In this document: piece by piece, positions 1 to 64,000 of the stretch
How positions within the stretch are numbered: position 1 is the first letter of the stretch
Layout of the letters: the number at the start of each line of letters is the position of its first letter
Source: Jatrophihabitans sp.
Lineage (GTDB): Bacteria; Actinomycetota; Actinomycetes; Mycobacteriales; Jatrophihabitantaceae
Length of the DNA: 64,000 nucleotides
Assembly (NCBI GenBank): GCA_036502295.1
Contig: DASXYU010000085.1
Span: 387-64,386, forward strand
Reading direction: 5' to 3'
Program-made: the position numbers and the translations under genes
Notes under the pieces: generated by a model
Databases searched by the model: none
Seen by the model: the letters and a program-made list of their open reading frames with translations, nothing else
What the model was told of the DNA's origin: nothing

Positions 1-1
1 C

Positions 2-568
2 GCCTACCTGGTGTTGATCGCGATGCCGATCCTCTACGTACTGATGCGGGCAATCAACAAGCACTACACGCGCGTCGCCGACGAGCTGCAGGTGGTCGAC
101 CGGGGGCTCGTCCTGCCGTCGCGCAACCACATCGTCGTGTTGGTGTCGAAGGTGCACAAGCCGACGCTGCGGGCGCTGGCCTATGCGCGAGCGGCCCGTC
201 CCGACACGTTGACGGCTCTCACCGTGAACATCGACGACGAATCGACGCGCGGACTGCTCGCAGAGTGGGAGCGGCTGGACATGCCGATTTCACTCACCGT
301 CCTCGAGTCGCCTTATCGCGAGATCACCCGCCCGGTGATCGGCTACGTGAAGAAGCTGCGCGCCGATCGTCCTCGCGACCTCGTGAACGTCTACGTCCCC
401 GAGTACGTCGTCGGGCACTGGTGGGAGCAGTTGCTGCACAACCAGACCGCGATGCGCCTGAAGGCGCGTCTGCTGTATCAGCCCGGTGTGATGGTGACGA
501 GCGTGCCGTGGCAGATGGAGTCGGTGGGGCATCCCGCGCAGCCGCCTGTCCCCCTCGATACGCACTGA
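2..568 (+). CDS. APC-family permease-like protein, C-terminal cytoplasmic domain (5' end outside window)
   Basis: The frame is open from the window edge to the stop at 566-568. It sits directly upstream of the RumA-like methyltransferase and dxs, as in other actinobacteria. Only about 188 aa are visible, so the family call rests on context. Confidence 0.5.
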   Translation, partial: AYLVLIAMPILYVLMRAINKHYTRVADELQVVDRGLVLPSRNHIVVLVSKVHKPTLRALAYARAARPDTLTALTVNIDDESTRGLLAEWERLDMPISLTVLESPYREITRPVIGYVKKLRADRPRDLVNVYVPEYVVGHWWEQLLHNQTAMRLKARLLYQPGVMVTSVPWQMESVGHPAQPPVPLDTH

Positions 569-570
569 GC

Positions 571-1830
571 ATGTTCACACCCGGCGACATCGTCGAACTG
601 GAGGTGGGCGCACCGGCCCACGGCGGATTCTGCGTGAGCCGGGTCGAGGGTCGAGGCGTCTGCTTCGTCAGCCATGCGCTGCCCGGTGAGCTGGTGCGGG
701 CGCGAGTCACCGAGGACCGCGGTGGCAGCTTCTTCCGCGCCGACGCGATCGAGGTCCTGCGTGCCTCGCCCGACCGGGTGACTCCGCCGTGTCCCCATGC
801 CGGTCCGGGGCGCTGCGGCGGCTGCGACTGGCAGCACGCGTCGGGCGATGCGCAGCGGCGGCTGAAGGAGTCGGTGGTCCGCGAGCAGTTCCGGCGCCTG
901 GCGAAGTATGAGCTGCCCGACTCGTTCCTCGTCGAGCCGTTGCCGGCGGGTAGCGGGGATGAGGTGTTGCTCGGCTGGCGGTCACGGATCACCTACGCGG
1001 TGGATGAGGACGGCCGGCCCGGGCTGCACAGGCATCGCTCCACGGAGGTCGAGCGCATCGAGCGCTGTCCGCTGGGTGTTCCCGGCGTCGGCGACAGCGA
1101 CGTCCTCGCGCAGCAGTGGCCGGGCCTGCTCGGCGTCGCGGTCGTACAGGACGGCACCGGTGAGCAGGCCGTCATCGCGCACCGACCCGGCGTCGGGCGG
1201 CAGAGCAGAGGACGGCGTCCTCCTGATCGGCTCGAGGTCATCGCAGGCGCGGAGACGCTCACCTTCCGCGTCCTCGGGCGCGAGCTGCAGGTCGCAGCCA
1301 CCGGCTTCTGGCAGGTGCACCCGAATGCGTTGCACACCTTCACGACTGCGCTGCTCGACGGCACGCGGCCGCAGCCGGGGGAGGGCGTCCTCGACCTCTA
1401 TGCCGGAGCCGGCGCGTTGACGGTGGCGCTGGCCGCCGCCGTGGGGCAGACCGGCCGCGCCGTGGGCATCGAGTCCGACCACCGCGCCGTCGCCGATGCG
1501 GCCACCGCTCTGGCGGCGATGCCGTGGGCCCGCGTCCTGCCCGGGCGCCTCGACGAGACCTCGATCGAGCGGATGCTCGAGCTCGCCGACCTGAGCCCGG
1601 ACGTCATCGTCCTGGACCCGCCGCGTGCCGGAGCCGGGCAGGCTGTGATGCGCGCACTGCTCGATCGCGGGCCGCGGGTGATCGGTTATGTCGCCTGCGA
1701 TCCCGCTGCGCTGGCCCGCGACGCGGCGGTGGCGTTCGCCGCGGGGTGGCAGCTGGATTCGTTACGCGGATTCGATGCTTTTCCGATGACCCACCATGTG
1801 GAGTGCGTCGCCACGTTCACACGGCTATGA
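571..1830 (+). CDS. Class I SAM-dependent RNA (uracil-5) methyltransferase, RumA/TrmA family with TRAM-like N-terminus
   Basis: ATG at 571, 3 nt after the upstream stop. Cys cluster CPHAGPGRCGGCDWQH, SAM motif VLDLYAGAGALT, and catalytic-Cys region YVACDPAALARD. The longer ORF from 265 is an Arg/Ala-rich extension overlapping the upstream gene. Confidence 0.85.
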   Translation: MFTPGDIVELEVGAPAHGGFCVSRVEGRGVCFVSHALPGELVRARVTEDRGGSFFRADAIEVLRASPDRVTPPCPHAGPGRCGGCDWQHASGDAQRRLKESVVREQFRRLAKYELPDSFLVEPLPAGSGDEVLLGWRSRITYAVDEDGRPGLHRHRSTEVERIERCPLGVPGVGDSDVLAQQWPGLLGVAVVQDGTGEQAVIAHRPGVGRQSRGRRPPDRLEVIAGAETLTFRVLGRELQVAATGFWQVHPNALHTFTTALLDGTRPQPGEGVLDLYAGAGALTVALAAAVGQTGRAVGIESDHRAVADAATALAAMPWARVLPGRLDETSIERMLELADLSPDVIVLDPPRAGAGQAVMRALLDRGPRVIGYVACDPAALARDAAVAFAAGWQLDSLRGFDAFPMTHHVECVATFTRL

Positions 1831-1850
1831 CAAAGGTAGGATTTCGGTCC

Positions 1851-3824
1851 ATGGCGCCAGTTCTCGACCGGATCGCGTCCCCAGCCGATCTTCGCAACCT
1901 GGACGGTGACGAACTTGCGCTGCTCGCCACCGAGATCCGGGACCTTTTGGTCGATTCGGTCTCGAAGCTGCGTACCGGCCACCTCGGGCCGAACCTCGGG
2001 GCGGTCGAGCTCACCATCGCCCTGCACCGCATCTTCGACTCGCCGACCGAGCCGATCCTCTGGGACGTCGGCCACCAGGCATACGTGCACAAGATCCTCA
2101 CCGGCCGCGCCGGGCAGATGGAGACGCTGCGCCAGAGGGGCGGCCTCTCCGGCTATCCGAACCGCGCCGAGAGCAAGCACGACTGGATCGAGAACTCCCA
2201 CGCCTCGACCGCACTGTCCTATGCCGACGGCATGGCGAAGGCATTCGAGATCCGCGGCGACTCGCGCCCCGTCGTCGCTGTGGTCGGTGACGGCGCCCTC
2301 ACCGGCGGCATGGTCTGGGAGGCGCTGAACAACATTGCCGGCGCCGACCGTCCGGTGATCGTCGTCGTCAATGACAACGGCCGCTCCTACTCGCCGACCA
2401 TCGGCGGTATCGCCGAGCGCCTCTCCGGCCTGCGGCTGCGTCCTGAGTACGAGCAGATGCTCGGCCGGGTGAAGCGCACCCTGAAACGCACCCCGGTCGT
2501 CGGCCAGCCGATGTATGACGCGCTGCACGGCATGAAGCGCGGCATCAAGGACGTCATCGCGCCGCAGGGGCTCTTCGAGGACCTCGGCCTGAAGTACCTC
2601 GGCCCGGTGGACGGGCATGACATCGCTGCCCTCGAGCACGCATTCACGCTGGCGCGCGGCTTCGGCGGCCCGGTAGTGGTGCACGCCGTCACCCGCAAGG
2701 GCTTCGGCTATGCCCCCGCCGAGAACGACGAGGCCGACCAGCTGCACCAGTGGAAGCCGCTTGACCCGGACACCGGCCGTGTCGTCCCCAAGGCGGGGCG
2801 CACATGGACCGCTGTCTTCAGCGAGCAGATCGTGGCGCTGGGCGAGGAACGCGATGACATCGTGGCCATCACCGCTGCGATGTGCGAGCCCACCGGCCTC
2901 GGTGAGTTCAGCCGTCGCTTCCCGCAGCGGTTCTTCGACGTCGGAATCGCCGAGCAGCACGCCCTCACCTCAGCCGCGGGGCTTGCCTCTGCCGGCCTGC
3001 ACCCTGTAGTCGCGGTCTATGCCACCTTCCTCAACCGCGCCTTCGACCAGCTGCTGATGGATGTCGCGCTGCACAAGCTGCCGGTGACGGTCGTCCTCGA
3101 CCGGGCCGGGATCACCGGCGATGACGGCCCGAGCCACAACGGCGTGTGGGACCTCGCCATCCTCGGAGTCGTCCCGGGTCTTAAGATCGCGGCGCCGCGC
3201 GACGAGCGGACGATGCGCGAGGAACTCGCCGAGGCCGTCGCGATCACGACACCGACGGTGGTGCGCTTTCCGAAGACGCCGATGGGCGAGTCGATCGCCA
3301 CGCTGCGCTCGGTCGGCGGAGTCGACATCCTCAGTGAGGACGGACAAGGTCACGTCGACGTTCTCATCATGGCGGTGGGGGCGACGGCGCGCGACGGGCT
3401 CGAGGCGGCGAACGCGGTTCGGCAGGCCGGTTACAGCGCCCGGGTCGTCGATCCGCGCTGGGTGCAGCCAGTGCCAGCGACGATGGTCGACCTCGCGAAG
3501 ACCGCCGGCCTCGTCGTGACCGTCGAGGACGGTGTTGTCACTGGCGGTGCCGGTTCGCGTTTGGCGCTGCGGCTTTCCGAGGTAGGACTAGACGTGCCGG
3601 TGCGCCATCTCGGGATGCCGGCCGAGTTCCCCGATCACGGCAGCGTCGCCGATGTGAAGACCTGGGCGGGACTGACCGTCCCCGACCTGGGTCGTCGGAT
3701 CGTGGAATGGGCGACGGTAGCCGTAACTCGCGGCGCACCCTCGCCCGAGAGCGAGGCGACGGCGGCGGGCGAACCGGGCTCGCCCTCGAAGGAGGAGAGC
3801 GCTGATGCGAGTACTGGTCATTGA
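1851..3824 (+). CDS. dxs: 1-deoxy-D-xylulose-5-phosphate synthase
   Basis: MAPVLDRIASPADLRNL N-terminus, GHLGPNLGAVELTIALH, and TPP motif GDGALTGGMVWEALN. AAAGGTAGG lies about 10 nt upstream of ATG 1851; alternative start at 1827. Confidence 0.93.
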   Translation: MAPVLDRIASPADLRNLDGDELALLATEIRDLLVDSVSKLRTGHLGPNLGAVELTIALHRIFDSPTEPILWDVGHQAYVHKILTGRAGQMETLRQRGGLSGYPNRAESKHDWIENSHASTALSYADGMAKAFEIRGDSRPVVAVVGDGALTGGMVWEALNNIAGADRPVIVVVNDNGRSYSPTIGGIAERLSGLRLRPEYEQMLGRVKRTLKRTPVVGQPMYDALHGMKRGIKDVIAPQGLFEDLGLKYLGPVDGHDIAALEHAFTLARGFGGPVVVHAVTRKGFGYAPAENDEADQLHQWKPLDPDTGRVVPKAGRTWTAVFSEQIVALGEERDDIVAITAAMCEPTGLGEFSRRFPQRFFDVGIAEQHALTSAAGLASAGLHPVVAVYATFLNRAFDQLLMDVALHKLPVTVVLDRAGITGDDGPSHNGVWDLAILGVVPGLKIAAPRDERTMREELAEAVAITTPTVVRFPKTPMGESIATLRSVGGVDILSEDGQGHVDVLIMAVGATARDGLEAANAVRQAGYSARVVDPRWVQPVPATMVDLAKTAGLVVTVEDGVVTGGAGSRLALRLSEVGLDVPVRHLGMPAEFPDHGSVADVKTWAGLTVPDLGRRIVEWATVAVTRGAPSPESEATAAGEPGSPSKEESADASTGH

Positions 3825-4542
3825 GGACGAGGTCCAGCTCGCCGAGGCCGTAGCCCGCGGCCTACGGCGCGAAGGCATGGCGGTGGACATCGCCGTCGAC
3901 GGCGACGAGGGCTACCGCAAGGCGGTATCGACGCGGTACGACGTGCTGGTGCTCGACCGCGACCTGCCGGGGATGAGCGGGGATGACATCTGCCGCAAGG
4001 TCTCCGGCGAGAGCGAACTGACACGCGTGCTGATGCTCACTGCGAGCGGCACTGTGCGCGACAAGGTCGAGGGACTGGAGCTCGGCGCTGACGACTACCT
4101 GCCGAAGCCCTTCGCCTTCGCGGAGCTGGTTGCCCGCGTCCGCGCGCTCGGTCGGCGCTCGACGCCGGCCGCTCCGCCCGTCCTCGCCGTGGACGACGTA
4201 GTCCTCGACCCGGCCAAGCGGACGGTGACACGCAGCGAGCGTCCGGTCGACCTCACCCGCAAGGAGTTCGGTGTGCTCGAGACGCTGCTCTCGGCACAGG
4301 GGGCAGTGGTGAGCAGCGAGGAACTGCTGGAGCGGGTCTGGGACGAGCACGCCGACCCGTTCACCACCACGGTTCGCGTCACGATGATGACGCTGCGCCG
4401 CAAACTCGGTGAGCCCGCGCTCATCGACACCGTTGTCGGTTCCGGCTATCGGATCGACCCGGGCATCGGCTCGATGGATGACGTGGCGGATGACGTGGCG
4501 GAAGGCGCCGGCACGACGCCGGACGGCGCCGCCAGCGCATAA
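3805..4542 (+). CDS. OmpR/PhoB-family response regulator
   Basis: GGAGGAG RBS 7 nt upstream of the ATG. Receiver domain (VLVLDRDLPGMSG, LMLTA) plus winged-helix output (TRKEFGVLETLL). Overlaps the dxs 3' end by 20 nt. Confidence 0.92.
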   Translation: MRVLVIEDEVQLAEAVARGLRREGMAVDIAVDGDEGYRKAVSTRYDVLVLDRDLPGMSGDDICRKVSGESELTRVLMLTASGTVRDKVEGLELGADDYLPKPFAFAELVARVRALGRRSTPAAPPVLAVDDVVLDPAKRTVTRSERPVDLTRKEFGVLETLLSAQGAVVSSEELLERVWDEHADPFTTTVRVTMMTLRRKLGEPALIDTVVGSGYRIDPGIGSMDDVADDVAEGAGTTPDGAASA

Positions 4543-4546
4543 CACC

Positions 4547-5608
4547 GTGCGCCTCGTCCGTCCGACGCTGCGCTTTCGCATGGCGTTGTTGTACGGCGCG
4601 CTCGTCCTACTCGTCGGTATCGCGATGCTGGTCGTCGCGGGCCTTCTGCTGAATGCTGCGCTTGACCGGCCGACGCACAGCGACGCCCTGAACTACCTGG
4701 TGACGTGGGGGTTGATCTACTTCGCGATCATCGTCCTGGCCGCGGCCGTCGCGGGCTATCTGCTGGCGAAGCAGGCGTTGCGTCCCATCGCGGCGCTCAC
4801 CCGGACCGCGCAGTCGCTCTCCACCGACAACCTCAACCAGCGCATCGAGCTGGAGGGACCGGCCGATGAGTTGCGTGAACTGGCGGACACCTTCGATGAG
4901 ATGCTCGGCCGGCTCAACGCGGCCTTCGACAGCCAGAAGATGTTCGTCGCCAATGCCAGCCACGAACTGCGCACGCCGTTGTCGGTGATCAGGACCGAGC
5001 TCGAGGTGACGCTGAGTGACCCCGACGCGGACGTCACGGAGCTGCGCCGCATGGGCGATGTGGTGGCCGGTGCGACGGACCGCGCGCAGCGGCTGGTGAC
5101 GTCGCTGCTGACCCTGGCTCGCTTGCAGGCGGTGCAGACCGGCGCGCTGGAGGTCCGCGAGGAGGTGGAGCTTTCGGCGATCGTCCCGCACGTCCTCGAC
5201 GCGGTGGCGGGGGAGGCCGAGGCGAAGGGCATCACGGTCGAGACGGAGCTCGAAACGTCGACGACGATCGGCGATCCTGGACTGCTGGAGCGGCTCATCG
5301 GCAACATGGTCGAGAACGCGATCCGGCACAACACTCCCGACGGCTGGCTGCGCATCACCACGCGGCAGACCAACGATCGGGCGTGGCTGCACGTGTCCAA
5401 CGGTGGGGCGGTCATCCCGCAGTCCGATGTGGACGCCTTGTTCCAGCCGTTCCGGCGCGGAGGACGGTCTCGGACGGCGACACGAGGCGCCGGGCTCGGG
5501 CTGGCGATCGTGCGCCTCATCGTGGAGGCGCACCGCGGCAAGGTGCAGGCCGTGGCGCCGCCCTTCGGCGGCCTCGCGATCCGCATCGAACTCCCACGAC
5601 CTGCCTGA
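4547..5608 (+). CDS. Sensor histidine kinase (2 TM, HAMP, HisKA, HATPase_c)
   Basis: H-box FVANASHELRTPL, N-box IGNMVENAIRHN, G-box GAGLGLAIV. GTG at 4547 lies 5 nt after the regulator stop; alternative ATG at 4580. Confidence 0.9.
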   Translation: MRLVRPTLRFRMALLYGALVLLVGIAMLVVAGLLLNAALDRPTHSDALNYLVTWGLIYFAIIVLAAAVAGYLLAKQALRPIAALTRTAQSLSTDNLNQRIELEGPADELRELADTFDEMLGRLNAAFDSQKMFVANASHELRTPLSVIRTELEVTLSDPDADVTELRRMGDVVAGATDRAQRLVTSLLTLARLQAVQTGALEVREEVELSAIVPHVLDAVAGEAEAKGITVETELETSTTIGDPGLLERLIGNMVENAIRHNTPDGWLRITTRQTNDRAWLHVSNGGAVIPQSDVDALFQPFRRGGRSRTATRGAGLGLAIVRLIVEAHRGKVQAVAPPFGGLAIRIELPRPA

Positions 5609-5640
5609 GCAGCATTCGTAACGATTCATGTCCTGCTTGG

Positions 5641-6414
5641 TCAGACGCCGTTGGCGCCTCCGTCGACGAAGAAAAGAGAGCCCGTCGAGAACTTGGAGGC
5701 ATCCGATAGCAGCCAAGCGGCTTGTTCGGCGATGTCCTCGGGTTGACCGACGTGCCCGATGGGCTGGCCGTCTTCGAGCGCTTTGGCGAGTACTGGGTCA
5801 TGTATGACGGCTTCGAGCATAGGAGTGTGGATCGTGCCGGGCAGGATTGCATTGACTCGGATGCCGCGAGAGGCATACTCCAGCGAGGCAGATCGAGTCA
5901 GCCCGACAACTCCGTGCTTGCTGGTGACGTAGGCGGGCATGCCGGGTTCGGCCTTGTACCCAGCCAGAGAAGAGGTGTTCACGATCGATCCACCGCCATG
6001 TTCGAGCAGGTAGCTGATCTCATGCTTGAGGCAGTAGAAGATGCCGGTCAGATTGATGCCCAGCGTCCGGTTCCAGTCCTCGGCGCTGGTTCGGTGCAGC
6101 TCGGATTGGGGCCCGACTCCGGCATTGTTGAACGCGCCGTTCAGACCGCCGAATGCCTTCACCGTGTGAGCAACCAGTGCCTGGACATCGGCTTCCGACA
6201 ACACGTCGGTGTGTACGAACAGTGCCGTGCCGCCGTCGGCCTCGATCTGCTTGACCGTCAGTTCGCCGCCTTCGTCGTTGACGTCTGCGACGGCTACCGC
6301 CGCCCCTCGGGCTGCGAGCAGAATTGCGGCTGCGCGGCCGATGCCGCTCCCGGCGCCGGTGACAATCAGGGACTTTCCCGTGAGGTCGAGCATGCGATAA
6401 GCGGTGTTTGTCAT
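5641..6414 (-). CDS. SDR-family oxidoreductase
   Basis: TGAGSGIGRA Rossmann motif, NAG, and catalytic YVTSKHGVVGLT. Confidence 0.9.
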   Translation of the reverse strand: MTNTAYRMLDLTGKSLIVTGAGSGIGRAAAILLAARGAAVAVADVNDEGGELTVKQIEADGGTALFVHTDVLSEADVQALVAHTVKAFGGLNGAFNNAGVGPQSELHRTSAEDWNRTLGINLTGIFYCLKHEISYLLEHGGGSIVNTSSLAGYKAEPGMPAYVTSKHGVVGLTRSASLEYASRGIRVNAILPGTIHTPMLEAVIHDPVLAKALEDGQPIGHVGQPEDIAEQAAWLLSDASKFSTGSLFFVDGGANGV

Positions 6415-6478
6415 TGCGTCCTCCTAGATCTTGATACGGATGTTTTCGTCCTCGACGGCTGTTCGGCGTTACTGGCCA

Positions 6479-7618
6479 CTACGTGATCACGCCTGACTCA
6501 CGAAGTACGGCCAAGTCGGCCTCGGTGTAGTCCAGTTGCCGCATAATCTCTAACCCGTCAGTCGGTATAGCGCCGGCGGCGACACCAGTTGCAGTAGCGG
6601 AAAACCGCGGTGCCGGTGCAGCTACCGGTTTGCCTTCGAACTCGGCGTAGGCATGCCGTGCGGCATTGTGCGGATGTGCTGGGGCTTCGGTAAGGGTCAG
6701 GACAGGCGCTACGCACGCATCCAGGGGAGTAAATAGTTCTGCCCACTCGTCACGAGTTCGGGTCCTGAAGGCGTCGGTGAGCCATGACTGCAAGACGAGC
6801 GCCTGTCTGTGGTCGTACGGTGATGGCACGGTGGCCGAATCGGAGCCGAGGGCGTTGCAGAGTGTCGCCCAAAACTGTGGCTCAATAGCGCCGATTGCCA
6901 CCCAGCGACCATCGGCACACTCATAGCAACGGTAGTTCGGGCTGCCGCCGTCGAGCAGATTCGACTCCCGCTCGTCACGCCACGAACCAGAGTCGAGCAG
7001 TGTCCGTGTCATCGTTCCGAGGTACGCGGCACCCTCCGTCATCGCAGCGTCGAGCACTTGACCGACACCGGATTCTCGGGCGTGAAGTATTGCTGCCAAC
7101 AACCCCATGCCCAGCACCAGTGAACCACCGGCAAGGTCTGCCAGGTAGTTCACCGGTGGCACCGGTGGTCCCTGCCTCGCGCCGATCCCGTGTAACAGAC
7201 CGGAGATGGCGAGGTAGGTGATGTCGTGACCCGCGGTGCGCGCGAGCGGCCCGTCCTGGCCCCAACCGGTGAGTCGTCCGTAGACGAGGCGACGGTTGCG
7301 GGAGAGCACTTCGTCGGGGCCGACACCGAGCCGCTCGGCGACGCCGGGGCGAAATCCCTCTATCAACGCATCGGATCGTTCGGCGAGGCGAAGAACCACC
7401 TCGCTCGCCCCGTGCGCTTGGAGGTCCAACTCAAGCTGTCGTCGTCCTCGGCCGAGTGGGCCTCCGACGAAGACCTCCTCGAGGCCACTGCGCTTTGCGC
7501 GCGGCTTTTGGATTCGGACCACCTCCGCACCGAGGTCAGCCAGCATCATGCCGAGGAACGGCACGGGTCCAATCGCAGGCAACTCCAGCACGGTTACACC
7601 GCTGAGCGGTCCATTCAT
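6479..7618 (-). CDS. Family III CoA-transferase (CaiB/BaiF), alpha-methylacyl-CoA racemase-like
   Basis: The N-terminus MNGPLSGVTVLELPAIGPVPFLGMMLADLGAEVVRI closely resembles the MCR/Amacr N-terminus. A strong GAGGAGGAAGG RBS overlaps the stop of the upstream permease gene. Confidence 0.85.
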   Translation of the reverse strand: MNGPLSGVTVLELPAIGPVPFLGMMLADLGAEVVRIQKPRAKRSGLEEVFVGGPLGRGRRQLELDLQAHGASEVVLRLAERSDALIEGFRPGVAERLGVGPDEVLSRNRRLVYGRLTGWGQDGPLARTAGHDITYLAISGLLHGIGARQGPPVPPVNYLADLAGGSLVLGMGLLAAILHARESGVGQVLDAAMTEGAAYLGTMTRTLLDSGSWRDERESNLLDGGSPNYRCYECADGRWVAIGAIEPQFWATLCNALGSDSATVPSPYDHRQALVLQSWLTDAFRTRTRDEWAELFTPLDACVAPVLTLTEAPAHPHNAARHAYAEFEGKPVAAPAPRFSATATGVAAGAIPTDGLEIMRQLDYTEADLAVLRESGVIT

Positions 7619-7629
7619 GTCCTTCCTCC

Positions 7630-8670
7630 TCAGGCGCCTCGACGCTTACGCCGAAAGGCTGCCGATGCGCCGACCGCAAGGATCAATGCGCCACCGTCGG
7701 AGACTCCCGAGACCCACGTAGCCGCGCCACCGAGGGTGAGTCCGCTGACGATGACGGCCACGAGAATCAATCCCAGGATCGTTCCGATGACGTTGAATTG
7801 TCCTGGCGTCCATGTGGACGCCCCGAGGTAGACGGCGGCAAGTGCCGGCAGAAGGACGCCGATGCCGGTTGCTCCGGGGATCGCGCTGCCCTGTTGTGCC
7901 AGCAGAAGGACACCGGCCGCCGCAGCGAGGCCGCCTGAGGTCATGTAGCTGGTCAGCACCAGTCGATCAACGCGTACACCAACCAGCCGAGCCGCCTGGT
8001 TCGACGAGCCGATCGCGACCAGCCGGCGGCCGAACGGCGTCTGAGTCACGACGTAGCCGGCTGCCAGAGCAATGAGCAACGCCACGACAGCGAGCCATGG
8101 AACTCCCCAGAGTGTCGCGGTCCCGAAGTCCACCAAGTGCTGCGAGAAGCCGGATGAGATGCTTAGATTGTGGCTGTACCAGCTCTGCAGCCCGTCGAGC
8201 ACAGTCGCCGAGCCGAGCGTGGCGATGAGTCCGTTGAGTCCGAACCGGGTGACGAGCAGGCCATTGACGGCACCGATCAACAGCCCGATGACCAAGACGA
8301 CCACGATGGCTTCGCCGAGGTTCCACCCATCCCGTGCCATGAATCCTGCGGTGAGCATCGAGGTCAGGCTCGCTGTCGACCCGACTGAGAGGTCGAAGTT
8401 ATTGCTCAAGAGCGGGATCATCAGCGCCAGTGCGATGACCAGGTTCACCGCTTGGGAGCTGCCGATGATCTGCCAGTTGCGAACGGTCGCGAAGGTGTTC
8501 GGGTACTTCGCAGACCATGCGACGGTAATCGCGATAAGCAAGACCAGGAGGCCGAATCGCTCACCGAAAGACAGCCATCGCGCCCCGTTCGGCCATCGTG
8601 AGGCACGCCGCGCGCTGACCGGATCAGATGGCGTGGACTCGGTGGGCTGCGTCGTTGCTGTCACTGTCAT
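7630..8670 (-). CDS. ABC transporter permease, CUT2 (ribose/monosaccharide-type)
   Basis: Multi-TM protein with RbsC-like composition. ATG 8670 overlaps the stop of the ATPase gene. The longer ORF to 8754 overlaps the ATPase gene. Confidence 0.85.
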   Translation of the reverse strand: MTVTATTQPTESTPSDPVSARRASRWPNGARWLSFGERFGLLVLLIAITVAWSAKYPNTFATVRNWQIIGSSQAVNLVIALALMIPLLSNNFDLSVGSTASLTSMLTAGFMARDGWNLGEAIVVVLVIGLLIGAVNGLLVTRFGLNGLIATLGSATVLDGLQSWYSHNLSISSGFSQHLVDFGTATLWGVPWLAVVALLIALAAGYVVTQTPFGRRLVAIGSSNQAARLVGVRVDRLVLTSYMTSGGLAAAAGVLLLAQQGSAIPGATGIGVLLPALAAVYLGASTWTPGQFNVIGTILGLILVAVIVSGLTLGGAATWVSGVSDGGALILAVGASAAFRRKRRGA

Positions 8671-10268
8671 GTCTCTCGTGGCTCCGTGTTGGTTGCTGAT
8701 GAGTTGGGGGGTGTATCGCGACGTGTACCGAGCCCGTGACTGAGTTCGACACACCGCTGAGCGGTGAGCTCGGCGCCGGTCGCCTCGCCAGTGATCCGTC
8801 CGTCGTGCATGCCGAGTACTCGATCGCAGGCATCGACAAGTTCCTGCGGGTCGGAGCTGACGAGAAGCACGGCGGCGCCGGATGCGGCCGCCTGACGGAC
8901 GAGTTGATGGATCGCGGCGCGCGCGCCGACGTCAACACCCTGTGTCGGCTCGTCAAGCAGCAACAGTCGTGGCGCCAACTCCAGCCACCGTGCCAGCACG
9001 ACCTTCTGCTGGTTTCCGCCCGACATCGTCGCGAAGTACGCTTCAGGCCCTGCCACCTTGACCTGATATCTCTCGATGGCAGCGTGAGTATCGGAACGCT
9101 CGGCCTTTTTTCGTAGCCACAACCGGTTCCAGTAGCGTCCCAAGTGCGGGACGGTGAGGTTGGTGCGTACCGGCAACTCTGCGAAGGCTGCCTGTCCCGC
9201 ACGGTCTTCAGGGACGTAGGCGATGCCGTTGCTGATCGCAGCGGGGATATCGCCGAGAACGAGTTCGACGTCATCGAGCATTGCACGACCGCCCCGAGGA
9301 GACCTCACACCGAAGAGCGATTGCAGCAGCGTCGATCGCCCCGAGCCGAGTAGACCGGCAATCCCGACGATCTCCCCGGCACGTACTTCGATCGAGACGT
9401 TGTCCAGCGGTCCGACCGCGAAACCTTCTAGTCGGAGCCGAGCAGGTGTCGGGTCGGTGTTGAGTGTGTCTTTCTCCGGCGTAAATGGGGCGTGCCCCGT
9501 GATCAGTTGTACGAGACTGCGCTCATCCAGATCGGTCGCATCGCAAGTCCGGATGTGCCGGCCGTCGCGCAGAAAGGTTGCGCTATCGGATACAGCCAGC
9601 AGCTCTGAGAGTCGGTGCGACACAAAGACGACGGCGTGACCGCGGCGGGCGTAACCGCGCATGGCGTCGAGGACTGTCTGCGCTTCCTCGGCCGGGAGAG
9701 CGGCGGTCGGCTCATCGAGGACGAGGATTCCCCGTCCAGCCTCGTCTTCATCCTGCAATGCGCGAGCGACCGCGATCATCGTCTGCGTTGCTGGCGGCAC
9801 CTGCGCCATCAGTGTTTTCGGGGAAACATCGATTTCGAAACGCTCAAGCACATCCCGAACGCGACGGTGTACCGACCGCCACGGGATCGGGGCCAGGCTT
9901 CCGGCACCGAACGTCGAACTGACCGCAAAGTTCTCCGCGACAGTCATAGAGGGGAAGGTCCCTACCGCCTGATGGACGAAGTAGAGCCCATTCGCTTCAG
10001 CCCAGCCCGGATTCGTTCGGGCCGCTTCATGCTCCTGGCCGTTGATTTCGATGGTTCCGGCGTCGGCCTGGTACACCCCGGCCAGGATCTTGATGAGCGT
10101 CGATTTCCCTGATCCATTTCCGCCGCACAGCGCATGCACCGAGGCCCGGGGGATGTCGAAAGTGACATCTTGCAGCGCATGCGTTCCGCCGAACGTCTTG
10201 GCGACCGAATGGATACGGATCGCTGGTGCAGCACTTTTCGGATTCCGTACCTGATCGACGGTGGTCAT
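8667..10268 (-). CDS. ABC transporter ATP-binding protein, duplicated-ABC CUT2 type
   Basis: Two Walker A motifs (GGNGSGKST, GLLGSGRST), signature MSGGNQQKV, Walker B LLLLDEPT. Confidence 0.93.
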   Translation of the reverse strand: MTTVDQVRNPKSAAPAIRIHSVAKTFGGTHALQDVTFDIPRASVHALCGGNGSGKSTLIKILAGVYQADAGTIEINGQEHEAARTNPGWAEANGLYFVHQAVGTFPSMTVAENFAVSSTFGAGSLAPIPWRSVHRRVRDVLERFEIDVSPKTLMAQVPPATQTMIAVARALQDEDEAGRGILVLDEPTAALPAEEAQTVLDAMRGYARRGHAVVFVSHRLSELLAVSDSATFLRDGRHIRTCDATDLDERSLVQLITGHAPFTPEKDTLNTDPTPARLRLEGFAVGPLDNVSIEVRAGEIVGIAGLLGSGRSTLLQSLFGVRSPRGGRAMLDDVELVLGDIPAAISNGIAYVPEDRAGQAAFAELPVRTNLTVPHLGRYWNRLWLRKKAERSDTHAAIERYQVKVAGPEAYFATMSGGNQQKVVLARWLELAPRLLLLDEPTQGVDVGARAAIHQLVRQAAASGAAVLLVSSDPQELVDACDRVLGMHDGRITGEATGAELTAQRCVELSHGLGTRRDTPPNSSATNTEPRET

Positions 10269-10356
10269 CTGTCCTCCTGGGTTTCATCCGGGAACGGGCT
10301 CATGGCTGTGCCGTCCACGGGGTCGTGGACGGCACAGCCATGACGGCGATCAATAC

Positions 10357-11571
10357 TCAGCCGGTCCAGTTCGCAGTGAACGTGGCCTTGTAGTCGACCG
10401 ATGGCGCCCAGGGCTGATCAATCGAAGTAGGCATGCCGTGGTCGGCGTCGACGATCTGGAAACTGGCTCCCTGGTTCGGGATGGTCATTTGACCGGCTAG
10501 GACGCGGTTCATTGCGTCCGCTCCCTCCCACCCGAGCCAGTTGGCGGGGACACCGACTGCGGCGGTGACGACCTTCTTCTGGATCAGCGCGAGGGTTGAG
10601 GGGTAGCCCTCCCCGGCTACGACGACGAGGTCCGTGCGGTGGCTGGAAGTGATGACCTGCGAGATCTCGGCCATCGTTGTGTCGTCAGGAGCATCCACGA
10701 CATTCGCCTCAGGGTGCTGCTGCAGCGCCGTCGCGACCTTCTGCGCCGTCGTCGCCGGGGCACCGAGGTCCTGGCCGGTGATATCGACCGTCTCGACGAT
10801 CTGACTACCGCTGCTCTTGGCGATCTCGTCCTTGTAGGCGGCATCCTCGTACTGGGTAACGACGAAGTCGGAGTGCGTGATCAGCAGGACCTTGGCCTTG
10901 CCGCCCGTTGCGGTGATCGCGTAATCCGCCTTCAACGTGCCCCACTTGGCGCCGAACTCGGCAGGCGTACCGCTGGAGTTGATGGTCGCCGAGTACAGCG
11001 ATTCGCCGCCACCCGCCTTGGGGTCATTGCAGTCGTACGCCCATACGGCCACAGTGGGGATATTCGCCTTCTTGGCTGCCTGGAGCCCTGCCTTCGCCGG
11101 TGGGCAGTCGATCGCGACGGTGATGATGCCGTCGGCGTGCGCCGCGACTGCCTGGTTGATGGCTGCCGTATATCCGGCAGGGCTGGCCTTGCCGTCGGCG
11201 ATCGTGACCTTCCAGCCCAGCACCTTGGCGGCCTCCTGGATCGCTGCGGCGGGCTGCGAGCAACCGAACAGCGCGGAGGAGCAGGGAACCACCCAGATGT
11301 TCTTGTTCTTCTGGGCCGTGGGTCCGCCCTTCGTGGGTTCGCTATAGAGGCCCTTATAGGCCGCATCGATCGCCGCTTGCGCGGTCGGGGTGTAGTCGCC
11401 GGCGGCCGAGGCGGTCGTGGACTGACTGGTGGCGACGGCAGGGCTCGTAGGCGGAATCGATCCAGAGGAGCCGGACCCAGACGACGAACACCCAGCCGCC
11501 ACAAGGGCGACAGCTGCCGTGACGACGAGCATGCCGAGTTTCGAATGCTTCATTGCTTTCGAATGGAACAT
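10357..11571 (-). CDS. ABC transporter substrate-binding lipoprotein (periplasmic-binding-protein type I)
   Basis: AAGGAG RBS 4 nt upstream of ATG 11571. Signal peptide with lipobox LVAAGC, then a Ser/Thr/Ala linker and a sugar-binding-like domain. Confidence 0.85.
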   Translation of the reverse strand: MFHSKAMKHSKLGMLVVTAAVALVAAGCSSSGSGSSGSIPPTSPAVATSQSTTASAAGDYTPTAQAAIDAAYKGLYSEPTKGGPTAQKNKNIWVVPCSSALFGCSQPAAAIQEAAKVLGWKVTIADGKASPAGYTAAINQAVAAHADGIITVAIDCPPAKAGLQAAKKANIPTVAVWAYDCNDPKAGGGESLYSATINSSGTPAEFGAKWGTLKADYAITATGGKAKVLLITHSDFVVTQYEDAAYKDEIAKSSGSQIVETVDITGQDLGAPATTAQKVATALQQHPEANVVDAPDDTTMAEISQVITSSHRTDLVVVAGEGYPSTLALIQKKVVTAAVGVPANWLGWEGADAMNRVLAGQMTIPNQGASFQIVDADHGMPTSIDQPWAPSVDYKATFTANWTG

Positions 11572-11643
11572 TGTTCTCCTTGTAGGACGGATTTCGCTTG
11601 CGCGCAGCCGGGGAACGGCCTCGGCTGGACGGGGAGTCATGCC

Positions 11644-11790
11644 TTACTGCGCCGCCCAACCTCCATCGACGGCGGTGACTTGGCCGGTGATGAACGCAGA
11701 CGTGGGACGCGCGAAGCCAGCGGCAGCCGTGGATCTGTCGAGGCCGGAATTAGCTCCGGTCACGATGGCGGTCTTTCCGCGTAGCGTCAT
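11644..11790 (-). pseudogene. SDR remnant: 48-aa in-frame fusion of an SDR N-terminus to an SDR C-terminus
   Basis: Translates MTLRGKTAIVTGANSGLDRSTAAAGFARPTSAFITGQVTAVDGGWAAQ*. It keeps the Rossmann start (TGxxxG) and the C-terminal ITGQxxxVDGG motif and lacks the ~200 aa in between. Absent from the ORF track because it is under 60 aa. Confidence 0.75.
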
Positions 11791-12022
11791 GTCGGCGTCC
11801 CTGGAGTCCGCGTAAGCTCGAAACTGTGCTCCGGCTCACAACTTGGCAAAGCGTGGGCGAACGTTAGCGGCGGGTCCTCACGAGCGCAGCTAAGTCACCG
11901 CTCGCCCTTTGGACTCGGCTCCAAAAAATGGCTTCCGAGCACCGTTGTCAGCGACTTATTGCCATGGGAGGCATGCACATCTAGCGTTTCGGCCGATCTA
12001 GTGACGGGAGTTTCATCTACAC

Positions 12023-14014
12023 ATGAACGGCGTTCGCCATGCCGGGTCAGTAGCCGGACAGGAGCCGGGGGCAATGGACGTGCCCCCGCCTGAGCGCGCT
12101 GGCGACGGGGATAACGAGCACAAGGAACTTGCTGCGTTCCGGACGCTGGCGGGCGCGCTCGCCGAGGAGCGCGATCTCGACACGATATTTCACCTTGTCG
12201 TCGATACCCTCAGTGAGCTGACCGGCGCCGAGCGGTGCAGCCTGCACCTACGCGACCGGGAGACAGGGTTGTTGCACGGCAAGGCTGCGCACGCTGCCCG
12301 AGACATCGACCTACCGGTGAGACAGCTGGTCAGCGGAATGCCTGGCGACAACTTCACGCGCGAGATCCTCGACACCGGTCGCCCGGTGATGCTGACAAAC
12401 ACCTTGGTGGATCCCCGGCCGGTGCATGCCGCGATGCGGCGGTGGCAGGCGCGCTCTGTGCTCGGCGTTCCCATGCGACTCCGCGGAGAAGTCATCGGCA
12501 TCCTGTGTCTGGACACTGAAGACACGACGACGGAATTCTCCCAGTCGGATCAGGAACTTGCGCTTTCGTTCGCCGAACTCGCGGCCACGGCAATTAATCA
12601 GGTTCAGCTGACGTCCCAGCTCAGAGACAGCCTGCACGCGCAGGCCAGGCAGCTGGAGATGCTCCAACGCGCTCGTCGCATGGAAGGGCAGCTTGCGGAT
12701 ATAGCGCTCAGCGGCTGGGGCGTACGTGAGCTGGGCGAGACTGTCGCTCAGCTGCTGTCGAAGCCGTGCGCCATCTACGACGTGGATTTCCGTTGCTTGT
12801 CCTGCGCCGGTGCAGCGGACGGGCTGCGCGCGAAACTCCGCTCCTTTGGCGACTTGCGGCATCATCCCGCAGTCGAGGCAACGCTGGAGCCGTTCTTGGA
12901 AGGCCTTGAGCCGGGACGTCCGCAGTGCGCCCCGCCGCTGCCGCCGGTCGGGATCAACCACAGGTTGTTGATGACGTCGATCGAGCTCAGTGGGCAACGA
13001 CAGGGCTACCTCGTGGTTGTCGAGGCTTCCGGACGGTTTGGCCAGCTCGACGAGGTCATCGTGCGGCGAGCCGCGCACAACATCGCCCTGGAGCGTTCAC
13101 GCAACAGACTTGACCAGGACATGGAGTGGCATGCAATCGAAGCCTTGGTCGGAAGCCTGATCCGCGGGGAGCAAAAACTCGAGGAGCGCGCTCGCTCGCT
13201 CGGCGTCGACCTCGCCGCGCGACGGGTGGTCTGTCTTGTCGCAGCGCGAGACGCCAATTCTCCGAGTCGCGTAGCACCGCGACAGGTGGCCCAGATCCTG
13301 ACCGATCGGGAATCGCCATCAAGTGCACTGGCAGCTTGGTCCGGCAACGACATCGCCGTCATCCTTGAAGTACCAGTGGACTGCGATCGCCGTGAAGCGA
13401 TCGCCTGGGTGCGATCCCGGTTGCGCACGATGCTCGCTGAGCTCAGCCCAGAAGGCCAACTCTGCGCGGCCATCTCCACTGTCGTGGAGGCGCCCGGCGA
13501 CGATCATCGCGCCCATCGCGAGGCTCAACAGGTCTTGAAATGCATCAGGGAGCATCTGTCAGACGCGGCGCCGGGACTGCTTGCGGCAGATGATCTCGGT
13601 GCGGCACGGCTCATGTTGGCTTCCACCTCGCGTGACGAGGCCGCCCAGCTCGTTTTGGACACCTTCGGCTCCCTGCTTCGAGACCACACGGTCAAGTCCG
13701 CGGAACTTCTGTCGACGCTCGAGCCGTTCTTGCGGTTGGCCAGAAGCGTGCGTGACTGCGCCGACGAACTCGGCGTACATCCGAATACGGTGCGTTACCG
13801 ACTGAGCAACATCGAACGCATTACCGGTCTGCACGTCACGACTGACGACGACGACTATCTGACCGCGCAAATGGCAATGACGATCGTTCGGCTCCGGGGT
13901 GGCTCAGCGGTCGTGCCGGGGATTGGCTACCCCACCGAGGTGTCACCGACAAGTGGCGGTGCCGCGATACCGAGTTCGGCCAGCACGTCTGCCGTGTCGT
14001 TTCCTACGAAGTGA
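12023..14014 (+). CDS. GAF-domain / PucR-family transcriptional regulator
   Basis: N-terminal GAF-like region (ERCSLHLRD...VLGVPM) and C-terminal PucR-type HTH ELGVHPNTVRYRLSNIERITGL. Alternative start at ATG 12074. Confidence 0.85.
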   Translation: MNGVRHAGSVAGQEPGAMDVPPPERAGDGDNEHKELAAFRTLAGALAEERDLDTIFHLVVDTLSELTGAERCSLHLRDRETGLLHGKAAHAARDIDLPVRQLVSGMPGDNFTREILDTGRPVMLTNTLVDPRPVHAAMRRWQARSVLGVPMRLRGEVIGILCLDTEDTTTEFSQSDQELALSFAELAATAINQVQLTSQLRDSLHAQARQLEMLQRARRMEGQLADIALSGWGVRELGETVAQLLSKPCAIYDVDFRCLSCAGAADGLRAKLRSFGDLRHHPAVEATLEPFLEGLEPGRPQCAPPLPPVGINHRLLMTSIELSGQRQGYLVVVEASGRFGQLDEVIVRRAAHNIALERSRNRLDQDMEWHAIEALVGSLIRGEQKLEERARSLGVDLAARRVVCLVAARDANSPSRVAPRQVAQILTDRESPSSALAAWSGNDIAVILEVPVDCDRREAIAWVRSRLRTMLAELSPEGQLCAAISTVVEAPGDDHRAHREAQQVLKCIREHLSDAAPGLLAADDLGAARLMLASTSRDEAAQLVLDTFGSLLRDHTVKSAELLSTLEPFLRLARSVRDCADELGVHPNTVRYRLSNIERITGLHVTTDDDDYLTAQMAMTIVRLRGGSAVVPGIGYPTEVSPTSGGAAIPSSASTSAVSFPTK

Positions 14015-15048
14015 GACTCGGTGATGGGCTCGAGTTGTGATCTGCTGAAGCGTGGTGCTGGTGATGGGAGTACTAGGTCGCCCAGCCGCGTGAAGACTGC
14101 GCGAGCGAGATTGTGTGGATGGGACGGGGCTTCGGACATCGTCAGGACTGGCGATAGGCACACCCCGGCGTCCTCGGCCAAGGCACACCACTGCGCCTGA
14201 GTCCGTTGCCGGAACGTCGTTGCGAGCCGCTCGCGCCACCACGGCCAATGCGCGCGATTCCACCTATCGAGGGGCTCGTCCTGCAGCCCCAGAAGCCGCA
14301 CGAGAGCCTCCCAGAAGCGATTCTCCACGGCGCCGACGGCGACAAAACGACCGTCGGAGGTCTCATACACGTCGTAGAACGGGGCCCCGGAATCATTGAG
14401 ATTGCGGCCCCGCTCCTCGACCCATCTGCCCTCGTTGCGCATCTCATGGCTCATCGTGCTCAACAACGCCGCACCGTCCGCCATCGCGGCATCCACCACC
14501 TGACCCACTCCGGACGCGCGTGCTTCCAGCACGGCCGCGACGACGCCGAGTGCCAGGAACATCGCACCGCCGCCATCAGCCAACAGGTTCATGGGAGGAA
14601 AGGGCAGCGTTTCCGCACGCCCGAGGTGGGCGAGGACGCCTGAGACTGCGAGATAGTTGATGTTGTGCCCGGGTTGCGTGGCCAGCGGCCCACTCTGGCC
14701 CCAGCCGGTGAGTCGACCGTAGACAAGAGCTGGATTGCGCGGCGTGCAGTCCTCCGGTCCGAGACCGAGACGTTCCATGGAACCGGGTAGAAAGCCTTCG
14801 ATCACCGCGTCGACGCGCTCGGCAATCTCCAACGCGGTGGTGCGACCTTCGCCCGAGCCGAGGTCCAGCTCCACTCGGCGCCGTCGCCGTCCGAGGCCGA
14901 TCTCGGAGAGAGGTGTGATGTCGTCGGCGTCCCGAGGTCGATCGACCGAGATGATCTCCGCGCCGAGGTCGCCCAAGATCATCCCGCAGAAGCGGACTGG
15001 TCCGCGACCGCCCAGCTCAAGGACACGGACTCCACGCAACGGGCCCAC
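13927..15048 (-). CDS. Family III CoA-transferase, alpha-methylacyl-CoA racemase-like (second paralog)
   Basis: VGPLRGVRVLELGGRGPVRFCGMILGDLGAEIISVDRP. GTG 15048 has GGAGGA 8 nt upstream. The ORF-track start 15099 has its RBS-like GGGAGGAG directly abutting the codon, so it is less likely. Confidence 0.85.
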   Translation of the reverse strand: MGPLRGVRVLELGGRGPVRFCGMILGDLGAEIISVDRPRDADDITPLSEIGLGRRRRRVELDLGSGEGRTTALEIAERVDAVIEGFLPGSMERLGLGPEDCTPRNPALVYGRLTGWGQSGPLATQPGHNINYLAVSGVLAHLGRAETLPFPPMNLLADGGGAMFLALGVVAAVLEARASGVGQVVDAAMADGAALLSTMSHEMRNEGRWVEERGRNLNDSGAPFYDVYETSDGRFVAVGAVENRFWEALVRLLGLQDEPLDRWNRAHWPWWRERLATTFRQRTQAQWCALAEDAGVCLSPVLTMSEAPSHPHNLARAVFTRLGDLVLPSPAPRFSRSQLEPITESHFVGNDTADVLAELGIAAPPLVGDTSVG

Positions 15049-15242
15049 GGCACGATCCTCCAGACAACGCAGGTAAGACTTGCAAGCTAGCCTCACCACC
15101 TCCTCCCAGCTCGATCGCGCGGCGCGGAGTTTGTTCGCGCGGCCAACCGCGGTCGTTCTCGCGCCGTGCCGATCCAGCTATACCTAGCAAGGGGCTTCGC
15201 GTTCGTTGGCCACACCATCGAGGACAGCGCTGGAGGCGCCAC

Positions 15243-16403
15243 ATGACTGACACTTTCGCACTCGTTCAGGAGGACGAGGCTGAGTTGACCGCGTTCACCG
15301 AGCTGGTCCGGACATTCGTTGCCCGCGAAATCACGCCTCACCATGCTCAGTGGGAAGCCGACGGGATTGTCCCGCGGGAGCTGTGGCGCAAGGCCGGCGC
15401 CACCGGGCTATTGGGCCTCGGACTCCCGGCCGAGTACGGCGGAGGCGGCGCGAGCTATCGCTTCAATGCGGCTGTCGATGCCGAGCTCTACCGTTGCGGG
15501 GCCACCGGGCCAGGTTTCACGGTGCACAACGACGTCTGCGGGCCGTACTTCGCCGACCTGGCTACGCCCGAGCAGTTGCGGCGGTGGGTGCCGGGAATGA
15601 CATCCGGCGAGTTGATCGCGGCGATCGCGATGACCGAACCGGGCGCGGGAAGCGACCTGCGGGGTATCCGTACAAGCGCGTCGCGCATCGACGGCGGCTG
15701 GCTGCTGACAGGAGCCAAGACGTTCATTAGCAACGGCATCCACGCTGACCTAGTCATCGTCGTGGCGCGAACCGACGTCGAAGGCAAGGCCGGTCTGAGC
15801 TTGCTGGTTGCAGAACGCGGATCGGTTGGCTTCACGCGCGGCCGCAACCTCGACAAGGTCGGGCTTCACGCGCAGGACACCTCGGAGCTGACCTTCGACA
15901 ACGTCGAAGTCCCGGACGCGAACATCCTCGGCGAGCCGGGCAAAGGTCTGCACTACCTGATGGCGAACTTGGCGCAGGAGCGACTCACCATCGCTGTGCA
16001 GGCGGTCGCGGCGATGGAAGGCGTGTTGGAGGAGACGCTCGACTACGTCAAGAGCAGGACGGCCTTCGGCGCGCCGATCGGCCATTTCCAGCACAACGCG
16101 TTCCTGCTGGCTGAGCTGGCGACGTCGGTCAAGGCGGCGCGCGTCTTTGTCGACTGGGGTGTGGACCAGCACGTTGCCGGTCTGCTCGGTGCCGACACCG
16201 CCGCCATGATGAAGCTGCATGCCAGCGAAGCGCAGCAGCACATCGTGGATCGGTGCCTACAGCTGCATGGCGGTTACGGCTACACCACTGAATACCGGGT
16301 GGGCCGGGCGTGGGCCGACGCCCGCGTGCAGACGATCTATGGCGGCACGAGCGAGATGATGAAGCTCATCATCAGCCGAAGCCTGGGGTTGCACGGCGCA
16401 TGA
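15243..16403 (+). CDS. Acyl-CoA dehydrogenase
   Basis: ACAD three-domain pattern (AMTEPGAGSDL, ...QTIYGGTSEMMKLIISRSLGL). GGAGG RBS present. Confidence 0.92.
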   Translation: MTDTFALVQEDEAELTAFTELVRTFVAREITPHHAQWEADGIVPRELWRKAGATGLLGLGLPAEYGGGGASYRFNAAVDAELYRCGATGPGFTVHNDVCGPYFADLATPEQLRRWVPGMTSGELIAAIAMTEPGAGSDLRGIRTSASRIDGGWLLTGAKTFISNGIHADLVIVVARTDVEGKAGLSLLVAERGSVGFTRGRNLDKVGLHAQDTSELTFDNVEVPDANILGEPGKGLHYLMANLAQERLTIAVQAVAAMEGVLEETLDYVKSRTAFGAPIGHFQHNAFLLAELATSVKAARVFVDWGVDQHVAGLLGADTAAMMKLHASEAQQHIVDRCLQLHGGYGYTTEYRVGRAWADARVQTIYGGTSEMMKLIISRSLGLHGA

Positions 16404-16460
16404 CCAAGCACCGCCCCACCTGTGGGCTCACCCTCCAGGCGGGCAGCGCTTCGTCCCTCC

Positions 16461-18089
16461 TTACGCCGGCACCGGCGACTTGCTGAAGGTGAACCCCGGG
16501 AATCCGGAGTCAACCTCCTTGCCCACCTCGGCGCGATAGGCGGCCAGCCCACCGAGGTAGCACAGCGTGCTTGCCTTCTTGCCGGGGACGTTGGCTCCGA
16601 GGAACCAAGGCCGGTCTCCCATGCCCTGTGGCAGGAGGGTGGCCGCCAGGATCGCGTCGCACATGTCCGACCAGGTCTGGGCAGCCTCCTCAGTTGCTTC
16701 TACCCGCTCCGCGTCGTCCTCTAGTGCGCGCCCCAGCAGCTTGCCGATCAGCTCGACCTGCGTCTCGATCACCGGCGGGTGGCTCGCGAAGGGTGCCTGT
16801 GGACCGAGGATCGCGAAGAGGTTCGGGAAGCCCGGAGATGCCAGGCCGAACAGCGCCTTCGCGTCATGCGTCCATTGGTCGGCGATCGTGCGATCGCCGA
16901 CACCGTGGACGTTCATCTGCGCCAACGGACCGGTAATCGCATCGAAGCCGGTCGCATAGATGATCACGTCGAACTCGTACTTGGCCGTCCCCGTCCGTAG
17001 GCCGGTCGGGGTGACCTCCTGGATCGGGTCCTCACGGACGCTGACCAGTGTCACGTTCGGCCGGTTGTAGGTCTCGTAATAGAAGTTGCCGAGCGGAGGC
17101 CGCTTACCGCCGATCGGGTGCGTCGTCGGAGACAGTAATTCGGCGGTCGCAGGATCCTTGACAATCGCGCGGATCTTGCGGCGGACGAACTCTGACGCTG
17201 CATCGTTGACCCGCTGGTCGACGAGCATGTCGTCGAAGGTCTCAAAGATGTAGTGGAAGCCACCGGCCTCCCATCCGGCTTCAAGTACGCGTTCCAGCTC
17301 CGCGTCGTCGACCTCTGCACCGAGGCGATTCGCCGGCTCCATCGGAAAGGCAAAGACATGATTGAACGTCTTCTCCCAGACGTTCTCGAAGTCACGGCGG
17401 AGCGCTTGCTGCTGTTCTGGGCTCAGGGCGTGATTGCGCCCAGGCAGCGCGTAGTTCGGGGTGCGCTGGAAGACCGTCAAGTGCTCCGCGACCTGCCCTA
17501 CCGACTGAATTACTTGTATGCCGGTAGCGCCAGTGCCGATGACCGCCACGCGCTTGCCCGCGAAGTCGACCGGTTCCTTCGGCCACTGCGAAGTCACATA
17601 TGACTCGCCCTGGAATGTGTCGGCCCCCGGAAATGGTGGCTTGTATGCGATACCCAGCCAGCCGAGGCCGGTGATGAGCCACCGACTGGTTACTTGCAGC
17701 CCGTCTTCAGTGGTCACGGTCCAGCGGTTGGTTGCGTCGTCGAAATAGGCACCGTTGACCCGGGTGGAGAACCGGATGTCCTTGCGCATGTCGTGCTTGT
17801 CCGCCACGGCCTGCAGGTACTTCAGAACTTCGGGCTGGGCGGTGTAGCGCTCGCGGAAGTCCCATTGCTGCCATAGCTCGCGGTCGAACGAGAAGCAGTA
17901 CGCCCAGCTCTCGGTGTCGGTGCGGGCTCCCGGATACCGGTTCCAATACCAGGTGCCTCCGACGTCGGTGCCGGCCTCGAAGACCTGCAGGCTCAAGTCG
18001 AGCTGCCGCAGGAGATGAATGGTGCGGAGCCCTGCGAAGCCTGCGCCGACGACGACGACATCGACTTCCCGGAGTATTTGCGTAGGCAT
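16461..18089 (-). CDS. Baeyer-Villiger (type I flavin-containing) monooxygenase
   Basis: FAD motif VVVVGAGFAGL, BVMO long motif GGTWYWNRYPGARTD, NADP motif VAVIGTGATGIQ. AAAGGA RBS upstream of ATG 18089. Confidence 0.9.
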   Translation of the reverse strand: MPTQILREVDVVVVGAGFAGLRTIHLLRQLDLSLQVFEAGTDVGGTWYWNRYPGARTDTESWAYCFSFDRELWQQWDFRERYTAQPEVLKYLQAVADKHDMRKDIRFSTRVNGAYFDDATNRWTVTTEDGLQVTSRWLITGLGWLGIAYKPPFPGADTFQGESYVTSQWPKEPVDFAGKRVAVIGTGATGIQVIQSVGQVAEHLTVFQRTPNYALPGRNHALSPEQQQALRRDFENVWEKTFNHVFAFPMEPANRLGAEVDDAELERVLEAGWEAGGFHYIFETFDDMLVDQRVNDAASEFVRRKIRAIVKDPATAELLSPTTHPIGGKRPPLGNFYYETYNRPNVTLVSVREDPIQEVTPTGLRTGTAKYEFDVIIYATGFDAITGPLAQMNVHGVGDRTIADQWTHDAKALFGLASPGFPNLFAILGPQAPFASHPPVIETQVELIGKLLGRALEDDAERVEATEEAAQTWSDMCDAILAATLLPQGMGDRPWFLGANVPGKKASTLCYLGGLAAYRAEVGKEVDSGFPGFTFSKSPVPA

Positions 18090-18172
18090 ACGCGCATGTC
18101 CTTTCGTGTTATTGATGATCGCTAGGTAATGCCCGACTGAGGGCAGCCGCGGAATCTGCGGAGTGAGGGATG

Positions 18173-18733
18173 TCAGCCTGCGGGCTGGATGTCCAAGATC
18201 ACGTAGGCGAGAGTCGCCGGGACCTTCCCGTGGTTGCGCCAACCGTGCCGGGCGCCGTTCTGCACCACGCAGGTGCCCGGAGGCAGGTGGACCTCGGCTC
18301 CGTTGTCGAGCTCTACCCAGAGGTCGCCCTCGAGGACGATGACGTAGTCGATGGTCTTCGTCTGGTGCATGCCGGGGGCGTCAGGTTCGAATGCGCCGAG
18401 CAACCCAGGGACCTTCGCCTCGGCTTCGGCGACTAACGGCTCAAGGACCGCCGGATTCGGGGCGGGTTCGTCTGACTCATGGCCGTTGTCGGGCTCTGGC
18501 GGCAACCGAAACAAGCCGAAGCGCGTTCCGCCAGGCCCGGGAAAGAAGGTCGCGTTGTCAGGCTTCGGGTCGGTGACGGGGCTGCTCAGCGGCCCTTCGG
18601 TACCCCAGACCTGGAACATCTGGACGCCGGGCATGATGGCGAGCTCGACCGGGGGCAGCAGTTCGTCTTCGTAGGCGATGGAGGCGCCGGCGCCGTCGAC
18701 GCCGGTCACGACACGCTTGATGGAAATCGTCAT
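18173..18733 (-). CDS. Cupin-domain protein
   Basis: C-terminal cupin barrel (DYVIVLEGDLWVELDNGAEVHLPPGTCVVQNGARHGWRN). The start is uncertain because there is no clear RBS. The longer ORF to 18904 would overlap the divergent P450 start. Confidence 0.7.
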   Translation of the reverse strand: MTISIKRVVTGVDGAGASIAYEDELLPPVELAIMPGVQMFQVWGTEGPLSSPVTDPKPDNATFFPGPGGTRFGLFRLPPEPDNGHESDEPAPNPAVLEPLVAEAEAKVPGLLGAFEPDAPGMHQTKTIDYVIVLEGDLWVELDNGAEVHLPPGTCVVQNGARHGWRNHGKVPATLAYVILDIQPAG

Positions 18734-18881
18734 GGCGGGAACTGTGACATGGCTCGCACTCGAGCGGGAGTCGCGGCCGGGCAAGAGATTTGTGCGCGGC
18801 TCCAGATTGTGTGGCTCGAGGCCGTCGAGATGTGCACCGAGGACGTGCCATTGTCGCGGTTTCCGAGACTTGGAGAATTCG

Positions 18882-20108
18882 ATGTCGACGACGTATGACC
18901 CCACCGACCTGGCGCAACTGCGCGACCCCTACGCGATATTTGCGCAGATGCGTGCTGATGGTGGCGTGCATTGGTGTGAGCCGATTTCAGGCTGGATCGC
19001 GCTGGACTGGGCCAGTGTGCAGGCCGTGGTTGCAACACCGGCGGTGTTCTCCGCCAATCGGTTGTTGCCGGTCCACGAGCGGCTGTCGGAGGAGAAGCGT
19101 GCTTCGGCTGCGGACGTATTGCGCTGGTTGTCGCTGTGGATGGTCTTCCAGGACCCGCCGAACCACACCCGACTGCGCCGCTATCTGTCCACGGTGATCA
19201 ATCCGCGCATGGTCGAGTCGTTGCGGACCTCGATCACTGAGATCACCTCGGATCTGTTCGTCGGCCTACCGAAGGACCAGCCTGTCGACTTCTTCACCGA
19301 CGTTGCACTGACCCTGCCGGGTTACGTCGTAATGGATCTGCTCGGCGTGCCCCGCGACCGACTCGCTGAAGTCAAGCAGTGGTCCGACGAGATGATGCTC
19401 TTCATCGGCAGCTCGCGCGGCGTCGAGGATAAGTACGAGCGGGCCCGGCACGGCGCCTACTCCATGGCGGAACTATTCCGCCAACTCATCGATGAGCGCC
19501 GGGCGCATCCGCAGGAGGACGCCCTCACGCGGATGATCACTACCGAGATTGACGGCGAGACGCTCACCGAGGACGAGTTGATCGCGAGCATGATGATGAT
19601 AGGCAACGGCGCGCAGGACACCACCGCACACCTGTTGACCAACGGTTTGATCGCGTTGGACCAGCACCCGGAGGTCGCGGAGAAACTTGCTGCAGACCTC
19701 GACGGGCTCGTCGTCACCGCGGTGGATGAATTTCTTCGGTTCGACTCGCCGGTACTCTCCACAGGGCGTCTCCTGACGGCGGACACCGAGCTCGGTGGGC
19801 AGCGCCTCAAAGAGGGTGATCGGATCTTTGCGATGCTTGCGGCTGCCAACCGAGACCCTGCGGTCTTCGACTCTCCCGACGAGATCGTTCTCGAAGGCCG
19901 TCCGAACGGCCACCTCGCCTTCTCGAAAGGCGTGCATTTCTGTCTCGGTGCTCCGCTGGCCAGGCTCGAAGGGCAGATCGCGTTCAAGTACATGATCGAG
20001 CAGTTCCCCAAGCTGCAACTCGCCGAGTCGCTGGACTCGATTGCCTGGAACAACTCGCTGGTCAGCCGTGGCCCGATGCGACTGCCGGTTGTCCTTGGGG
20101 ACGCGTGA
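18882..20108 (+). CDS. Cytochrome P450
   Basis: Heme loop FSKGVHFCLGAPLARLE, I-helix GNGAQDTTAH, ExxR EFLRFD. GGAGA RBS 6 nt upstream of ATG 18882. Confidence 0.93.
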   Translation: MSTTYDPTDLAQLRDPYAIFAQMRADGGVHWCEPISGWIALDWASVQAVVATPAVFSANRLLPVHERLSEEKRASAADVLRWLSLWMVFQDPPNHTRLRRYLSTVINPRMVESLRTSITEITSDLFVGLPKDQPVDFFTDVALTLPGYVVMDLLGVPRDRLAEVKQWSDEMMLFIGSSRGVEDKYERARHGAYSMAELFRQLIDERRAHPQEDALTRMITTEIDGETLTEDELIASMMMIGNGAQDTTAHLLTNGLIALDQHPEVAEKLAADLDGLVVTAVDEFLRFDSPVLSTGRLLTADTELGGQRLKEGDRIFAMLAAANRDPAVFDSPDEIVLEGRPNGHLAFSKGVHFCLGAPLARLEGQIAFKYMIEQFPKLQLAESLDSIAWNNSLVSRGPMRLPVVLGDA

Positions 20109-21196
20109 ACGCTCCGTTAGTTGCGCGCGACGATGAGTTCGTCCATGCGAATCCCTACGCCGTCTCCCACCCGGCGTCGCCCGCCTCGAACGATCCGCGA
20201 TTCTTCGAGCGGTACTGGAATGTCTGGCACGACGACACGGGAGACCTGCTGCTAGCTGTGGGCGGCAGCTGCTATCCGGTGCTTGGCAGGGTCGAGTCGT
20301 ACGTGATCGTCAATTTTCGTGGCGAGCATCGCTCCGTTCGGTCCTATCGCCCGCTCTCGTCAGAGTCGGAGGACCTCGCAGTTGGGCCCGTGCGTCCTGT
20401 GATTCTCGAAGGGCTACGCCGGTGGCGTCACACTCTCGAGGACGGGGAGTGGGGGTTCTCTTACGACCTTGAGTGGGTCGATACCGCTCGCCCGACCTTT
20501 AGCGCCGCATGGGGGCCGGAGGTGGCGATCGGTGAGCGACAGGTGACCGCCGGCTTCGAGAGCTTCGGGCAGGTCACCGGTTCGATTCAGGTCGACGGCA
20601 CCCGTATCGAATGGGCGGCGGGTCAAGCACACGGCACTCGTGATCGCCACTGGGGTGTGGGCAGAGGGGTGGGTGGCCCTGCACTCAACGATGGCCGTGA
20701 GCACCGGCCGGGCTGGAAGGGCGGGATCTGGATCGACCTGCACGACGTCGGTCTCTGGGGCAGGAAGCTGCTCTATCGCCTCGATGATCCCCGTCCGGGC
20801 AGCGGATCGGTACGCGACGTGCAGCGGCGGCTGCGATTCGAACCGGAGACGCACCTGTTTCTGGAAGGAATCATTGAGCTGACCTTCGACGACGGCACCC
20901 ACCGCTCGCTGCACCTCGAGCGGCTGGGCAGCCAAATCGCTTTCATGCGCTGTGGCTTTTATGGCGGCACACCGGAGGAGGGGCTGCATCCCGGGGAGTA
21001 CAACGGCCCGCCGCGGACCGAGTGGGACCGATTCGACATCAGCGACCCGAAGGTCCGCCTCATGCTGCGAGGTCTGGACGAACACCACTGCCGTGTCACC
21101 GATGGCACGAGGACGACGACCGGCATCCTGCAACCGGTTGAGCCGGATGCATTCGAGGCTTGTCGCGAGGACCGTCCTGGCTGGGCTCTGTGGTGA
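20105..21196 (+). CDS. Conserved hypothetical protein (363 aa), translationally coupled to the P450
   Basis: GTG 20105 overlaps the P450 TGA (GTGA). Protein-like composition with a GTRDRHWGVG motif. I recognise no confident family. Confidence 0.7.
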   Translation: MNAPLVARDDEFVHANPYAVSHPASPASNDPRFFERYWNVWHDDTGDLLLAVGGSCYPVLGRVESYVIVNFRGEHRSVRSYRPLSSESEDLAVGPVRPVILEGLRRWRHTLEDGEWGFSYDLEWVDTARPTFSAAWGPEVAIGERQVTAGFESFGQVTGSIQVDGTRIEWAAGQAHGTRDRHWGVGRGVGGPALNDGREHRPGWKGGIWIDLHDVGLWGRKLLYRLDDPRPGSGSVRDVQRRLRFEPETHLFLEGIIELTFDDGTHRSLHLERLGSQIAFMRCGFYGGTPEEGLHPGEYNGPPRTEWDRFDISDPKVRLMLRGLDEHHCRVTDGTRTTTGILQPVEPDAFEACREDRPGWALW

Positions 21197-21313
21197 CTCT
21201 CTGCTTTGTACTGCCGGACAGAGACGGGTGTGACGCAGACCTCGTCATCGGCTTCGTTCGTAGTTACGGTCCATCCAGAGTGGGTCGAAAGACCCTGGAC
21301 CAGGAGATCACCC

Positions 21314-22882
21314 GTGAGCCTTAAGTACGACTTCTCGTTGATGTGTCCTGACGTGATTGCGCACAACGCACGAGTAAGTGCAGAGGCGATCGCTGTTGTC
21401 TTCGAGGACGAGCGGCTCACCTGGCGAGAGCTCGACGAACGGACGAACCGGTTCGCCAACATGCTCCGGGCAGAGGGACTCGACAAGGGCGACAAGGTTG
21501 CACTCTTCATCCCCGCCTCGTTGAACGCCTTCATCGCCTTTTGGGGCAGTGCCAAGGCCGGCTGCGTGACGGTGCCGTTGAACGTCATGCTCGACGGGGA
21601 GTCGCTGCTGCGTCTCGCGACCGACTCCGACTCGCTGGTCATGATCGCTGACGTGGAGACCGAGCCGATCCTCGATTCCATTCGTGCCCGGCTTCCGCAG
21701 ATCGAGGAGTCCCACTGGCTGACTTTCGGCGTGGCGCACGATCATTGGCGCTCGGTCGGGACTCTGCTGGCGAAAGCTCCCACGACGCCGTGCGCGGTGA
21801 AGATCCACCCGTCCGACATCATCACAATCCTCTATACCTCCGGTACCACTGGACACCCGAAGGGCATCGAGCACACGCACGTCAGCCGCATGATGTATCC
21901 GTACGGCTTCGCGATGGGCCTGAAGATCGATCGCTACTCGGTTGCCGTTCTCGGGACTCCGCCCTACGCCTCCGGCACTTGGATCACGATGATGCCGACC
22001 ATGTACCGCGGTGGCACCGTCGTCATTCTCCGGAAATTCACCGCCGAGGCGTTCCTCGCCGCCGTCGAGCGTGAGCGCGGTACCCATGCATTCCTCGTGC
22101 CGACGCAGTGGATCGCCATTCTTGAATACGCTGCGCTACGAAACCACGACGTGAGCAGCCTGCGCTGCATCGTCACCTCTGGTCAGCCGATCGCGGAGAA
22201 GACGTACCACGCGCTGGAGGAAGCTTTCCCGAACGCCGGCATCCACGAGGTTTACGGCTTCTCGGAGGGCTTCGCGACACTGCGACTGCCCGAAGACGCC
22301 GTCCACGGTAAACGCACCTCTGTCGGGAAACCGCTGATGTTGGAAGACATCCGCATCATCGACGAGAGCGGTGCTGAGCTGACCGCAGGGGAGAGTGGCG
22401 AGATCGTCGTGCATTCGATCGGCATGATGACCGGCTACTACAAGAACCCCGAACTGACCGACGAATCTACCTGGACCGCGCCAGACGGACGGGGATTCAT
22501 GCGCACCGGAGACATCGGTTCCTTGGACAAGGACGGCTTCCTCTACGTCTCCGGTCGACTCAAGGACATGATCAAGTCCGGCGGAATCAACATCTTCGCC
22601 GTTGACATCGAGCAGGTCTTCATGCACCACCCCGACGTCAGCGAGGCGGCAGCCATCGGCATACCGCATCTGAAGTGGGGTGAGACCCCCCTGGTGATCG
22701 TTATCCCGGTTCAAGGTGCCGACATCGATCCGGAAGAGCTCCGGCACTGGGCCAACGAGCGACTTGCCAAATATCAACGTGCCAGCCAGGTCATCGTTCG
22801 TACGGAGCTGCCGCGCGCGGTCTACGGCAAGGTCGCCAAGGCCGAGCTGCGCCAGGAGTTCGGTTGGGGAGTTGGCCTGTGA
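21314..22882 (+). CDS. Acyl-CoA synthetase / AMP-dependent ligase (FadD-like)
   Basis: AMP motif LYTSGTTGHPKG, and GDIGSLDKDGFLYVSGRLKDMIKSGG. AGGAGA RBS 7 nt upstream of GTG 21314. Confidence 0.92.
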   Translation: MSLKYDFSLMCPDVIAHNARVSAEAIAVVFEDERLTWRELDERTNRFANMLRAEGLDKGDKVALFIPASLNAFIAFWGSAKAGCVTVPLNVMLDGESLLRLATDSDSLVMIADVETEPILDSIRARLPQIEESHWLTFGVAHDHWRSVGTLLAKAPTTPCAVKIHPSDIITILYTSGTTGHPKGIEHTHVSRMMYPYGFAMGLKIDRYSVAVLGTPPYASGTWITMMPTMYRGGTVVILRKFTAEAFLAAVERERGTHAFLVPTQWIAILEYAALRNHDVSSLRCIVTSGQPIAEKTYHALEEAFPNAGIHEVYGFSEGFATLRLPEDAVHGKRTSVGKPLMLEDIRIIDESGAELTAGESGEIVVHSIGMMTGYYKNPELTDESTWTAPDGRGFMRTGDIGSLDKDGFLYVSGRLKDMIKSGGINIFAVDIEQVFMHHPDVSEAAAIGIPHLKWGETPLVIVIPVQGADIDPEELRHWANERLAKYQRASQVIVRTELPRAVYGKVAKAELRQEFGWGVGL

Positions 22883-23688
22883 CCGCGATCCGCTACCCCG
22901 ACTACGAGAGCCTTGAGCTGGACTGGCCTGAGCCGCACGTCCTTCGCGTGATGCTGAGCCGCGGCAAGATGAACTCGCTCGACTTCCAGATGCACCGTGA
23001 CCTCGGTTCGATCTGGCGCCTGATCGATGAGGATCCCGAAGTCTCGTCGGTCGTCCTGGGTGGCAAGGGACGCGCCTACAGCGCCGGTGGAGATTTCGAC
23101 ATGGTGCAGCGCATCATCGACGACTACGACTTCCGCTGCCAGATGTGGAAGGAAGGTCGAGCACTTGTGCAGAACATGCTCGACTGCGGCAAACCTATTG
23201 TGTCGGCGATAAGCGGAGCGGCAGCTGGCGGCGGCTTGGCCAGCGCACTCTTGGCCGATGTCAGCGTTGCCGGCCGTACGGCCAAGCTCGTCGACGGTCA
23301 CACCACCCTTGGCGTCGCTGCTGACGACCACGCCGTTGCGATTTGGCCGCTGCTGTGCGGACTGTCGAAGGCCAAGTACTACCTGATGACCAGCGATGCC
23401 ATCACGGGCGAGGAAGCCGAGCGCATCGGGCTGGTGACCTTCTGCGTCGAGGACGACTTGGTTGACAAGCGCGCGCTCGAGATCGCATCTCGGCTCGCCC
23501 ATGGGGCACCGAGCGCTATCCGGTGGACCAAGCAATCGCTCAACAACTGGGTTCGCGCCGCATGGCCGTCCTTCGAAGCCTCGCTAGCGTTCGGGATTCT
23601 CGGCTTTACCGGACCTGAGGCGGTCGAGGGGCTGGCAGCGCTACGTGAGAAGCGTCCCCCCAACTTTGCCCAGCGTTCCTACATCTGA
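22879..23688 (+). CDS. Enoyl-CoA hydratase/isomerase (crotonase family)
   Basis: The GTG start overlaps the upstream TGA (GTGA). Crotonase motifs YSAGGDFDMV and SAISGAAAGGG. Confidence 0.88.
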   Translation: MTAIRYPDYESLELDWPEPHVLRVMLSRGKMNSLDFQMHRDLGSIWRLIDEDPEVSSVVLGGKGRAYSAGGDFDMVQRIIDDYDFRCQMWKEGRALVQNMLDCGKPIVSAISGAAAGGGLASALLADVSVAGRTAKLVDGHTTLGVAADDHAVAIWPLLCGLSKAKYYLMTSDAITGEEAERIGLVTFCVEDDLVDKRALEIASRLAHGAPSAIRWTKQSLNNWVRAAWPSFEASLAFGILGFTGPEAVEGLAALREKRPPNFAQRSYI

Positions 23689-23700
23689 AAGTGAGCTGAC

Positions 23701-24507
23701 ATGCCCGATACAGCGGTGGTCCCGCCGACGCGACCGACCCTGGCCCTCAACGAGCGCACCTACATCGTCACCGGCGGCGGTGGCGGCATCGGCGGCGCGG
23801 CGGTCGCCAGGTTGCTGCGCGTCGGTTCGAACGTTGTCGCGGTCGACCTGAGTTCGCGCCGCCTCAACGGCACCGCCGAGGCCACGCGTGAGCTGCCGGG
23901 AGCGTTGCGGACGATCAAGGCCGACATCACCACAGAGGCCGGCGTTCAGGAGGCGGTCGACTTCGCGGTAACCGAGTTTGGCTCGGTACAGGGTGTGGCC
24001 AACGTCGCTGGCGGCATGGTCAACATCAACCGCGAGGTCTACGACGTGCCGCTGGAGTCCATCTCGCTGGACGACTTCGTCCAGATGTACGCGCTCAACG
24101 TGAACAGCGCCTTCCTCATGTGCCGAGCGCTGGAGAAGCACTTCATTGCGCAGGGCTACGGGAAGATCGTCAACGTGGCTTCGCTGGCCGCCTTCGCCAA
24201 CCGTCTTGAGCTTGGCAACGCCGCGTACAACTCTGCCAAGGCAGCGGTGATCGCCTTCACCCAGAGCGTGAGCATGCAGCTGGGGCGGCAGGGCGTACGC
24301 GCCAACTGCATCGCCCCCGGCCTCGTGCTCAGCGACCGTGTGCGCGAATGGATCGACGAGGGCTACCGAGACCGGCATCTCGCCTACACCGCACTCGGCG
24401 ACCTGCCCCGTCCCGAAGACCTCGGCGAAGGCATCGCGTTCTTCCTTGAACCCCAGTCCGACGCCGTCACTGGTGAGACCTTGCGAGTCGCTGCCGGAGT
24501 CCGATGA
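23701..24507 (+). CDS. SDR-family oxidoreductase
   Basis: VTGGGGGIGGAA, NVAG, catalytic YNSAKAAVIAFT. Confidence 0.9.
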   Translation: MPDTAVVPPTRPTLALNERTYIVTGGGGGIGGAAVARLLRVGSNVVAVDLSSRRLNGTAEATRELPGALRTIKADITTEAGVQEAVDFAVTEFGSVQGVANVAGGMVNINREVYDVPLESISLDDFVQMYALNVNSAFLMCRALEKHFIAQGYGKIVNVASLAAFANRLELGNAAYNSAKAAVIAFTQSVSMQLGRQGVRANCIAPGLVLSDRVREWIDEGYRDRHLAYTALGDLPRPEDLGEGIAFFLEPQSDAVTGETLRVAAGVR

Positions 24508-25514
24508 CCCCGTCTGTTCCGTCGAGTAACGCGGCGGCCGACTTGGCTGGCCGCGTTCAGGAGCTGCTGCGCCTGCGCCTGCCGCAAGCCCTTGACGTGA
24601 CCGTCTCCGAACCGGTGCGGGTGTTTGGCGGCAATGCCCGCATTGCATGGGCCTGTGATGCCTGCTGGACCTCAGCCGGAGACAACGATAAGCACGAGGA
24701 GCCGCTGATCCTGCTCATTCGAGCTGCCGGCTCGCAGGTTCAGACCGATCCCACCCGTGAGTTCTCGGCACTGGACGGTCTCGCCGAACGCGGCGTGCGT
24801 GCGCCCAGGGTGTGGGCGCACGACCCGGACGGACAACTGTTCGGAGCCCCCGCGGTGCTGCTGCAGCGGCTACCGGGACACACGGACGCCGTGGAGTACC
24901 TGTCGGCCGACTCCGAGCTGGGCCGGGCCCGCACACTGGATCTGGCCCGGGCGGCAGCCGAGCTGCACGCCGTTGAGCCCATCGCGCAATCGGAGCAACC
25001 GCAACTGGCGTACTGGCGGGCAGGATTCGAGGAGAGCCGTCTCGAGCCGCACCCGGCGCTGTCCTGGTTGTTCGACTGGCTCGAGGACAATGCAAGGCCG
25101 CCCGCGCGACGCGCGCTGGTGCACGGTGACTTCCGGCCCGGCAACGTCCTCTACGAAGGTGACCGCATCGTGGGGCTGCTGGATTGGGAGATGGCGCATG
25201 TCGGTGACCCGATCGAGGATCTGGCATGGGCCTATCACTCGCTGTGGAGCCCGGAGCGGTTCGTGCCGATCGCGGAGTTCGTCGGCGCGTACGAAGGGGC
25301 CGGAGGTATACCGGTCACCGAGGCGGCGTTGCGCTGGAACCGAGTCTTCTGCGAGGTGAAGTACGCCACGATCAGCCTGCAGGCAGCCCGAGCGGTCATC
25401 GATGGGCGCAGTCACAACCTGCGGTTGATCGACCGGGCCCGGAGCGTGATTCCCTCCATCCAGGTATGTCTGGAGTGGGTCGCAGCGAAGAAGCCACTGG
25501 AAGCCTCATGTTGA
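24504..25514 (+). CDS. Phosphotransferase-family (APH/ChoK-like) kinase
   Basis: ATGA overlap with the SDR gene. Catalytic loop HGDFRPGNVLY and LDWEMAHVGDPIEDLAW. Confidence 0.88.
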   Translation: MTPSVPSSNAAADLAGRVQELLRLRLPQALDVTVSEPVRVFGGNARIAWACDACWTSAGDNDKHEEPLILLIRAAGSQVQTDPTREFSALDGLAERGVRAPRVWAHDPDGQLFGAPAVLLQRLPGHTDAVEYLSADSELGRARTLDLARAAAELHAVEPIAQSEQPQLAYWRAGFEESRLEPHPALSWLFDWLEDNARPPARRALVHGDFRPGNVLYEGDRIVGLLDWEMAHVGDPIEDLAWAYHSLWSPERFVPIAEFVGAYEGAGGIPVTEAALRWNRVFCEVKYATISLQAARAVIDGRSHNLRLIDRARSVIPSIQVCLEWVAAKKPLEASC

Positions 25515-25975
25515 GGCCTACCCCGGGCGAGCTACTCGATGGACTCCGCCGCGAGCTTCGTGACGAGGTTCTGCCTTCTGTGCAGGGCGGCGCCGCGACG
25601 CGCCAGTTACGCGCTGCCATTCACATCCTCGGAAAACTTGCCGAGACGTGGGATGTGCAACATCGCTACGCGGAGACGGACAACCTGGACCTCGAGGTCA
25701 CACTGACCAACTTGGCACGCCTCGCCAATGTGGAGCGCACCAAACAGCCTTCGCTGCTGCAAGAGGCCGTACCAGGTGTCACGGACCGCGGGCTAAGCGA
25801 TCTCATCGCCCGCAACGAATCGCTACAACAGGAGCTCGAGCTGCTGCAGAGTCAGCACCGCGCCGCTGGACAAGCAGATGGCGAGTTCGGCCGAGCGCTC
25901 TTCGATCTACACGTGCGCCGGACGAACCGGGCAGCGAATGCCACAGGAATGAGCCATGACCCACGAAGCTCGTGA
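25508..25975 (+). CDS. Small hypothetical protein (155 aa) coupled to the kinase
   Basis: ATG 25508 overlaps the kinase stop (ATGTTGA). Helical, Leu/Glu/Arg-rich. No family recognised. Confidence 0.65.
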   Translation: MLRPTPGELLDGLRRELRDEVLPSVQGGAATRQLRAAIHILGKLAETWDVQHRYAETDNLDLEVTLTNLARLANVERTKQPSLLQEAVPGVTDRGLSDLIARNESLQQELELLQSQHRAAGQADGEFGRALFDLHVRRTNRAANATGMSHDPRSS

Positions 25976-26897
25976 CGTCGTAGTCACCAAACGGGTCCAG
26001 CACGCCCACGGTGTTGCCGGACTTACTCTCGCCGACCCCTCCGGCGCCGCCCTGCCTGAGTGGCAACCTGGTGCACATATCGACCTGATGCTGCCTGACG
26101 GCCGCGTCCGCCAGTACTCACTCTGCGGCAGCGACGGCGCCGCTTGGAACGTCGCGGTGCTCAATGCCCCGGATGGCCGCGGCGGCTCGGCATGGATCCA
26201 CGACAACATCCACGAAGGCGACGTGATTCGGATCCGTGGTCCACGAAACAAGTTTCCACTTGCGCCCGCACAGCGGTACGTCTTCATCGCTGGTGGCATT
26301 GGCATTACACCGATCATTGCCATGGTTCGCGAGCTGGAGCAGCGTGGTAACTCGAACTGGCGGCTCACCTACGGCGGCAGATCCCGCTCATCGATGGCGT
26401 TCCTCGACGAGCTCGAGGCGATGGGGGAGCAGGTAACCGTCACGCCGCAGGACGAGAGCGGACTCATCGACATCCAGGTCGCATTGGGACAACCGCAGAT
26501 CGGGACCGCGGTCTACTGCTGCGGTCCGGAGCCTCTGCTGCAGGCGATCGACCGGGCGTGCCGCTCCTGGCCACCGGGAACGTTGCACGTCGAGCGATTC
26601 ACTCCAGTGGAGATCGATACCGCCGGCGACTCGGCCTTCGAGGTGGTTGCCGAGCGATCCGGGATTACCCTGACCGTTCCGGCCAGCGTCAGTATCCTCG
26701 ATGCGCTCGCCGACCAGGGCGTCTACGTCGCCACCTCGTGCGGCGAAGGCGTCTGTGGCACGTGCGAAACCAAGGTGCTGGAAGGCGAGGTTGACCATCG
26801 AGACTCGCTGCTGAGCGAGCAGGAGCGCGCCGCCAACACAGTGATGATGGTGTGCTGCTCCCGCGCCCGCGGAGCACGTCTCGTCCTTGACGTCTGA
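25956..26897 (+). CDS. PDR/VanB-family oxidoreductase (flavin + NAD(P)H + C-terminal 2Fe-2S ferredoxin)
   Basis: RQYSLCG flavin motif, GGIGITP, and plant-type ferredoxin cluster CGEGVCGTCETKV...CCS. Confidence 0.9.
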   Translation: MTHEARDVVVTKRVQHAHGVAGLTLADPSGAALPEWQPGAHIDLMLPDGRVRQYSLCGSDGAAWNVAVLNAPDGRGGSAWIHDNIHEGDVIRIRGPRNKFPLAPAQRYVFIAGGIGITPIIAMVRELEQRGNSNWRLTYGGRSRSSMAFLDELEAMGEQVTVTPQDESGLIDIQVALGQPQIGTAVYCCGPEPLLQAIDRACRSWPPGTLHVERFTPVEIDTAGDSAFEVVAERSGITLTVPASVSILDALADQGVYVATSCGEGVCGTCETKVLEGEVDHRDSLLSEQERAANTVMMVCCSRARGARLVLDV

Positions 26898-26931
26898 CCC
26901 GCCCCGCTGACCCTCGCTCGCCCGCACGGCC

Positions 26932-27657
26932 TCAGCCCACGATTCGCCGAAGCAGTTCTTGCCCGTCGGTCAGATCGTCCAGCACGAGGTCTGCTCCGCA
27001 TGCGCCTAACGCTGCTGCGCTGAATCGTCCGGTCGCCACTAAGGCGCAACTGATGCCGAGCTCGTGGGCGCAGGCCGCGTCGCGCGGTGTGTCACCAACT
27101 ATCCAGCATTGTCGCGCGCCGCCGGGCCAGCCTGAATCGAGCAGGTGCTGAAGCGCGACCAACGCCGCTCCCACGCGGTGTGGGGCAGAGTCGCCGAAGC
27201 CGCCGAGGTCGGCGTCGAGGTGTGCTGACAGACCAGCTGCGTCGAGCTTGAGCCGTGCCACGGTCTCAATGTTCCCGGTGAGCACAGTCTGGACGACACC
27301 CCTCTGCTGCAGGCCCCGCACGACCTCCAGGACGCCATCCAGCGGGTGAATCGACGCGGCCACGAGCGTGCTGTTCACGTCTGCCAGGCGGGTGAACTCG
27401 CTGATCACTGTGGCAACCTGCGACTGACGACCGCCGGCAGATCTCACCAGCAGACTGGCGATCTCAGGGTCCATCCGACCGCCGAGATCAACGTCGTCGG
27501 GAATCGGCCGCCGCTCGCAGACGAGTTCGACAGCATCCAAGAAGAGTTCGGCGACTTGCCCTGCTGGTGCGAGCAGCGTGCCGTCGACATCCCATAGGAC
27601 GGCCGGTGACCCGCTCTGCGCAGTGACGACGCGCCTGCGCCAACCATCGAGATCCAA
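26932..27657 (-). CDS. HAD-family hydrolase
   Basis: Motif I VLWDVDGTL and motif IV VGDTPRD. The proposed TTG start 27657 has a GGAAGGA RBS. The Arg-rich extension to 27930 was rejected. Confidence 0.75.
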   Translation of the reverse strand: MDLDGWRRRVVTAQSGSPAVLWDVDGTLLAPAGQVAELFLDAVELVCERRPIPDDVDLGGRMDPEIASLLVRSAGGRQSQVATVISEFTRLADVNSTLVAASIHPLDGVLEVVRGLQQRGVVQTVLTGNIETVARLKLDAAGLSAHLDADLGGFGDSAPHRVGAALVALQHLLDSGWPGGARQCWIVGDTPRDAACAHELGISCALVATGRFSAAALGACGADLVLDDLTDGQELLRRIVG

Positions 27658-27923
27658 CGTTCCGTTCCTTCCGCCTACCTTCTTGGGCGCTGGTGCTGGC
27701 AATGCACCTGAGCTTCGTCCACGACGCTGTGATCGGACGCATCGCGTGTTTGTGCCTGACTCCAAGACACCAGACCAGGGTGGCTGTCCTCTGCCTCTGG
27801 CAGACGGTTTCATAGGCCCTGCAGTCGGCCGCGCCGAAGTCTTCGCGAGTCTGTCCCGTTCCGTCGCCATCTCTTCTCCGATTACCACGATCAACCGCCC
27901 GACACCTGATTGGAGACGCCGCG

Positions 27924-29135
27924 ATGTCAAACGACGCCTACATTTACGACGCGATCCGGACCCCGCGAGGCAAGGGCAAGAAAGGTGCGCTCTACGGGAC
28001 CAAGCCCGTCGATCTTGTCGTCGGGCTGGTCGCCGAGTTGCGTTCCCGCTTCCCGGGTCTGGATCCGTCCTACATAGACGACCTCGTCCTCGGCGTCGTC
28101 ACCCCGCTGGGTGACCAGGGCGGTGACATCGCGAAGGCAGCGGCACTGGCTGCCGGGCTGCCAGAGACCGTCGCGGGGCTGCAGGTCAACCGGTTCTGCG
28201 CCTCAGGGCTGGAGGCGACGAATATTGCCGCCGCCAAGGTCGCCTCAGGCTGGGACCGCCTGATCCTGGCAGGCGGTGTCGAGTCGATGTCCCGCGTTCC
28301 GATGTTTTCCGATGGCGGGCCGCTGTTCAACGATCCGGCCATCACGTATGACCATTACATCGCTCCGCAGGGAATCGGCGCGGATCTCATCGCCACCATC
28401 GAGGGCTTCACTCGCGAGGACGTAGATCGTTACGCCATTCTGTCGCAGCAGCGGGCCGACACGGCCTGGCGCGAAGGCCGCTTCAAGCGCTCGGTGGTTC
28501 CGGTAGTGGATGGCAACGGTGTCACGATCCTTGACTACGACGAGCATCGCCGGCCCGAGTCGACCGTCGAGTCGCTGGGCAGTCTGCGTCCATCATTCGC
28601 AGAGCCCGGCCGCAGCCTCGGGTACGACGCAGTGGCGCTACAGAAATACCACTGGATCGAGCAGATCGAGCACGTCCACACCGGCGGCAACTCCTCCGGC
28701 ATCGTCGACGGTGCGGCGCTCGTCCTGCTCGGCTCCGAGGAGGCGGGCCGGGACCTAGGCCTGCAGCCTCGCGGTCGCATCGTCGCCACCGCCATCACCG
28801 GTTCCGATCCGACGATCATGCTCACCGGGCCTGAGCCGGCAACCCGCAAAGCACTTGCGACCGCAGGACTCGAACTCGATGACATCGACCTGTTCGAGAT
28901 CAACGAAGCATTCGCTTCTGTCGTCCTCAAGTGGATCAAGGACCTCCGCCTGCCCACGGAGAAGGTCAACATCAATGGCGGCGCCATCGCGATGGGGCAT
29001 CCGCTCGGCGCAACCGGCGCCATGCTCGTCTCCACCGTCCTTGACGAACTCGAGCGGCGCGAGGCGCGGCGGGGGCTCATCACCCTCTGCGTCGGCGGCG
29101 GCATGGGAATCGCCACCATCATCGAACGCCTCTAG
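27924..29135 (+). CDS. fadA: Acetyl-CoA C-acyltransferase (thiolase)
   Basis: Active-site [42 protein letters not shown] present. Confidence 0.93.
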
Positions 29136-29161
29136 CCCGCTCAGCGAGGAGCCTGCACAGA

Positions 29162-31303
29162 ATGACCACCACCATCCGATGGAATATCGACGCGGACGGC
29201 ATCGTCACCCTCACCTTGGACGACCCGAACGCCACGGCGAACACCATGACGCAGCAGTTCGTCGTCGATCTGACCGACACAGTCAACCGCCTTTACGTCG
29301 AGAGAGAGAGCGTCATCGGCGTGGTCCTCACCTCGGCGAAGAAGACATTCTTCGCCGGCGGTGACCTCCATGAGTTGGTCGAACTCCAGCCCGAGGACGC
29401 GCCACGGTTCACCGAACATCTGAACCATGTGAAGAGCCAGTTGCGCGCCTTGGAGACGCTCGGCAGACCCGTGGTGTCCGCGATCAATGGTGCCGCTCTC
29501 GGCGGGGGACTCGAACTCGCCCTAGCGACCCACCATCGCCTCGCCGCCGACGTGGCGGGCAACCAGATCGGGCTGCCCGAAGTTGGGCTCGGCTTGCTGC
29601 CGGCCGGCGGCGGCATCGTCCGCACGAGCCGGCTACTCGGCGTCACCACTGCTGTGGAGCGGGTGCTGTCGTCGGGGACTCGGTACACCCCGCGTGCTGC
29701 ACTGAAACTCGGTCTGGTCGATGAGGTCCTCGCGGATTCATCGACCCTGATAACGCGAGCCAAGGAGTGGATTTTCGCCAACCCCGACGCGGCGCAGCCT
29801 TGGGACACGCCCGGGTACACCATTCCCGGCGGAACACCCACTCGTGGCCCGCTGTCGGCGCAGGTCAGCCACCTCTCCGCCACGCTACGCAGCCAAACCA
29901 ACGGAGCACCCGCACCAGCCGAGCGGGCGATTCTCGCTGCAGCGGTTGAAGGGGCAGCAGTGGACATCGACACCGCCGAGCTCATCGAGACGCGCTACTT
30001 CATCGGTTTGGCGACTGGGCAGATCGCCAAGAATCGCATCAACCTGACCTTCTTCGATGCCCAGCGCATCAAGGCGGGCGGAAGTCGGCCAACTGGCCAG
30101 TCGCGGTTTCGCTCCAGCAGACTCGGCGTCGTCGGCGCGGGCATGATGGGTGCCGGCATCGCCTACGCCGCCGCGCGAGCCGGCATCGAGGTCGTTCTCG
30201 TCGACGTGTCCTTGTCAGCAGCGCAGATGGGCAAGCAGTACGCCGAGCGAGCTGAAGCCAAGGCGGTGGAGACCGGCCGCTCGAGCGCGAATTCCGCAGA
30301 CTTGGTGCTGTCCCGCATTCGTCCAACGGACGATATGGCGAATCTTACCGCGGTCGATTTCGTGATCGAAGCGGTCTTCGAGAACGCCGAACTCAAGGCC
30401 AAGGTCTTCGGGCAGATCGAGACCTCCGTCGCCGAGACCGCAGTCCTCGGCTCGAACACTTCCACCCTTCCCATCACCGTGCTCGCCGCTGCCGTCAGCA
30501 GACCCGCGGACTTCGTGGGCGTGCACTTCTTCTCCCCAGCCGACCGCATGCCACTCGTTGAACTCATCAGGGGCAAGCAAACGTCGCAGGCCGCACTCGC
30601 CAAGGCATACGACCTGGTCCTCCAACTTGGCAAGACTCCGATCGTCGTCAACGACAGTCGCGGGTTCTTCACCAGCCGAGTGATCACGGCCCGCCTGAAC
30701 GAAGCCGTAGGGATGCTCGGCGAAGGCGTGAACCCCGTCAGCATCGAGCAGGCATCGCTGCAGGCCGGCTACCCTACTGGGACGCTCCAGCTGCTCGACG
30801 AGCTCACTCTTACCCTCCCGCGCACGATCAGAGAAAAAGCCGAAGCAGCAGCAACGGTCGACGGCCGCGTTTGGGCTTCGCATCCGAGCGAAGCAGCGTT
30901 CGACCGTCTCATTGACGGCTACGGGCGGGTGGGGCGTGCGGCAGGCAGCGGTCTCTACGACTACGTCGACGGCAAGCGAAAGGCCCTTTGGTCCGGACTG
31001 GCCGAATGCTTCCCGCCCGCGGCTGTGCAGCCCCCGTTCACCGACCTGATTGACCGGCTACTGTTCGCCGAGGCACTCGAGGCGTGGCGCGTTTATGACG
31101 CCGGCGTGATCGAGTCCGCCGCCGACGCCAATGTCGGCTCTCATTTGGGCATCGGCTTCCCGGCATGGACCGGCGGCGCGCTGCGTTACATCGACCAATA
31201 CCCCGGTGGTCGTGGGCGCTTTGTTGAACGCTCCAGAGAACTTGCCGAGAGGTACGGGGCGCATTTCACGCCATCGCCCTCAATGTTGGCAACGGCAGGC
31301 TAA
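29162..31303 (+). CDS. fadB: Multifunctional enoyl-CoA hydratase / 3-hydroxyacyl-CoA dehydrogenase
   Basis: N-terminal crotonase (FFAGGDL, AINGAALGGG) plus NAD-binding VGVVGAGMMGAGIA and 3HCDH C-terminal domains. Confidence 0.93.
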   Translation: MTTTIRWNIDADGIVTLTLDDPNATANTMTQQFVVDLTDTVNRLYVERESVIGVVLTSAKKTFFAGGDLHELVELQPEDAPRFTEHLNHVKSQLRALETLGRPVVSAINGAALGGGLELALATHHRLAADVAGNQIGLPEVGLGLLPAGGGIVRTSRLLGVTTAVERVLSSGTRYTPRAALKLGLVDEVLADSSTLITRAKEWIFANPDAAQPWDTPGYTIPGGTPTRGPLSAQVSHLSATLRSQTNGAPAPAERAILAAAVEGAAVDIDTAELIETRYFIGLATGQIAKNRINLTFFDAQRIKAGGSRPTGQSRFRSSRLGVVGAGMMGAGIAYAAARAGIEVVLVDVSLSAAQMGKQYAERAEAKAVETGRSSANSADLVLSRIRPTDDMANLTAVDFVIEAVFENAELKAKVFGQIETSVAETAVLGSNTSTLPITVLAAAVSRPADFVGVHFFSPADRMPLVELIRGKQTSQAALAKAYDLVLQLGKTPIVVNDSRGFFTSRVITARLNEAVGMLGEGVNPVSIEQASLQAGYPTGTLQLLDELTLTLPRTIREKAEAAATVDGRVWASHPSEAAFDRLIDGYGRVGRAAGSGLYDYVDGKRKALWSGLAECFPPAAVQPPFTDLIDRLLFAEALEAWRVYDAGVIESAADANVGSHLGIGFPAWTGGALRYIDQYPGGRGRFVERSRELAERYGAHFTPSPSMLATAG

Positions 31304-31321
31304 GCCGTTGCCCGGCGGCGG

Positions 31322-32599
31322 TCAGTCCTTGAGCGCCTCGGTGAGCGGAACGGCGGCGAGTTCGATCTGCCAGGGGCGGGCGCCGAGCTGAGTCAGTGCC
31401 TCGGTCACCGAGGTACCGTCGATGACCGACGGCGGTTCCCAGGCGAGGCGGCGCAGGATGTCAGACGGCAGCAGGTTTTGGGCGAGGACGGAGTGCTCCT
31501 CGGCAAGGGCGTTGACCACGTCGCGGCCGCGGGCGAGGCGGTCGGCTGCCACCGGATCACGATCACGCCAGCGCGCCGCGGGCGGCACGGCATCCGTGGC
31601 CGGTCCGGCAGTGGGCGGAAGCTCCGACTCAGGCAGGGCAAGCGCCGTCTCGATCGCCGCGAACCAACGCCCCAGCTGACGCTTCTGCCGCGGTCCGCCG
31701 AATACCGACAGCGCGCCAAGATCCGCGGACTTCTTCGGCATCGCCCTTGCCGCGTCGATGATCGCGGAGTCGGGCAGGATGCGCCCCGGCGCGACATCGC
31801 GGCTGGCCGCGTACTCGTCGCGGGTGTACCAGAGCGCACGCACCACGCCGAGCTGGGGACGTCCTCGCAGCTTGTGAATGCCGGAGGTGCGCCGCCACGG
31901 ATCCACGCGCGGAGCGGGCGGTGGCGCGGTGCGCTCGGCCTCGAACTCCTGATGCGCCCAGTCGAGTTTGCCGGCGTCCTCCAGCAGTCCTGCCAGGACG
32001 TCACGCAATTGGACCAGCAGTTCGACGTCGAGCGCGGCATAGACGAGCCAATCGTGCGGCAGCGGACGCGTGGACCAGTCCGCGGCGGAGTGCCCCTTCT
32101 CCAGCCGCACTCCGAGGTGCTGCTCCACCATCGTGCCGAGCGCCACCCGCTCGACGCCGAGCAGCCGGCCGGCGAGCTCGGTGTCGAAGAGCGTCGCCGG
32201 GCGCAGGCCGATCTCGGCGAGGCAGGGCAGGTCCTGGTTCGCCGCGTGCAGGATCCACTCGGGCGGCTCAGACGCGGTGTCACCGATCACCGCATTCAGC
32301 CCGGCCAGCGCCGGCAGTTCGATCGGGTCGATGAGGACGGTGCCCACACCCTCGCGACGCAGCTGCACGAGGTAGGCGCGCTGGCTGTAGCGGTAGCCCG
32401 ACGCGCGCTCGGCATCGACCGCCAGCGGGCCGTGCCCCGCGCCCATCGCCGCGATGAGAGCGGTGAGCTCCGCGCTCGTGGTGAGCGTGTCGGGGACGCC
32501 GTCTGTGGGTTCAGCGAGCAGCGGGAGCTGCGCCGGCTCGTCGGGGGCAACGTCCTCGGTCGGCTCGTCCTCGCCGGTGTTCGATGCGGTATCGCTCAC
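31322..32599 (-). CDS. rnd: Ribonuclease D-like 3'-5' exonuclease with HRDC domain
   Basis: DEDD exonuclease motifs (AVDAERASGYRYSQRAYLVQL, ILHAANQDL, YAALDVELL). GTG 32599 chosen; the extension to 32713 was rejected. Confidence 0.85.
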   Translation of the reverse strand: MSDTASNTGEDEPTEDVAPDEPAQLPLLAEPTDGVPDTLTTSAELTALIAAMGAGHGPLAVDAERASGYRYSQRAYLVQLRREGVGTVLIDPIELPALAGLNAVIGDTASEPPEWILHAANQDLPCLAEIGLRPATLFDTELAGRLLGVERVALGTMVEQHLGVRLEKGHSAADWSTRPLPHDWLVYAALDVELLVQLRDVLAGLLEDAGKLDWAHQEFEAERTAPPPAPRVDPWRRTSGIHKLRGRPQLGVVRALWYTRDEYAASRDVAPGRILPDSAIIDAARAMPKKSADLGALSVFGGPRQKRQLGRWFAAIETALALPESELPPTAGPATDAVPPAARWRDRDPVAADRLARGRDVVNALAEEHSVLAQNLLPSDILRRLAWEPPSVIDGTSVTEALTQLGARPWQIELAAVPLTEALKD

Positions 32600-32615
32600 G
32601 TTCGGTCGGCTGGCC

Positions 32616-33209
32616 TTACTGGGGCGCGAGGATCGTGATGCCCTCGGGAGGCAGCCCGGCGGCGACACAGAGCAGATCGACGAAGGCGAGCAGGTGGGGT
32701 GCCATGTCCGCATCGTCCGCCGTCCAGGACGCGCGTACCTCGAGACCCACCGACGATTGCGGCCCGGCGAGGTCGCCGAAGCGCGTCGAACTGGTCTGCG
32801 TCACTGTGCCTCCCGCGGCGCGGTAGGCGGCCGCGCGCTCGGTGAGGGCGTCGGCGAGCCAGCTCCATCCCACCCGCGGCAGCATCGGGTCGACGCCCAT
32901 CTCGGGATCGAGTTCGGCCGAGGCGTAGGCGACCAGCCGCAGCACGCCCTCCCACGCGTCGATGCCGTCAGGATCGTGCAGCAGGACGAGGCGGCCGGTG
33001 GCGAGTTCGGCGCCGTCAGGACCGGTCACATCGGCGGAAAGGGCGTAGCTCCACGGCGCGAGTCGCTGCGGAGGCCGGATCGGTTCTACGCGGACCTCGC
33101 TGCGCACCGTGGTGGCTTCAAGGCTCTCGACTGCCGCCCGGAAGAGTTCAGGACGGGGCTTCGGAGTCTCGGCCGTACCGCCGCTCTGCGCGGCGGAGTC
33201 GTCGCCCAT
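32616..33209 (-). CDS. DUF3000-domain protein
   Basis: Conserved actinobacterial partner of rnd and hemE. ATG 33209 gives a 198-aa protein beginning MGDDSAAQSGG...RPELFRAAVESL. Confidence 0.75.
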   Translation of the reverse strand: MGDDSAAQSGGTAETPKPRPELFRAAVESLEATTVRSEVRVEPIRPPQRLAPWSYALSADVTGPDGAELATGRLVLLHDPDGIDAWEGVLRLVAYASAELDPEMGVDPMLPRVGWSWLADALTERAAAYRAAGGTVTQTSSTRFGDLAGPQSSVGLEVRASWTADDADMAPHLLAFVDLLCVAAGLPPEGITILAPQ

Positions 33210-33439
33210 TCGTGCCACCTTTCGCAGCCGCGCTGTTCCCGCTGAACCCGTACCCGATCGCCCGGTATCCGATGAACCTGGCCGCGCGCTCATGCGGCGC
33301 GCTGGTGGGAGACGTGCATAGATTTCAAGATCCCACTTCGGGAGGACGGTTGACAGCAGGCGCGCCGCATTGGTCTCGGCGCGCCTGCTCACCACGGTAG
33401 GACGAAGCTCTCCGAGGACGGTCCGGTGGGCGTGGGAGG

Positions 33440-34498
33440 ATGCTGTCGATGAGCATTCAGCCGAATCCTGCCGAATCCCTGCTGGTACGGACGGCCCACG
33501 GGCAGCCCGGTGAGCACCCACCGGTCTGGTTCATGCGACAGGCCGGACGGTCGCTGCCCGAGTACCGCGCGCTGCGCGCCGGCAACGCAATGCTCGACGC
33601 CTGCCGCGACCCCGATCTCATCACCGAGATCACGCTGCAACCGGTGCAGCGGCATGACGTCGATGCGGCGATCTTCTTCTCCGACATCGTCTTGCCGCTG
33701 GTCGCGATCGGTGTCGGCATGGACATCGTCGCCGGCGTGGGGCCGGTGGTCGACCATCCGATCCGTGAGACCAAGGACCTGGACGTCCTGCGGGCACTTG
33801 AGCCGGGCGACGTCAGCTACATCACGGCTGCGGTGAAGACATTGGCGGGCGAACTGGGCGGCACTCCGCTCATCGGATTCGCCGGGGCGCCGTTCACGCT
33901 GGCGAGCTACCTCATCGAGGGCGGACCGTCGCGCGAGCACGCCAAGACCAAGGCGATGATGCACGGTCAGCCCGTCCTCTGGAACGCGCTGCTGAACCGC
34001 CTCGCCCTCATCTCCGGTGAGTTCCTGCGCGTGCAGGTCGAGGCCGGGGCGTCTGCGGTGCAGCTCTTCGACTCCTGGGCCGGCGCGCTGTCGAAGGCCG
34101 ACTACGAACGCTACGTCCTGCCGCACAGCACGCTCGCGCTGTCGGCGGTCAGCAGCCAGGCACTGGCCGTCGAGTCTGTGCCGAAGATCCACTTCGGGGT
34201 AGGGACGGGCGAGCTGCTGGCGAGCATGCGGTCGGCCGGCGCCGACGTCGTCGGCGTCGACTGGCGAGTGCCGCTCGACGAAGCCGCGCGGCGACTCGGG
34301 CCGGGCGCGGTCGTGCAGGGCAACCTCGACCCCGCGTTCCTACAGGCCGAGTGGTCGGTGATCGAACGCGAGACTCGCCGCATCGTCACCGAAGGACGCA
34401 GCGCTGCCGGGCACATCTTCAACCTCGGTCATGGCGTGCCGCCGGACACCGACCCCGACGTCCTCACCCGTCTCGTCGAGCTGGTCCATTCGCTGTGA
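33440..34498 (+). CDS. hemE: Uroporphyrinogen decarboxylase
   Basis: [17 protein letters not shown] signature; full-length URO-D pattern. Confidence 0.94.
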
Positions 34499-35910
34499 GG
34501 ACGGTCGTCGTCGTTGGCGGCGGGATCTCGGGACTGGCCGCGGCACACTTCCTCACCGAGGCCGGCCAGGACGTGGTCGTGCTCGAGGCGAGCGGCGAGG
34601 TGGGTGGCAAACTCAAGACGGGGACGATCGCCGGGATCGATGTCGACCTCGGCGCCGAGTCCGTGCTGGCGCGGCGCCCCGAGGCGCTCGGGCTCATCGG
34701 CGCAGTCGGCCTACAGGACGAGGTCATCGCACCGAGTACCACGGCCGCCTCGGTACGCGTCGGCGGCGTGCTCCGTCCGCTGCCGCGCAAGACGATGCTC
34801 GGCGTGCCGGCCGATCTCGACGCGGTTCGCGAGTCGGGTGTACTGAGCGAGGGCGGACTGGCGCTGCTCGCCGCCGAACCGTCGCGTGAGCCGCTACCGC
34901 CGATCACCGAGGACGTGTCGGTGGGGCGGCTCGTCCGTGACCGTCTCGGCGACGAGGTGGCGGACCGACTTGTGGAGCCGCTGCTCGGCGGTGTCTACGC
35001 CGGGCGCGCCGACAACCTCTCGCTGCGGGCAACGATGCCTGCGCTGGCCAGGGCGCTCACCGAGGGCGGCTCGCTCGTGGCGGCTGCGCAGCGGGTAACC
35101 GACGTCGGCACGCACGACCCAGGCACGGCCGGCCCAGTCTTCGCCTCGTTACGAGGTGGGATCGGCACACTGCCGCAGGCGCTGGCGAAGACGCTGAACG
35201 TCCGCACGAATGTCACGGTTCGTGCGATCGAGCGCACGGCTAGAGGTTTTCGGCTCGTTTGCGGGGCCGTCCCCGACACCACGGTGATCGAGGCGGATGC
35301 CGTCGTGCTCGCTGTGCCGGCGCCGAAGGCTGCGCGACTGCTCGCCGATCTGGCGCCTGCCGCGTCGCGGGAGCTGGCCGGGGTCGAGACCGCCAGCATG
35401 GCGCTGACGACATTCGCCTTCCGCGACGTCGAGCTCCCGGTGGGCAGTGGGCTCTTGGTCGGTGCCCGTGAGGGTCTTGCAGTGAAGGCCGTAACGGTGA
35501 GCTCGCACAAGTGGCCGATGGAGACCAGCGGGGGTACCCCCATCAACAAGGGCGTAGCCGATGGGGGGGACATCACGGTGCTGCGGGCCAGCGTCGGTCG
35601 CGCGGGGGAGACCGAGAGCCTGCAGCGTGAGGACGCAGACCTCGTCGCGCTGGTGCGCCGCGACCTGCGGGCGCTGCTCGGCCTCACCGCCGAACCGGTC
35701 GACACGATCGTCACCCGCTGGGGCGGCGGCCTGCCGCAGTACGCGGTGGGGCATCCGGAGAAGGTCGAGCGGATCAGGACGTCCGTGGCCTCGGTTCCGG
35801 GGCTCGCTGTTGCCGGCGCCACCTATGACGGAGTCGGCATCCCGGCCTGCATCGCGTCGGCACGTGCGGCTGCCGACCGCGTCCTCGCGCAACTCGCGCA
35901 CCCACGCTGA
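34495..35910 (+). CDS. hemY: Protoporphyrinogen/coproporphyrinogen III oxidase (HemY/CgoX type)
   Basis: GTG 34495 overlaps the hemE TGA (GTGA). FAD motif [14 protein letters not shown]...[10 protein letters not shown]. Confidence 0.9.
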
Positions 35911-35942
35911 TTGTTGCTCTCGCAACGGTGGAGAATGACGCT

Positions 35943-36650
35943 ATGGCAGAAGGAAAGATCGACGGCAAGACGGCGCGCGAACTGAACAAGGTCATCCGCT
36001 ACACCACGTGGTCGGTCTTCAGGTCCGTCAAGCCGCTGGGTGAGGGTGACCGCACTTCGCTCGGTGCCGAGGTGCAGGCCCTCTTCGACCAGTTGGAGAG
36101 CAAGGACGTCACCGTCCGCGGCAGCTACGACGTGAGCGCGCTGCGTGCCGATGCCGATCTGATGATCTGGTGGCACGCCAGCAGCGCCGAGGAGCTGCAA
36201 GAGGCCTACAGCCGCTTCCGCCGCACCGTCCTCGGATCCCACCTCGAACCAGTCTGGTCGAACATGGCGCTGCATCGGCAGGCCGAGTTCAACTCAAGCC
36301 ACGTCCCGGCGTTCCTCGCCGGGGAGGAACCCAAGCGATTCGTCTGCGTCTATCCCTTCGTCCGCTCGTATGACTGGTACCTGCTGCCGGACGAGGAGCG
36401 GCGGCAGATGCTCGCCGACCACGGGATGAAGGCAAGGACCTACCCGGACGTGCGGGCGAACACCGTGGCGTCCTTCGCCCTCGGCGACTACGAGTGGATC
36501 CTCGCCTTCGAGGCCGACGAGCTGCACCGCATCGTCGACCTCATGCGTGACATGCGTGCCACGGAGGCGCGCCGCCACGTCCGCGAGGAGCTGCCGTTCT
36601 ACACCGGTACCCGCCGCGCGATCTCCGAAATCGTTGAGAGTTTGCCGTAA
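35943..36650 (+). CDS. hemQ: Coproheme decarboxylase (chlorite-dismutase-family heme synthase)
   Basis: Chlorite dismutase-like fold pattern and a position after hemE-hemY. ATG 35943 is preferred over GTG 35928. Confidence 0.85.
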
Positions 36651-36661
36651 ATGGCGGAGAG

Positions 36662-36786
36662 GTAAGCCTGAGTGCTGGCTTACGGAAGGTCACCAGCTCT
36701 GCGCCTGGCCGAAGGCCGTGGCGACCGCAGGTCGCCCTGGCGCGACACCCGATGCGCGAAGCGCGTTCGTCGACCGAAGGTCGACG
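36662..36786. terminator. Three consecutive GC-rich stem-loops between convergent hemQ and the LLM oxidoreductase gene
   Basis: GTAAGCC-n8-GGCTTAC (36662-36683), GGCGACC-GCA-GGTCGCC (36720-36736), CGTCGACC-GAA-GGTCGACG (36768-36786). Confidence 0.5.
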
Positions 36787-36791
36787 GTGTC

Positions 36792-37664
36792 TCAGAAAGA
36801 GGCTGCGACGGGGATTATTTTTTCGCGGTAGAGCTCGATGAGGCGCAGGTCCTGCACCTCGGGAAGTCGGCTGTGCACATGCGCGACGCCGAGATCAGAC
36901 AGTCGTTGTAACCCGGCGAGGAACTCGTCCAGACCGGTGCCGTCCGGCGCGGGCGTGTCGTGCGACATGATCGTCTTCTCGATCGTGTCGTAGTCGCGAC
37001 CGATAGCCGCACAGTGCTCCCGCAGGACGTCGAGCTTGTGCTCGAGGTCGGGGGAGTCGAAGAGATTGCACGCGTCCGCGTACTGCGCGACGAGGCGTAG
37101 CGTCTTCTTCTCGCCGCCGCCACCGATGAGGATGGGTGGATGCGGGCGACTTAGTGCCTGCGGCACGTTGAGCGTCCGTCCCAGCTGGTAGTGCTTGCCC
37201 GTGAACGGGTCGTCCGACTCGCTCCACATCTGCAGCACGATCTGCAGAGCCTCCTCGAGGCGCTCGAAGCGCTCGGCGGTACCGGGAAACTCAAGCCCGA
37301 GTCCGGCCGATTCCTCGTCGTTCCAGGCGGCGCCGATGCCGAGCATGGCCCGTCCTTCGGAGAGCACGTCGAGCGTGGTGACGGCTTTGGCGAGCAGGCC
37401 GGGCGCGCGGTACACGGCGGCGGTGACCCAGGCGAGCAGCTGCGCGCGGTTGGTCTTCGCGGCGAGGTAGCCGAGCGCGGTGTACGCCTCGAGCATGTCG
37501 TTCTCGGCCGGGCCGATCATGTGGATCTGCCAGACGTGGTCCATCACGCTGATCCGCGCGAAGCCGGCGTCATCGGCCGCCTCGGCGATGCGTCCCAGGT
37601 CGACCGCGAGAGTGGTGGTTCCGCCCGGCCAGGTGAAATCAGCGATGTGCAGGCCGAGCTTCAC
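36792..37664 (-). CDS. LLM-class (luciferase-like) F420-dependent oxidoreductase
   Basis: VKLGLHIADFTWPGG... is a typical LLM N-terminus. GTG 37664 overlaps the msrB TGA (GTGA). The 124-aa Arg/His-rich extension to 38036 was rejected. Confidence 0.85.
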   Translation of the reverse strand: MKLGLHIADFTWPGGTTTLAVDLGRIAEAADDAGFARISVMDHVWQIHMIGPAENDMLEAYTALGYLAAKTNRAQLLAWVTAAVYRAPGLLAKAVTTLDVLSEGRAMLGIGAAWNDEESAGLGLEFPGTAERFERLEEALQIVLQMWSESDDPFTGKHYQLGRTLNVPQALSRPHPPILIGGGGEKKTLRLVAQYADACNLFDSPDLEHKLDVLREHCAAIGRDYDTIEKTIMSHDTPAPDGTGLDEFLAGLQRLSDLGVAHVHSRLPEVQDLRLIELYREKIIPVAASF

Positions 37665-38083
37665 GCGCCCTCTTCCTCGAACGTGAGTGAGATGGAGTTG
37701 ATGCAGTACCGCAGGTCGGTGGGCGTCTCGTAGCCCTCTCCGGCGAAGACGTGCCCCAGGTGGCTGTGACAGTTCGCGCAGATGACTTCCGTGCGAGCCA
37801 TGCCGTGGGAGTAGTCGATGCGCTCGATGACGGAGCCGCCGGCGAGCGGGGTGAAGAAGCTCGGCCAGCCGCAGTGCGAGTCGAACTTGCCGTCGCTGCG
37901 GAAGAGTTCGGAGCCACACGCCCTGCAGCGGTAGACACCGGTGCGGTGATTGTCGGTGTACTCGCCGATGAAGGGAGCTTCGGTGCCTGCCTCGCGAAGC
38001 ACGCGATACTCGCCCGGACTGAGCTGCTCGTGCCACTCGTCCTCTGACTTGCTGACTGTGGGGGCGGGAAGTTGATCAGTCAT
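37661..38083 (-). CDS. msrB: Peptide-methionine (R)-S-oxide reductase
   Basis: Zn CxxC pairs (CRACGSELF, CANCHSHLGHVF), GWPSF, and catalytic RYCINS. Confidence 0.93.
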   Translation of the reverse strand: MTDQLPAPTVSKSEDEWHEQLSPGEYRVLREAGTEAPFIGEYTDNHRTGVYRCRACGSELFRSDGKFDSHCGWPSFFTPLAGGSVIERIDYSHGMARTEVICANCHSHLGHVFAGEGYETPTDLRYCINSISLTFEEEGA

Positions 38084-38146
38084 GTTCTTCACGGTACGCC
38101 GCGAGTGGTGGCGCGTGGGTGCTCGTCCTCGATTACCGTGACTGCC

Positions 38147-39172
38147 ATGAGCCCCTCTCCGGCGGTGGAGATTCAGGTCGGTGCGCGGACGGTTCGCGTC
38201 AGCAACCCCGACAGGGTCTACTTCAGCGCGCGGGGCGAGACGAAGCTCGACCTCGTCAACTACTACCTCGCCGTCGGCGACGGAATCGTGCGAGCGCTGC
38301 GCGAGCGGCCCTGCATGCTTCACCGCTACCCGGAGGGCGTCGACGGCGAGAAGATCTACCAGAAGCGACTGCCCAAAGGCGCGCCCGACTGGGTCGAGAC
38401 CGTGGAGGTCTCGTTTCCGTCAGGACGGACCGCGGATGAACTGTGCGTGATCGAACTCGCCGACGTGATCTGGGCGGTGCAGATGTCGACCGTCGAGTTC
38501 CACCCGTGGCACACGCGGCGCAGCGCGGTGGAGCGTCCTGATGAACTTCGCATCGACCTCGATCCGGGTGTTGGTGCTGGGTTCGCCGAGACGCAACAGG
38601 TCGCGGCCGTCGTGCACGAGATGCTCGACGAGCTCGGTGCCGTCGGATGGCCCAAGACCTCGGGCTCACGCGGCGTGCACGTCTACGTGCGGATCGAGCC
38701 GACCTACGGCTTCCGCGAGGTGCGGCGTGCGGCACTTGCCTTCGCTCGCGAGGTGGAGCGGCGGATGCCAACGCTGGTGACCTCGCAGTGGTGGAAGGAA
38801 CAACGCCCCGACGGCACCGTCTTCGTCGACTACAACCAGAACACCAAGGACAGGACGATCGCCGCGGCGTACTCGGTGCGCGGCAAGCCGTGGGGACCGG
38901 TATCGGCGCCGGTGACGTGGGACGAACTGCCCGAGGTGGCGATCGAGGACTTCACCATCGCGACGATGCCCGCCCGGTTCGCCGAGCTGGGCGATCTGCA
39001 CGCGGGGATCGACAAGGCGGTGTGGTCGATCGAGCCGCTGCTCGAGTGGGCGGACCGTGACGAGCACGACCATGGCCTCGGTGATGCGCCATACCCGCCG
39101 AACTTCCCGAAGATGGAAGGCGAACCGCTGCGGGTACAGCCGAGTCGCGCACGATCGAAGCCAGATAGCTGA
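38147..39172 (+). CDS. Stand-alone LigD-type primase-polymerase (Prim-Pol / PolDom) protein
   Basis: VRVSNPDRVYF, KLDLVNYY, YQKRLP, VEFHPW, ELRIDLDP, SGSRGVHVYV - archaeo-eukaryotic primase motifs of NHEJ/BER polymerases. Confidence 0.88.
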   Translation: MSPSPAVEIQVGARTVRVSNPDRVYFSARGETKLDLVNYYLAVGDGIVRALRERPCMLHRYPEGVDGEKIYQKRLPKGAPDWVETVEVSFPSGRTADELCVIELADVIWAVQMSTVEFHPWHTRRSAVERPDELRIDLDPGVGAGFAETQQVAAVVHEMLDELGAVGWPKTSGSRGVHVYVRIEPTYGFREVRRAALAFAREVERRMPTLVTSQWWKEQRPDGTVFVDYNQNTKDRTIAAAYSVRGKPWGPVSAPVTWDELPEVAIEDFTIATMPARFAELGDLHAGIDKAVWSIEPLLEWADRDEHDHGLGDAPYPPNFPKMEGEPLRVQPSRARSKPDS

Positions 39173-39175
39173 CGT

Positions 39176-39589
39176 TCACTCGCCTGAGATGGCGGGTTGG
39201 AGCGTGGCCAATGCTGCGCGTTGGTCTTCGGTGAATGGCAACGAATCGACCCGGCCGTCACCGACCTTCACCAACACCGCACGTACAGTGCCGACATCGT
39301 TGCCGCCTTGCGCCACGGAGCAGACCAGAGTGACTGATGTAGTCCCGATCCGCTCCAGCGCGGCATCGATCTCCAGCCGGCCGACGAACATCTCGTGGCG
39401 AAAGTCCGCGGTGACATTGACGACGGCCATGTGTTCCAGGGAGAGATCTCCTCGGCCGGTCTTCTCAAGAATCAACGCCCACGTGAGCCCCACCGTCTCT
39501 AGGGCCTCATAGAACCGCAAGTGCCCGTCAGTCCAGACCGTGCCATCCAGCTCCGGGCGACGGGCGGCGTCGAGAACGAAGTAGTGCAC
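39176..39589 (-). CDS. Hotdog-fold acyl-CoA thioesterase-like protein
   Basis: 137 aa with a 4HBT-like pattern and a GTG start. Convergent with the Prim-Pol gene, 3 nt between the stops. Confidence 0.6.
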   Translation of the reverse strand: MHYFVLDAARRPELDGTVWTDGHLRFYEALETVGLTWALILEKTGRGDLSLEHMAVVNVTADFRHEMFVGRLEIDAALERIGTTSVTLVCSVAQGGNDVGTVRAVLVKVGDGRVDSLPFTEDQRAALATLQPAISGE

Positions 39590-39664
39590 ACGCCTAGGTT
39601 AAGGCGGAGCAATTCGCTGTAACGGTCGGTGTGGTTGCGACGTGGAAGGGGCAAGGACTGAGCT

Positions 39665-39868
39665 ATGGCTGGGGTCGACATCGTGCTCGCGAATGCCGGG
39701 CTCTGCGCGGAGTGCGCACACGTCCTCGTCCGGCCGACCGCGAAGGGGACGGTGTACCTGCGCTGCGGCCTCGCGGCGACCGAGCCACGCCTACCGAGGT
39801 ACCCGCGCCTGCCCGTCCTGCAATGCATCGGCTTTGCCGGGCCGAGTGACGACACGCGAGCTGAGTAA
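39665..39868 (+). CDS. Small 4-Cys hypothetical protein (67 aa)
   Basis: AAGGA RBS about 7 nt upstream of the ATG. Cys at CAEC...C...C suggests a zinc-ribbon-like fold. Confidence 0.5.
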   Translation: MAGVDIVLANAGLCAECAHVLVRPTAKGTVYLRCGLAATEPRLPRYPRLPVLQCIGFAGPSDDTRAE

Positions 39869-39970
39869 CTGCCGATCCCTCTCGTCAACATCTCAGGCGG
39901 ATTTCGCTCGAATACTCCTAGAGTCCGAGCGAGCCGCCCCCACGGCACGCGAGCGAAAGCGCGGGATCAA

Positions 39971-40237
39971 ATGAGGCGACATTCAGCGGGCAGTGAGCAG
40001 CGCCGTGCTGCTGCGGTCACCAGATCGGCAGCGGCACTCGGTTCTGCCGAGGTCTCGCTGGCGGACGTGGTCGAGCGGATGTTTGCGCTGTTCGAATCGC
40101 AGTTGAGCCTCACTACGATCGTCCGCGTGGTTCGTCGGTGCCGGCGCGAACTGGATCTCAGCGCGAGCCCGCTCGTGACCGAGGCACTCGAACGTCGTGC
40201 TCGCGAACGCCTGGCAGTCCTCGCCGCCAGACTCTAA
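39971..40237 (+). CDS. Hypothetical protein (88 aa)
   Basis: Helical, Arg/Leu-rich ORF with a weak RBS. Its stop overlaps the stop of the convergent DMT gene (CTAA). Confidence 0.4.
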   Translation: MRRHSAGSEQRRAAAVTRSAAALGSAEVSLADVVERMFALFESQLSLTTIVRVVRRCRRELDLSASPLVTEALERRARERLAVLAARL

Positions 40238-41067
40238 ATGGTGATGAGGACGATGCTGGCCGCGGCAACCGCTAGTCCGACCCGCTGACTCTTGCTGACA
40301 TGTTCGTGCAGCACCGTGATCGCCAGGATCACCGTCGCTGCGGGATAGAGCGAGGTGAGGACGCCGGCGACCGAGAGTAGGCCGTGGCGGCTGGCGAGCA
40401 GGAAGAAGAGGTTCGCGGTGGCGTCGAAGACGCCGGCACCGGCGGCCCACAACAGCCAGCGTCCTCGAATGACGATCGTGGCGCGTGACCTCAGCGCGAT
40501 CGGGATGATGATCAACGCCGCCGTGATGCGCGAGATCATCAGCGGCCAGAGTCCGGAGTTGTGTCCGGCGCGAGCCAGGAAGACGAAGTAGAACCCGAAC
40601 CCGACGCCGGCGAGGCAGGCCAGCACGATGATCTTCAAGGCGATCTTGCCATGCGGATGGTGCTCAGTGGTGTGGCTGACGAGCACGACGGCGAGGATGC
40701 CCAGCACCATGCCAATCCAGGCGAGCGACGACGGGCGCTCACCCAGCACGACGCCGACAACCACCGGGACGATGGCTGCGAGCACCGCGGTGACCGGGCT
40801 GATGATGTTCATCGGCGCGATCGCCATCAGGCTGTACATCACCAGGACGCCCACCACGCCTGCGCAGCCGCCGAGGATTCCGAAGAGGATCGTCCTTCCG
40901 GTCACCTCGCCGTTGAAGAACGGCAGCATGACTGCGATGAGGACGGCACCGACCGGATAGGCGTACAGCAGGACAGTGGTTGCGCTGTGGCGGCGCGACG
41001 CCAAGCCGCCGGCGAAGTCGCCGAGACCGTAGGTGATGGCGGCGAGCAAGCCGAGAAGGACGACCAC
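40234..41067 (-). CDS. EamA/DMT-family transporter
   Basis: Ten predicted TM helices and the duplicated EamA pattern (ITYGLGDFAGGLASRR...). Confidence 0.85.
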   Translation of the reverse strand: MVVLLGLLAAITYGLGDFAGGLASRRHSATTVLLYAYPVGAVLIAVMLPFFNGEVTGRTILFGILGGCAGVVGVLVMYSLMAIAPMNIISPVTAVLAAIVPVVVGVVLGERPSSLAWIGMVLGILAVVLVSHTTEHHPHGKIALKIIVLACLAGVGFGFYFVFLARAGHNSGLWPLMISRITAALIIIPIALRSRATIVIRGRWLLWAAGAGVFDATANLFFLLASRHGLLSVAGVLTSLYPAATVILAITVLHEHVSKSQRVGLAVAAASIVLITI

Positions 41068-41151
41068 GCCACACGGTATCGGGGCGCGGGAAACCGGTTA
41101 GGGTGCGGGCGTTTCGACACTCGCCCCGCGGCCGCTACTCAACGACCGCGC

Positions 41152-42447
41152 TCAGGCTTTCACCATGGTGAACTGCGCGACATCGAGATAGCCGGAGCGG
41201 AAGCCGGCCTCGGAGTAGGCGAGGTAGAGCGACCACATGCGCCGGAACGTCTCATCGAAACCGAGACGGTCGACCGCCGCGGCCTCCGCCTCGAAGGTCG
41301 CGCGCCAGCGCCGCAGCGTCTCGGCGTAGTGCTTGCCGAAGTTGTAGCTCTCCGTGATCCGTAGCGACGTCCCGGCCGCCAGCGTCCGCTCGATCGCGGG
41401 CGTCGAGGCGATCTGTCCGCCGGGGAAGATGTACTTGCGGATCCAGGTGTAGGTGTCCTGGGTCTCCCGCACCGTGGAGTCGTCCTGCAAGATCGCCTGC
41501 AGGCCGACGCGTCCTCCCGGGCACAGCACTTTGTCGATCGTTCCGAAGTAGGTGCTCCAGTGGGGTGTGCCGACAGCCTCGATCATCTCCACGCTGACGA
41601 CGGCGTCGAAGGTGCCGGTGGTGTCGCGGTAGTCCTGCAACAGGACGGTGGCGCGCTCGCTCAGCCCCTCGCGCTCGATGCGCTCCCGGGCAAGGTCTGC
41701 CTGTTCGGTGGAGATCGTCAGCGATGTCACCTGCGCGCCGCGGCGCGCCGCGCGGATCGCCAGTTCGCCCCAGCCGGTGCCGATCTCGAGCACGCGGGTG
41801 CCGGAGTGCACGCCCGCTGCGTCGAGGAGGCGGTCGATCTTGCGGTGCTGAGCCTCCTCGAGTGACTCGTTGCTGCGTGCCGGGTCACCGTCGAAGAGCG
41901 CCGAGGAGTACGTCAGTGACGGGTCGAGAAAGGTCTTGAAGAGCTCGTTGCTGAGGTCGTAGTGGTGGCTGATGTTCTGCCGCGCGCCCTCGACGGTGTT
42001 GTCATGATGTTCGGGCATCCGGCTCAGCACGACATGCCGCAGCTTGCGCAGCGTCGGCGGCACGAGCACGTCCATGTTTGACGCGAAGGCGGAGAGGACG
42101 CCGGCGAGGTCGTCGGTCGTCCAGTCCGAGGCCATGAATGCCTCGCCGAAGCCGATGGTGCCCGTCGATCCGAGACGGTTGAAGAACGAATCGGGGCGCT
42201 CAAGGTGCATCACGGGGCCATGACCCGAACCACTGCCGTACTGGCGTCCTCCCCCGTCGGCTACGCCGTTGTCGCTGGTGTCCCCACGTGACTCGACAAC
42301 GCGCAGCGGCAGTTGTCCGGCAGCGCGGCGGAAGATACGTCGGGCGACCGCGGCGCGGAACGGGGCATGAGGAACCCGCACAATGTCAGCCCAGCGTGAG
42401 GCGTCACTGGACGCCTTCAGTTCCGGCCGGTCGTTGACGAGTGTCAC
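41152..42447 (-). CDS. Cyclopropane-fatty-acyl-phospholipid synthase-family SAM methyltransferase
   Basis: SAM motif VLEIGTGWGELA and the CMAS C-terminal pattern. GAAGGAGG RBS upstream of GTG 42447. Confidence 0.88.
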   Translation of the reverse strand: MTLVNDRPELKASSDASRWADIVRVPHAPFRAAVARRIFRRAAGQLPLRVVESRGDTSDNGVADGGGRQYGSGSGHGPVMHLERPDSFFNRLGSTGTIGFGEAFMASDWTTDDLAGVLSAFASNMDVLVPPTLRKLRHVVLSRMPEHHDNTVEGARQNISHHYDLSNELFKTFLDPSLTYSSALFDGDPARSNESLEEAQHRKIDRLLDAAGVHSGTRVLEIGTGWGELAIRAARRGAQVTSLTISTEQADLARERIEREGLSERATVLLQDYRDTTGTFDAVVSVEMIEAVGTPHWSTYFGTIDKVLCPGGRVGLQAILQDDSTVRETQDTYTWIRKYIFPGGQIASTPAIERTLAAGTSLRITESYNFGKHYAETLRRWRATFEAEAAAVDRLGFDETFRRMWSLYLAYSEAGFRSGYLDVAQFTMVKA

Positions 42448-42614
42448 GCGGCACCTCCTTCAGCATGATTTCAGCGTCCAATTTACGATCTCGCGCGCGC
42501 TAAACACGGCATCGCATGCGGAAACAATGGATGGATTCCGGGTTATCGACTCGTGCGCGGTGCCGCGCCGTTGAGTACCGAGTGGTCGGCTTTGTCAGCT
42601 CGGGCAGCTCGGCG

Positions 42615-44276
42615 TCAGTTTCGGGGGCAGGTGGTGTCAGGCGGCGGGAGCGTCACATCGATGAGGTACTTGTTCACCGCGTCATCGATGCAGGAGCTGC
42701 CCTCGAGGTAGCTGGTGTGCCCTTCGCCGTCCCAGGTCAGCACCTCGGCGTTGCCCATCGTCTTCGCCAGGTCGACGGCACCTTGGTAGGGGGTCGCCGG
42801 ATCGTTGAGGTTGCCGATCACCAAGACCTTGTTGGCGGTGTTGTCAGCGGTCGGTAGCGGCGGCGGCGTTCGTGTCGGTTGCCACTGCTGGCAGGACGCG
42901 AGCGACCCTGCTGCCCAGATGCCGAACATCGGGTACTTGGTGGCCCACTGCGCGGCGGTGTCCTTGATCTTCTGATCGGTCGGACCGGGATCGGAGTCAT
43001 TGCAGGAGATCGTGAGGTTGGCGTCGATGATGTTGCTGTAGCTGCCGTCGGCGTCGCGCTCGTTGTACTGGTCGGCGAGGTCGAGCAGGCCCGAACCGTC
43101 CCCGTTCTTCGCCTTCTTCAGCGCACTGGCGAGGTCGGGCCAGTACGAGCTTGAGTACAGCGCCTGCAGCACGCCGGTGAGGGCGAGCGATGAGGTGAGG
43201 ACGCGCGATGATCCCGTCGACAGCGGCTTGGTGTTCGCCTTCGTCACGATGTCGTAGACGGCCTGCCGGGGATCGCCGAGTGATGCGCAGCCCGTGCCAC
43301 AGTTGTCGGAGAACTGGTCGAATGACTTCTCGAAGCCGTCGAGTTGGTCGGCGAACTGCTGGATGTCATCGGTGAGCGGATCGACCGCCCCGTCGAGAAC
43401 CGCGACGCGGACCTTGCCCGGAAAGAGGTGCGCGTAGACCGAGCCCAGTTCGGTTCCGTAGGAGAAGCCGAGGTAGTTCATCCGTTCGTCCCCGACCGCC
43501 TGGCGGATGAGATCCATGTCGCGGGCAGTGTTGACCGTGTTGATGAAGGGCAGCGAGGTGCCGTACTTGCTGGCGCAGCCGTCGGCGACCTGCTTGGCGA
43601 GCTTCTTCGCCTGGTCGAAATCGGCCTGCTGGCGCACGTCGGGGGAGTACGCGTTGTACTGGTCCTTGAGGCTGTTGCTGATGCAGTTGATCGGGCTGGA
43701 GAGACCGACACCGCGCGGATCGAAACCGATGATGTCGAAGTTCTTCAACAGCGACGGGTCCAGTTCGCTGAGGATGCCGAGTGCGAGTTCGATGCCCGAT
43801 GCGCCAGGTCCGCCGGGATTCACCAGCAGAGAGCCGATCGGGGTCGCGTCCTTGTCGTGGATTCGCAGCAGCTGCAGATTGATGCTTCGACCGCTGGCGT
43901 CGGTGTAGTTCAGCGGCACCGGAAGTTGGGCGCAGCCGAAGCTGATCTTACCGTCGAGGCCGTCGGGCGCCGGCACGTCGCTCGGGGTGAAGATGCTGTT
44001 GCAGCTGCCGAAGGTGATCGGGTCGACGGAGGGCGTCGCCGTCGCACCCGGGGAGGACGGGTCTCCAGAGGACGGGGCGGGACTCGTCGGGCGACCGCTG
44101 TCACTGCTGGAGGAGGAGGTCGGGCTGCTCGGGAGAGTGCTGCCGACCGGCGTGCCGTTGGTGGTGTGCGCGCAGGCCGCGAGCAGCAGACCTGTCACCA
44201 CCGGGAGCACGAGCAGTGCACGACGCACGGCGTCTCCTCCCATCACAGACCGGCCGATGCCGGGTAATGCGGACAA
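42615..44276 (-). CDS. Secreted alpha/beta hydrolase, tripeptidyl-aminopeptidase (TAP) family lipoprotein
   Basis: Lipobox LLLAACA, Ser/Pro linker, nucleophile elbow GFSYGTELG, and the TAP C-terminal region. The start may be 44243. Confidence 0.85.
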   Translation of the reverse strand: MSALPGIGRSVMGGDAVRRALLVLPVVTGLLLAACAHTTNGTPVGSTLPSSPTSSSSSDSGRPTSPAPSSGDPSSPGATATPSVDPITFGSCNSIFTPSDVPAPDGLDGKISFGCAQLPVPLNYTDASGRSINLQLLRIHDKDATPIGSLLVNPGGPGASGIELALGILSELDPSLLKNFDIIGFDPRGVGLSSPINCISNSLKDQYNAYSPDVRQQADFDQAKKLAKQVADGCASKYGTSLPFINTVNTARDMDLIRQAVGDERMNYLGFSYGTELGSVYAHLFPGKVRVAVLDGAVDPLTDDIQQFADQLDGFEKSFDQFSDNCGTGCASLGDPRQAVYDIVTKANTKPLSTGSSRVLTSSLALTGVLQALYSSSYWPDLASALKKAKNGDGSGLLDLADQYNERDADGSYSNIIDANLTISCNDSDPGPTDQKIKDTAAQWATKYPMFGIWAAGSLASCQQWQPTRTPPPLPTADNTANKVLVIGNLNDPATPYQGAVDLAKTMGNAEVLTWDGEGHTSYLEGSSCIDDAVNKYLIDVTLPPPDTTCPRN

Positions 44277-44338
44277 CCTTATCGGCGCCGTAGTCAGCCG
44301 CCGTTAAGGCGCGTGCGCGCGGCTGCTGCCTGGGACGA

Positions 44339-45418
44339 TCAGCGGGCGAGCCCCGGGACGATCTCGGCGAGGTCGAAGTCGACCGGTTGTTCCAGTTGGT
44401 CGTAGGTACAGCTGCGCGGGTCGCGGTCGGGGCGCCACCGGTTGAACTGCGCGGTGTGCCTGAAGCGCCGCCCCTCCATGTGGTCATAGCGGACCTCGAC
44501 GACACGTTCAGGACGCAGCGGGACGAAGGAGAGGTCCCTGCCGTTGTTCCAACGCGAGCCGGCCCCCGACCGGGGCGTGCGGGTGCCCTGCTCGACTTCG
44601 GCCCAGTTCCACGGATGGTCGGCGAACTCGGCGAGCAGCGGTTGGAGCTCGACGAAGAGTTCTCGCCTCGTCGCCAACGGAAAGGCGCCGATAACGCCGA
44701 CGGAGGCGAGACTGCCGTCCTCGGCGTAGAGGCCGAGGAGCAGGGAGCCGATCGCATCGGTCTCGTTGCGATAGAGGCGGTAACCGGCGACGACGCAGTC
44801 GGCCGTGCGCTCGTGCTTGAGCTTGAACATCACGCGCTTGTCGGGCTGGTACGTGCCGTCGAGGGGCTTGGCGATGATGCCATCGAGTCCGGCGCCCTCG
44901 AATTCGGTGAACCAGCGTCGCGCTTCGTCCTCGTCGCGGGTCGCGGGGGTGAGGTGCACCGACTTGCCAGGCGAGGCGAGGACGGACTCAAGCGTGGCGC
45001 GGCGTTCGCCGAACGGGCGCATTGTCAGATCTTCGTCGCCGAGGGCGAGCAGATCGAAGGCGATGAACTGCGTCGGGGTCTTCTCGGCGAGCATCTGCAC
45101 GCGTGAATCGGCCGGATGAATGCGCTCCTGCAGCGCTTCGAAGTCGAGACCGGTGGAGGTCGCGATGACGATCTCACCGTCGAGGACGCAGCGAGGTGGT
45201 GTCTCGGCGCGGATCGCCTCGACGAGTTCCGGAAAGTAGCGCGTCAGTGGCTTCTCATTGCGGCTGCCGAGCTCGACATCGTTGCCGTCCCGAAAGATGA
45301 TGCTGCGGAACCCGTCGAATTTCGGCTCATAGTGGTAGGCGCCCGCGGGCAGCTTCTCGAGGCTGGGGATCGCCTTGGCGAGCATCGGGGAGAGCGGCGG
45401 CATCACCGGAAGGTCCAT
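44339..45418 (-). CDS. ligC: ATP-dependent DNA ligase, LigC type
   Basis: Adenylation motif I EPKFDGFR plus downstream nucleotidyltransferase/OB motifs. ATG 45418 is supported by alignment with the two upstream 5' copies and by a GAGG RBS. Confidence 0.9.
   Translation of the reverse strand: MDLPVMPPLSPMLAKAIPSLEKLPAGAYHYEPKFDGFRSIIFRDGNDVELGSRNEKPLTRYFPELVEAIRAETPPRCVLDGEIVIATSTGLDFEALQERIHPADSRVQMLAEKTPTQFIAFDLLALGDEDLTMRPFGERRATLESVLASPGKSVHLTPATRDEDEARRWFTEFEGAGLDGIIAKPLDGTYQPDKRVMFKLKHERTADCVVAGYRLYRNETDAIGSLLLGLYAEDGSLASVGVIGAFPLATRRELFVELQPLLAEFADHPWNWAEVEQGTRTPRSGAGSRWNNGRDLSFVPLRPERVVEVRYDHMEGRRFRHTAQFNRWRPDRDPRSCTYDQLEQPVDFDLAEIVPGLAR
45312..45418 (-). repeat. Direct repeat copy A (ligC codons 1-36) of the 107-nt repeat
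   Basis: By eye, 105/107 nt are identical to 46224-46330 (offset 912 nt). Confidence 0.9.
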
Positions 45419-45435
45419 CGCCTCACGGTATTGCG

Positions 45436-45867
45436 CTACTGCCGCTGAAGCCACAAGGCGAGACTCGGAGTAGTCCACGTGGCGATCCCGGTACCGAGCA
45501 AGTCGTTGTCTTGAGTCCAGATCGCTGCATCGAGCGCTAGGGCACAGGCGACCAAAGGCCAGTCGTCAGGATCGCGAAGCGAACGAGACCGGGCTTCGTC
45601 CTCAAGCGGCGCAAGCACCGCGCTCTCGACGAGCGCGATGTTCGTATCGACGGCGGTCAGGCACAGCTCGCTGAGAGCCGTGGCATCCTGAGTGCCCAAG
45701 CCATGACGCCGACAGAATCCGCTCACGCGACGGGGCAGCTCATGGCGGAACTCACTGTGAGTCTGCTCTGGAAGGAATAGCTCAAGTGCGCCATGGGCGA
45801 GTCGCTCGCGGCCAGCGACTCGCAGCAACTCAGCCAACAGAACGCTTGCATCGACAACCAGTCGCAT
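45436..45867 (-). CDS. PIN-domain toxin (VapC-like)
   Basis: MRLVVDASVLL... with acidic PIN residues (D6, DPDDWPLVA, TQDNDL). ATGA overlap with the upstream antitoxin gene. Confidence 0.85.
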   Translation of the reverse strand: MRLVVDASVLLAELLRVAGRERLAHGALELFLPEQTHSEFRHELPRRVSGFCRRHGLGTQDATALSELCLTAVDTNIALVESAVLAPLEDEARSRSLRDPDDWPLVACALALDAAIWTQDNDLLGTGIATWTTPSLALWLQRQ

Positions 45868-46118
45868 CAGGAGCGGCGCCGTCGTGGCCGGGAGATATCG
45901 GCCGCCACTTCATCCTCGGTCAGTCCGGTGCGCGCGTAGATATCCTCCAACGCGGCCCCGAGGCGTCCAAGCGCCTCATGTCCGGACGGGCGATCCATCG
46001 CGTGAACTGGAACGTAGAAACCAACAGGAGTGCCGTGCCGTTCCACCACGAGCGTCTCGCCACCTGCGAGCAGCGTTGTGGCGTGATCCTTAAAGTCGCG
46101 AACACCTACGTGCTTCAT
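45867..46118 (-). CDS. Phd/YefM-type antitoxin
   Basis: MKHVGVRDFKDHATTLLAGGETLVVERHGTPVGFYVP is a typical Phd N-terminus. GGAGGAGG RBS present. Confidence 0.85.
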   Translation of the reverse strand: MKHVGVRDFKDHATTLLAGGETLVVERHGTPVGFYVPVHAMDRPSGHEALGRLGAALEDIYARTGLTEDEVAADISRPRRRRS

Positions 46119-46207
46119 GACGCACCTCCTCCGGTCGTCGGGCGATCGTTATGGCTACCAGTGTAGTCACAAGATTCGCTTCTATGCCGTTCGAAAGCGG
46201 AGCACCG

Positions 46208-46330
46208 TCAACAGCGCCGAAAGCCGTCGAATTTCGGCTCATAGTGGTAGGCGCCCGCAGGCAGCTTCTCGAGGCTGGGGATCGCCTTGGCGAGCATCGG
46301 GGAGAGCGGCGACATCACCGGAAGGTCCAT
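46208..46330 (-). pseudogene. Displaced ligC 5' fragment, copy B (40 codons, ends FRRC*)
   Basis: MDLPVMSPLSPMLAKAIPSLEKLPAGAYHYEPKFDGFRRC*. Near-identical to ligC codons 1-36. The RBS is lost (GAGG becomes GTCG). Confidence 0.9.
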
Positions 46331-46377
46331 GACGACACGGTAGGCGATTGCATACGGGGCCGATGAGTTGCGGAGAA

Positions 46378-46394
46378 GCGCTACGATGTAGCGC
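46378..46394 (+). promoter_or_regulatory. Perfect 7-bp inverted repeat abutting the antitoxin start codon
   Basis: GCGCTAC-GAT-GTAGCGC lies immediately 5' of ATG 46395. Candidate autoregulation operator or translation-occluding hairpin. Confidence 0.4.
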
Positions 46395-46817
46395 ATGACT
46401 AGTCCATTGTCGATCAGGTTCGACAAAGCGCTGTTGGAGCGACTTCGTCGGCGGGCGGTCATCCAGGACTCGACTCCATCGGGCTTGGCGCAGCGGCTCG
46501 TGGATGAGGGTCTGCGCGCTCAGGAACATCCCGGCATCGTGTTCAAGGACGGTCCTTCTGGTCGTCGGGCGGCGCTGGTGGCGGGACCAGACGTCTGGGA
46601 GGTTGTCGCCGCGGTCGGCGGCTCCGGTGTGAAGGATGAAAGGCGGGCCGTGACGGTCGTCTCCCAAGAGCTCTCCCTATCAGCGGGACAGGTTCGCCTC
46701 GCGCTGGACTATTACGGTGCATACTCCGAGGAGATTGACGCGCAGATCGCGGAGAACCAACTCGCGGTGACTGAAGCGCTGGCTGCCTTTCGGGCACGGC
46801 AGCGGCTACTTGCGTGA
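46395..46817 (+). CDS. RHH + DUF433-like putative antitoxin
   Basis: N-terminal CopG-like IRFDKALLERLRRRA and a C-terminal DUF433-like pattern (HPGIVFKDGPSGRRAALVAGPDVWEVV...LSAGQVRLALDYY). Confidence 0.7.
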   Translation: MTSPLSIRFDKALLERLRRRAVIQDSTPSGLAQRLVDEGLRAQEHPGIVFKDGPSGRRAALVAGPDVWEVVAAVGGSGVKDERRAVTVVSQELSLSAGQVRLALDYYGAYSEEIDAQIAENQLAVTEALAAFRARQRLLA

Positions 46818-47176
46818 CGGTCAGACTGCTGCTTGACGAACACTTCTCCGAAGTCATTGCCGAGCGCCTGCGTCAACTTGGGCACGACGTTGTCGCGGTT
46901 GTTGCCGACCCGTCCTTGCGTGCTCAGCCTGACGCTGAGGTCTATCGATGGGCAGCGGTAGAAGGACGTCGGGTTGTGACCGAGAACGTCAAGGACTACC
47001 GCCCGTTGCTGCTCGGCGCGTACGAGAATCACGACCCGGTGGCGCCGTTGCTGCTTGTCGCGTCAGGGAGATTTCTGCGAGGGGGCCGCCGCGCATCCGC
47101 GGTCGTCTCGGCGCTGGAGAAGTGGCTAACCCGAACCAGCGCCGGTAGTCGCCCTTACGAGGATTGGCTGATCTGA
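46814..47176 (+). CDS. DUF5615-family PIN-like putative toxin
   Basis: The start overlaps the antitoxin stop. VRLLLDEHFSEVIAERLRQLGHDVV is a typical DUF5615 N-terminus. Confidence 0.75.
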   Translation: MTVRLLLDEHFSEVIAERLRQLGHDVVAVVADPSLRAQPDAEVYRWAAVEGRRVVTENVKDYRPLLLGAYENHDPVAPLLLVASGRFLRGGRRASAVVSALEKWLTRTSAGSRPYEDWLI

Positions 47177-47190
47177 AGCTCGCCGAATAC

Positions 47191-47310
47191 CTACAGGCAA
47201 CAGCGCCGAAAGTCGTCCCACTTGGCTTCGAAGTGGAACTCGCCTTTCGGCAGCCTCTCGATGCTGGCAACAGGCTTCGCCAGCATCGGCTTGATCGGCG
47301 GCATCACTGG
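47191..47310 (-). pseudogene. Diverged ligase 5' fragment, copy C (39 codons, ends FRRCCL*)
   Basis: V-DLPVMPPIKPMLAKPVASIERLPKGEFHFEAKWDDFRRCCL*. Motif I is degenerated (KWDDFR). GAGGA RBS retained. Confidence 0.8.
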
Positions 47311-47430
47311 CAAGTCCACGTCCTCAACGCTATTCGCCAGGGACTGCTCGCAGTACGTGAAGCGCTGGCAGGGCGAATACGGCGTGTCGCCCTGCCAGCG
47401 CTTCACGAGCGAGTGAGTCGGTGGTTGCGG

Positions 47431-47865
47431 TTACTCCGACTCCGAGGATGAGGTCGGCTGACCACATACGTGCTGGTGGATCTCGCGGGTCAGCTCGGCG
47501 ATCATCTTGGTGAGTTCGGTGTTGTTCTTCAGCTCGAGCTCGTTCGCGACGAAATCGTGGTCGGCCTTCTTCTGCTGGAACTCCGCTTGCCGGTTCTGGC
47601 CGATCATGACGAAGGTCGAGAGGAAGATCGCTTCGAGCGACACGATGAGCGTGAGCTTGGGCCAGGGGTCGCTCTCCACGAGAAGCATCCAGACCACGAA
47701 AGCAATGACGTGGACGTAGACGAACGCCATGGAACCAGCGAACTTGGTGATCCCATCGGCGACGCGAAGCTGCACATCGGCAGAACGCTTCTCTGCAATG
47801 GCAAGCACACTCGGGTGGTGAGGAGGAGTAGCGGCGCCCGGGAGCGCGTCAGGGGTGACAGTCAT
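47431..47865 (-). CDS. DUF1003-domain membrane protein
   Basis: Two TM helices followed by the QNRQAEFQQKKADHDFVANELELK pattern typical of DUF1003. Confidence 0.8.
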   Translation of the reverse strand: MTVTPDALPGAATPPHHPSVLAIAEKRSADVQLRVADGITKFAGSMAFVYVHVIAFVVWMLLVESDPWPKLTLIVSLEAIFLSTFVMIGQNRQAEFQQKKADHDFVANELELKNNTELTKMIAELTREIHQHVCGQPTSSSESE

Positions 47866-47976
47866 AGGACCATCGCACCACTGATTCTTCCGCGCCGACG
47901 TGTCTTGCCCAGAGCCTGTGGCGGGGCCATGCTTGCCCCTTGAGGCGGCATTGCCACTGTTTCGGGGAGGGACGCG

Positions 47977-49107
47977 ATGGGTGCCCGACCTGTTGATCTT
48001 GTCGAACGCTCGTTGCAGTATGTGGCAGATCGTGTCGCCGCCGGGCCCGACCGCGACGCGATCGTCAGCGACGAGGTACGTGCGTCATGGCAGCGGTGCG
48101 CCACGAGCGGACTGATACCGGACCGCATTCGCGCGCGGTACGAGCCCGATGTCGACGATGCCAGTCGACTGCGCTGGGCCGCCGAACCGGTGATGGCCGC
48201 CGTCAATGCCGATCTACCGGATATACCGGTGGCGCTGCTGCTCAGTGATCGGCGCACCCACATGGTGGCGCGCTGGGCGCCCACGAGCCGCACCGCGATG
48301 TTCATGGACTCCTCGGGCGCCGCGCCCGGGTTCATCTGCGACGAGCTGAGCATCGGCACCAACTCGATCGGGCTCGCGGCCCACATACGGGGACCAGCCG
48401 TCGTGCACAGCTATGAACACTTCGCCGACAGCCTGAGCCATCTCACCTGCGCGGCCCGCGCCGTGACCGACCCGGCGACCGGAGAACTTCTCGGCGTGAT
48501 CAGCATGGTCTCCGCCGACCCTCGCCACGGCGCGACCGCGCCCGCGCTGGTCGGGCGCATCGTTGACGAGACCGAGGCGCGGCTGTTCAGAGAGTCCGGC
48601 GCCCGCGCGATGATCCTCAACGACGCGTTTCTGGGGGCCCGCCGCCGAGCCAAGGTGCCGATTGTCGCCATCGATGCCCAGACGATGTTCGTGAATGCTG
48701 CGGGCAGCCGATTGGTGGCGCCTGCTGATCGACCGGTGCTCTGGGACTGGGCGCGACGCGTGCTGCGGCAGGGCAGTACCCAACACCAACTGCTCGTCCT
48801 GCCGTCAGGGGAGTGGACCGCCCGCTGCACGCCGATCCTCGATGGGGCAGGCATCCTCGGCGCGATCCTCTGGTTCGGCAGCGCGGACGAGGGACGCGCC
48901 GATGTCGACGCAGCCGGATCGTGGTCGACGCTGACCGCCTCCGAACGAGCTGTCGCCGAGCAGGTCGCTGCCGGCCTCACGAACCGCGAGATCGCCGCGA
49001 ACCTGTACGTCTCGCCGCATACGGTCGACTATCACCTACGGCACGTCTTTCAGAAGTTGCGGGTCAGCTCACGTGTCGACGTCGCACGCCTCGCACAGTT
49101 CGAATGA
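47977..49107 (+). CDS. LuxR-family transcriptional regulator with N-terminal GAF-like sensor
   Basis: C-terminal HTH LTASERAVAEQVAAGLTNREIAANLYVSPHTVDYHLRHVFQKL. GGGAGGGA RBS present. Confidence 0.85.
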   Translation: MGARPVDLVERSLQYVADRVAAGPDRDAIVSDEVRASWQRCATSGLIPDRIRARYEPDVDDASRLRWAAEPVMAAVNADLPDIPVALLLSDRRTHMVARWAPTSRTAMFMDSSGAAPGFICDELSIGTNSIGLAAHIRGPAVVHSYEHFADSLSHLTCAARAVTDPATGELLGVISMVSADPRHGATAPALVGRIVDETEARLFRESGARAMILNDAFLGARRRAKVPIVAIDAQTMFVNAAGSRLVAPADRPVLWDWARRVLRQGSTQHQLLVLPSGEWTARCTPILDGAGILGAILWFGSADEGRADVDAAGSWSTLTASERAVAEQVAAGLTNREIAANLYVSPHTVDYHLRHVFQKLRVSSRVDVARLAQFE

Positions 49108-49161
49108 GGACTACGCGTTCACGTGGGGTGCCATGACGGACGACCGTCCTAACGTCGCGAC

Positions 49162-49959
49162 ATGACTACTCCGACCCCCGTGTTGTTCATCCACGGCCTC
49201 TGGTTGCACGCGACATCGTGGGGCCCGTGGCTGGATCTCTTTGCAGAAGCCGGCTATGACGCCACGGCTCCAGGATGGCCCGGCGATCCCGCGACCGTGC
49301 TGGAGGCGCGTGACAACTCAGAAGCCATGGCCGGCCACGGCATCGACGACGTCGTGGAGCATTACGCGAAGTTGATCGCCGAGCTGGGTGCCAAGCCGAT
49401 TCTGGTGGGGCACTCCTTCGGGGGCCTGATCGCCCAGAAGCTGCTCGGGCAGGATCTCGCCGCGGCCGCCGTGGCCATCGACGCAGCGCAGATCAAGGGC
49501 GTGCTGCCGTTACCGCTGTCGGCTCTGCGAGCGACCCTTCCGGTGTTCAAGAACCCGGCCAACCGGAGCCGGACAGTAAGCCTCACAGCGGAGCAGTTCC
49601 GCTTCGCTTTCGGCAACGCCATTCCGGCCGAAGAATCCGATGCCCTCTTCGGGCAGTGGGCGATACCGGCACCGGGCAAACCGCTGTTCGAGGCGGCGGC
49701 CGCGAACTTCAACCCGCATTCGCCTGCCAAGGTCGATACCGGCAACTCCGGCCGAGGTCCGCTGCTGTTGGTCATGGGCGGCCAGGATCACACGGTTCCG
49801 GAGACGGTCACCAAGGCGACGCTCAAGCAGTACCGCCACAGCGAGGCGACTACCGACATCCTCGAGTTCGCTGATCGCGCTCACTCGCTGACGATCGACC
49901 ACGGCTGGCGCGACGTCGCGGACGCCTCGCTCAGCTGGCTGAAGGCTCAAGGACTGTGA
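49162..49959 (+). CDS. Alpha/beta hydrolase
   Basis: Nucleophile elbow VGHSFGG, with a C-terminal His in the DRAHSLT region. Confidence 0.85.
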   Translation: MTTPTPVLFIHGLWLHATSWGPWLDLFAEAGYDATAPGWPGDPATVLEARDNSEAMAGHGIDDVVEHYAKLIAELGAKPILVGHSFGGLIAQKLLGQDLAAAAVAIDAAQIKGVLPLPLSALRATLPVFKNPANRSRTVSLTAEQFRFAFGNAIPAEESDALFGQWAIPAPGKPLFEAAAANFNPHSPAKVDTGNSGRGPLLLVMGGQDHTVPETVTKATLKQYRHSEATTDILEFADRAHSLTIDHGWRDVADASLSWLKAQGL

Positions 49960-49969
49960 GCTAGCGGTC

Positions 49970-50609
49970 ATGGATCTTCATCTCGCGGGGAAGACCGCGG
50001 TGGTCACCGGTGCCAGCAAGGGCATCGGCCTTGCCATCACACGCTCGCTGGCCGCCGAAGGCGTCCGGGTCCTCGCCGGTGCGCTCAACGGGAGCGCCGA
50101 ATTGGACGTCCTCGCCGACCAGGCCGACGTCCATCCCGTCCTGGTCGATCTGAGCACGCCGGAGGGACCGTCGGCCCTCATCGACGAAGCGGTCCGCCGC
50201 TTCGACGGCATCGACATCCTCGTCAACAACGTGGGTGCCGTCCGCCCCAGACTCGGCGGATTCCTCGCCCTCACCGAGGAAGAGTGGCAGTGGGCGATGA
50301 CCCTCAACTTCTTCTCCGCCGTCCGCGCACTGCGTGCCGCGCTACGGCATCTGGCCACCCGGCCGGGCGCCTCGGTGGTGACGATCAGTTCGGTGAATGC
50401 GTTCCTTCCCGACCCGACGGTGATCGATTACAGCCACCGGCGACGCTCCTGACGCAGTAGTCCAGCATGCTGCCGCCGATGCCTCCACCGGGCGCTTCAC
50501 CTACCCCCAGGAGGTGGCCGACCTCGTCCTGTTCCTGGCCAGCGCCCGCGCCGGCAACATCACCGGAAGCGACTTCGTCATCGATGGCGGACTCATCAAG
50601 ACCCTCTGA
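49970..50609 (+). pseudogene. SDR-family oxidoreductase disrupted by an internal deletion/frameshift
   Basis: The N-terminal 160 aa (VTGASKGIGLA...SSVNAF...DYS) stop at 50452, directly after the Tyr of YxxxK. The C-terminus (GRFTYPQEVADLVLFLASARAGNITGSDFVIDGGLIKTL*) continues in another frame to 50609. About 110 nt are missing relative to a normal SDR. Confidence 0.8.
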
Positions 50610-50749
50610 GATTCCAGCCGAGATCTGTATCTGCTGAGAGCGGATCCGGCGGCAACGCTGATACCCGGCCATGCCGCTCGGGCAGCGCCGGCGCGTGACA
50701 GTTAGGCTCGCCGTGTCCGCCCACGCTTGATGACACCGACGGGACAGTT

Positions 50750-51787
50750 GTGTACAGAGGTTCGCGCCGCTCTTCGGCGCTTGTTGTCCTGACCGCCGCC
50801 GCCGCAGTCACCTTGGGTGCATGCTCCTCGAGTTCCGGGTCGTCCCCGACGCAGTCGTCGAGCGCCCCGTCGACCACGCAGTCCTCCACCGCTGCCCAAT
50901 CGCCCTCGCCGAGCGGCTCGTCCTCGGGCGACGCCCCCGTCGTTGCAAAGTCGGGTGTGACGGTCACCGGCGCGTTCGGGTCCACGCCGACGGTGACAGT
51001 TCCCTCCACCACCGCACCGAAGGCGCTCACCGAGGAAACCTTGGTCACAGGGACGGGTGCCGCGGTCGCCGCCGGCGACACCCTCGTCGCGAACTACGTT
51101 GGCGAGACCTGGGCCAGCAAGCCGAACGTCTTCGACAGCTCGTTCTCCCGCGGCGAGCCGGCCGGCTTCGTCATCGGTGAGGGACAGGTCATCCCGGGCT
51201 GGGACAAGACGCTGGTGGGGCAGAAGCTCGGCTCCCGGATGCTGCTCACCATCCCGCCCGCCGATGGCTACGGCACCGGCGGAAACAGCGACGCCGGCAT
51301 CGCAGGCACTGACACGCTGATCTTCGTCGTCGATCTCATCGACGTCTACAAGCCCGACGCGTCGGCGCCCGGAACCGTCGACAGCAACGTCCCGGCCACC
51401 GGCTGGCCGACGATCACGAACGTCCCCGCGAAGGCGCCGGTGATTGCCGGCGTCGCGGGCGTCAAGGCCCCCAGCGCGCCGACGTCGAAGCTGCTCGTGA
51501 AGGGCAGCGGCGCCAAGATCGACACCGCCAAGACGCTCGTCCTGCAGCTGGTCCAGACCGACATCGCCACCGGCAAGCAGACCCAGTCCACATGGGGCCA
51601 AGCACCGCAGACGGTTCCCGCCGCGAGCGTGCTGCAGGTGGCTGACGCCCTCACCGGCCAGTCCGTCGGAGCCCGCGCAGTCGTCCTTCTGCCGGCGGAA
51701 GCAGCGGTGGCGGCGACCTCTACGAGCGCTGCGGTGCCGGCCTCCGCGGCGGAGGTCCTCGTCATCGATGTCGTCGGCCAGTTCTGA
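50750..51787 (+). CDS. FKBP-type peptidyl-prolyl isomerase lipoprotein with C-terminal extension
   Basis: Lipobox TLGAC, then an FKBP core (VANYVGETW...FDSSFSRGEPAGFVIGEGQVIPGWDKTLVGQKLGSRMLL). Confidence 0.85.
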   Translation: MYRGSRRSSALVVLTAAAAVTLGACSSSSGSSPTQSSSAPSTTQSSTAAQSPSPSGSSSGDAPVVAKSGVTVTGAFGSTPTVTVPSTTAPKALTEETLVTGTGAAVAAGDTLVANYVGETWASKPNVFDSSFSRGEPAGFVIGEGQVIPGWDKTLVGQKLGSRMLLTIPPADGYGTGGNSDAGIAGTDTLIFVVDLIDVYKPDASAPGTVDSNVPATGWPTITNVPAKAPVIAGVAGVKAPSAPTSKLLVKGSGAKIDTAKTLVLQLVQTDIATGKQTQSTWGQAPQTVPAASVLQVADALTGQSVGARAVVLLPAEAAVAATSTSAAVPASAAEVLVIDVVGQF

Positions 51788-51826
51788 GCGATCGGTCCGA
51801 CACGCGTCGGCGGGACTGAGGACGGC

Positions 51827-53062
51827 CTAGTCTCCGAGCGCGTCGAGGCGGCCGGCCAAGAACCGGCGCTCGACCTCGTTCTCGGTCAGCAGAAGTGCCT
51901 CCTGGTAGGCGAGCCGCGCCTCGTCGGTCCGTCCCAGCCGCAGCAGGAAGTCGGCACGGGAGGCAGGCAGGTAGCCGTAACCGGCGAGCTGCGGCTCGAT
52001 GGCGAGCGCGTCCAGAGCCGCCAGCCCCTCGGCGGGCCCATATGCGAAGCCGACCGCCACGCCCCGGTTGAGGGCCACGACCGGCGACGGCCAGAGCTGA
52101 AGCAGGGCATCGTAAAGCCCGACGACCTCGAGCCAATCGGTCATCTCCCAGCTCGGCGCCTGCGCGTGGACCGCCGCGATCGCGGCCTGCAGCGCATAGC
52201 GACTCGGCGGCCGCACCCGCAGCGACTCACGTGCCAGCGCAACGCCTTCGGTGATCTGGTCACGGTCCCAGCGCGTGCGGTCCTGCTGGGCCAGCAGAAG
52301 CAGCTCGCCGGTGGCGTCGTCCTGACGCGTGACGCGGCGGGAGTCGGTGAGCAGGATCAAGGCGAGCAACCCCGCGACGTCCGGGTGGCTCGGCAGTAAC
52401 TGGCGGAGCATCCTCGCCAGGTCCAATGCCCGCGCCACCAGGTCACCGCGGACGAGTGCCTCACCGGAGGAGGCCGTGTGCCCGGCCGTGAAGATCAAGT
52501 GCACGGTTTCGAGAATCGCCCGGATGCGGGCCGGCAGTTCGTCCAGCGACGGGACACGGTACGGGATGCGTGCCGCGGAGATCTTCTTCTTGGCGCGGGT
52601 GATGCGGGCGGCCATCGTCGGCTCGCTCACCAGGAACGCCCGCGCGACCTCTGCGGTGGTGAGACCGCAGACCAGCCGCAGGGTGAGGGCGACCTGGGTC
52701 TCGGTGCTCAGCGCCGGGTGGCAGCAGGTGCAGATGAGCCGCAACCGGTCGTCGGGAAAGCCGTTCACCGGATCCTGCTCGGGCACGGCCTCATCCATCA
52801 CGAGTTCGGGCATCGCCCGGCGGAAGAGCGCATCGCGACGCATCACGTCGAGGGCCCGGTGCCTGGCCGTCGTCGTCAGCCACGCACCCGGTCGGGCGGG
52901 AATCCCGTCCTCCCACGTGGTGAGAGCGCGGGCGTAGGCATCCTGCACGCACTCCTCGGCGAGGTCGAGGTCACGCGTGAGGCGCACCGTCGCGGCGAGG
53001 ACGAATGCCCACTCGCGCCGGTGCGCCTCCGCGATCGCAGTCGCGACCTCAGCAGTGCTCAG
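51827..53062 (-). CDS. ECF-type RNA polymerase sigma factor with long C-terminal (TPR-like) extension
   Basis: Sigma-2 region (DLAEECVQDAYARALTTW), sigma-4 HTH (GLTTAEVARAFLVSEPTMAARITRAKKKI). Start uncertain: the first canonical start is GTG 52987, but the conserved N-terminal segment lies upstream and can only begin at CTG 53062. Confidence 0.8.
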   Translation of the reverse strand: MSTAEVATAIAEAHRREWAFVLAATVRLTRDLDLAEECVQDAYARALTTWEDGIPARPGAWLTTTARHRALDVMRRDALFRRAMPELVMDEAVPEQDPVNGFPDDRLRLICTCCHPALSTETQVALTLRLVCGLTTAEVARAFLVSEPTMAARITRAKKKISAARIPYRVPSLDELPARIRAILETVHLIFTAGHTASSGEALVRGDLVARALDLARMLRQLLPSHPDVAGLLALILLTDSRRVTRQDDATGELLLLAQQDRTRWDRDQITEGVALARESLRVRPPSRYALQAAIAAVHAQAPSWEMTDWLEVVGLYDALLQLWPSPVVALNRGVAVGFAYGPAEGLAALDALAIEPQLAGYGYLPASRADFLLRLGRTDEARLAYQEALLLTENEVERRFLAGRLDALGD

Positions 53063-53400
53063 CTGTTGAACACCATGATCGGACGCACCTCGAGGCCGCC
53101 GGCGACCACGGGAACCTGCTTGGCGATCGCGATCGCCTCATCGAGATCAGCCGCCTCGACGAGGTAGTAGCCGCCGAGCGCCTCCTTCGACTCCACGAAC
53201 GGACCGTCGGTGACGCTGAACCCGCCAGCACCGTCGGACCGGATCGAGGTCGCCGTGCTCACGCTCTGCAGCGCGTTGCCGCCGGCGATGGTGTCGGCGT
53301 TCTTCTCACCGAACGTGTTGTGCCCCTGCATCAGGTAGTCATACGACTCCGGCTTCATCGCTGACTCGTCGTCGTAAATGAGGATCAGGAACTGAGACAT
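53059..53400 (-). CDS. YciI-family protein
   Basis: MSQFLILIYDDES...DGPFVESKEALGGYYLVEAADLDEAIAIAK. GGGAG RBS upstream of ATG 53400. Confidence 0.88.
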   Translation of the reverse strand: MSQFLILIYDDESAMKPESYDYLMQGHNTFGEKNADTIAGGNALQSVSTATSIRSDGAGGFSVTDGPFVESKEALGGYYLVEAADLDEAIAIAKQVPVVAGGLEVRPIMVFNS

Positions 53401-53545
53401 AGCTACTCCCAAGGCAAGTGAGTGTCAGAAAGAGAGGAGCGGCCCGGATGGGTCGTCCATCAATCCGACGAACGGTGACGGCCCGGATCGACACTCTCCG
53501 ATGGAAAGCCTAGGTGCGCGGCGGAGCCGAAGGAACGTCTCAGGC

Positions 53546-53962
53546 TCAGCGGTAACGAAACCCGTCGAGGAACCGCCGGAAGAGCCCGCCGGTGGGCGGC
53601 AAGGGAGCGGCCGGCGGGGGAGCGGTAGGACGTTGCCGGGCGATCGGCTGGTTGTAGTCGGTGCGCGCGACCGCATCGATGGTCTGCGCCTCGTCGAAGC
53701 CTTCCGAGTCGGGGATCGACGGGACGAACCCCACCAGCATCCCGTCGCGCATCACCTGCGCCTCGAGCCCCGCGGTGCCATCCGTGTCCCACACCGCCTC
53801 GCGGCCGTCGCCGAGGGCGATCCGGATGCCGAACTGATAGACGCCTGCGCGCTCCAGCTGTGCGTCGATGCCGCGCTCCCGCAGCGAATCGACGACGTGC
53901 CGCGCTCTGTTCTCCTCCATCGGCCCCACGGTAGCGGCCGTCGATAGGAGGTGGTTCAGCAC
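53546..53962 (-). CDS. Hypothetical protein with Pro-rich C-terminus
   Basis: Coding-like composition. Start is either GTG 53962 (3 nt after the upstream stop) or ATG 53920. Confidence 0.55.
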   Translation of the reverse strand: MLNHLLSTAATVGPMEENRARHVVDSLRERGIDAQLERAGVYQFGIRIALGDGREAVWDTDGTAGLEAQVMRDGMLVGFVPSIPDSEGFDEAQTIDAVARTDYNQPIARQRPTAPPPAAPLPPTGGLFRRFLDGFRYR

Positions 53963-53965
53963 GGC

Positions 53966-54715
53966 CTACTCGGAGGCGACGCCGACGCGGTAGCGGCAGA
54001 ACAGCCCACCGTCCTCTTCGAGCAGTCCGGTGAGGGTCAACGGCAGGGGATCGCCCTGCCAGGGGAGTCCCTGCGAGATCCGGGGACCGCCAGGGCCGGA
54101 GAGCAGCGGGCTTATGCTGAGACAGAGCTCATCGACCAATCCGGCGGCGGCGAACTCGGAGAAGAGGTGCGGCCCGCCTTCGCTGAGTATCCGACGATGC
54201 CCGCGCTCCCGCAGCGCGGCGACAGCAACACGCAGGTCGACGACGTCCTCGCCACAGATCACCACATCGGCCACGGCGTCAAGGGTCGCCCGCGCTTCGT
54301 CCGGCGCCGAGGCCACTGTCAGGACGACCGTCCGCGCCGCGGGCGCGGCGTCGGCGAAGAGTTCAGAGGTGGGGTCGAGGTCGAGTGACCGGGTGACGAC
54401 GGCGATCGGCGGCACCGCCTGGTAACCATGGGCGAGGCGGATCTCCTGCCGGGCCGCGCTCGGGCGCGACGGTCGGTAGTTCTCGGCCCGCACCGTTCCT
54501 GCGCCGACGAGGATGACGTCGCCGAGATCGCGCAGCGTGGCGAAGACCGTGTTGTCGCCGGGCGTCTGCAGTCCCTTCGAGAGACCCTCCGCTGTAGCGG
54601 CGCCGTCGACGCTGCTGACGAAGTTCATGCGCAGTCCGCCCGGCTCGCTCCAGCCGGCGGCGTAGAACGCATGCAGGTCGACGCTGCCGGTCGCGTCGGG
54701 GATGAGGGAGCGCAT
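53966..54715 (-). CDS. Pyrimidine reductase-family protein (RibD C-terminal / DHFR-like domain)
   Basis: NFVSSVDGAATAEG...VILVGAGTVRAENY...ILSEGGPHLF pattern. Confidence 0.82.
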   Translation of the reverse strand: MRSLIPDATGSVDLHAFYAAGWSEPGGLRMNFVSSVDGAATAEGLSKGLQTPGDNTVFATLRDLGDVILVGAGTVRAENYRPSRPSAARQEIRLAHGYQAVPPIAVVTRSLDLDPTSELFADAAPAARTVVLTVASAPDEARATLDAVADVVICGEDVVDLRVAVAALRERGHRRILSEGGPHLFSEFAAAGLVDELCLSISPLLSGPGGPRISQGLPWQGDPLPLTLTGLLEEDGGLFCRYRVGVASE

Positions 54716-54783
54716 CGCCTCAACGTACCGGCATCAGGGCGCGTGCCCACCGCGACTCCAGCGCTGGTTAGGCTCGCACGATC

Positions 54784-55797
54784 ATGACTCTCGAACGCCT
54801 CGTCGACCGCACACCGGTCGTCGCACCGGAGGCGCTCATCGAAGGACTGGTGCCGCCACCTCTGTTCTCCGCGGTCCGGTTCGACACCTACCGCCCCAAC
54901 CCCGGCGAGCCGACCCAGGCCGCGGCGGTGACGGCGCTCGAGGAGTTCGCCGCGCGGATCAACACGCCCTCCGGACGTGGCGGACTGTTCCGCAAGAAGA
55001 GCGACCCGCAGCCGCGCGGCGTTTACCTCGACGGCGGATTCGGCGTCGGCAAGACGCACCTGCTCGCCTCGCTGTGGCACGCGGCGGAGGGGCCGAAGGC
55101 GTACGCCACCTTCGTGGAGCTCACCCACCTCGCCGGGGCACTCGGCTTCGCCCAGGTTGTGCAGGCGCTGGCGCCGATGAGGCTGCTGGCGATCGACGAG
55201 TTCGAACTCGACGACCCGGGCGACACCGTCCTGGTCTCTACATTGCTGGCGCACCTGTCCGAGCGCGGGATCGCGCTGGCGGCCACCTCGAACACGCTTC
55301 CCGACCGGCTCGGGGAGGAACGCTTCGCCACCGCCGACTTCATGCGCGAGATCCAGGGCCTCGCCGCACACTTCACCTCGGTGCGGGTGGACGGTCCCGA
55401 CTATCGCCACAGGGGCCTGCCATCGGCACCGCTGCCGCGCAGCGACGTCGACGTCCGCGAGGCGGTTCTCGCCAGGCCCGGCGCGACCCTTGACGACTTC
55501 GACGAACTGATCCACCACCTCGGGCGGCTACACCCGTCGCGCTATGGCGCACTGGTCGACGGTGTTCCGGCGGTCGGCCTCATCGGCCTGCGGCAGGCTC
55601 CGGATCAAGCGGTGGCGCTGCGCCTCGTCGTCCTCATCGACCGCCTCTACGACCGCCAGATTCCGGTGATCGCCAGCGGCGTGCCCGTCGACAAACTCTT
55701 CGACGCGCACATGCTCGCCGGCGGGTATCGCAAGAAGTACCGGCGCGCCGTCAGCCGTCTCGTCGCGCTGACGGTCTCAGCCCCAGAACGTGACTGA
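54784..55797 (+). CDS. zapE: ZapE/AFG1-family ATPase
   Basis: Walker A GGFGVGKTHL, Walker B LLAIDEFELDD, and a typical ZapE N-terminal region (FDTYRPNP). Confidence 0.88.
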   Translation: MTLERLVDRTPVVAPEALIEGLVPPPLFSAVRFDTYRPNPGEPTQAAAVTALEEFAARINTPSGRGGLFRKKSDPQPRGVYLDGGFGVGKTHLLASLWHAAEGPKAYATFVELTHLAGALGFAQVVQALAPMRLLAIDEFELDDPGDTVLVSTLLAHLSERGIALAATSNTLPDRLGEERFATADFMREIQGLAAHFTSVRVDGPDYRHRGLPSAPLPRSDVDVREAVLARPGATLDDFDELIHHLGRLHPSRYGALVDGVPAVGLIGLRQAPDQAVALRLVVLIDRLYDRQIPVIASGVPVDKLFDAHMLAGGYRKKYRRAVSRLVALTVSAPERD

Positions 55798-58161
55798 GTA
55801 GTTACTGCTGTAGCTGTTGTAGAACTCAAGCTGCTGGTACAGCACCTTCGTCGTCCCGGTGGCGGAGTTGGCGGGGACGATCGGTCTGGCCAGTGCGGCA
55901 TCAGGACTGCTCTTGAGCACGGTGAACGCGGAGAAAGTCGTACCGTCCCACAGCGCACTGCCGACGTACCAGGCACCGGTGGCGAGGTCCTGCCAGGCGA
56001 CGTAGACCGTGTCGTCGGGGCCGAAGGAGAGGCCCGCGATGTAGTGCCCCTCCTGGTCGGTGCCGAAGGGATTGCCGCTGGGCGGGCCCCACGGCGAAAT
56101 GAACCAGTTGGTACTCGTGGAGTCGTAGGTGACGACGTGGTAGCTCGCGAGCTGGTTGGGATCCGCGAGCGACCACTCGCCGAAACCGACCACGGGCTTG
56201 CCGTCGAGCAACCCGATATCGAGCAGGCGGACGTCGTCGCCGGCGGGCACGGCGTAGGCCTTCGAGAGGTTGGGCACGTCTGTCTTGCGTGGGTCCAGGT
56301 TCGGTCCGGGCAGGCCGCTGCTACCGATCGCAGTGCTCCCCAACCTGCCGATGACATCGCCCTGCGCGTCGCTGACCGTTCCGCTGGCGAGATCGATGCG
56401 ACCGTAGAAGAGGTCATGGATGGTGGAGTTCGTCGGGTGACCGTAGAACGCGAACTGGTACTGCCCGGCGTCCGTGAGGGGTCGGAGCAGCATGTAGACC
56501 TGTCCCGCTCCGGTCGTGTCGATGAGTGAGTACACCGAACTCCACGTCGCGCCCCAGTCGTGACTGATGACGTAATCCCAGCTCTCGGAGCCGCTCCGGG
56601 TCAGCAGGACGATCTCGGACCCGAACTGCATCACCTGGGTGTACGTGACGAGGTTGCCGAACTGGATCGTCTGCGCCGTGCCCATCGCCAACGTGCTGCG
56701 GTTCACCGATCGGTACCGCACGAAGGTGTCGCCGTTGTGCGCCGTGTAGAACACCAGGATGTTCGACTGCCCGGAGTCGAATGCGACCGCAGGCGTGCTG
56801 TGTTCGTCCGCCTTCACGTCACCGAGATCGGCCGTCGTCGTCGTCCCCAGCGAACGGTCGATACGAGAGATCTGAACGGTGCCGTAGTGGTTGATGCTTC
56901 CGAGCCACGTGACCGGGCCGTCATCGACCGCACTCGGTGAAGCCCACCAGGTGTAACCGGCGTCGGCGACACCCGGCAGGGGATCGGCGCCGCCCTTGAT
57001 GAAGAAGTAGAAGCCCGCGCTGCCGCCGGCCGCAGTGAGGGTCACGTGGTAGAGCCCGGTCGGGCGACCCACCGGCAACTTGGGCACCGTGATGATGACC
57101 TGGGTGTCGGAGTTCGCGGCGACGGAGATAGCGGCGAAGGGCTTCGCCGAGGCCTCCGTCGCGGAGGTGAAGGTAACGCCCCGTGTCGTGGCGAGATTCA
57201 TCCCTGCGACGGTCACCTGGGTACCCGCCGTGACGGAGGCGGCAGCCCACGCCGGGGTCATCGACTGGACGGTCGGCGGCTTCACGTACCGATAGAGGGT
57301 GGTGCTGTTGCTGCTGCCGCCGGGGGTCACCACGGTGATCGGCACTGAGGACGGCGTTCCCTTCGGCGGCTTCACGGTGATCTTGTTCGAGGAGACGTTC
57401 TTCAGAGCCGAACCTGCCGCACTGCCGAAGTAGACCTTGCTGGCGTGCGACAGGGCGGAGCCGCTGATCGTCACGGTGTTGCCGGCCACGACCGGGCCGG
57501 CCGTGGGCGTCACCGCCTTCACCGCGGGACGCGCGTAGTAGATGAAGGTCGCGCGCGGATCAGCGAGGCTCTTGCGCCCGCCGCGGGTGAGGAGCTGGAT
57601 CTTCGCCGTCGCGGCGGCATGCTTCGGCGCGGTGACGCCGAGCTTGGTGTTCGAGACGACGCGAAGCGCGGTGCCGCGGACACCGCCGAAGAGGACGGCT
57701 TTGACGTTGCGGAAGCCCTTGCCGGTGAGCGTCACGCGGGTGCCGCCGGCGGGTGATCCACCGCTGGGTGAGGACTTCAGGATGTAGCCCGCACGGTGGA
57801 ACGCGTAGTGGTCCGTCTTCTTGCGCGGTGACGTCCCTGACGAGGTGACGACTCGGACGTCGACCGTGCCGGCGGCGTGCTTCGGCGCGACGACGGTGAG
57901 CACGGTGCTCGACAGCACCTTCACCTTGTGGCCCCGGGTACTGCCGAAGAGGACGCGGGTGACGTGGGTGAATCCGTGGCCTCGCACCGTGATCTTGTTG
58001 CCGCCGGCCGGGACGTCATCGTGGATCGACAGGCTGGCGATCGTCGGGTGCGGAGTTGCTGCCCGGGCCGGGGCCGCAGGAAGGGCCGTGAGCAGAACCG
58101 CCCCGAAAGCCAGCAATGCCGCCGAAACCAGCAGAACAAGGACTCGACGCATCGGGTACAT
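55777..58161 (-). CDS. Secreted protein with four IPT/TIG repeats and a C-terminal BNR/sialidase-like beta-propeller region
   Basis: Signal peptide, then about 85-aa repeats (GGNKITVRGHGF...VLFG...VVAPKHAAGTVDV). The C-terminal ~400 aa include the Asp-box-like SHDWGATW. Confidence 0.8.
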   Translation of the reverse strand: MYPMRRVLVLLVSAALLAFGAVLLTALPAAPARAATPHPTIASLSIHDDVPAGGNKITVRGHGFTHVTRVLFGSTRGHKVKVLSSTVLTVVAPKHAAGTVDVRVVTSSGTSPRKKTDHYAFHRAGYILKSSPSGGSPAGGTRVTLTGKGFRNVKAVLFGGVRGTALRVVSNTKLGVTAPKHAAATAKIQLLTRGGRKSLADPRATFIYYARPAVKAVTPTAGPVVAGNTVTISGSALSHASKVYFGSAAGSALKNVSSNKITVKPPKGTPSSVPITVVTPGGSSNSTTLYRYVKPPTVQSMTPAWAAASVTAGTQVTVAGMNLATTRGVTFTSATEASAKPFAAISVAANSDTQVIITVPKLPVGRPTGLYHVTLTAAGGSAGFYFFIKGGADPLPGVADAGYTWWASPSAVDDGPVTWLGSINHYGTVQISRIDRSLGTTTTADLGDVKADEHSTPAVAFDSGQSNILVFYTAHNGDTFVRYRSVNRSTLAMGTAQTIQFGNLVTYTQVMQFGSEIVLLTRSGSESWDYVISHDWGATWSSVYSLIDTTGAGQVYMLLRPLTDAGQYQFAFYGHPTNSTIHDLFYGRIDLASGTVSDAQGDVIGRLGSTAIGSSGLPGPNLDPRKTDVPNLSKAYAVPAGDDVRLLDIGLLDGKPVVGFGEWSLADPNQLASYHVVTYDSTSTNWFISPWGPPSGNPFGTDQEGHYIAGLSFGPDDTVYVAWQDLATGAWYVGSALWDGTTFSAFTVLKSSPDAALARPIVPANSATGTTKVLYQQLEFYNSYSSNYSVTFWG

Positions 58162-58217
58162 GTTAAGAGAGAGCGGTGAGGGCGCGGTTAGGCACGCTCA
58201 CGGCCTTGCCAGATTTG

Positions 58218-59909
58218 TCAGTTTGGTCGCCGCACGATGACGGCGGACTCGCCCGGTAGCGCGCCGTCCCTGACCCGCCCACCACCGGTGGCGAGGACGA
58301 CCGTGCCGTCCTGGGCGAACTCGACCTCACCGCCGGAGAGGTTGGCGATCACGGCGAACGCGCCGCGATGCACATGCAGGACGCGGTCGGCGACGTCGAA
58401 GGCAACGCGAATCCGTCGTAGGTCCGGATCGCGCAGGTCCGGCTCCGCGGCGCGCAGCGCGATCAGCTCGCGGTAGAGCGCGAGCATCTCTGCGTGGGCC
58501 GGCTCCTCGCGCTCGTTCCAGCGCAGGATCGCCTCCTCGTAGGCGCGCGGATCCTGCGGATCGATCATCGCCGCGACGTCCCAGCCGTGCTCCGCGAACT
58601 CACGTAGCCTTCCGGCGCCGACCGCCGCGGCAAGTTCGGGTTCGGGGTGCGAGGTGAAGAACGGCCAGCGCGTCGAGGCCGCCCACTCCTCGCCCATCCA
58701 GAGCATCGGCGTGAACGGCGAGGTGAGTAGCAGCACCGCGCCGACCTTCACCAGTCCGGGAGAGGTGAGCTCCGGCAGCCGGTCGCCGACGGCGCGATTG
58801 CCGACCTGGTCGTGGTTCTGCAAGCAGACGACGAAGCGGCTGCCCGGCGTCGTCGGGTCGACCGGCCGTCCCCAGTTCTCGCCGCGGAAGGAGGAGTAGC
58901 TGCCGTCGTGGAGGAAGGCGCGCGTGAGCACCTTCGGTAGCGCTTCCGTATCGGCGAAGTCCTTGTAGTAGCCGCGGGTCTCGCCGGTGAGGGCGACGTG
59001 CAGCGCATGGTGCACGTCGTCGTCCCATTGCGCGTCCAGCCCCCACTCGTCCACGACGCGCTGGACGTCGTTGAGGTCGGACTCGGCGATGAGGGTCACC
59101 GTCCGGCCACGCTCCTCGGCGAAGGCGTGCACCTCGTCAGCGAGGACGGCGAGGACGTGGCGCGGTGAGCTGTCACCGATCGCATGTACCGCATCGAGGC
59201 GCAGTCCGTCGACGTGAAAGTCGCGGATCCACATGAGCGCGTTGTCGACGACGAAACGTCGGACCTCCGGCTGCTCGACGTTGACGAGATCGCCCCACGT
59301 GTTGGTCCCGTCCTTGAGATAGGGACCGAAGCGGGGAAGGTAGTTCCCGGACGGGCCGAGATGGTTGTAGACCACGTCGAGGATCACCGCGAGGCCGAGC
59401 GCGTGCGCGGCGTCGACGAAGCGTTTCAACGCATCGGGACCGCCGTACGCGGCATGCACCGCATACCAGTCGACTCCGTCGTATCCCCAGTTCCAGATTC
59501 CGTTGAAAGCGTTCAGCGGTAGCAGCTCAACATGTGTGATGCCGAGGTCGACCAGGTCACCGAGGTGGCCGATCGCGGAGTCGAGCGTGGCGCCCGGAGT
59601 GAAGGTGCCGATGTGCAACTCGTAGACGACGGCGCCCTCCCACGGGCGGCCGCGCCATTCCGTGTCGCTCCAGTCGTAGAGCGACTGGTCATAGGCACGG
59701 CTCGTGCCGTGTACACCCGCAGGCTGCCACCGCGAGGCAGGGTCGGGCAGCGCGTCGGTTCCGTCGAGGACGAAGGCATAGTCGGCTCCGTGCGGCAGCT
59801 CCGGGCCGATCCACCAGCCCTGCGGGTCGGAGGTCAGCACCACGTCCTCACCGTTGCTGCGGAGCGCGACGGTCGAAGCGCGAGGTGCCCACACCCTGAT
59901 CTGCTGCAT
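58218..59909 (-). CDS. treZ: Malto-oligosyltrehalose trehalohydrolase
   Basis: MQQIRVWAP..., GH13 motifs DVVYNHLGPSGNY, GLRLDAVHAI, AESDLND. ATG 59909 chosen. The 313-codon upstream extension is antisense to ppk2 and was rejected. Confidence 0.92.
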   Translation of the reverse strand: MQQIRVWAPRASTVALRSNGEDVVLTSDPQGWWIGPELPHGADYAFVLDGTDALPDPASRWQPAGVHGTSRAYDQSLYDWSDTEWRGRPWEGAVVYELHIGTFTPGATLDSAIGHLGDLVDLGITHVELLPLNAFNGIWNWGYDGVDWYAVHAAYGGPDALKRFVDAAHALGLAVILDVVYNHLGPSGNYLPRFGPYLKDGTNTWGDLVNVEQPEVRRFVVDNALMWIRDFHVDGLRLDAVHAIGDSSPRHVLAVLADEVHAFAEERGRTVTLIAESDLNDVQRVVDEWGLDAQWDDDVHHALHVALTGETRGYYKDFADTEALPKVLTRAFLHDGSYSSFRGENWGRPVDPTTPGSRFVVCLQNHDQVGNRAVGDRLPELTSPGLVKVGAVLLLTSPFTPMLWMGEEWAASTRWPFFTSHPEPELAAAVGAGRLREFAEHGWDVAAMIDPQDPRAYEEAILRWNEREEPAHAEMLALYRELIALRAAEPDLRDPDLRRIRVAFDVADRVLHVHRGAFAVIANLSGGEVEFAQDGTVVLATGGGRVRDGALPGESAVIVRRPN

Positions 59910-59948
59910 GCCTAGAGCCTTCCACTGGGAGGCCCTAGATTTACGGAT

Positions 59949-60791
59949 GTGGCTGAATCGATCAGGGACTTGCTTCGGGTACCGACCGGGCCGGTGAACC
60001 TCGCCGGCTACGAGACCAACGCGCCCCGCGGTGCGCCGCGCAAGAAGAGTGGCGAGATGAAGAAGCTGCGCACCAACGCGGTCTACCTCACCGAGCTGCA
60101 GGAACGCCTCTTCGCCGAGTCGACCGCGGGAGGCACGCGCAGCGTTCTGCTCGTGCTGCAAGGTATGGACACTGCGGGCAAGGGCGGTACGACCAACCAC
60201 GTCGTCGGCAGCTTCGGCCCGATCGGCGTCGAGTACACGGCCTTCAAGAAGCCCACCAGTGAGGAACTCAGCCACGACTTCCTTTGGCGCATCGACAAAC
60301 GTGTCCCGCCGCCCGGGCATGTCGGTGTCTTCGATCGCTCGCAGTACGAGGACGTCCTCGTCGTGCGGGTCCATGACCTCGTTGCGAAGTCGGAGTGGGA
60401 GTCGCGCTACGACCGCATCAACGAGTGGGAGGAGGGGCTCGTCGCCCGTGGCGTGACGATCGTGAAGTGCTTCTTGCACATCTCCTTCAAGACGCAGCGC
60501 GAACGGCTGCTCGCTCGACTGGCCGAACCCTCGAAGCACTGGAAGTTCAATGCCGGTGACGTGGACGAGCGCGCGTACTGGTCGGAATACGCCGCCGCAT
60601 ACGAGGCGGCACTCACGAAGTGCAACACCGAGCATGCCCCCTGGTACGTCGTGCCGGGCGACGACAAGTCCTACCGCAACTGGGCGGTGTCGGAGTTGCT
60701 GCGCGAGACGCTCGAAGAGCTGGACCCGCAGTACCCGCAGCCCGACCTTGATATCGACAACCTGCGCGCGCGCCTCGCGCCTCCGAACTAG
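59949..60791 (+). CDS. ppk2: Polyphosphate kinase 2-family protein
   Basis: PPK2 Walker-A-like LQGMDTAGKGG, plus FDRSQYEDVLVVRVH and the lid region. GTG start. Confidence 0.9.
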   Translation: MAESIRDLLRVPTGPVNLAGYETNAPRGAPRKKSGEMKKLRTNAVYLTELQERLFAESTAGGTRSVLLVLQGMDTAGKGGTTNHVVGSFGPIGVEYTAFKKPTSEELSHDFLWRIDKRVPPPGHVGVFDRSQYEDVLVVRVHDLVAKSEWESRYDRINEWEEGLVARGVTIVKCFLHISFKTQRERLLARLAEPSKHWKFNAGDVDERAYWSEYAAAYEAALTKCNTEHAPWYVVPGDDKSYRNWAVSELLRETLEELDPQYPQPDLDIDNLRARLAPPN

Positions 60792-60794
60792 TGC

Positions 60795-60848
60795 TTGATC
60801 AACACGCTCGTATCGTTCGGATCTGAACGATACGAGCGTGTTGATCAA
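60795..60848. terminator. 54-nt perfect palindrome (24-bp arms, 6-nt loop) between convergent ppk2 and treY
   Basis: TTGATCAACACGCTCGTATCGTTC-GGATCT-GAACGATACGAGCGTGTTGATCAA. It begins 3 nt after the ppk2 TAG and contains the treY stop codon (TCA on the plus strand, 60845-60847). Confidence 0.75.
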
Positions 60849-62941
60849 CGGGTGAGCAACGCCACGGGGTACGTGGAGAGGATCTCGGCCAGCGCGGTCG
60901 CGCCGCTGAAGGTACGGCCGGTGAGGACGTCGGTGCGGGGGGCGGTCAGAGGCAGCGTCGTGCTAGCCCAGCCACCGTGGGTTTCGAGGGCGATAGGCAG
61001 TCGGGTGGCGACGGTGATCGCGCTACCTCGGTCGAAGGCGACGGCGTGGCGGGCGGCGGGGCCGACGGCGTCGATCGGGTCATAGTCCGCGAAGTATTCG
61101 GGATGATCGCGGCGCAGCCGAAGCGCGCGCGACGTGATCCAGAGTTTGGCATCGCCGCTGGCATCGACCGGCGGAGGCGTGCCGGCCGAGTCGAGCGCAG
61201 CGAGGCGCTGTGTCAGCGCGGTGAAGTCGACCGGTCGCCGGTTGTCGGGGTCGACGAGGGAGTAGTCCCAGCTCTCGTTGCCCTGGTAGAGGTCGGGGAC
61301 GCCGGGCATCGTGAGCTGCACGAGCTTCTGGCTCAGCGAGTTCACCCAGCCGTAGGGGGTGATCCGATCGATGAACTCACCCAGCGGGACGTGCAGCGCC
61401 GGGTCCTCATAGGCGCGGTCGACCACGGCATGCACCATCGACTCGAACGCGAGGTCCGGTGCCGTCCACGTTGTCGAGGTCCCGGCTTCGCGCATCGCTT
61501 TCTCGAGGTAGGCATGCATGCGTTCCTGTCCGATGAGTCCCGCGCCGGCGAACGTCTGCCACAGCAGGTATGCGAACGGCGCGTCGGGCAGCGGCGCCTC
61601 CGCCATCAGCGCCGCGGCGAGTGCCGACCACTCCTCGGGAATCTCGGCGAGGACGGCAAGGCGCGCGCGGACGTCCTCGGAACGCTTCGTGTCGTGGGTC
61701 GATAGGGTTGTCATCGACGACGGGTTGGCCTGCTGGCGGTAGAGCTGCGCCCCGTGGAAGTCATCGACCGTGGCACCGATCGCCCCGGGATCACCACCCA
61801 CCTCGTTGAGGGCGACGAAGCGCGTGAAGCGATAGAACGCAGTGTCTTCGAGACCCTTCGCCATCACCGCACCGGAGGTCTGTTGGAAGCGGACGCAAAG
61901 CTCGTCGGTGGGATCGTCGAGGCGCGCGGCGAGTTCGGTGACCGCGTCGGTGAGTTCCGGCGCCTCCTCGAGCGCCTTGGTGATGGCGACGGCGAGATAC
62001 GTCGGATCCTCGGGGAGGTAGGTGCGGTACGCGGGAAACGCCACCAGCAGCGCGGTGAGTGCCTCAGCGGCATCTTCGACGGTGGGGGCGAGACGGGCCA
62101 GGCGCTCGACCTCGGGACGGAGCATTCCCTCTGCGACCTCACGCTTCGCGGCTCCTATGCAGTCCGCGTAACCCTGATCATGGTCGACGAGGACGCGGTA
62201 GATGTCGGTGAGCGGCGTCTGCGCGTCGGGATCCACGAAGAGGGCGTTCAGTTCGGTGAGTGCCTCGTAGCCGGTCGTGCCCGCTACCGGCCACGACTCG
62301 ACGAGGTCCTCGCCGGCCTCCAAGATCTTCTCGACGACCAGCCAGCAGTCGTCGCCAACCTGCGCGTGGAGCCGCTCGAAATAGCGGCGCGGATCCGCGA
62401 GTCCGTCCGGGTGATCGATCCGCAGCCCGTCCACGCCATCCTCGCGCACCCAGCGCAGGATCGCCGCGTGCGTGGCGTCGAAGACCGCGTCGTCCTCCTG
62501 ACGTAGTCCCGCGAGGCTGTCGACGGCGAAGAACCGCCGGTAGCGAAGCATCTGCCCGCCCCGCCACTCGATGTCGAACCAGGGTGCGTAAGGCGAGTCG
62601 GGGCCATCGGCCAGGACCGAGGCCCAGGCCGCGTTCTCGGCCGAGGCGGCGCAGTGGTTGGGGACGATGTCGACGACGACCTTCAGTCCGCTCGCGCGCG
62701 CCGCCGCCAGGAACGCCGTCCAGCCCTCCTCGCCGCCGCGTTGCGGATCGATGCCGTCCCAAGCGATCACGTCATAGCCGTGGTCTGACCCTGTCACCGA
62801 CGGCAGCAGCGGGGAGAGGTAGACGCCGTCGGAGCCCAGGGCCGTCAGGTAGCCGCAGAACTCTGCCGCCGCATGAAGGTCCCAGGACGGACGGATCTGC
62901 AACCGGTACGTAGAGGCCGGGACCATCGTCAGTCCACGCAC
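60845..62941 (-). CDS. treY: Malto-oligosyltrehalose synthase
   Basis: STYRLQI N-terminus, DIVPNHCAA, GLRIDHPDGL. GTG 62941 lies 1 nt after the glgX stop; alternative ATG at 62926. Confidence 0.92.
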   Translation of the reverse strand: MRGLTMVPASTYRLQIRPSWDLHAAAEFCGYLTALGSDGVYLSPLLPSVTGSDHGYDVIAWDGIDPQRGGEEGWTAFLAAARASGLKVVVDIVPNHCAASAENAAWASVLADGPDSPYAPWFDIEWRGGQMLRYRRFFAVDSLAGLRQEDDAVFDATHAAILRWVREDGVDGLRIDHPDGLADPRRYFERLHAQVGDDCWLVVEKILEAGEDLVESWPVAGTTGYEALTELNALFVDPDAQTPLTDIYRVLVDHDQGYADCIGAAKREVAEGMLRPEVERLARLAPTVEDAAEALTALLVAFPAYRTYLPEDPTYLAVAITKALEEAPELTDAVTELAARLDDPTDELCVRFQQTSGAVMAKGLEDTAFYRFTRFVALNEVGGDPGAIGATVDDFHGAQLYRQQANPSSMTTLSTHDTKRSEDVRARLAVLAEIPEEWSALAAALMAEAPLPDAPFAYLLWQTFAGAGLIGQERMHAYLEKAMREAGTSTTWTAPDLAFESMVHAVVDRAYEDPALHVPLGEFIDRITPYGWVNSLSQKLVQLTMPGVPDLYQGNESWDYSLVDPDNRRPVDFTALTQRLAALDSAGTPPPVDASGDAKLWITSRALRLRRDHPEYFADYDPIDAVGPAARHAVAFDRGSAITVATRLPIALETHGGWASTTLPLTAPRTDVLTGRTFSGATALAEILSTYPVALLTR

Positions 62942-62942
62942 C

Positions 62943-64000
62943 TCAGTCGACCCTGCGGAGCACCATCAACGCCCGGGGACCCACGCTGATCGTCTCGCCG
63001 AAGCCGGGCTTCTCGACGCCGTCTGAGGGATCAAGGGTGTCGAGAACGACTTCCCAGGTGCGGGCGTACTCACCCGACGGCATCCGGAAATCGATCGGCT
63101 CGTCGTGGGCGCTGAAGCAGAGCAGGAACGAATCGTCCACCACGCGTTGCCCGCGCACGTCGGTGGTCGGGATGCCGAGGCCGTAGAGATAGACGGAGAT
63201 CGCCCGCCCGAAGCCCGACTCCCAGTCGGCCTCGGACATCTCCCGGCCGTCGGGGGTGAACCAGGCGATGTCCGGTAGTCCGCGGCGTCCTCGGCGCGAG
63301 ACCGGACGTCCGTCGAAGAAGCGACGGCGGCGAAAGACTGGGTGCTCGCGCCGCAGTGCGACGACGCGGCGGGTGAAGGCGAGCAGGTCGTCGTCGACCG
63401 AACTCCAGTCGATCCAGCTGAGCTTGCTGTCCTGGCAGTAGCTGTTGTTGTTGCCCTGCTGGGTGCGGCCGAGTTCGTCGCCGTGGGAGAGCATCGGCAC
63501 GCCTTGGCTGAGTAGCAGCGTGGCGAGCAGGTTGCGGCGCTGCCGGGCGCGCAGTTCGACGATCTCGGGATCATCGGTGGGACCTTCGACGCCACAGTTC
63601 CACGAGCGGTTGTGGTTTTCGCCGTCCGTGTTGTTGTCCTTGTTCGCCTCGTTGTGCTTGGCGTCATAGCTGACGAGGTCGAGCAGGGTGAAACCGTCGT
63701 GCGCGGTGACGAAGTTGATCGAGGCGACGGGCCGGCGGCCGGAGGATTCGTAGAGGTCGGCCGAGCCGGTGAGGCGGGCGGCGAACTCACCGATCGTCGC
63801 CGGCTCGCCGCGCCAGAAGTCGCGGACGGTGTCGCGGAACTTGCCGTTCCACTCCGTCCACTGCGGTGGGAAGTTGCCGACCTGGTAGCCGCCGGGGCCT
63901 ACGTCCCACGGCTCGGCGATGAGCTTCACCTGCGAAACGATCGGATCCTGCTGCACGAGTTCGAAGAAGGTCGAGAGGCGGTCGACGTCGTAGAACTCGC
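62943..64000 (-). CDS. glgX: Glycogen debranching enzyme GlgX/TreX (C-terminal part; 5' end outside window)
   Basis: KLIAEPWDVGPGGYQVGNFP, NFVTAHDGFTL, HGDELGRTQQGNNNSYCQD. The frame stays open to the window edge. Confidence 0.9.
   Translation of the reverse strand, partial: EFYDVDRLSTFFELVQQDPIVSQVKLIAEPWDVGPGGYQVGNFPPQWTEWNGKFRDTVRDFWRGEPATIGEFAARLTGSADLYESSGRRPVASINFVTAHDGFTLLDLVSYDAKHNEANKDNNTDGENHNRSWNCGVEGPTDDPEIVELRARQRRNLLATLLLSQGVPMLSHGDELGRTQQGNNNSYCQDSKLSWIDWSSVDDDLLAFTRRVVALRREHPVFRRRRFFDGRPVSRRGRRGLPDIAWFTPDGREMSEADWESGFGRAISVYLYGLGIPTTDVRGQRVVDDSFLLCFSAHDEPIDFRMPSGEYARTWEVVLDTLDPSDGVEKPGFGETISVGPRALMVLRRVD

Follow-up and report, generated by a model that had tools for sequence, protein, structure and literature searches.

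The window, that is, the whole 64-kb stretch of Jatrophihabitans sp. DNA analysed here, contains an operon of eight forward-strand genes at positions 18678–26897. The original prediction named five of them: an AMP-forming acyl-CoA synthetase of 522 aa (21314–22882; PF00501 and PF13193), an EchA15-like crotonase-family enzyme (22879–23688; PF00378), a short-chain dehydrogenase/reductase, SDR (23701–24507; PF00106 and PF13561), an APH-family small-molecule kinase (24504–25514; PF01636, 2.9e-28) and a protein of 155 aa (25508–25975). Direct reading of the sequence and the domain content bear out these coordinates and the overlaps, GTGA at the synthetase–crotonase junction, ATGA between the SDR and the kinase, and ATGTTGA between the kinase and the small gene; the crotonase and SDR genes are separated by 12 nt. 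Since the gene of a 363-aa protein (20105–21196) and a reductase gene (25956–26897), both overlooked in the original prediction, are added to this run, it becomes the middle part of the longer operon, with a cytochrome P450 gene (18678–20108; PF00067) first and the gene of the probable P450 reductase last. The P450 stop and the start of the 363-aa gene, also read directly, overlap by GTGA, and the small gene overlaps the reductase gene by 20 nt.

Nocardia nova, Gordonia polyisoprenivorans and the plasmid pROB02 of Rhodococcus opacus B4 share both these genes and their order. Paraburkholderia xenovorans LB400, Novosphingobium (two loci) and a metagenome-assembled genome of the Spongiibacteraceae carry the set in a rearranged form. 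Since the gene set recurs in these genomes, the run is more than a chance arrangement.

The P450 is probably the hydroxylase of the pathway. Its best PDB relatives, at E-values from 1e-57 to 1e-62, are PksS, TamI, CYP267B1, a reconstructed CYP125 ancestor and vitamin D3 25-hydroxylase; it is 74% identical to the N. nova protein and 51% to that of LB400. The reductase combines an FNR-type flavin domain with a 2Fe-2S domain (PF00175 and PF00111), its R. opacus homologue being annotated as PDR/VanB family, and is probably the electron donor of the P450; identity across the related loci is 51–66%. The synthetase gene has a GTG start with GGAG upstream, and the resulting protein length equals that of the N. 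nova gene call; among solved structures, FadD13 and feruloyl-CoA synthetase come closest. The crotonase-family enzyme, predicted to be a hydratase or a double-bond isomerase, scores 380.7 bits against NCBIfam PRK07327 (cutoff 292) and matches the mycobacterial EchA15 structures at E 3e-89. Its gene is the most conserved in the module, with 88% identity to N. nova and 70–73% to the proteobacteria, the respective values for the SDR being 81% and 55–62%.

The neighbours listed earlier, the P450, an acyl-CoA dehydrogenase (ACAD), a Baeyer-Villiger monooxygenase (BVMO) and two family-III CoA-transferase/methylacyl-CoA-racemase-like (MCR-like) genes, were all found as named. The type I BVMO gene (16461–18242, reverse strand) diverges from the operon; its product matches cyclohexanone and phenylacetone monooxygenase structures at E 1e-137 to 1e-149 and is kept in all close loci at 46–74% identity. 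Next to it lie the ACAD gene (15243–16403, forward strand), the first MCR-like gene (13927–15099, reverse strand; PF02515, 5.8e-70; 65% identity to N. nova and 48–49% to LB400) and a gene encoding a GAF protein with a PucR-type HTH (12023–14014, forward strand; Pfam GAF, GGDEF_2 and HTH_30). The latter is probably the cluster regulator; its position is taken by a homologue in both N. nova (65%) and Gordonia (50%). The second MCR-like gene (6479–7618, reverse strand; PF02515, 9.3e-76) is at the edge of a lower-G+C island. Double-domain CoA-transferases related to it come after the triad of lyase-like, kinase and partner genes in several other phyla. On the other side of the operon, forward-strand genes for a thiolase (27924–29135) and a FadB-type hydratase/3-hydroxyacyl-CoA dehydrogenase (29162–31303), both assigned by Pfam, have homologues in the LB400 cluster (55% and 40% identity, respectively) and are the predicted beta-oxidation end of the pathway.

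Sequence and model comparisons place the 363-aa protein in the Rv3169 family, as a homologue of 25-phosphosteroid lyase, 25-PSL. It scores 227.9 bits against NCBIfam NF053593 (cutoff 150), and its profile detects 25-PSL among the PDB sequences at E 3e-32. The AF2 model (pLDDT 91.8, pTM 0.90) matches the 25-PSL entries 9fzn, 9g2i and 9g4c over the full length (Foldseek against the PDB, E 2e-21, TM 0.72–0.74). The RDRHWG motif aligns with RDRSWG of 25-PSL, the shared pattern being RDRxWG; D180 of this motif is invariant in 35 homologues, and the product-complex entry 9g4c reads RNRSWG, that is, the Asp is replaced by Asn. This protein, and not the nearby ACAD, is the probable phosphate-eliminating enzyme. 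Its identity to 25-PSL is only 22–23%, so it could act on another substrate or even catalyse another type of reaction.

The kinase has intact catalytic motifs, the residues H207-G-D209, N214 and D227-W-E being invariant in 16 homologues. Its family profile matches the PDB entries 3dxp (9e-28), 9o56 (8e-27), Rv3168 (3ats, 3e-20), ACAD11 (4e-20), 9fsg (4e-16) and MphH (4e-15). These matches place it in the broad APH clade, together with 3dxp, Rv3168 and the kinase domain of ACAD11. The entry 9fsg may be 25-HSK, the kinase that acts with 25-PSL in Sterolibacterium; since this match is not closer than those of ACAD11, 3dxp or Rv3168, kinase similarity does not separate the models discussed below. 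In Mycobacterium tuberculosis, the genes for Rv3168, an APH protein, and Rv3169 are in one operon (PMC5340868).

The 155-aa protein has no match in Pfam, where the DUF6285 model in particular fails to recognise it, or in NCBIfam. Its AF2 model consists of four helices (pLDDT 86) and has no fold match in the PDB; the N-terminus MLRPTPGELL...VLP is invariant in the homologues. An iterative profile of this protein reaches a Thermus DUF6285 protein (E 4e-5, then 2e-11), the comparison of the two by hhalign yields 86.9% probability and E 4e-6, and the same profile matches 63 of the 78 small ORFs directly 3' of the kinase gene, drawn from 83 loci examined. Thus the protein is a remote relative of DUF6285, which is the small partner in lva-like ACAD–kinase operons. 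In those operons the order is (SDR)–ACAD–APH–DUF6285–His phosphatase; the SDR gene is adjacent in Azospirillum, and in Thermus it is on the opposite strand, further upstream. The mammalian counterparts of such ACAD11-type operons phosphorylate 4-hydroxyacyl-CoA (PMC12440821). Since the partner profile links to DUF6285 of these operons, a CoA-ester substrate of the kinase is favoured. The proposed pairing of the kinase with a small partner was upheld, the two genes being translationally coupled, and so was their co-occurrence: the small gene directly follows the kinase gene in most loci, usually with an overlap of a few bases.

The co-occurrence of the kinase with the ACAD, also suggested originally, fared differently. 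Among 80 genome loci with the closest kinase relatives, the lyase-like gene is within 3 kb of the kinase in 40 (adjacent in 32), an ACAD in nine, and both together in none. Restricting the count to the 50 loci whose flanks reach 3 kb or more in both directions leaves 27 and six, respectively. In the kinase clade of the window, the lyase-like gene is found within 10 kb in all members with enough flank, L031 excepted; the order lyase–kinase–small gene also occurs in the Alphaproteobacteria, Acidimicrobiales and Binataceae, there without other pathway genes. Hence the constant partner of this clade is the Rv3169-family gene, not the ACAD. Of the 80 loci, 18 have a P450 homologue within 10 kb, some of them in distant clades where P450, kinase and small genes are contiguous (L038, L051); in L043, a TauD-type dioxygenase gene adjoins the triad.

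The operon, together with the BVMO, the two MCR-like enzymes, the ACAD, the thiolase and FadB, would serve aerobic breakdown of a carboxylic acid as its CoA thioester, the substrate being probably methyl-branched or alicyclic (terpenoid-like). P450 and/or BVMO chemistry would produce a hydroxylated, CoA-activated intermediate. The kinase with its helical partner would phosphorylate a hydroxyl that ordinary beta-oxidation enzymes cannot remove, the Rv3169-family protein would eliminate the phosphate, creating a C=C bond, and the crotonase-family enzyme would hydrate or isomerise this bond, with the ACAD, FadB and thiolase completing the breakdown. We consider it likely, with some reservation, that the kinase and its partner, followed by the lyase, perform such a two-step ATP-dependent dehydration. 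The favoured source of the hydroxyl, which is probably on a tertiary or otherwise non-oxidisable carbon, is an oxygenase: the co-translated P450 would install it, or BVMO-dependent ester or lactone cleavage would expose it. Reduction of a 4-oxoacyl-CoA to the 4-hydroxyl by the SDR is less likely. A counterpoint is that a P450 would often allow an aerobe to oxidise the substrate without spending ATP on a dehydration.

The general logic of the original prediction, phosphorylation–elimination of a hydroxylated CoA intermediate within a P450/BVMO pathway, is retained in this scheme, whereas the eliminating enzyme is not. It was proposed that the ACAD acts as LvaC on a 4-phosphoacyl-CoA in an lvaABCDE-type module, and indeed the parts list, with its ligase, SDR, APH-type kinase, small protein and an ACAD at a distance of 5 kb, is similar on the surface, and the kinase domain of ACAD11 is among the matches of the kinase profile. 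However, the closest PDB relatives of the ACAD are Geobacillus ACAD 2pg0 (E 1e-106) and human LCAD (1e-103), with ACAD11 absent from the 60 best matches; an ACAD encoded next to an APH–DUF6285 pair in Thermus, taken as positive control, does match ACAD11 at about 1e-63, second after 4hr3, and the window ACAD is 27% identical to a genuine ACAD11-like ACAD. It reads IYGGT, with Gly where MCAD has the catalytic Glu, presumably the position equivalent to the Asp D753 of ACAD10/11. In the paper describing ACAD10/11, this catalytic Asp is located near the C-terminus. A gene on the opposite strand separates the ACAD from the operon, no second ACAD was found in the window, and the orthologous clusters of N. 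nova and Gordonia have none up to 10 kb from the kinase; it is present in LB400 and R. opacus. The ACAD was rejected as the LvaC equivalent on its matches, its Gly and this absence; it is best described as a conventional dehydrogenase of the LCAD/IVD type, an accessory of beta-oxidation, and the model built on it is hardly credible.

A version of this route without LvaC keeps the substrate class and replaces the eliminating enzyme: the ligase would form 4-oxoacyl-CoA, the SDR (like LvaD) 4-hydroxyacyl-CoA, the kinase and partner (like LvaA/LvaB) 4-phosphoacyl-CoA and the 25-PSL-like lyase 3-enoyl-CoA, the crotonase being a delta3-delta2 isomerase. It gives a role to every core gene, the block from the ligase to the small gene is contiguous, coupled and conserved across phyla, kinase–partner pairs are common to ACAD11-type operons, and BVMO/P450 chemistry may yield oxo and hydroxy acids. 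However, many genomes have the triad without an adjacent SDR or crotonase gene, repeated hydroxylase–kinase adjacency suggests an oxygenase-installed hydroxyl, and the only characterised lyase of the family takes a tertiary phosphate (PMC8449060; PDB 9fzn). Hence we regard this version as rather unlikely, though a serious alternative. It is improbable that the two enzymes are not consecutive, the Rv3169-family protein being a hydratase, cyclase or isomerase of an isoprenoid double bond and the kinase serving separately, for example in detoxification or in making a phospho-metabolite. Foldseek does match kievitone hydratase and the fungal Diels-Alderases Fsa2, Phm7 and CghA (E 1e-5 to 1e-8), one orthologue is labelled 'tocopherol cyclase' in UniRef, and the identity to 25-PSL is low; but these folds align with TM about 0.4, 25-PSL alone among the structural matches is detectable by the sequence profile, and kinase–lyase adjacency over many phyla, exclusive of the ACAD, would be difficult to account for if the two enzymes had no intermediate in common. 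Very improbable is an aerobic steroid side-chain route, in which a sterol or secosteroid would receive a hydroxyl at C25 from the P450 and be turned by kinase and lyase into a delta-24 alkene. The lyase homologue is indeed 25-PSL, and the steroid-type relatives of the P450 match at about 1e-57 to 1e-60, but not better than polyketide-tailoring P450s. Moreover, the ligase, BVMO and MCR-like enzymes form the heart of the cluster, no steroid ring-degradation genes were seen among the part of the window ORFs that was scanned, and aerobes normally oxidise C26 directly.

The dehydration proposed here resembles the action of 25-HSK and 25-PSL of Sterolibacterium, a kinase and phosphate lyase pair converting a tertiary alcohol to an alkene (PMC8449060, PMC11061730). 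The substrate there is a free steroid, whereas here we infer a CoA ester. An ATP-driven alcohol-to-alkene step would then sit inside a P450/Baeyer-Villiger breakdown pathway. Since no lyase candidate was reported beside the Sterolibacterium kinase gene (PMC8449060), tight kinase–lyase linkage is a feature of the loci considered here and not of the characterised system.

Five adjacent genes of the window encode an AMP-forming acyl-CoA ligase (21314-22882), an EchA15-like crotonase (22879-23688), an SDR (23701-24507), an APH-family kinase (24504-25514) and a 155-aa protein without a family match (25508-25975), the first four being assigned by the Pfam and NCBIfam scan. The junctions read from the sequence are a GTGA overlap between the ligase and the crotonase, then a gap of 12 nucleotides, an ATGA overlap between the SDR and the kinase, and an ATGTTGA overlap between the kinase and the small gene. 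Thus these five genes and their overlaps are as originally predicted. The P450 gene (18678-20108) overlaps by GTGA a lyase-like gene of 363 codons (20105-21196), which was absent from the original prediction, and a PDR/VanB-type flavin/2Fe-2S reductase gene (25956-26897) overlaps the small-partner gene by 20 nucleotides. These two overlaps extend the run, and hence it is a single operon of eight genes. Around it are situated a type I Baeyer-Villiger monooxygenase (BVMO) gene (16461-18242, minus strand), an acyl-CoA dehydrogenase (ACAD) gene (15243-16403), two family-III CoA-transferase/methylacyl-CoA-racemase-like (MCR-like) genes, a GAF-PucR regulator, an ABC transporter, a thiolase and FadB.

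The gene set and its order are kept in Nocardia nova (L001), Gordonia polyisoprenivorans (L004) and the plasmid pROB02 of Rhodococcus opacus B4 (L084), and a rearranged version is present on chromosome 3 of Paraburkholderia xenovorans LB400, in Novosphingobium and in a Spongiibacteraceae MAG. The identity between the Actinobacteria and the Proteobacteria is 38-49% for the 155-aa protein and 49-68% for the 363-aa protein; given this conservation, both are real genes.

The 363-aa protein belongs to the NCBIfam "Rv3169 family" (NF053593), with a score of 227.9 bits against the curated cutoff of 150 over residues 5-344; the Pfam scan finds no domain in it. The AlphaFold2 model built from 35 homologues (pLDDT 91.8, pTM 0.90) has a mainly-beta fold. 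The top five Foldseek matches in the PDB are all 25-phosphosteroid lyase (25-PSL) of Sterolibacterium denitrificans (9fzn, 9g2i, 9g4c, released in January 2026), with E-values from 2e-21 to 1e-20 and TM-scores of 0.71-0.74, aligned over the full length (about 365 columns) at 22-23% identity. After a gap, the next tier is formed by fungal Diels-Alderases and kievitone hydratase, with TM-scores of about 0.4. With the family sequence profile, the only PDB matches under E 0.5 are the same three entries, at 3e-32. The invariant RDRHWG motif of the family is aligned with RDRSWG of 25-PSL, which reads RNRSWG in the product-bound 9g4c. Since Asn takes the place of Asp in the latter, the Asp of RDRxWG, D180 in the window protein, is presumably catalytic. 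Judged by the predicted fold and the family profile, the operon carries a real homologue of 25-PSL.

In the papers on 25-hydroxysteroid kinase (25-HSK) covered by the analysis (PMC8449060, PMC11061730), the lyase figures only as an unknown or putative partner. A search for literature on the solved 25-PSL found none, and the primary account of 9fzn, 9g2i and 9g4c may already treat such homologues. The lyase superfamily has 1266 clusters at 50% identity for E up to 1e-3 and 640 for E up to 1e-10. In two members from metagenomes (P0379 and P0406, 797 aa), a 25-PSL-like domain (residues 423-776) comes after a P450 domain on the same polypeptide, an arrangement that parallels the P450 and lyase genes of the window with their GTGA overlap. 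There are only these two, on contigs of about 4.7 kb, and a frameshift artefact is possible; hence we give the fusion little weight.

The kinase-family alignment was scanned against one genome per species. Among the 80 loci in the matches listed, 40 have a lyase-like gene at most 3 kb from the kinase (32 of them at most 200 bp), nine have an ACAD gene within 3 kb, and none has both within 3 kb. Among the 50 listed loci with at least 3 kb of flank on each side, the numbers are 27 for the lyase-like gene and six for the ACAD. On the neighbour-joining tree, all members of the clade of the window kinase that have enough flank, except L031, have a lyase-like gene within 10 kb, and the ACAD-linked kinases fall in other groups. 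The contiguous triad of lyase-like, kinase and small-partner genes, in this order, is found without the ligase, crotonase (ECH), SDR, P450 and BVMO in the Alphaproteobacteria, Acidimicrobiales, Hyphomicrobiales and Binataceae. In loci without other pathway genes, a double-domain CoA-transferase III often comes next.

The latter is a fused protein of about 800 aa in the triad-only loci L043 (2119-12590), L011 (8320-13844), L008, L010 and L014; the L043 triad also has an AMP-ligase and a TauD-type dioxygenase beside it. This hints at a recurring unit of hydroxylase, CoA activation and triad that is not confined to the cluster of the window.

The original prediction read the module as lvaABCDE-like and placed the ACAD at 15243-16403, the sole ACAD of the 64-kb window, in the role of LvaC. 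The LvaC-type ACADs are defined by a catalytic Asp together with an Arg/His pocket for the phosphate, and among ACADs the nearest to LvaC are ACAD10/11 (PMC12440821, PMC11342911). The window ACAD is of the LCAD type: in the PDB comparison it is closest to Geobacillus ACAD 2pg0 (3e-106) and human LCAD (7e-103), ACAD11 is not among its best 60 matches, and it reads IYGGT at the position of the catalytic Glu376 of MCAD. In the positive control, the ACAD adjoining an APH kinase on plasmid pTB1 of Thermus brockianus, ACAD11 is matched at about 1e-63, second after 4hr3; the window ACAD is 27% identical to this ACAD11-like protein. Moreover, no counterpart of the window ACAD is found within 10 kb of the kinase in the orthologous clusters of N. 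nova and Gordonia. Without LvaC-type features, this ACAD does not fill the role of LvaC, and since the defining ACAD is absent, the module is not lva-type. The ACAD-based lva scheme is thus highly improbable; its analogy of a kinase with a small, putatively LvaB-like partner stands. For annotation, the type of the ACAD needs to be checked before its proximity to an APH kinase is taken as lva-like.

The kinase has intact catalytic motifs, HGD...N and DWE. Its family profile matches in the PDB 3dxp (9e-28), 9o56 (8e-27), Rv3168 of Mycobacterium tuberculosis (3ats, 3e-20), the kinase domain of ACAD11 (4e-20), 9fsg (4e-16) and macrolide kinases (4e-15). The entry 9fsg, a 379-aa "APH-like protein", may be 25-HSK, as we assume from its name, its length and the neighbouring PDB codes. 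ACAD11, 3dxp, 9fsg and the ACAD-APH-DUF6285 operons of Thermus and Azospirillum served as proxies for LvaA, LvaB and 25-HSK; the window kinase is 32% identical to the ACAD-linked kinase of Thermus. By these profile scores, the kinase sits in the ACAD10/11-N and Rv3168 neighbourhood of the APH superfamily, and such similarity favours none of the competing models. A role as an antibiotic-resistance enzyme was rejected on the gene context and the weak similarity to Mph/APH(3'). The NCBI call for this gene is 323 aa, starting at 24543, that is, 13 codons shorter than from the ATG at 24504. The longer version yields the ATGA overlap with the SDR, and the same overlap is seen in N. nova; NCBI may have set the start too far downstream.

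The 155-aa protein has no match in Pfam, NCBIfam, the PDB sequences or Foldseek, and its model (pLDDT 86) has four helices and no fold match. Of the 83 loci examined, 78 have a small ORF of about 75-180 aa whose start lies between some 80 nucleotides before and 200 nucleotides after the kinase stop; mostly it overlaps the stop by a few bases. An hhalign comparison of the window small family with a DUF6285 protein of Thermus yields a probability of 86.9% (E 4e-6) over the first 60 residues, and an iterative profile reaches the same protein (4e-5, then 2e-11) and 63 of the 78 small ORFs downstream of the kinase. On the other hand, with E-values up to 10 allowed, the Pfam model of DUF6285 (PF19802) still fails to match any of the 15 family members compared, and hence the relation is one of remote homology rather than membership.

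The DUF6285 proteins that do match the Pfam model, of 116-137 aa, are encoded in operons of the order ACAD (ACAD11-like)-APH-DUF6285-histidine phosphatase on plasmid pTB1 of T. brockianus (L085, 4850-7959) and on a plasmid of Azospirillum ramasamyi (L086, 2960-7115). An SDR gene is directly upstream in Azospirillum, and further upstream on the opposite strand in Thermus. The lva cluster of Pseudomonas citronellolis also holds a histidine phosphatase (PMC6692424). By analogy, these operons are likely a bacterial counterpart of lva and ACAD10/11, with DUF6285 as an LvaB-like partner. They share with the window the kinase followed by an overlapping small helical ORF, whereas the ACAD11-like eliminating enzyme and the histidine phosphatase are theirs alone.

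The closest known parallel of the kinase-lyase pair is in S. denitrificans, where anaerobic cholesterol degradation employs 25-HSK, a 43-kDa APH-like enzyme, to form a tertiary phosphoester, from which elimination yields an alkene (PMC8449060, PMC11061730). The ATP-costly dehydration of an unactivated alcohol by an APH-type kinase and a dedicated phosphate lyase is what we predict for the window, where the lyase-like protein is homologous to 25-PSL in structure and sequence, including the common RDRxWG, and a hydroxylase would act upstream, as it does in Sterolibacterium. However, the hydroxylase is a P450 in the window and a molybdenum enzyme in Sterolibacterium, the identity of the lyases is only 22-23%, and the window kinase is not specially close to 9fsg. 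The kinase, partner and lyase genes of the window are linked, whereas no lyase candidate was reported near the Sterolibacterium kinase (PMC8449060); a small helical partner also distinguishes the window system, and its setting is a CoA ligase, a BVMO and beta-oxidation in aerobes rather than anaerobic steroid degradation. No steroid ring-degradation genes are found among the window ORFs scanned, and hence the system is not the steroid pathway; this counts against the same pathway, not against the same mechanism.

The lvaABCDE levulinate operon of P. putida (Rand et al. 2017; described in PMC6692424, PMC11342911 and PMC12440821) resembles the window in the ligase, the SDR, the APH-type kinase and the small protein accompanying it, and brings a hydroxyacyl-CoA into beta-oxidation by phosphorylation followed by elimination, as is predicted for the window. 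It differs in that the window has a 25-PSL-type lyase in place of the LvaC-type ACAD and adds a P450, a reductase, a BVMO, a crotonase and MCR-like enzymes. In ACAD10 and ACAD11 (8v3u, 8v3v; PMC12440821, PMC11342911), the kinase likewise acts first and the phosphate is eliminated second, the order predicted for the window, and the domain matched by our kinase profile at 4e-20 is that of ACAD11. There, however, kinase and ACAD are parts of one fused protein, the ACAD being a special one with the catalytic Asp and the Arg/His pocket, and the window has nothing of this type.

Given the observed homologies, operon structure and co-occurrence, we consider a kinase/lyase dehydration route fairly probable. 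The acid would be activated by the ligase or the CoA-transferases, and the kinase with its partner would phosphorylate a hydroxyl that the ordinary beta-oxidation enzymes cannot oxidise or eliminate. By analogy with 25-HSK/25-PSL, LvaAB/LvaC and ACAD10/11, phosphorylation would make the leaving group; the lyase would take off the phosphate to give an alkene, which the EchA15-like crotonase would hydrate or isomerise, and the ACAD, FadB, thiolase and MCR-like enzymes would finish the degradation. The main alternative retains the substrate class of the original prediction with another eliminating enzyme: the SDR would reduce a 4-oxoacyl-CoA to a 4-hydroxyacyl-CoA, the kinase and the lyase would follow, and the crotonase would be an isomerase. 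The ligase and the SDR are present (Pfam), as candidates for the acyl-CoA synthetase and the 4-oxoacyl-CoA reductase of an lva-type module. A hydroxyl installed by an oxygenase is favoured, because the P450 and the lyase are translationally coupled in the window, P450, kinase and small gene are contiguous in distant clades (L038, L051), P450 homologues are situated within 10 kb in 18 of the 80 loci among the matches listed, and a TauD-type enzyme accompanies the triad in L043. By established chemistry, oxygen insertion by the BVMO beside the more substituted carbon, followed by cleavage of the ester, could likewise expose a tertiary alcohol.

As to the substrate, the solved relatives of the P450, BVMO, ligase and ECH are generic only, and a literature search on this gene combination, on abscisic-acid catabolic clusters and on tertiary-alcohol or terpene clusters found nothing relevant. 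Cineole- or terpineol-derived 3-(1-hydroxy-1-methylethyl)-6-oxoheptanoyl-CoA, abscisic acid and rubber-derived oxo-acids are speculative candidates.

To our knowledge, one anaerobic steroid degrader is so far the only known case in which a kinase and a phosphate lyase dehydrate an unactivated alcohol at the expense of ATP. If the kinase/lyase route is correct, such chemistry is widespread, occurring in aerobes and on Rhodococcus catabolic plasmids, beside P450s and BVMOs. From the sequence comparisons, the kinase/partner/lyase cassette within an aerobic P450/BVMO acyl-CoA island appears to be a lyase-based alternative to the ACAD-based solution of lva and ACAD10/11, which suggests that the two types are two solutions built on the same pair of kinase and partner. 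More tentatively, and as a possibility that we would put no higher than that, the APH kinase with a DUF6285-like partner may be a general "hydroxyl-activating" cassette, paired either with an ACAD10/11/LvaC-type flavoenzyme or with an unrelated 25-PSL-type beta-sandwich lyase. In the lyase version of the window, which is coupled to a P450, the hydroxylase, kinase and lyase would between them use O2 and ATP to desaturate or dehydrate an acyl-CoA at an unactivated carbon, so that aerobic terpenoid-type catabolism could proceed past a tertiary or branched position that blocks it. The kinase-lyase pair would also explain Rv3168-Rv3169 of M. tuberculosis.

Rv3168 is usually discussed as an aminoglycoside kinase. 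It forms with Rv3169 one operon under a local repressor, Rv3167c (3ats; PMC5340868), and the window has the same family pair, by the kinase profile (3e-20) and the NCBIfam score (227.9 bits). This similarity suggests a metabolic kinase/lyase role for the pair rather than antibiotic resistance. The kinase/lyase route, if true, would provide a testable function both for Rv3168 and for the Rv3169 family, whose NCBIfam name carries no function.

The catabolic block, at about 6000-32000 of the window, has a G+C content of 0.63-0.655, against 0.67-0.71 in both flanks, and the remaining window ORFs scanned are housekeeping genes, e.g. hemE, a hemY-like oxidase and a LigD domain. The orthologous cluster of R. 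opacus B4 pROB02 adjoins IS3/ISL3 transposases, a group II intron and integrases. The block has the appearance of a catabolic island that moves horizontally. The operon is directly followed, on the other strand, by a gene for a HAD-family hydrolase (26932-27930). ACAD10 carries a HAD domain, but since a counterpart of this gene is present in none of the related loci, we rejected it as a probable non-member of the module. Finally, Gordonia has a second, divergent pair of lyase-like and APH genes (L004, 12765-14893, minus strand), each 29% identical to the window proteins. This pair follows the main cluster at a distance of 1-3 kb downstream, and genes for two crotonases and a 3-hydroxyacyl-CoA dehydrogenase adjoin it.

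Follow-up and report, generated by a model that had tools for sequence, protein, structure and literature searches.

How the beginning of a DNA ligase gene comes to stand three times in tandem, with one toxin-antitoxin (TA) pair between each neighbouring pair of copies, is the question raised by the ligC locus of a Jatrophihabitans MAG. An earlier note had read this arrangement as the footprint of small cassettes that integrated serially into the start of ligC, each bringing a replacement 5′ end. We analyzed the locus within a window of 64 kb (the whole stretch of DNA under study), taken from a 65 kb NCBI MAG contig.

The ligC array and its two cassettes

The features of the locus, in the order of their coordinates, are as follows.

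44339–45418, minus strand: ligC, intact ATP-dependent DNA ligase of 359 aa, whose first 38 codons are copy A
45305–45430, minus strand: copy A, a 12-nt leader with GAGG RBS plus codons 1–38, joined to the ligC body (repeat family, alignment)
45309–45310, minus strand: candidate crossover TT of copy A, which is attR-like (P arm/B′) in the att alignment
45309–46220, minus strand: cassette 2, 912 nt from TT to TT, with P′ end, Phd-like antitoxin, PIN_2 toxin, leader and fragment A
45436–45867, minus strand: PIN_2-family toxin, 143 aa (Pfam PIN_2, E = 1.9e-28)
45867–46118, minus strand: putative antitoxin, 83 aa, its stop overlapping the toxin start by 1 nt
46209–46222, minus strand: junction motif TTTCGGCGCTGTTG after copy B, left (P′-type) end of cassette 2
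46217–46342, minus strand: copy B, the ligC 5′ fragment of cassette 1, now displaced, reading ...KFDGFRRC*
46221–47209, minus strand: cassette 1, 989 nt from TT to TT, with P′ end, TA pair, 64-nt divergent spacer and fragment B
46395–46817, plus strand: putative antitoxin, 140 aa, with a 4-nt overlap with the toxin gene and 89% aa identity to its counterpart in a related genome (L084, below)
46814–47176, plus strand: DUF5615 (PIN-like) toxin, 120 aa (Pfam DUF5615, E = 3e-12)
47198–47211, minus strand: junction motif TTTCGGCGCTGTTG after copy C, left (P′-type) end of cassette 1
47206–47319, minus strand: copy C, outermost displaced ligC 5′ fragment, attL-like
47356–47407, no strand: perfect inverted repeat (21-nt arms, 10-nt loop) separating the DUF1003 gene from copy C
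47431–47865, minus strand: DUF1003 gene (Pfam DUF1003, E = 5e-16), chromosomal neighbour upstream of the array

The ligase gene itself is complete. Both Pfam domains are covered over their full length (DNA_ligase_A_M, E = 3e-45; DNA_ligase_A_C, E = 4e-11), motif I (KxDGxR) is intact and reads KFDGFR in copy A, and with its adenylation and OB domains the product classifies as LigC, a stand-alone ATP-dependent DNA ligase. Among its homologues, the LigC proteins of Jatrophihabitans, Frankiales and Mycobacterium are the closest, with aa identities of up to 79%. A LigD_Prim-Pol gene lies near ligC (38072–39172). At the other side, the inverted repeat forms the upstream limit of the array and is probably the terminator of the DUF1003 gene; it has no T-tract, and a terminator scan made no call there.

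Codons 1–38 of ligC are present three times (A, 45305–45418; B, 46217–46330; C, 47206–47319). A repeat search recovered them as a single direct-repeat family of three copies (45306–45430, 46218–46342 and 47207–47331), which are spaced by 912 and 989 nt, with an identity of 94% over 125 nt for the second copy and 67% for the third. The A/B repeat extends to 12 nt upstream of the ATG, with 117/126 identical positions over 45305–45430, and our recount of 45312–45418 against 46224–46330 returned the same 105/107 as the earlier note. The third, diverged copy claimed there is real: C matches A at 78/114 positions and was found by the repeat search as well as by tblastn, where the 38-aa peptides matched the window at these three places only (E = 1e-21 to 1e-23). 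In the sense of ligC, B and C each continue into the identical 14 nt of the junction motif, whose two occurrences are the sole matches in 64 kb with up to two mismatches allowed, and both run into stops (FRRC* and FRRCCL*), as had been described. The same holds for the GAGG before the start codon, which is kept in A and C and lost in B. Copy B further carries P7S and has its TT at 46221–46222; copy C has a GTG start and reads ...KWDDFRRCCL*, the motif I Gly being replaced by Asp, and is probably the ligC 5′ end that predates the first insertion.

Both pairs show the layout of type II TA genes (small overlapping genes, one of them with a known toxin domain). In each unit these two genes stand alone between a P′-type and a P-type end, so that attL and attR are kept while integration and transfer genes are absent, as in CIMEs. 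The TA operon of cassette 2 is oriented as ligC, the stop codon of its toxin lies 17 nt before the ligC ATG, and ligC is now read from behind this operon; the pair of cassette 1 lies on the plus strand. The earlier naming of the pairs as Phd/PIN and RHH-DUF433/DUF5615 stood for the toxins, the PIN_2 toxin also matching the PIN toxin family TIGR00305 of NCBIfam, although below the family cutoff (E = 5e-4). It stood less well for the antitoxins. The 83-aa protein gave no match in Pfam or NCBIfam, so the Phd-like label is our own reading of a sequence whose N-terminus looks Phd/YefM-like by eye. The 140-aa protein gave only a sub-threshold RHH_5 match (E = 0.0096), and DUF433 was not found in it by Pfam or NCBIfam.

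The absence of integrases and transposases from the 64 kb was borne out: a Pfam scan of approximately 50 window ORFs detected no recombinase or transposase domains, and the family of large serine recombinases (LSRs) described below had no tblastn match in the window. With no LSR in cis, the cassettes of the window are therefore not autonomous LSR elements.

The same locus in other genomes

None of the 80 LigC loci compared across GTDB species (0/80) has a same-strand ligC fragment upstream, and these loci represent empty sites. Two other Jatrophihabitans-like genomes show the architecture of the window at the identical codon, and across the three cassette-bearing genomes each co-oriented upstream fragment stops at one and the same codon. 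In the first (L083, a Jatrophihabitantaceae MAG), a displaced fragment is followed by a HigB/HTH_3 cassette and ligC, with a truncated PIN remnant upstream of the displaced fragment. In the second (L084, from ENA), the order is a displaced short-type fragment, the DUF5615 cassette known from the window, and a B-like fragment fused to ligC; a JGI contig from another sample (L085) equals L084 across the stretches compared. This locus represents a single-cassette state, with the same DUF5615 pair and the same limits as cassette 1. Its version of the copy-C junction motif reads TTTCGGCGCTATTA, and its counterpart of copy B, joined to the ligC body, shows 86% nt identity. Empty and one-cassette sites, which the earlier note had named as the states to look for, are hence both found in relatives, as is a TA pair beside a ligase 5′ fragment at the same junction. 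The replacement of the 5′ end is likewise recognizable in L084: as the model of the earlier note predicts, it is the cassette-borne B-type fragment that continues into the ligC body, and a different fragment of native type has been pushed upstream.

Because the window derives from a MAG, and the sole other exact copy (a 13 kb stretch that a separate 28 kb contig from JGI matches at 100%) possibly comes from the same sample, a repeat collapsed or duplicated during assembly has to be considered. However, the three copies differ from each other and flank different genes, the L084/L085 locus was recovered from two samples, one in ENA and one in JGI, which agree in the ligC product and are identical in the toxin region, and a third genome (L083) has the same design, which makes an artefact hardly credible. 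The idea that tandem ligC paralogues decayed and that TA genes entered afterwards deserves equally little credence. Mycobacterial relatives do have a second ligC beside the first, but these paralogues are divergent and full length rather than co-oriented stubs. Moreover, this reading is contradicted by the single end codon in three cassette genomes, with no remnant of the ligase body after any fragment, by the non-ligase 14-mer common to B and C, and by relatives that have either nothing or a divergent full-length paralogue upstream.

In favour of movement as a unit, cassette 1 and its fragment share 84–88% nt identity (760/895) between the window and L084, compared to 72–76% (3440/4622) for the flanks (ligC body, TAP hydrolase, CMAS and EamA), a step that is noisy in 57-nt windows and, judged from these alignments, could partly stem from stronger selection on the TA genes. 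Cassette 1 may be a single old insertion that both genomes inherited vertically. For cassette 2, another Jatrophihabitans MAG (L093) has a PIN_2 relative with 79% aa identity and an antitoxin directly upstream of ligC; at 72–73% nt identity it is no closer to cassette 2 than the host genes are to each other (76%), and the relationship looks vertical or ancient.

Large serine recombinases at the ligC site

That no mechanism is available for such cassettes, as had been supposed, turned out to be wrong: we found a previously undescribed LSR family which uses the ligC site and carries replacement ligC 5′ ends. All members whose context was read (6/6; L086, L089, L090, L091, L092 and L177) abut a ligC 5′ piece that is broken in the motif I codons, in most cases at the same TT. 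Their carriers are phage-like and relaxase-carrying (conjugative-type) elements, with a TrwC relaxase in L092 and L177, and the family is absent from sequenced phages and plasmids. In L086, a phage-like contig from IMG/VR, a ligC 5′ fragment ending ...EPKWDG* is divergent from and abuts the gene of a 575-aa Resolvase+Recombinase protein, with mobile-element-type genes on both sides and no ligC body in the 10–14 kb read on either side, and we read this junction as a putative attP. L089 and L090 are attR-like with a full-length ligC, while L091 (Nocardioides ultimimeridianus), L092 and L177 (N. humi) are attL-like. The fused 5′ fragment of L089 has 56% GC compared to 71% in the ligC body, and base composition thus shows a foreign 5′ end that matches the presumed attP fragment of L086 (57%). 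No TA cassette was seen beside an LSR, nor was a cassette seen in circular or excised form.

The cassette junctions fall on the same motif I TT as those of L086, L089 and L092. The junctions of L091 and L177 lie within a few nt of that TT, homology to ligC ending a few nt earlier at the Nocardioides junctions. In the att alignment, attL reads GGN-TT-T, whereas attR and attB read GGN-TT-C (one empty attB, L001, reads TTT), and the variable base N goes with the left arm. From the arm that each variable base follows, in three attL/attR pairs and five empty attB sites, we infer that crossover takes place at the TT of the Phe37 codon; dyad symmetry around this TT is weak by eye. A TTG approximately 10 nt from the TT is common to the P′ arms, both in the cassettes and in most elements with an LSR. 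The motif at 46209–46222 aligns with these arms, the arm of L092 being similar to the cassette P′ arm rather than identical (GCTTGTTG vs GCTGTTG).

These junctions also bear on an entry without any site-specific recombinase, that is RecA-dependent (Campbell-type) integration of circular or linear DNA with a ligC 5′ fragment and a TA pair on it, or unequal crossing-over of chromosomes with different cassettes. A circle with a 5′ gene fragment would integrate with the observed topology, the 125-nt A/B repeat (94–98% identical) is sufficient for RecA and looks homogenised, and two single-cassette alleles could be stacked by unequal exchange. Nevertheless, the break lies at or within a few nt of one position in fragments that are only 50–70% identical with 4-codon indels, and thus too diverged for RecA. 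The same position is the boundary of elements with an LSR directly at the junction, and cassettes with unrelated cargo have 11–14 nt in common past the fragment. We therefore regard this route as improbable.

Probable accretion of mini-elements and known parallels

The array is probably the product of at least two site-specific integrations at an LSR attB in the motif I codons of ligC, by units that are flanked by att sites and lack an integrase. Of the serial integration first proposed, the discrete insertions at one point of ligC and the replacement 5′ ends are retained, supported by the recurrent junctions in other genomes, and the supposed lack of a mechanism is dropped. The attP of this family would comprise a promoter-proximal leader and the first ~38 codons of a ligase (in the cassette type, fragment + TT + CGGCGCTGTTG...). 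Recombination at the Phe37 TT would push the resident 5′ end upstream as a dead stub with a nearby stop (attL) and join the element-borne 5′ end to the ligC body (attR), and because of this fusion the ligase would stay whole. Each unit of the window is made up of nothing but a TA operon, with a short P′-type end (..TT TCGGCGCTGTTG..) on one side and the leader and 38 codons of the P-type end on the other. Since the element arm encodes the same conserved motif, the new attR would resemble attB, so that a next element could enter and a tandem array arise, cassette 1 presumably preceding cassette 2. Such reuse of attR as attB is hypothetical; canonical LSRs are not known to carry out a reaction between attP and attR. 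As the units contain no recombinase, integration would have required an LSR in trans, assumed to come from elsewhere in the genome or from a visiting element. That A and B are 98% identical, yet B only 86% to its L084 counterpart, is not expected from two simple LSR steps and would need later gene conversion. The TA pairs plausibly account for the persistence of the cassettes.

Several known systems share parts of this design. SCCmec and psi-SCC elements integrate by Ccr LSRs at the end of rlmH (orfX), which stays intact, and recombinase-less elements are stacked there with att-core repeats. LSR-linked insertion at a conserved gene end, an intact gene and recombinase-less tandem units are thus common to both, but SCC uses the 3′ end with an overlap of few codons, whereas the insertions in the window exchange the leader together with 38 codons at the 5′ end and bring TA genes only. 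Their hosts belong to the Actinomycetota, and the LSR family at the ligC site has an unrelated name. SXT/R391 ICEs enter the 5′ end of prfC and supply a new promoter and 5′ codons, a likewise element-supplied replacement at the 5′ end of a protein gene; unlike the units of the window, they are autonomous ICEs of ~100 kb with a tyrosine integrase and form no mini-cassette arrays. Integron cassettes, among them the TA cassettes found in chromosomal integrons, and the pdif modules of Acinetobacter are small, promoter-poor or TA-only, tandem and moved in trans. They resemble our units as recombinase-less tandem modules bounded by recombination sites, but the window has no IntI, attI, attC or Xer/dif-like sites, its site is a piece of a protein gene, and movement in trans is putative here. 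An integron gene cassette proper was rejected, as the window contains no tyrosine recombinase and the cassettes are delimited by coding sequence of ligC instead of attC hairpins. Large serine integrases of phages and ICEs with intragenic attB include phiC31, Bxb1 and A118. The ligC family resembles them in its Resolvase and Recombinase domains (± zinc ribbon), a short intragenic attB and a putative 2-bp crossover; phiC31-type integrations normally split their target, whereas the ligC family carries a replacement 5′ end of >100 nt that restores the gene. Serine-recombinase IMEs, too, usually disrupt the target gene (PMC5704250).

CIMEs of the ICESt1/ICESt3 type keep attL and attR but have lost integrase and transfer genes, and their tandem accretion has been described (PMC5704250). 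The array in the window is likewise integrase-less, att-flanked and tandem. Classical CIMEs, in contrast, depend on tyrosine integrases and the 3′ ends of genes or tRNA genes, not on LSRs and a 5′ coding region, and the present units measure only ~0.9–1.0 kb with a TA pair as sole cargo. Given an LSR family at the site and described CIME accretion, the array does not represent a novel class of TA cassettes that are self-targeting; its units are non-autonomous mini-elements, CIME-like or psi-SCC-like.

Whether these units ever moved as such is a further question. They might be wreckage formed in situ, full-size LSR phages or ICEs having been deleted down to a TA pair and att ends. Deletion is the standard route to CIMEs (PMC5704250), LSR elements at the site carry TA- or toxin-type genes (a PIN gene in L086, 8667–9047; a Fic gene in L177), the PIN remnant of L083 attests decay, and the L093 relative of cassette 2 looks vertically inherited. 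Against this, three distinct cassettes of 0.82–1.0 kb each hold one intact TA operon with a spacer of 17–90 nt per end and no gene debris, and the limits of cassette 1 coincide in two genomes that differ in their displaced fragments and upstream genes, the cassette being ~10 points more similar than its flanks. We consider in-situ deletion unlikely, though far from negligible.

It is tentatively conceivable, on the other hand, and somewhat doubtful at present, that the TA-only units of ~0.8–1.0 kb form a genuine class of non-autonomous cassettes, with a gene 5′ fragment and a short P′ end as their attP, captured and shuffled in trans by LSRs at a self-regenerating ligC attB. If true, the array would be the integron-like product of an LSR, and every new cassette would also exchange the promoter and the N-terminus of a DNA-repair ligase.

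Copies of the ligC 5' end and their toxin–antitoxin cargo

The window's ligC is an intact gene in which both ligase domains of Pfam are recognised, and its first 38 codons recur in two further copies on the same strand upstream of the gene. The copies delimit two units, each counted from TT to TT:

44339-45418, minus strand: ligC
45305-45418, minus strand: copy A, the 5' end of ligC itself
45309-46220: cassette 2 (912 nt), an 83-aa ORF and a PIN_2 toxin, in the same direction as ligC
46217-46330, minus strand: copy B
46221-47209: cassette 1 (989 nt), a 140-aa ORF and a DUF5615 toxin, on the strand opposite to ligC
47206-47319, minus strand: copy C

A repeat search returned the same three-membered family (45306-45430, 46218-46342 and 47207-47331; spacings of 912 and 989 nt), and tblastn matches to the fragment peptides were confined to the three copies in the window (E = 1e-21 to 1e-23). 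Recounting reproduced the 105/107 identity that an earlier note had given for an interval of A and B; the full A/B repeat, which extends 12 nt into the leader upstream of the ATG, is identical at 117/126 positions, and A and C agree at 78/114. In the sense of ligC, both B and C are followed by an identical non-ligase 14-mer, TTTCGGCGCTGTTG, which occurs only twice in the 64 kb, and the reading frames then stop as previously reported, ending in FRRC and FRRCCL, respectively. Copy C starts with GTG and reads KWDDFR, i.e., the Gly of motif I is replaced by Asp, features compatible with a stub released from selection.

The toxin stop codon of cassette 2 lies 17 nt ahead of the ligC ATG. The Phd and DUF433 families proposed earlier for the presumed antitoxins of the two TA (toxin–antitoxin) pairs could not be assigned: the 83-aa ORF gave no match and the 140-aa ORF only a weak one to RHH_5. 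The reported lack of a recombinase or transposase holds for approximately 50 ORFs scanned across the window, none of which contains such a domain.

Among full-length LigC proteins aligned by eye, the N-terminus nearest to copy C is that of P0006 (MLAKPVASLEKLP...), a protein without upstream TA genes. The stretch from DUF1003 to copy C contains a perfect inverted repeat (47356-47407; 21-nt arms, 10-nt loop, no T-tract). It probably serves as a factor-independent terminator of the hairpin-only type found in actinobacteria, although a consensus terminator scan did not call it. Scanning the array for promoters and terminators yielded nothing useful, and Rfam gave no match in window 44-48 kb. A LigD_Prim-Pol gene (38072-39172) on the opposite strand, about 5 kb from ligC, recalls the LigC–PrimPolC repair pairing known from mycobacteria.

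The ligC locus in related genomes

Both the empty sites and the one-cassette intermediates sought in related genomes were found. Of 80 LigC loci in GTDB species, none carries a co-oriented upstream fragment; most of these loci are from Mycobacterium, and the others belong to Frankiales and Jatrophihabitans MAGs (71-76% aa identity). A divergent second match was present at 7/80 loci, six of them representing full-length ligC paralogues. In the seventh (L069:5823-5930, minus strand, an Actinomycetota MAG), a divergent ligC paralogue beside ligC is cut at the same point as the window's fragments, after ...EPKWDGF, continuing LH-stop (GGCTT followed by TCTTCACTGA); the following 5.9 kb hold neither a ligase body nor a large serine recombinase (LSR) gene, and consist of unknown ORFs followed by ABC-transporter and DUF4032 genes. 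This cut paralogue has the appearance of an orphan attL-like scar within a second ligase gene.

The N-termini (first ~38 residues) of the closest LigC proteins are of either a "short" or a "long" type, irrespective of similarity elsewhere in the protein. L084, a contig from ENA, represents the single-cassette state: a displaced short-type fragment ending in FRRYYR-stop is followed by the junction TTTCGGCGCTATTACC, the same cassette of DUF5615 and the 140-aa ORF as in the window, and a long-type fragment, similar to B, that runs on into the body of ligC, which shows that the cassette-borne fragment comes to lie on the gene itself. The same LigC and an identical toxin region occur in L085, which stems from another, JGI sample. 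In both contigs (L084:6190-6235, L085:14545-14590), a 14-nt tandem duplication (CGCGGTCGCCGCGC twice) shifts the frame of the last ~25 toxin residues; with one copy removed, the C-terminus is colinear with the window toxin.

Other cargo was found in two MAGs. In L083 (Jatrophihabitantaceae), a displaced fragment ending in FGRT-stop is followed by a HigB/HTH_3 cassette of ~0.8 kb and ligC. Just upstream of this fragment and co-oriented with it, an 83-aa ORF (5851-6102) matches only the C-terminal part of PIN (profile positions 71-118 of 120), a layout like that of PIN_2 and fragment A in the window; the truncated remnant is probably an older, decayed cassette. In L093 (Jatrophihabitans), a Phd-like/PIN_2 pair (79% aa) lies directly upstream of ligC on a contig that begins within the antitoxin gene, the outer junction thus being outside the contig. 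A 67% PIN_2 relative elsewhere in this genome has no ligase nearby. The L093 block of Phd-like gene, PIN_2 and ligC (1-1795) points towards RibD_C, opposite to the window, L083 and L084, which reflects either an inverted block or a different ligC copy.

The exact junction pattern gave 0 matches in genome contigs; it was too strict, since 2 of the last 5 bases that it fixed are different in L084. A relaxed pattern matched only L085, from the same organism as L084, in JGI metagenomes, and whole-array DNA gave only trivial ligase-gene matches among PLSDB plasmids. The source genome of the window is evidently not among the GTDB representatives. Over 13 kb, a second contig, of 28 kb and from JGI, matches the 65 kb contig of the Jatrophihabitans sp. 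MAG that contains the window at 100% identity but may share its sample; the better argument against an assembly artefact is that the same design was found in other organisms.

Upstream of ligC, genes for RibD_C, AFG1 ATPase and alpha-amylase are common to the relatives (in the window at 53966-62941). The stretch separating RibD_C from ligC (window 47900-53960) differs in every genome compared (window, L083, L084 and the P0006 contig): it holds YCII, sigma-70/DUF6596, FKBP, SDR, hydrolase, LuxR-type and DUF1003 genes in the window, TetR, luciferase-like and FMN_red genes in L084, and PilZ and GGDEF/EAL genes in the P0006 contig, and is nearly empty in L083. This variable content may be older cargo remaining at the same hotspot.

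A serine recombinase family at ligC and the putative crossover site

A recombinase family missing from the window was identified at ligC elsewhere. Searching IMG/VR with the fragment alignment revealed a contig (L086) in which a ligC 5' fragment, MDLPVMPPVKPMLAKAV...EPKWDG-stop, abuts a divergently oriented gene for an LSR of 575 aa with Resolvase and Recombinase domains. Genes of mobile-element type flank it on both sides (collagen-like, PIN, DNA methylase with 390 viral relatives, sigma factor, ParB-like, helicase, phosphoesterase) and the 10-14 kb read on each side contain no ligC body, for which reasons we read the site as attP. About 2.5 kb from it, this phage-like element carries a Pfam PIN gene (8667-9047) that is preceded by a small ORF, by eye a Phd-type antitoxin (pair at 8415-9047).

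The L086 recombinase has 47 homologues at 39-52% identity. In 6/6 contexts read, L086 included, the LSR gene abuts a ligC 5' piece cut within the motif I codons; the other five are:

L089/L090: LSR gene divergent from full-length ligC, a TAP-like hydrolase gene following downstream, gene order as in the window; attR-like (fused ligC side)
L091 (Nocardioides ultimimeridianus), L092 and L177 (N. humi): displaced fragment with the LSR gene within ~40 nt; attL-like (displaced stub side)

The fused 5' fragment of L089 has a GC content of 56%, unlike its ligC body (71%) and matching the L086 attP fragment (57%), which indicates that this 5' end is element-derived. TrwC relaxases occur in L092 and L177, and HTH_17 and Fic in L177 as well. 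The three attL-like contexts are ends of ICE- or IME-like elements; the 10 kb flanks of L092/L176 and L177 did not extend to an attR. The LSR protein had no match at E <= 1e-20 among INPHARED phages and PLSDB plasmids, and its alignment recovered nothing from IMG/VR beyond the contig already found.

Sites of the attL-, attR- and attP-like kinds and empty attB sites were aligned with the KxD codons as anchor. In the attL sites of the cassettes and of L092, the sequence is GAC GGN TT followed by T or C and then diverges from ligC, whereas attR and attB sites read GAC GGN TT C CG(C/G) and continue as ligC, except for the empty attB of L001 (TTT). The wobble base N tracks the left arm (C in 4/5 empty sites and 3/4 cassette attL, G or T in the three cassette attR) and the base after TT tracks the right arm, which places the exchange within the TT of the Phe37 codon. 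Based on three attL/attR pairs and five empty sites, we therefore infer this TT as the probable crossover; 2 bp is the size of an LSR crossover. In the element arm P', TTG or TTA occurs at +10 to +12 in 6/7 sites, LSR-bearing or not, and those of the window cassettes have CGGCGCTGTTG in common and no further similarity. A cassette-type attP would consist of fragment B, TT and CGGCGCTGTTGACGG... At the Nocardioides junctions, ligC homology is lost a few nucleotides earlier.

Proposed serial integration and its significance

The insertion point is fixed, 5' ends are replaced, LSR-bearing elements occupy the same point, and the locus exists in empty, single-cassette and two-cassette states. The fixed point, the replacement ends and the single-cassette L084 support the serial integration proposed in the earlier note. 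Mechanistically, the units would have been integrated, or left behind, by an LSR supplied in trans, and elements like L086 could be a source of the TA cargo. The P arm would have to encode the conserved ...EPK(W/F)DG, giving an attR that resembles attB in its left half and is identical in its right half; as such, the site would be reusable and arrays could accumulate. TA addiction would oppose loss, including RecA-mediated deletion between the 125-nt A/B repeat, and ligC would be expressed from behind the TA operon of cassette 2. A and B are 98% identical, yet B and its L084 counterpart only 86%, a discrepancy that gene conversion between A and B would mend most simply.

On whether the TA pairs moved as units, the observations point both ways. 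Between the window and L084, cassette 1 and its fragment are 84-88% identical at the nucleotide level, compared to 72-76% for four flanking genes (760/895 against 3440/4622; z ~6.7 by our arithmetic). The displaced fragments differ in type (long in the window, short in L084; 60-70% identity, a 12-nt indel), as do the upstream genes (DUF1003 and FMN_red). The intact cassettes (the window's two, HigB/HTH_3 in L083 and the cassette 1 copy of L084) all span 0.82-1.0 kb, each with one intact TA operon, spacers of 17-90 nt and no gene debris. On the other hand, the identity step is noisy in 57-nt windows and may reflect stronger constraint on TA genes, cassette 2 is no closer to its L093 relative than host genes are, and no excised form was seen. 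Given the identity step, the differing fragments and upstream genes and the uniform, debris-free cassettes, we favour arrival of cassette 1 as a unit. The map was rejected as a guide to insertion order, because an identical map results whether cassette 1 came first (2 at attR) or cassette 2 did (1 at attL); identity values conflict (cassette 1 with L084, cassette 2 with L093).

An integron array was rejected, as there is no IntI and the cassette boundaries are coding sequence, and a Xer/dif module was rejected likewise. Like the psi-SCC elements at rlmH, the window units are stacked and recombinase-less, and they replace a 5' end as SXT does at prfC. Lacking a recombinase in cis, they are not autonomous LSR elements; the array falls within the definition of a CIME (an att-flanked element without integration and transfer genes) and behaves like accreted CIMEs (PMC5704250). 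Serine-recombinase elements usually split their target gene (PMC5704250). Within the searches made, the ligC attB with its LSR family, the restoration of a target gene by serine-recombinase elements and TA-only units of ~1 kb appear to be new; in the literature searched, no paper connects ligC to the attB of an integrase, or genes for ATP-dependent ligases to serine integrases.

These results define a new attB/attP system whose site lies within the ligC codons for motif I, TT being the probable crossover. There is demand for LSRs of known site as genome-engineering tools. The replacement 5' end of >100 nt repairs the target, and the same feature would permit reuse of the site and hence arrays. 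Should the TA-only units prove mobile in this form, they would rank with the smallest known integrative elements and give a clean example of TA pairs that persist as selfish cargo. Each event also swaps the promoter and N-terminus of a ligase that serves as a base-excision/NHEJ backup, and ligC of the window now lies directly behind a presumably autoregulated TA operon.

What the first reader, a model, noticed from the sequence alone, without database searches (positions are those of the whole stretch)
46209..47212. Identical 15-nt junction CAACAGCGCCGAAAG behind both truncated ligase fragments
The plus-strand 15-mer CAACAGCGCCGAAAG occurs at 46209-46223 and again at 47198-47212. In both cases it sits exactly where similarity to the intact ligase stops; the intact gene has GATGATGCTGCGGAAC at 45296-45311. 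Copies B and C are otherwise only roughly two-thirds identical at the nucleotide level, so a perfectly conserved junction 15-mer is not what drift would leave. It looks like a shared cassette end or recombination core. On the gene strand it reads CTTTCGGCGCTGTTG. In the first cassette it runs into TTGACG, a -35-like hexamer upstream of the phd antitoxin gene. Caveat: TTTCGG also occurs 15 nt further into the intact gene (IIFRDG), so the exact crossover point is ambiguous by about 15 nt.
Basis: seen in the sequence. Interest (0 to 1): 0.6.

Follow-up and report, generated by a model that had tools for sequence, protein, structure and literature searches.

The report
Serine-recombinase site ending toxin-antitoxin cassettes
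The repeated 15 bases are the inner part of the docking site that one family of serine recombinases uses to insert mobile DNA into a DNA-repair ligase gene; here they mark the ends of two tiny toxin-antitoxin cassettes that carry no recombinase of their own.

Summary
CAACAGCGCCGAAAG occurs exactly twice in the window and in the 2.4-Mb assembly. Each copy sits directly behind a truncated ligC 5' fragment.

The interpretation (cassette end or recombination site) is supported and can be made sharper. In 14 of 14 loci from relatives and metagenomes, a clade of large serine recombinases (LSRs) lies next to a ligase 5' fragment or a regenerated ligase 5' end. The break always falls at the GAC codon of ligase motif I (KxDG).

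I aligned 15 such junctions without gaps. TTG at +15..+17 and T at +22 are invariant, and G at +21 is found in 14 of 15. The other positions vary. The 15-mer covers +3..+17 and ends on the invariant TTG. Both window copies continue with GT at +21/+22. So it is the proximal part of a roughly 22-24-nt element-side (P') half-site.

Each of the two units (912 and 989 nt) holds only a toxin-antitoxin pair, a P' arm and a replacement ligase 5' end. The same LSR-less TA cassettes occur in one other genus and in one metagenome locus.

The exact 15-mer was not found elsewhere, and no cognate LSR is in this assembly. Earlier notes of this scan describe TA arrays separated by gene-end copies in other genomes, without a recombinase link.

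The parts
44339..45418 (-). Intact LigC-type ATP-dependent DNA ligase. In att terms this is attR: the first 105 nt act as the replacement P arm, and the rest of the gene is B'.
   Evidence: Pfam DNA_ligase_A_M plus DNA_ligase_A_C cover the full length. NCBIfam NF006078 scores 553.8 bits against a cut-off of 296.
45312..45418 (-). 5' end of the intact ligase (copy A), from the ATG to GACGG. GAC is at 45314-45316. This is the presumed element-borne P arm of the TA1 cassette.
   Evidence: 105/107 identical to fragment B, and similarity stops about 15 nt upstream of the ATG. It resembles the P arms next to G287-type LSRs.
45436..45867 (-). PIN_2 toxin gene, cargo of cassette TA1. Its stop codon lies 17 nt before the ligase ATG.
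   Evidence: Pfam PF10130, E = 1.9e-28. The gap was computed.
45867..46118 (-). 83-aa ORF upstream of and abutting the PIN gene. It is a putative antitoxin by position only.
   Evidence: ORF. No hit in Pfam, NCBIfam or PDB.
46202..46225 (-). P' half-site no. 1 (gene strand GGCTTTCGGCGCTGTTGACGGTGC). The 15-mer at 46209-46223 covers positions +3..+17.
   Evidence: The register and the invariants (TTG at +15..17, GT at +21/22) come.
46224..46330 (-). Truncated ligase 5' fragment B (codons 1-36, MDLPVM...EPKFDG). Together with P' no. 1 it reads as an attP-like P+P' site.
46395..47176 (+). Cargo of cassette TA2: a 140-aa RHH-like putative antitoxin (46395-46817) and a DUF5615 PIN-like toxin (46814-47176).
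   Evidence: Pfam PF18480, E = 3.1e-12, and a weak RHH_5 hit. The pair is conserved in G120 at 74% and 61% aa identity and 69% nt identity over window 46378-47182. There it lies away from any ligase.
47191..47214 (-). P' half-site no. 2 (gene strand GACTTTCGGCGCTGTTGCCTGTAG). The 15-mer at 47198-47212 covers positions +3..+17.
47213..47319 (-). Truncated ligase 5' fragment C (VDLPVM...AKWDD). It is the outermost and oldest displaced 5' end, and with P' no. 2 forms an attL-type junction.

Best explanation
The 15-mer is positions +3 to +17 (counted after the GAC codon of ligase motif I, KxDG) of a roughly 22-24-nt element-side half-site (P'). This half-site belongs to the attachment site of a clade of large serine recombinases (LSRs). 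These LSRs integrate mobile elements into the motif-I coding segment of LigC-type ATP-dependent ligase genes.

The element's attP is a short mimic of the ligase 5' end (P arm: short leader plus about 36 codons) joined at G|A of GAC to the P' arm. After integration, the P arm regenerates an intact ligase (attR). The displaced old 5' end is left truncated and fused to P' (attL).

The window records two such insertions stacked in tandem: fragment C + P' | TA2 | fragment B + P' | TA1 | intact ligase. Each inserted unit is minimal. It holds one toxin-antitoxin pair packed directly between a P' arm and a P arm, with no recombinase.

Shown:
- the repeat itself;
- the common breakpoint;
- the conserved register of P';
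- the linkage of this junction type to LSR genes elsewhere;
- the absence of a cognate LSR in this assembly.

Inferred:
- that the two cassettes entered by LSR action supplied in trans, or are minimal derivatives of LSR-bearing elements;
- that the perfect 15/15 identity, next to diverged flanks, reflects recognition by one and the same LSR specificity;
- the order of insertion.
For: (1) There are two exact copies in the window and the assembly, each 2 nt after the GAC of a truncated ligase fragment.

(2) Truncated ligase 5' fragments ending at the same codon recur in other genera.

(3) In G023 and G287, 18.6-kb and 24-kb islands lie between such a fragment and the intact ligase. Their LSR gene (Resolvase + Recombinase + Zn ribbon) sits 24-47 nt from the regenerated ligase ATG. 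The two LSRs are 39% identical.

(4) I examined 12 further loci with homologues of the two LSRs, and all 12 sit beside a ligase 5' fragment or the 5' end of a ligase gene (L146 is cut by its contig end): L137-L144 and L145-L148.

(5) L142 shows an uninterrupted attP inside element genes: CTACGGTCAAC, then 30 nt, then GTTGACCGTAG. This is a perfect 11-bp inverted repeat centred on G|A of TGGGAC.

(6) An ungapped alignment of 15 junctions after GAC/GAT gives TTG at +15..17 in 15/15, T at +22 in 15/15 and G at +21 in 14/15. Neighbouring positions are variable. A 16th junction (L133 f1, with a degenerate codon) also fits by eye. The window's two arms fit, including GT at +21/22 beyond the 15-mer.

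(7) Intact ligase genes read CGT at +15..17 and CC at +21/22, so P' is not ligase sequence.

(8) LSR-less units made only of TA genes and bounded in the same way occur in G058 (HigBA) and in metagenome loci L133/L134 (PIN/Phd + MNT/HepT, and TacAT). Within L133 the two P' arms also resemble each other (20/27).

(9) The G120 homologue of TA2 delimits the TA module at 46378-47182. That leaves only P' (about 30 nt) on one side and 47 nt plus fragment B on the other.
Against: - No LSR gene is in the window. The only serine recombinase in the 90%-complete assembly is split into two ORFs, lies at tRNA-Val and is unrelated to the ligase-targeting clade.
- The exact 15-mer in ligase context was found nowhere else: not in 142 family genomes, 185,579 species genomes or the JGI metagenomes. 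So no cognate recombinase can be named.
- The window's P arm shows little dyad symmetry with its P' arm, only GCCGAAA/TTTCGGC, and part of that is forced by the E-P-K and F-R codons.
- A-B identity of 105/107 would also fit a plain duplication.
- Junctions from related elements are not fully independent, so the invariant columns partly reflect shared ancestry.
- No recombination was observed.
Confidence: 0.75

Rival explanations
1. The 15-mer is still an LSR P' arm, but the cassettes were never mobile units. They are what is left of two full-size LSR islands after internal deletions. The TA pairs survived because losing them is lethal, and the P arm survived because the ligase needs it.
For: Full-size islands with the same junction type exist (G023 18.6 kb, G287 24 kb). 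TA genes occur in or near such islands (L139, L140). A truncated PIN remnant lies upstream of the G058 fragment, which shows decay at these loci. No LSR remains here.
Against: Five independent LSR-less units (two in G000, one in G058, two in L133) all hold TA genes and nothing else. Their cargo abuts P' within 21-55 nt and abuts the P arm within 17-64 nt. Random deletions should leave assorted debris and variable end points. In the window, P' identity is perfect over +3..+17 yet lost beyond it, apart from the family-wide invariant positions. That pattern looks like selection on a recognition site, not neutral decay.
Confidence: 0.3
2. No site-specific recombinase was involved. Circular or linear foreign DNA carrying a ligase 5' segment entered by homologous (Campbell-type) recombination, or by 'insertion with long target duplication'. 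The 15-mer is merely inherited from a common ancestor of the incoming DNA.
For: A and B are a 105/107 direct repeat flanking TA1. No recombinase is present. Earlier notes of this scan describe similar TA arrays between gene-end copies without recombinases in other genomes.
Against: The break is at the same codon in every locus. The sequence after it keeps invariant bases at a fixed register across elements whose other positions, cargo and LSRs have diverged to 39-50% identity. The same junction type is physically linked to LSR genes in 14 of 14 loci. C differs from B by 32%, too much for homologous crossover.
Confidence: 0.1
3. Local duplication or gene conversion copied one fragment-plus-junction onto the other, so the identity is recent and has no function.
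For: The two copies lie 989 nt apart in the same orientation. A and B show that near-identical copies can coexist here.
Against: The identical tract is only 15 nt long and is bounded by mismatches on both sides. The adjoining ligase codons are 68% identical. A conversion tract that short and that precisely placed is implausible, and it would not explain the fit to the cross-genome register.
Confidence: 0.05
4. The 15-mer is a promoter or operator element of the TA operons (TTGACG as a -35 box).
For: In cassette TA1 the last TTG runs into TTGACG about 90 nt upstream of the antitoxin ATG.
Against: In TA2 the 15-mer lies 21 nt past the 3' end of the convergent toxin gene. In G058 and L133 the conserved TTGAC also lies at the 3' ends of the cargo.
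Confidence: 0.02

Closest known systems
Large-serine-recombinase integration systems (phage Bxb1 / phiC31 type attP x attB; Bxb1: PMC1470463)
   Same: The LSR has Resolvase, Recombinase and zinc-ribbon domains. The attP is about 50 bp with dyad symmetry about a central dinucleotide (L142). There are hybrid attL and attR junctions, and integration is into a protein-coding gene.
   Different: The target here is ligase motif I, which I did not find reported. The attP carries a leader plus about 36 codons that regenerate the target gene. In the window, the units bounded by the sites have no recombinase.
SCCmec / pseudo-SCC composite islands at the 3' end of rlmH (orfX), moved by the Ccr LSRs (from general knowledge, not checked here)
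   Same: Serine recombinases are involved. Elements are stacked in tandem at one gene end. Repeated integration-site sequences mark each element boundary, and some array members lack the recombinase.
   Different: This is a different phylum and target, and it involves the 5' rather than the 3' end of the gene. The units here are about 0.9-1 kb and hold only TA genes.
CIMEs and tandem accretion of integrative elements (ICESt1/ICESt3 type); Islander principle of a displaced fragment plus a regenerated target (PMC4383910)
   Same: Non-autonomous elements keep both att sites. Successive integrations give arrays punctuated by target-gene fragments.
   Different: Those systems use tyrosine integrases with an identical core in attP and attB, mostly at tRNA 3' ends.
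Islands integrated in the 5' end of dusA (PMC4482086)
   Same: Integration is into the 5' end of a housekeeping gene, with the element supplying a replacement 5' end.
   Different: Those use tyrosine integrases, and the islands are large and carry their own integrase.
Chromosomal integron cassette arrays with TA cassettes
   Same: Arrays of small promoter-bearing TA cassettes are separated by a repeated recombination site.
   Different: There is no IntI, attI or attC. The separator is a coding-gene fragment plus an LSR half-site.
Insertion with long target duplication
   Same: An addiction-type gene pair is flanked by a direct repeat of about 100 bp of the target (A/B, 105/107).
   Different: Here the insert end carries a conserved recombinase half-site, and the break point is fixed to one codon across genera.

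Membership tests
attP/attL half-site of a large serine recombinase system | LSR gene linked to the site in this genome | tested here: not met
   No LSR is in the window. The only Resolvase/Recombinase ORF in the assembly is split, lies at tRNA-Val on contig C90, and matches the ligase-targeting clade only at 32% identity over 56 aa.
attP/attL half-site of a large serine recombinase system | The same junction type is linked to LSR genes in related loci | tested here: met
   14 of 14 LSR loci examined lie beside a ligase 5' fragment or a regenerated 5' end (L146 is cut by its contig end).
attP/attL half-site of a large serine recombinase system | Conserved half-site positions at a fixed distance from the crossover | tested here: met
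   TTG at +15..17 (15/15), T at +22 (15/15) and G at +21 (14/15). Both window copies conform.
attP/attL half-site of a large serine recombinase system | Dyad symmetry of P and P' about a central dinucleotide | tested here: inconclusive
   Symmetry is perfect in L142 (11-bp arms) and good in G023. In the window only GCCGAAA/TTTCGGC is symmetric about the same G|A, and part of that is imposed by codons.
attP/attL half-site of a large serine recombinase system | Hybrid junctions: a displaced target fragment fused to element DNA, and the target regenerated at the other end | tested here: met
   Fragments B and C are truncated at codon 36-37, and the ligase is intact.
attP/attL half-site of a large serine recombinase system | Recombination at the site by the enzyme | not testable with these tools
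   This needs an in vivo or in vitro assay.
Non-autonomous att-flanked element (CIME / pseudo-SCC type) | Both att junctions present, with no recombinase or transfer genes inside | tested here: met
   The units of 912 and 989 nt hold only a TA pair, P' and a P arm.
Non-autonomous att-flanked element (CIME / pseudo-SCC type) | Mobilisation in trans by the recombinase of an autonomous relative | not testable with these tools
Integron gene cassette | IntI integrase and attI next to the array | tested here: not met
   The four tyrosine-recombinase hits in the assembly lie on other contigs: C90, C22, C15 and C86.
Integron gene cassette | attC: an imperfect palindrome at each cassette end | tested here: not met
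   The separators are collinear copies of ligase codons 1-36 plus a 24-nt arm, not attC-like palindromes.
Insertion with long target duplication | A long direct repeat of the target flanks the insert, and the insert end has no specific site | tested here: not met
   The repeat is present for TA1 (105/107) but is only 68% for TA2. The insert ends carry the conserved P' arm.
Type II toxin-antitoxin modules (cargo) | A toxin domain plus an adjacent small partner gene | tested here: met
   PIN_2 (E = 1.9e-28) with an abutting 83-aa ORF. DUF5615 (E = 3.1e-12) with an overlapping 140-aa RHH-like ORF, and this pair is conserved in G120. The 83-aa partner has no family hit, so its antitoxin role is positional only.

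The most novel reading that the evidence does not exclude
The LSR-less toxin-antitoxin units are not debris. They are a dedicated class of trans-mobilised gene cassettes: each is a TA pair wrapped in a complete P/P' attachment site, captured serially at the ligC gene by a serine recombinase encoded elsewhere. That would be an integron-like cassette platform run by a serine rather than a tyrosine recombinase. It might also explain some of the 'recombinase-less' TA arrays between gene-end copies that this scan keeps finding.
Probability: 0.25. Interest if true: 0.8.

Novelty: new variant of a known kind. Interest (0 to 1): 0.6.

Why it matters
This turns an unexplained repeat into a testable recombination site. 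It predicts a roughly 50-bp attP, a crossover at G|A of the KxD codon, and five key bases in the P' arm.

It also identifies a clade of serine recombinases whose target is one of the most conserved DNA segments of ATP-dependent ligase genes, and whose attP rebuilds the gene it cuts. I found no report of this target.

Finally, it gives a concrete mechanism for how minimal toxin-antitoxin cassettes can pile up at one gene without carrying a mobility enzyme. Such site-specific, gene-preserving integrases are also of practical interest as landing-pad tools for actinobacteria.

Tried and rejected
- Exact 15-mer in 142 family genomes: 4 hits, all in unrelated coding contexts, against 1 hit for the reversed control.
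- GAYGRN + 14-mer in all species genomes and in the JGI metagenomes: 35 and 57 hits, none behind a ligase fragment.
- The looser pattern AARTNNGAYGRNTTTNNNCGNNNTTGAC in 401 genomes of the order: only the window's own B junction. The pattern was too narrow, since the true invariants are fewer.
- A search for called short proteins like fragment B: one hit only, but it led to the L133/L134 array.
- The G023 LSR against G000, G058, G086, G099 and G106: no match. Against the phage and plasmid collections: nothing above 29% identity.
- The own-genome LSR on C90 was rejected as the cognate enzyme: it is broken, lies at tRNA-Val and is unrelated to the clade.
- Literature searches for ligC or an ATP-dependent ligase as attB: nothing.
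- The 'class III' junctions (TTCCTTCACTGAACTTGTCAAG) first looked like the same family. They have a different register and belong to elements with two tyrosine recombinases.
- The integron, promoter and gene-conversion readings were rejected for the reasons given under the rival explanations.
Full report
**Observation**

CAACAGCGCCGAAAG occurs at 46209-46223 and 47198-47212 and nowhere else in the window, even allowing 2 mismatches. It occurs nowhere else in the 2.42-Mb, 130-contig assembly.

On the gene (minus) strand the locus reads:
- fragment C (47319-47213, VDLPVM...AKWDD);
- the 15-mer;
- a convergent RHH-like/DUF5615 pair (46395-47176, + strand);
- fragment B (46330-46224, MDLPVM...EPKFDG);
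- the 15-mer;
- an 83-aa ORF plus a PIN_2 toxin gene (46118-45436);
- 17 nt;
- the intact ligase (45418-44339).

The ligase is a full-length LigC-type enzyme (NF006078, 553.8 bits).

Over the 107 nt from the start codon to GACGG, A and B are 105/107 identical. C is 74/107 identical to A and 73/107 to B. The 15 identical bases are bounded by a mismatch on each side.

**The exact 15-mer is private to this genome**

The four other hits in 142 family genomes lie in unrelated coding contexts. All 35 hits in the species-genome collection and all 57 in the metagenome collection, for GAYGRN plus the 14-mer, also lack a ligase fragment. The next results show that the conservation lies at another level.

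**The breakpoint recurs**

I searched the first 38 ligase residues against the family and the order. This found short open frames covering residues 1-37/40 only. All end right after KxDG(F)(R), in several genera. The same-genus genome G038 has a plain ligase with no cassette.

G058 has the same architecture as the window: fragment, then a HigB/HigA pair, then the intact ligase.

A metagenome locus (L133/L134) has fragment, PIN/Phd + MNT/HepT, fragment, TacT/TacA, intact ligase. A LigD-type Prim-Pol gene lies downstream.

**A recombinase is linked to this breakpoint**

In G023, 18.6 kb separate the fragment from the intact ligase. In G287 the distance is 24.4 kb. In both, a 527-536-aa protein with Resolvase, Recombinase and zinc-ribbon domains is encoded divergently, 24-47 nt from the regenerated ligase ATG. 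The two proteins are 39% identical.

In G023 the regenerated N-terminus (…PITWEQFLALKVYVQVEPKWDG) is unlike the family norm. The displaced fragment is normal, as expected if the element brings its own 5' end.

I then took homologues of both recombinases from the protein collection and read 12 of their loci:
- In L137, L138, L139, L141, L143 and L144, a ligase fragment is followed within 20-60 nt by the LSR gene.
- In L140 and L142, a fragment lies divergent to the LSR gene.
- In L145, L147 and L148, an intact ligase lies divergent, 15-40 nt away. L146 is cut by its contig end.

With G023 and G287, that makes 14 of 14 loci.

Source names place several of these in Nocardioides. Some elements carry a TrwC relaxase.

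L142 has element-type small genes on both sides. Its fragment has the element-type PITWEQ N-terminus fused to a P' arm, so it appears to be an unintegrated attP. The site reads CTACGGTCAAC, then 30 nt, then GTTGACCGTAG. This is a perfect 11-bp inverted repeat whose centre falls between G and A of TGG|GAC.

**What the 15-mer is**

I aligned 15 junctions without gaps from the base after GAC/GAT. This gives TTG at +15..+17 in 15/15, T at +22 in 15/15, G at +21 in 14/15 and G at +1 in 14/15. Positions +6..+14 and those beyond +23 are nearly random. A 16th junction (L133 f1, whose GAC codon has mutated) also fits by eye.

The window's arms are:
- GGC TTTCGGCGCTGTTG ACGGTGC
- GAC TTTCGGCGCTGTTG CCTGTAG

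The 15-mer covers +3..+17 and ends on the invariant TTG. Both arms continue with G and T at +21/+22.

Intact ligase genes read CGT and CC at those positions, so the arm is not ligase sequence. The TTTCGG inside the 15-mer only imitates the Phe-Arg codons. In other elements the arm diverges from the ligase immediately after GACG (L137 GACGTATTC, L139 GACGAAATC, G023 GACGACATT).

The TTGAC is conserved where the cargo's 3' end faces it (G058, L133, TA2) and where a recombinase gene follows. Its reading as a -35 box is therefore incidental.

**Mechanism proposed**

The attP is a P arm (a ligase leader plus about 36 codons) joined at G|A to a P' arm. Integration into the motif-I segment of a resident ligC regenerates the gene from the P arm. 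It leaves the old 5' end truncated against P'. A second integration into the regenerated gene displaces the first P arm in turn.

The window then reads: attL (C+P'), TA2, P+P' (B + 15-mer), TA1, attR (A + gene body).

The two units are 989 and 912 nt long. The G120 homologue of TA2 (69% nt identity over 46378-47182) shows that nothing but the TA module lies between the arms. In TA1 the toxin stop is 17 nt from the ligase ATG.

The two P' arms are identical over +3..+17. They differ at +2, +18, +20, +23 and beyond, keeping only C at +19 and the family-wide G and T at +21/+22. The adjoining ligase codons of B and C are 68% identical.

That pattern is what selection by a single recombinase specificity would leave. 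It is not what drift, a short conversion tract or two random deletions would leave. In L133 the two arms of one array also resemble each other (20/27). On both sides, the window's arms are closest to those of the G287-type elements (P arm CTAC..TATGAGCC; P' 15/22).

**What is not shown**

- No cognate LSR is in the window or the assembly (90% complete). The one serine recombinase present is split into 304-aa and 145-aa ORFs, abuts tRNA-Val and is unrelated to the clade.
- Mobility of the LSR-less units is inferred, not shown. They may be trans-mobilised cassettes or minimal derivatives of larger islands.
- Five of five such units (two in G000, one in G058, two in L133) contain only TA genes, tightly packed between the arms. 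This argues for more than random decay, but the sample is small. They were seen in 2 of 142 family genomes and none were noticed in the order sample, whose match list was only partly shown.
- The junction set is partly phylogenetically related.
- The tool for public reads was closed, so I could not look for empty sites or circles.

**Comparison with what is known**

The recombinase and site architecture are those of large-serine-recombinase integration systems. Regenerating the target from element DNA, with a displaced fragment marking the far end, is the Islander principle (PMC4383910). It is known for the 5' end of dusA with tyrosine integrases (PMC4482086).

Tandem stacks that include recombinase-less members resemble CIME accretion and, from my own knowledge, pseudo-SCC elements at rlmH.

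Three features differ:
- the target, ligase motif I, for which three literature searches found no report;
- the long gene-mimicking P arm on a serine-recombinase attP;
- units that consist of a TA pair and att arms only.

No close relative of these LSRs is in the phage or plasmid collections (29% identity at most).

Earlier notes of this scan describe TA arrays separated by gene-end copies in other genomes. They mostly attribute these to homology-driven insertion. Here a recombinase link can be made.

**Verdict**

I file this as a new variant of a known kind: a serine-recombinase integration module with a new, gene-preserving target, and non-autonomous TA cassettes bounded by its sites.

Noticed in passing
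L129 (G338:C6) 902-7578; also L022, L023, L024, L025: A second, unrelated kind of element hits almost the same spot. In G338 a 5.6-kb element splits a ligase gene 7-9 nt downstream of the LSR crossover (fragment at 7578-7477, remainder of the gene at 1858-908). It carries two tandem tyrosine recombinases (392 and 841 aa, Tn554-like layout) and its own complete ligase gene. The same end sequence, TTCCTTCACTGAACTTGTCAAG, follows ligase fragments in G086, G099 and G106.
   Followed up: partly
window 47356-47407: A perfect 15-bp-stem palindrome (GCGCTGGCAGGGCGA...TCGCCCTGCCAGCGC) lies between fragment C and the DUF1003 gene. Copies 79-91% identical are on at least five other contigs of the assembly (C81, C88, C12, C117, C92). 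It is either a REP-like repeat or a shared terminator.
   Followed up: no
L133 596-3546 (metagenome ERZ27256362; also L134): A ligC array with two displaced fragments and three TA modules of different families (PIN/Phd, MNT/HepT, TacAT). The outer fragment's KWD codons have decayed (AAGCGGGGC), but its P' arm is intact.
   Followed up: partly
L136 (G000:C90) 732-2328: The assembly's only serine recombinase is split into 304-aa and 145-aa ORFs with the zinc-ribbon part missing. It abuts tRNA-Val (701-775), so it is probably the dead integrase of a tRNA-targeting element.
   Followed up: partly
L022 (G099:C319) 242-1489: A ligase 5' fragment lies inverted, 69 nt from the start of a ligase gene that itself seems frameshifted near residue 150. 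This may be a recombinase-mediated inversion or an assembly artefact.
   Followed up: no
L010 (G058) 361-615: A C-terminal remnant of a PIN toxin gene sits between the RibD_C-like neighbour gene and the displaced ligase fragment. This suggests an older, decayed cassette.
   Followed up: no
window 45418-45438: The ligase ATG is 17 nt behind the PIN toxin stop, with no visible terminator. The ligase is probably now co-transcribed with the TA1 operon, as another first-stage note also said.
   Followed up: no
L066 (G120:C1) about 3932-4900: The TA2 homologue in G120 is not at a ligase. ORFs just beyond it read like a translated tRNA-type sequence (…GIEPASS…), so it may sit in a tRNA-associated islet. 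I did not run a tRNA search there.
   Followed up: no
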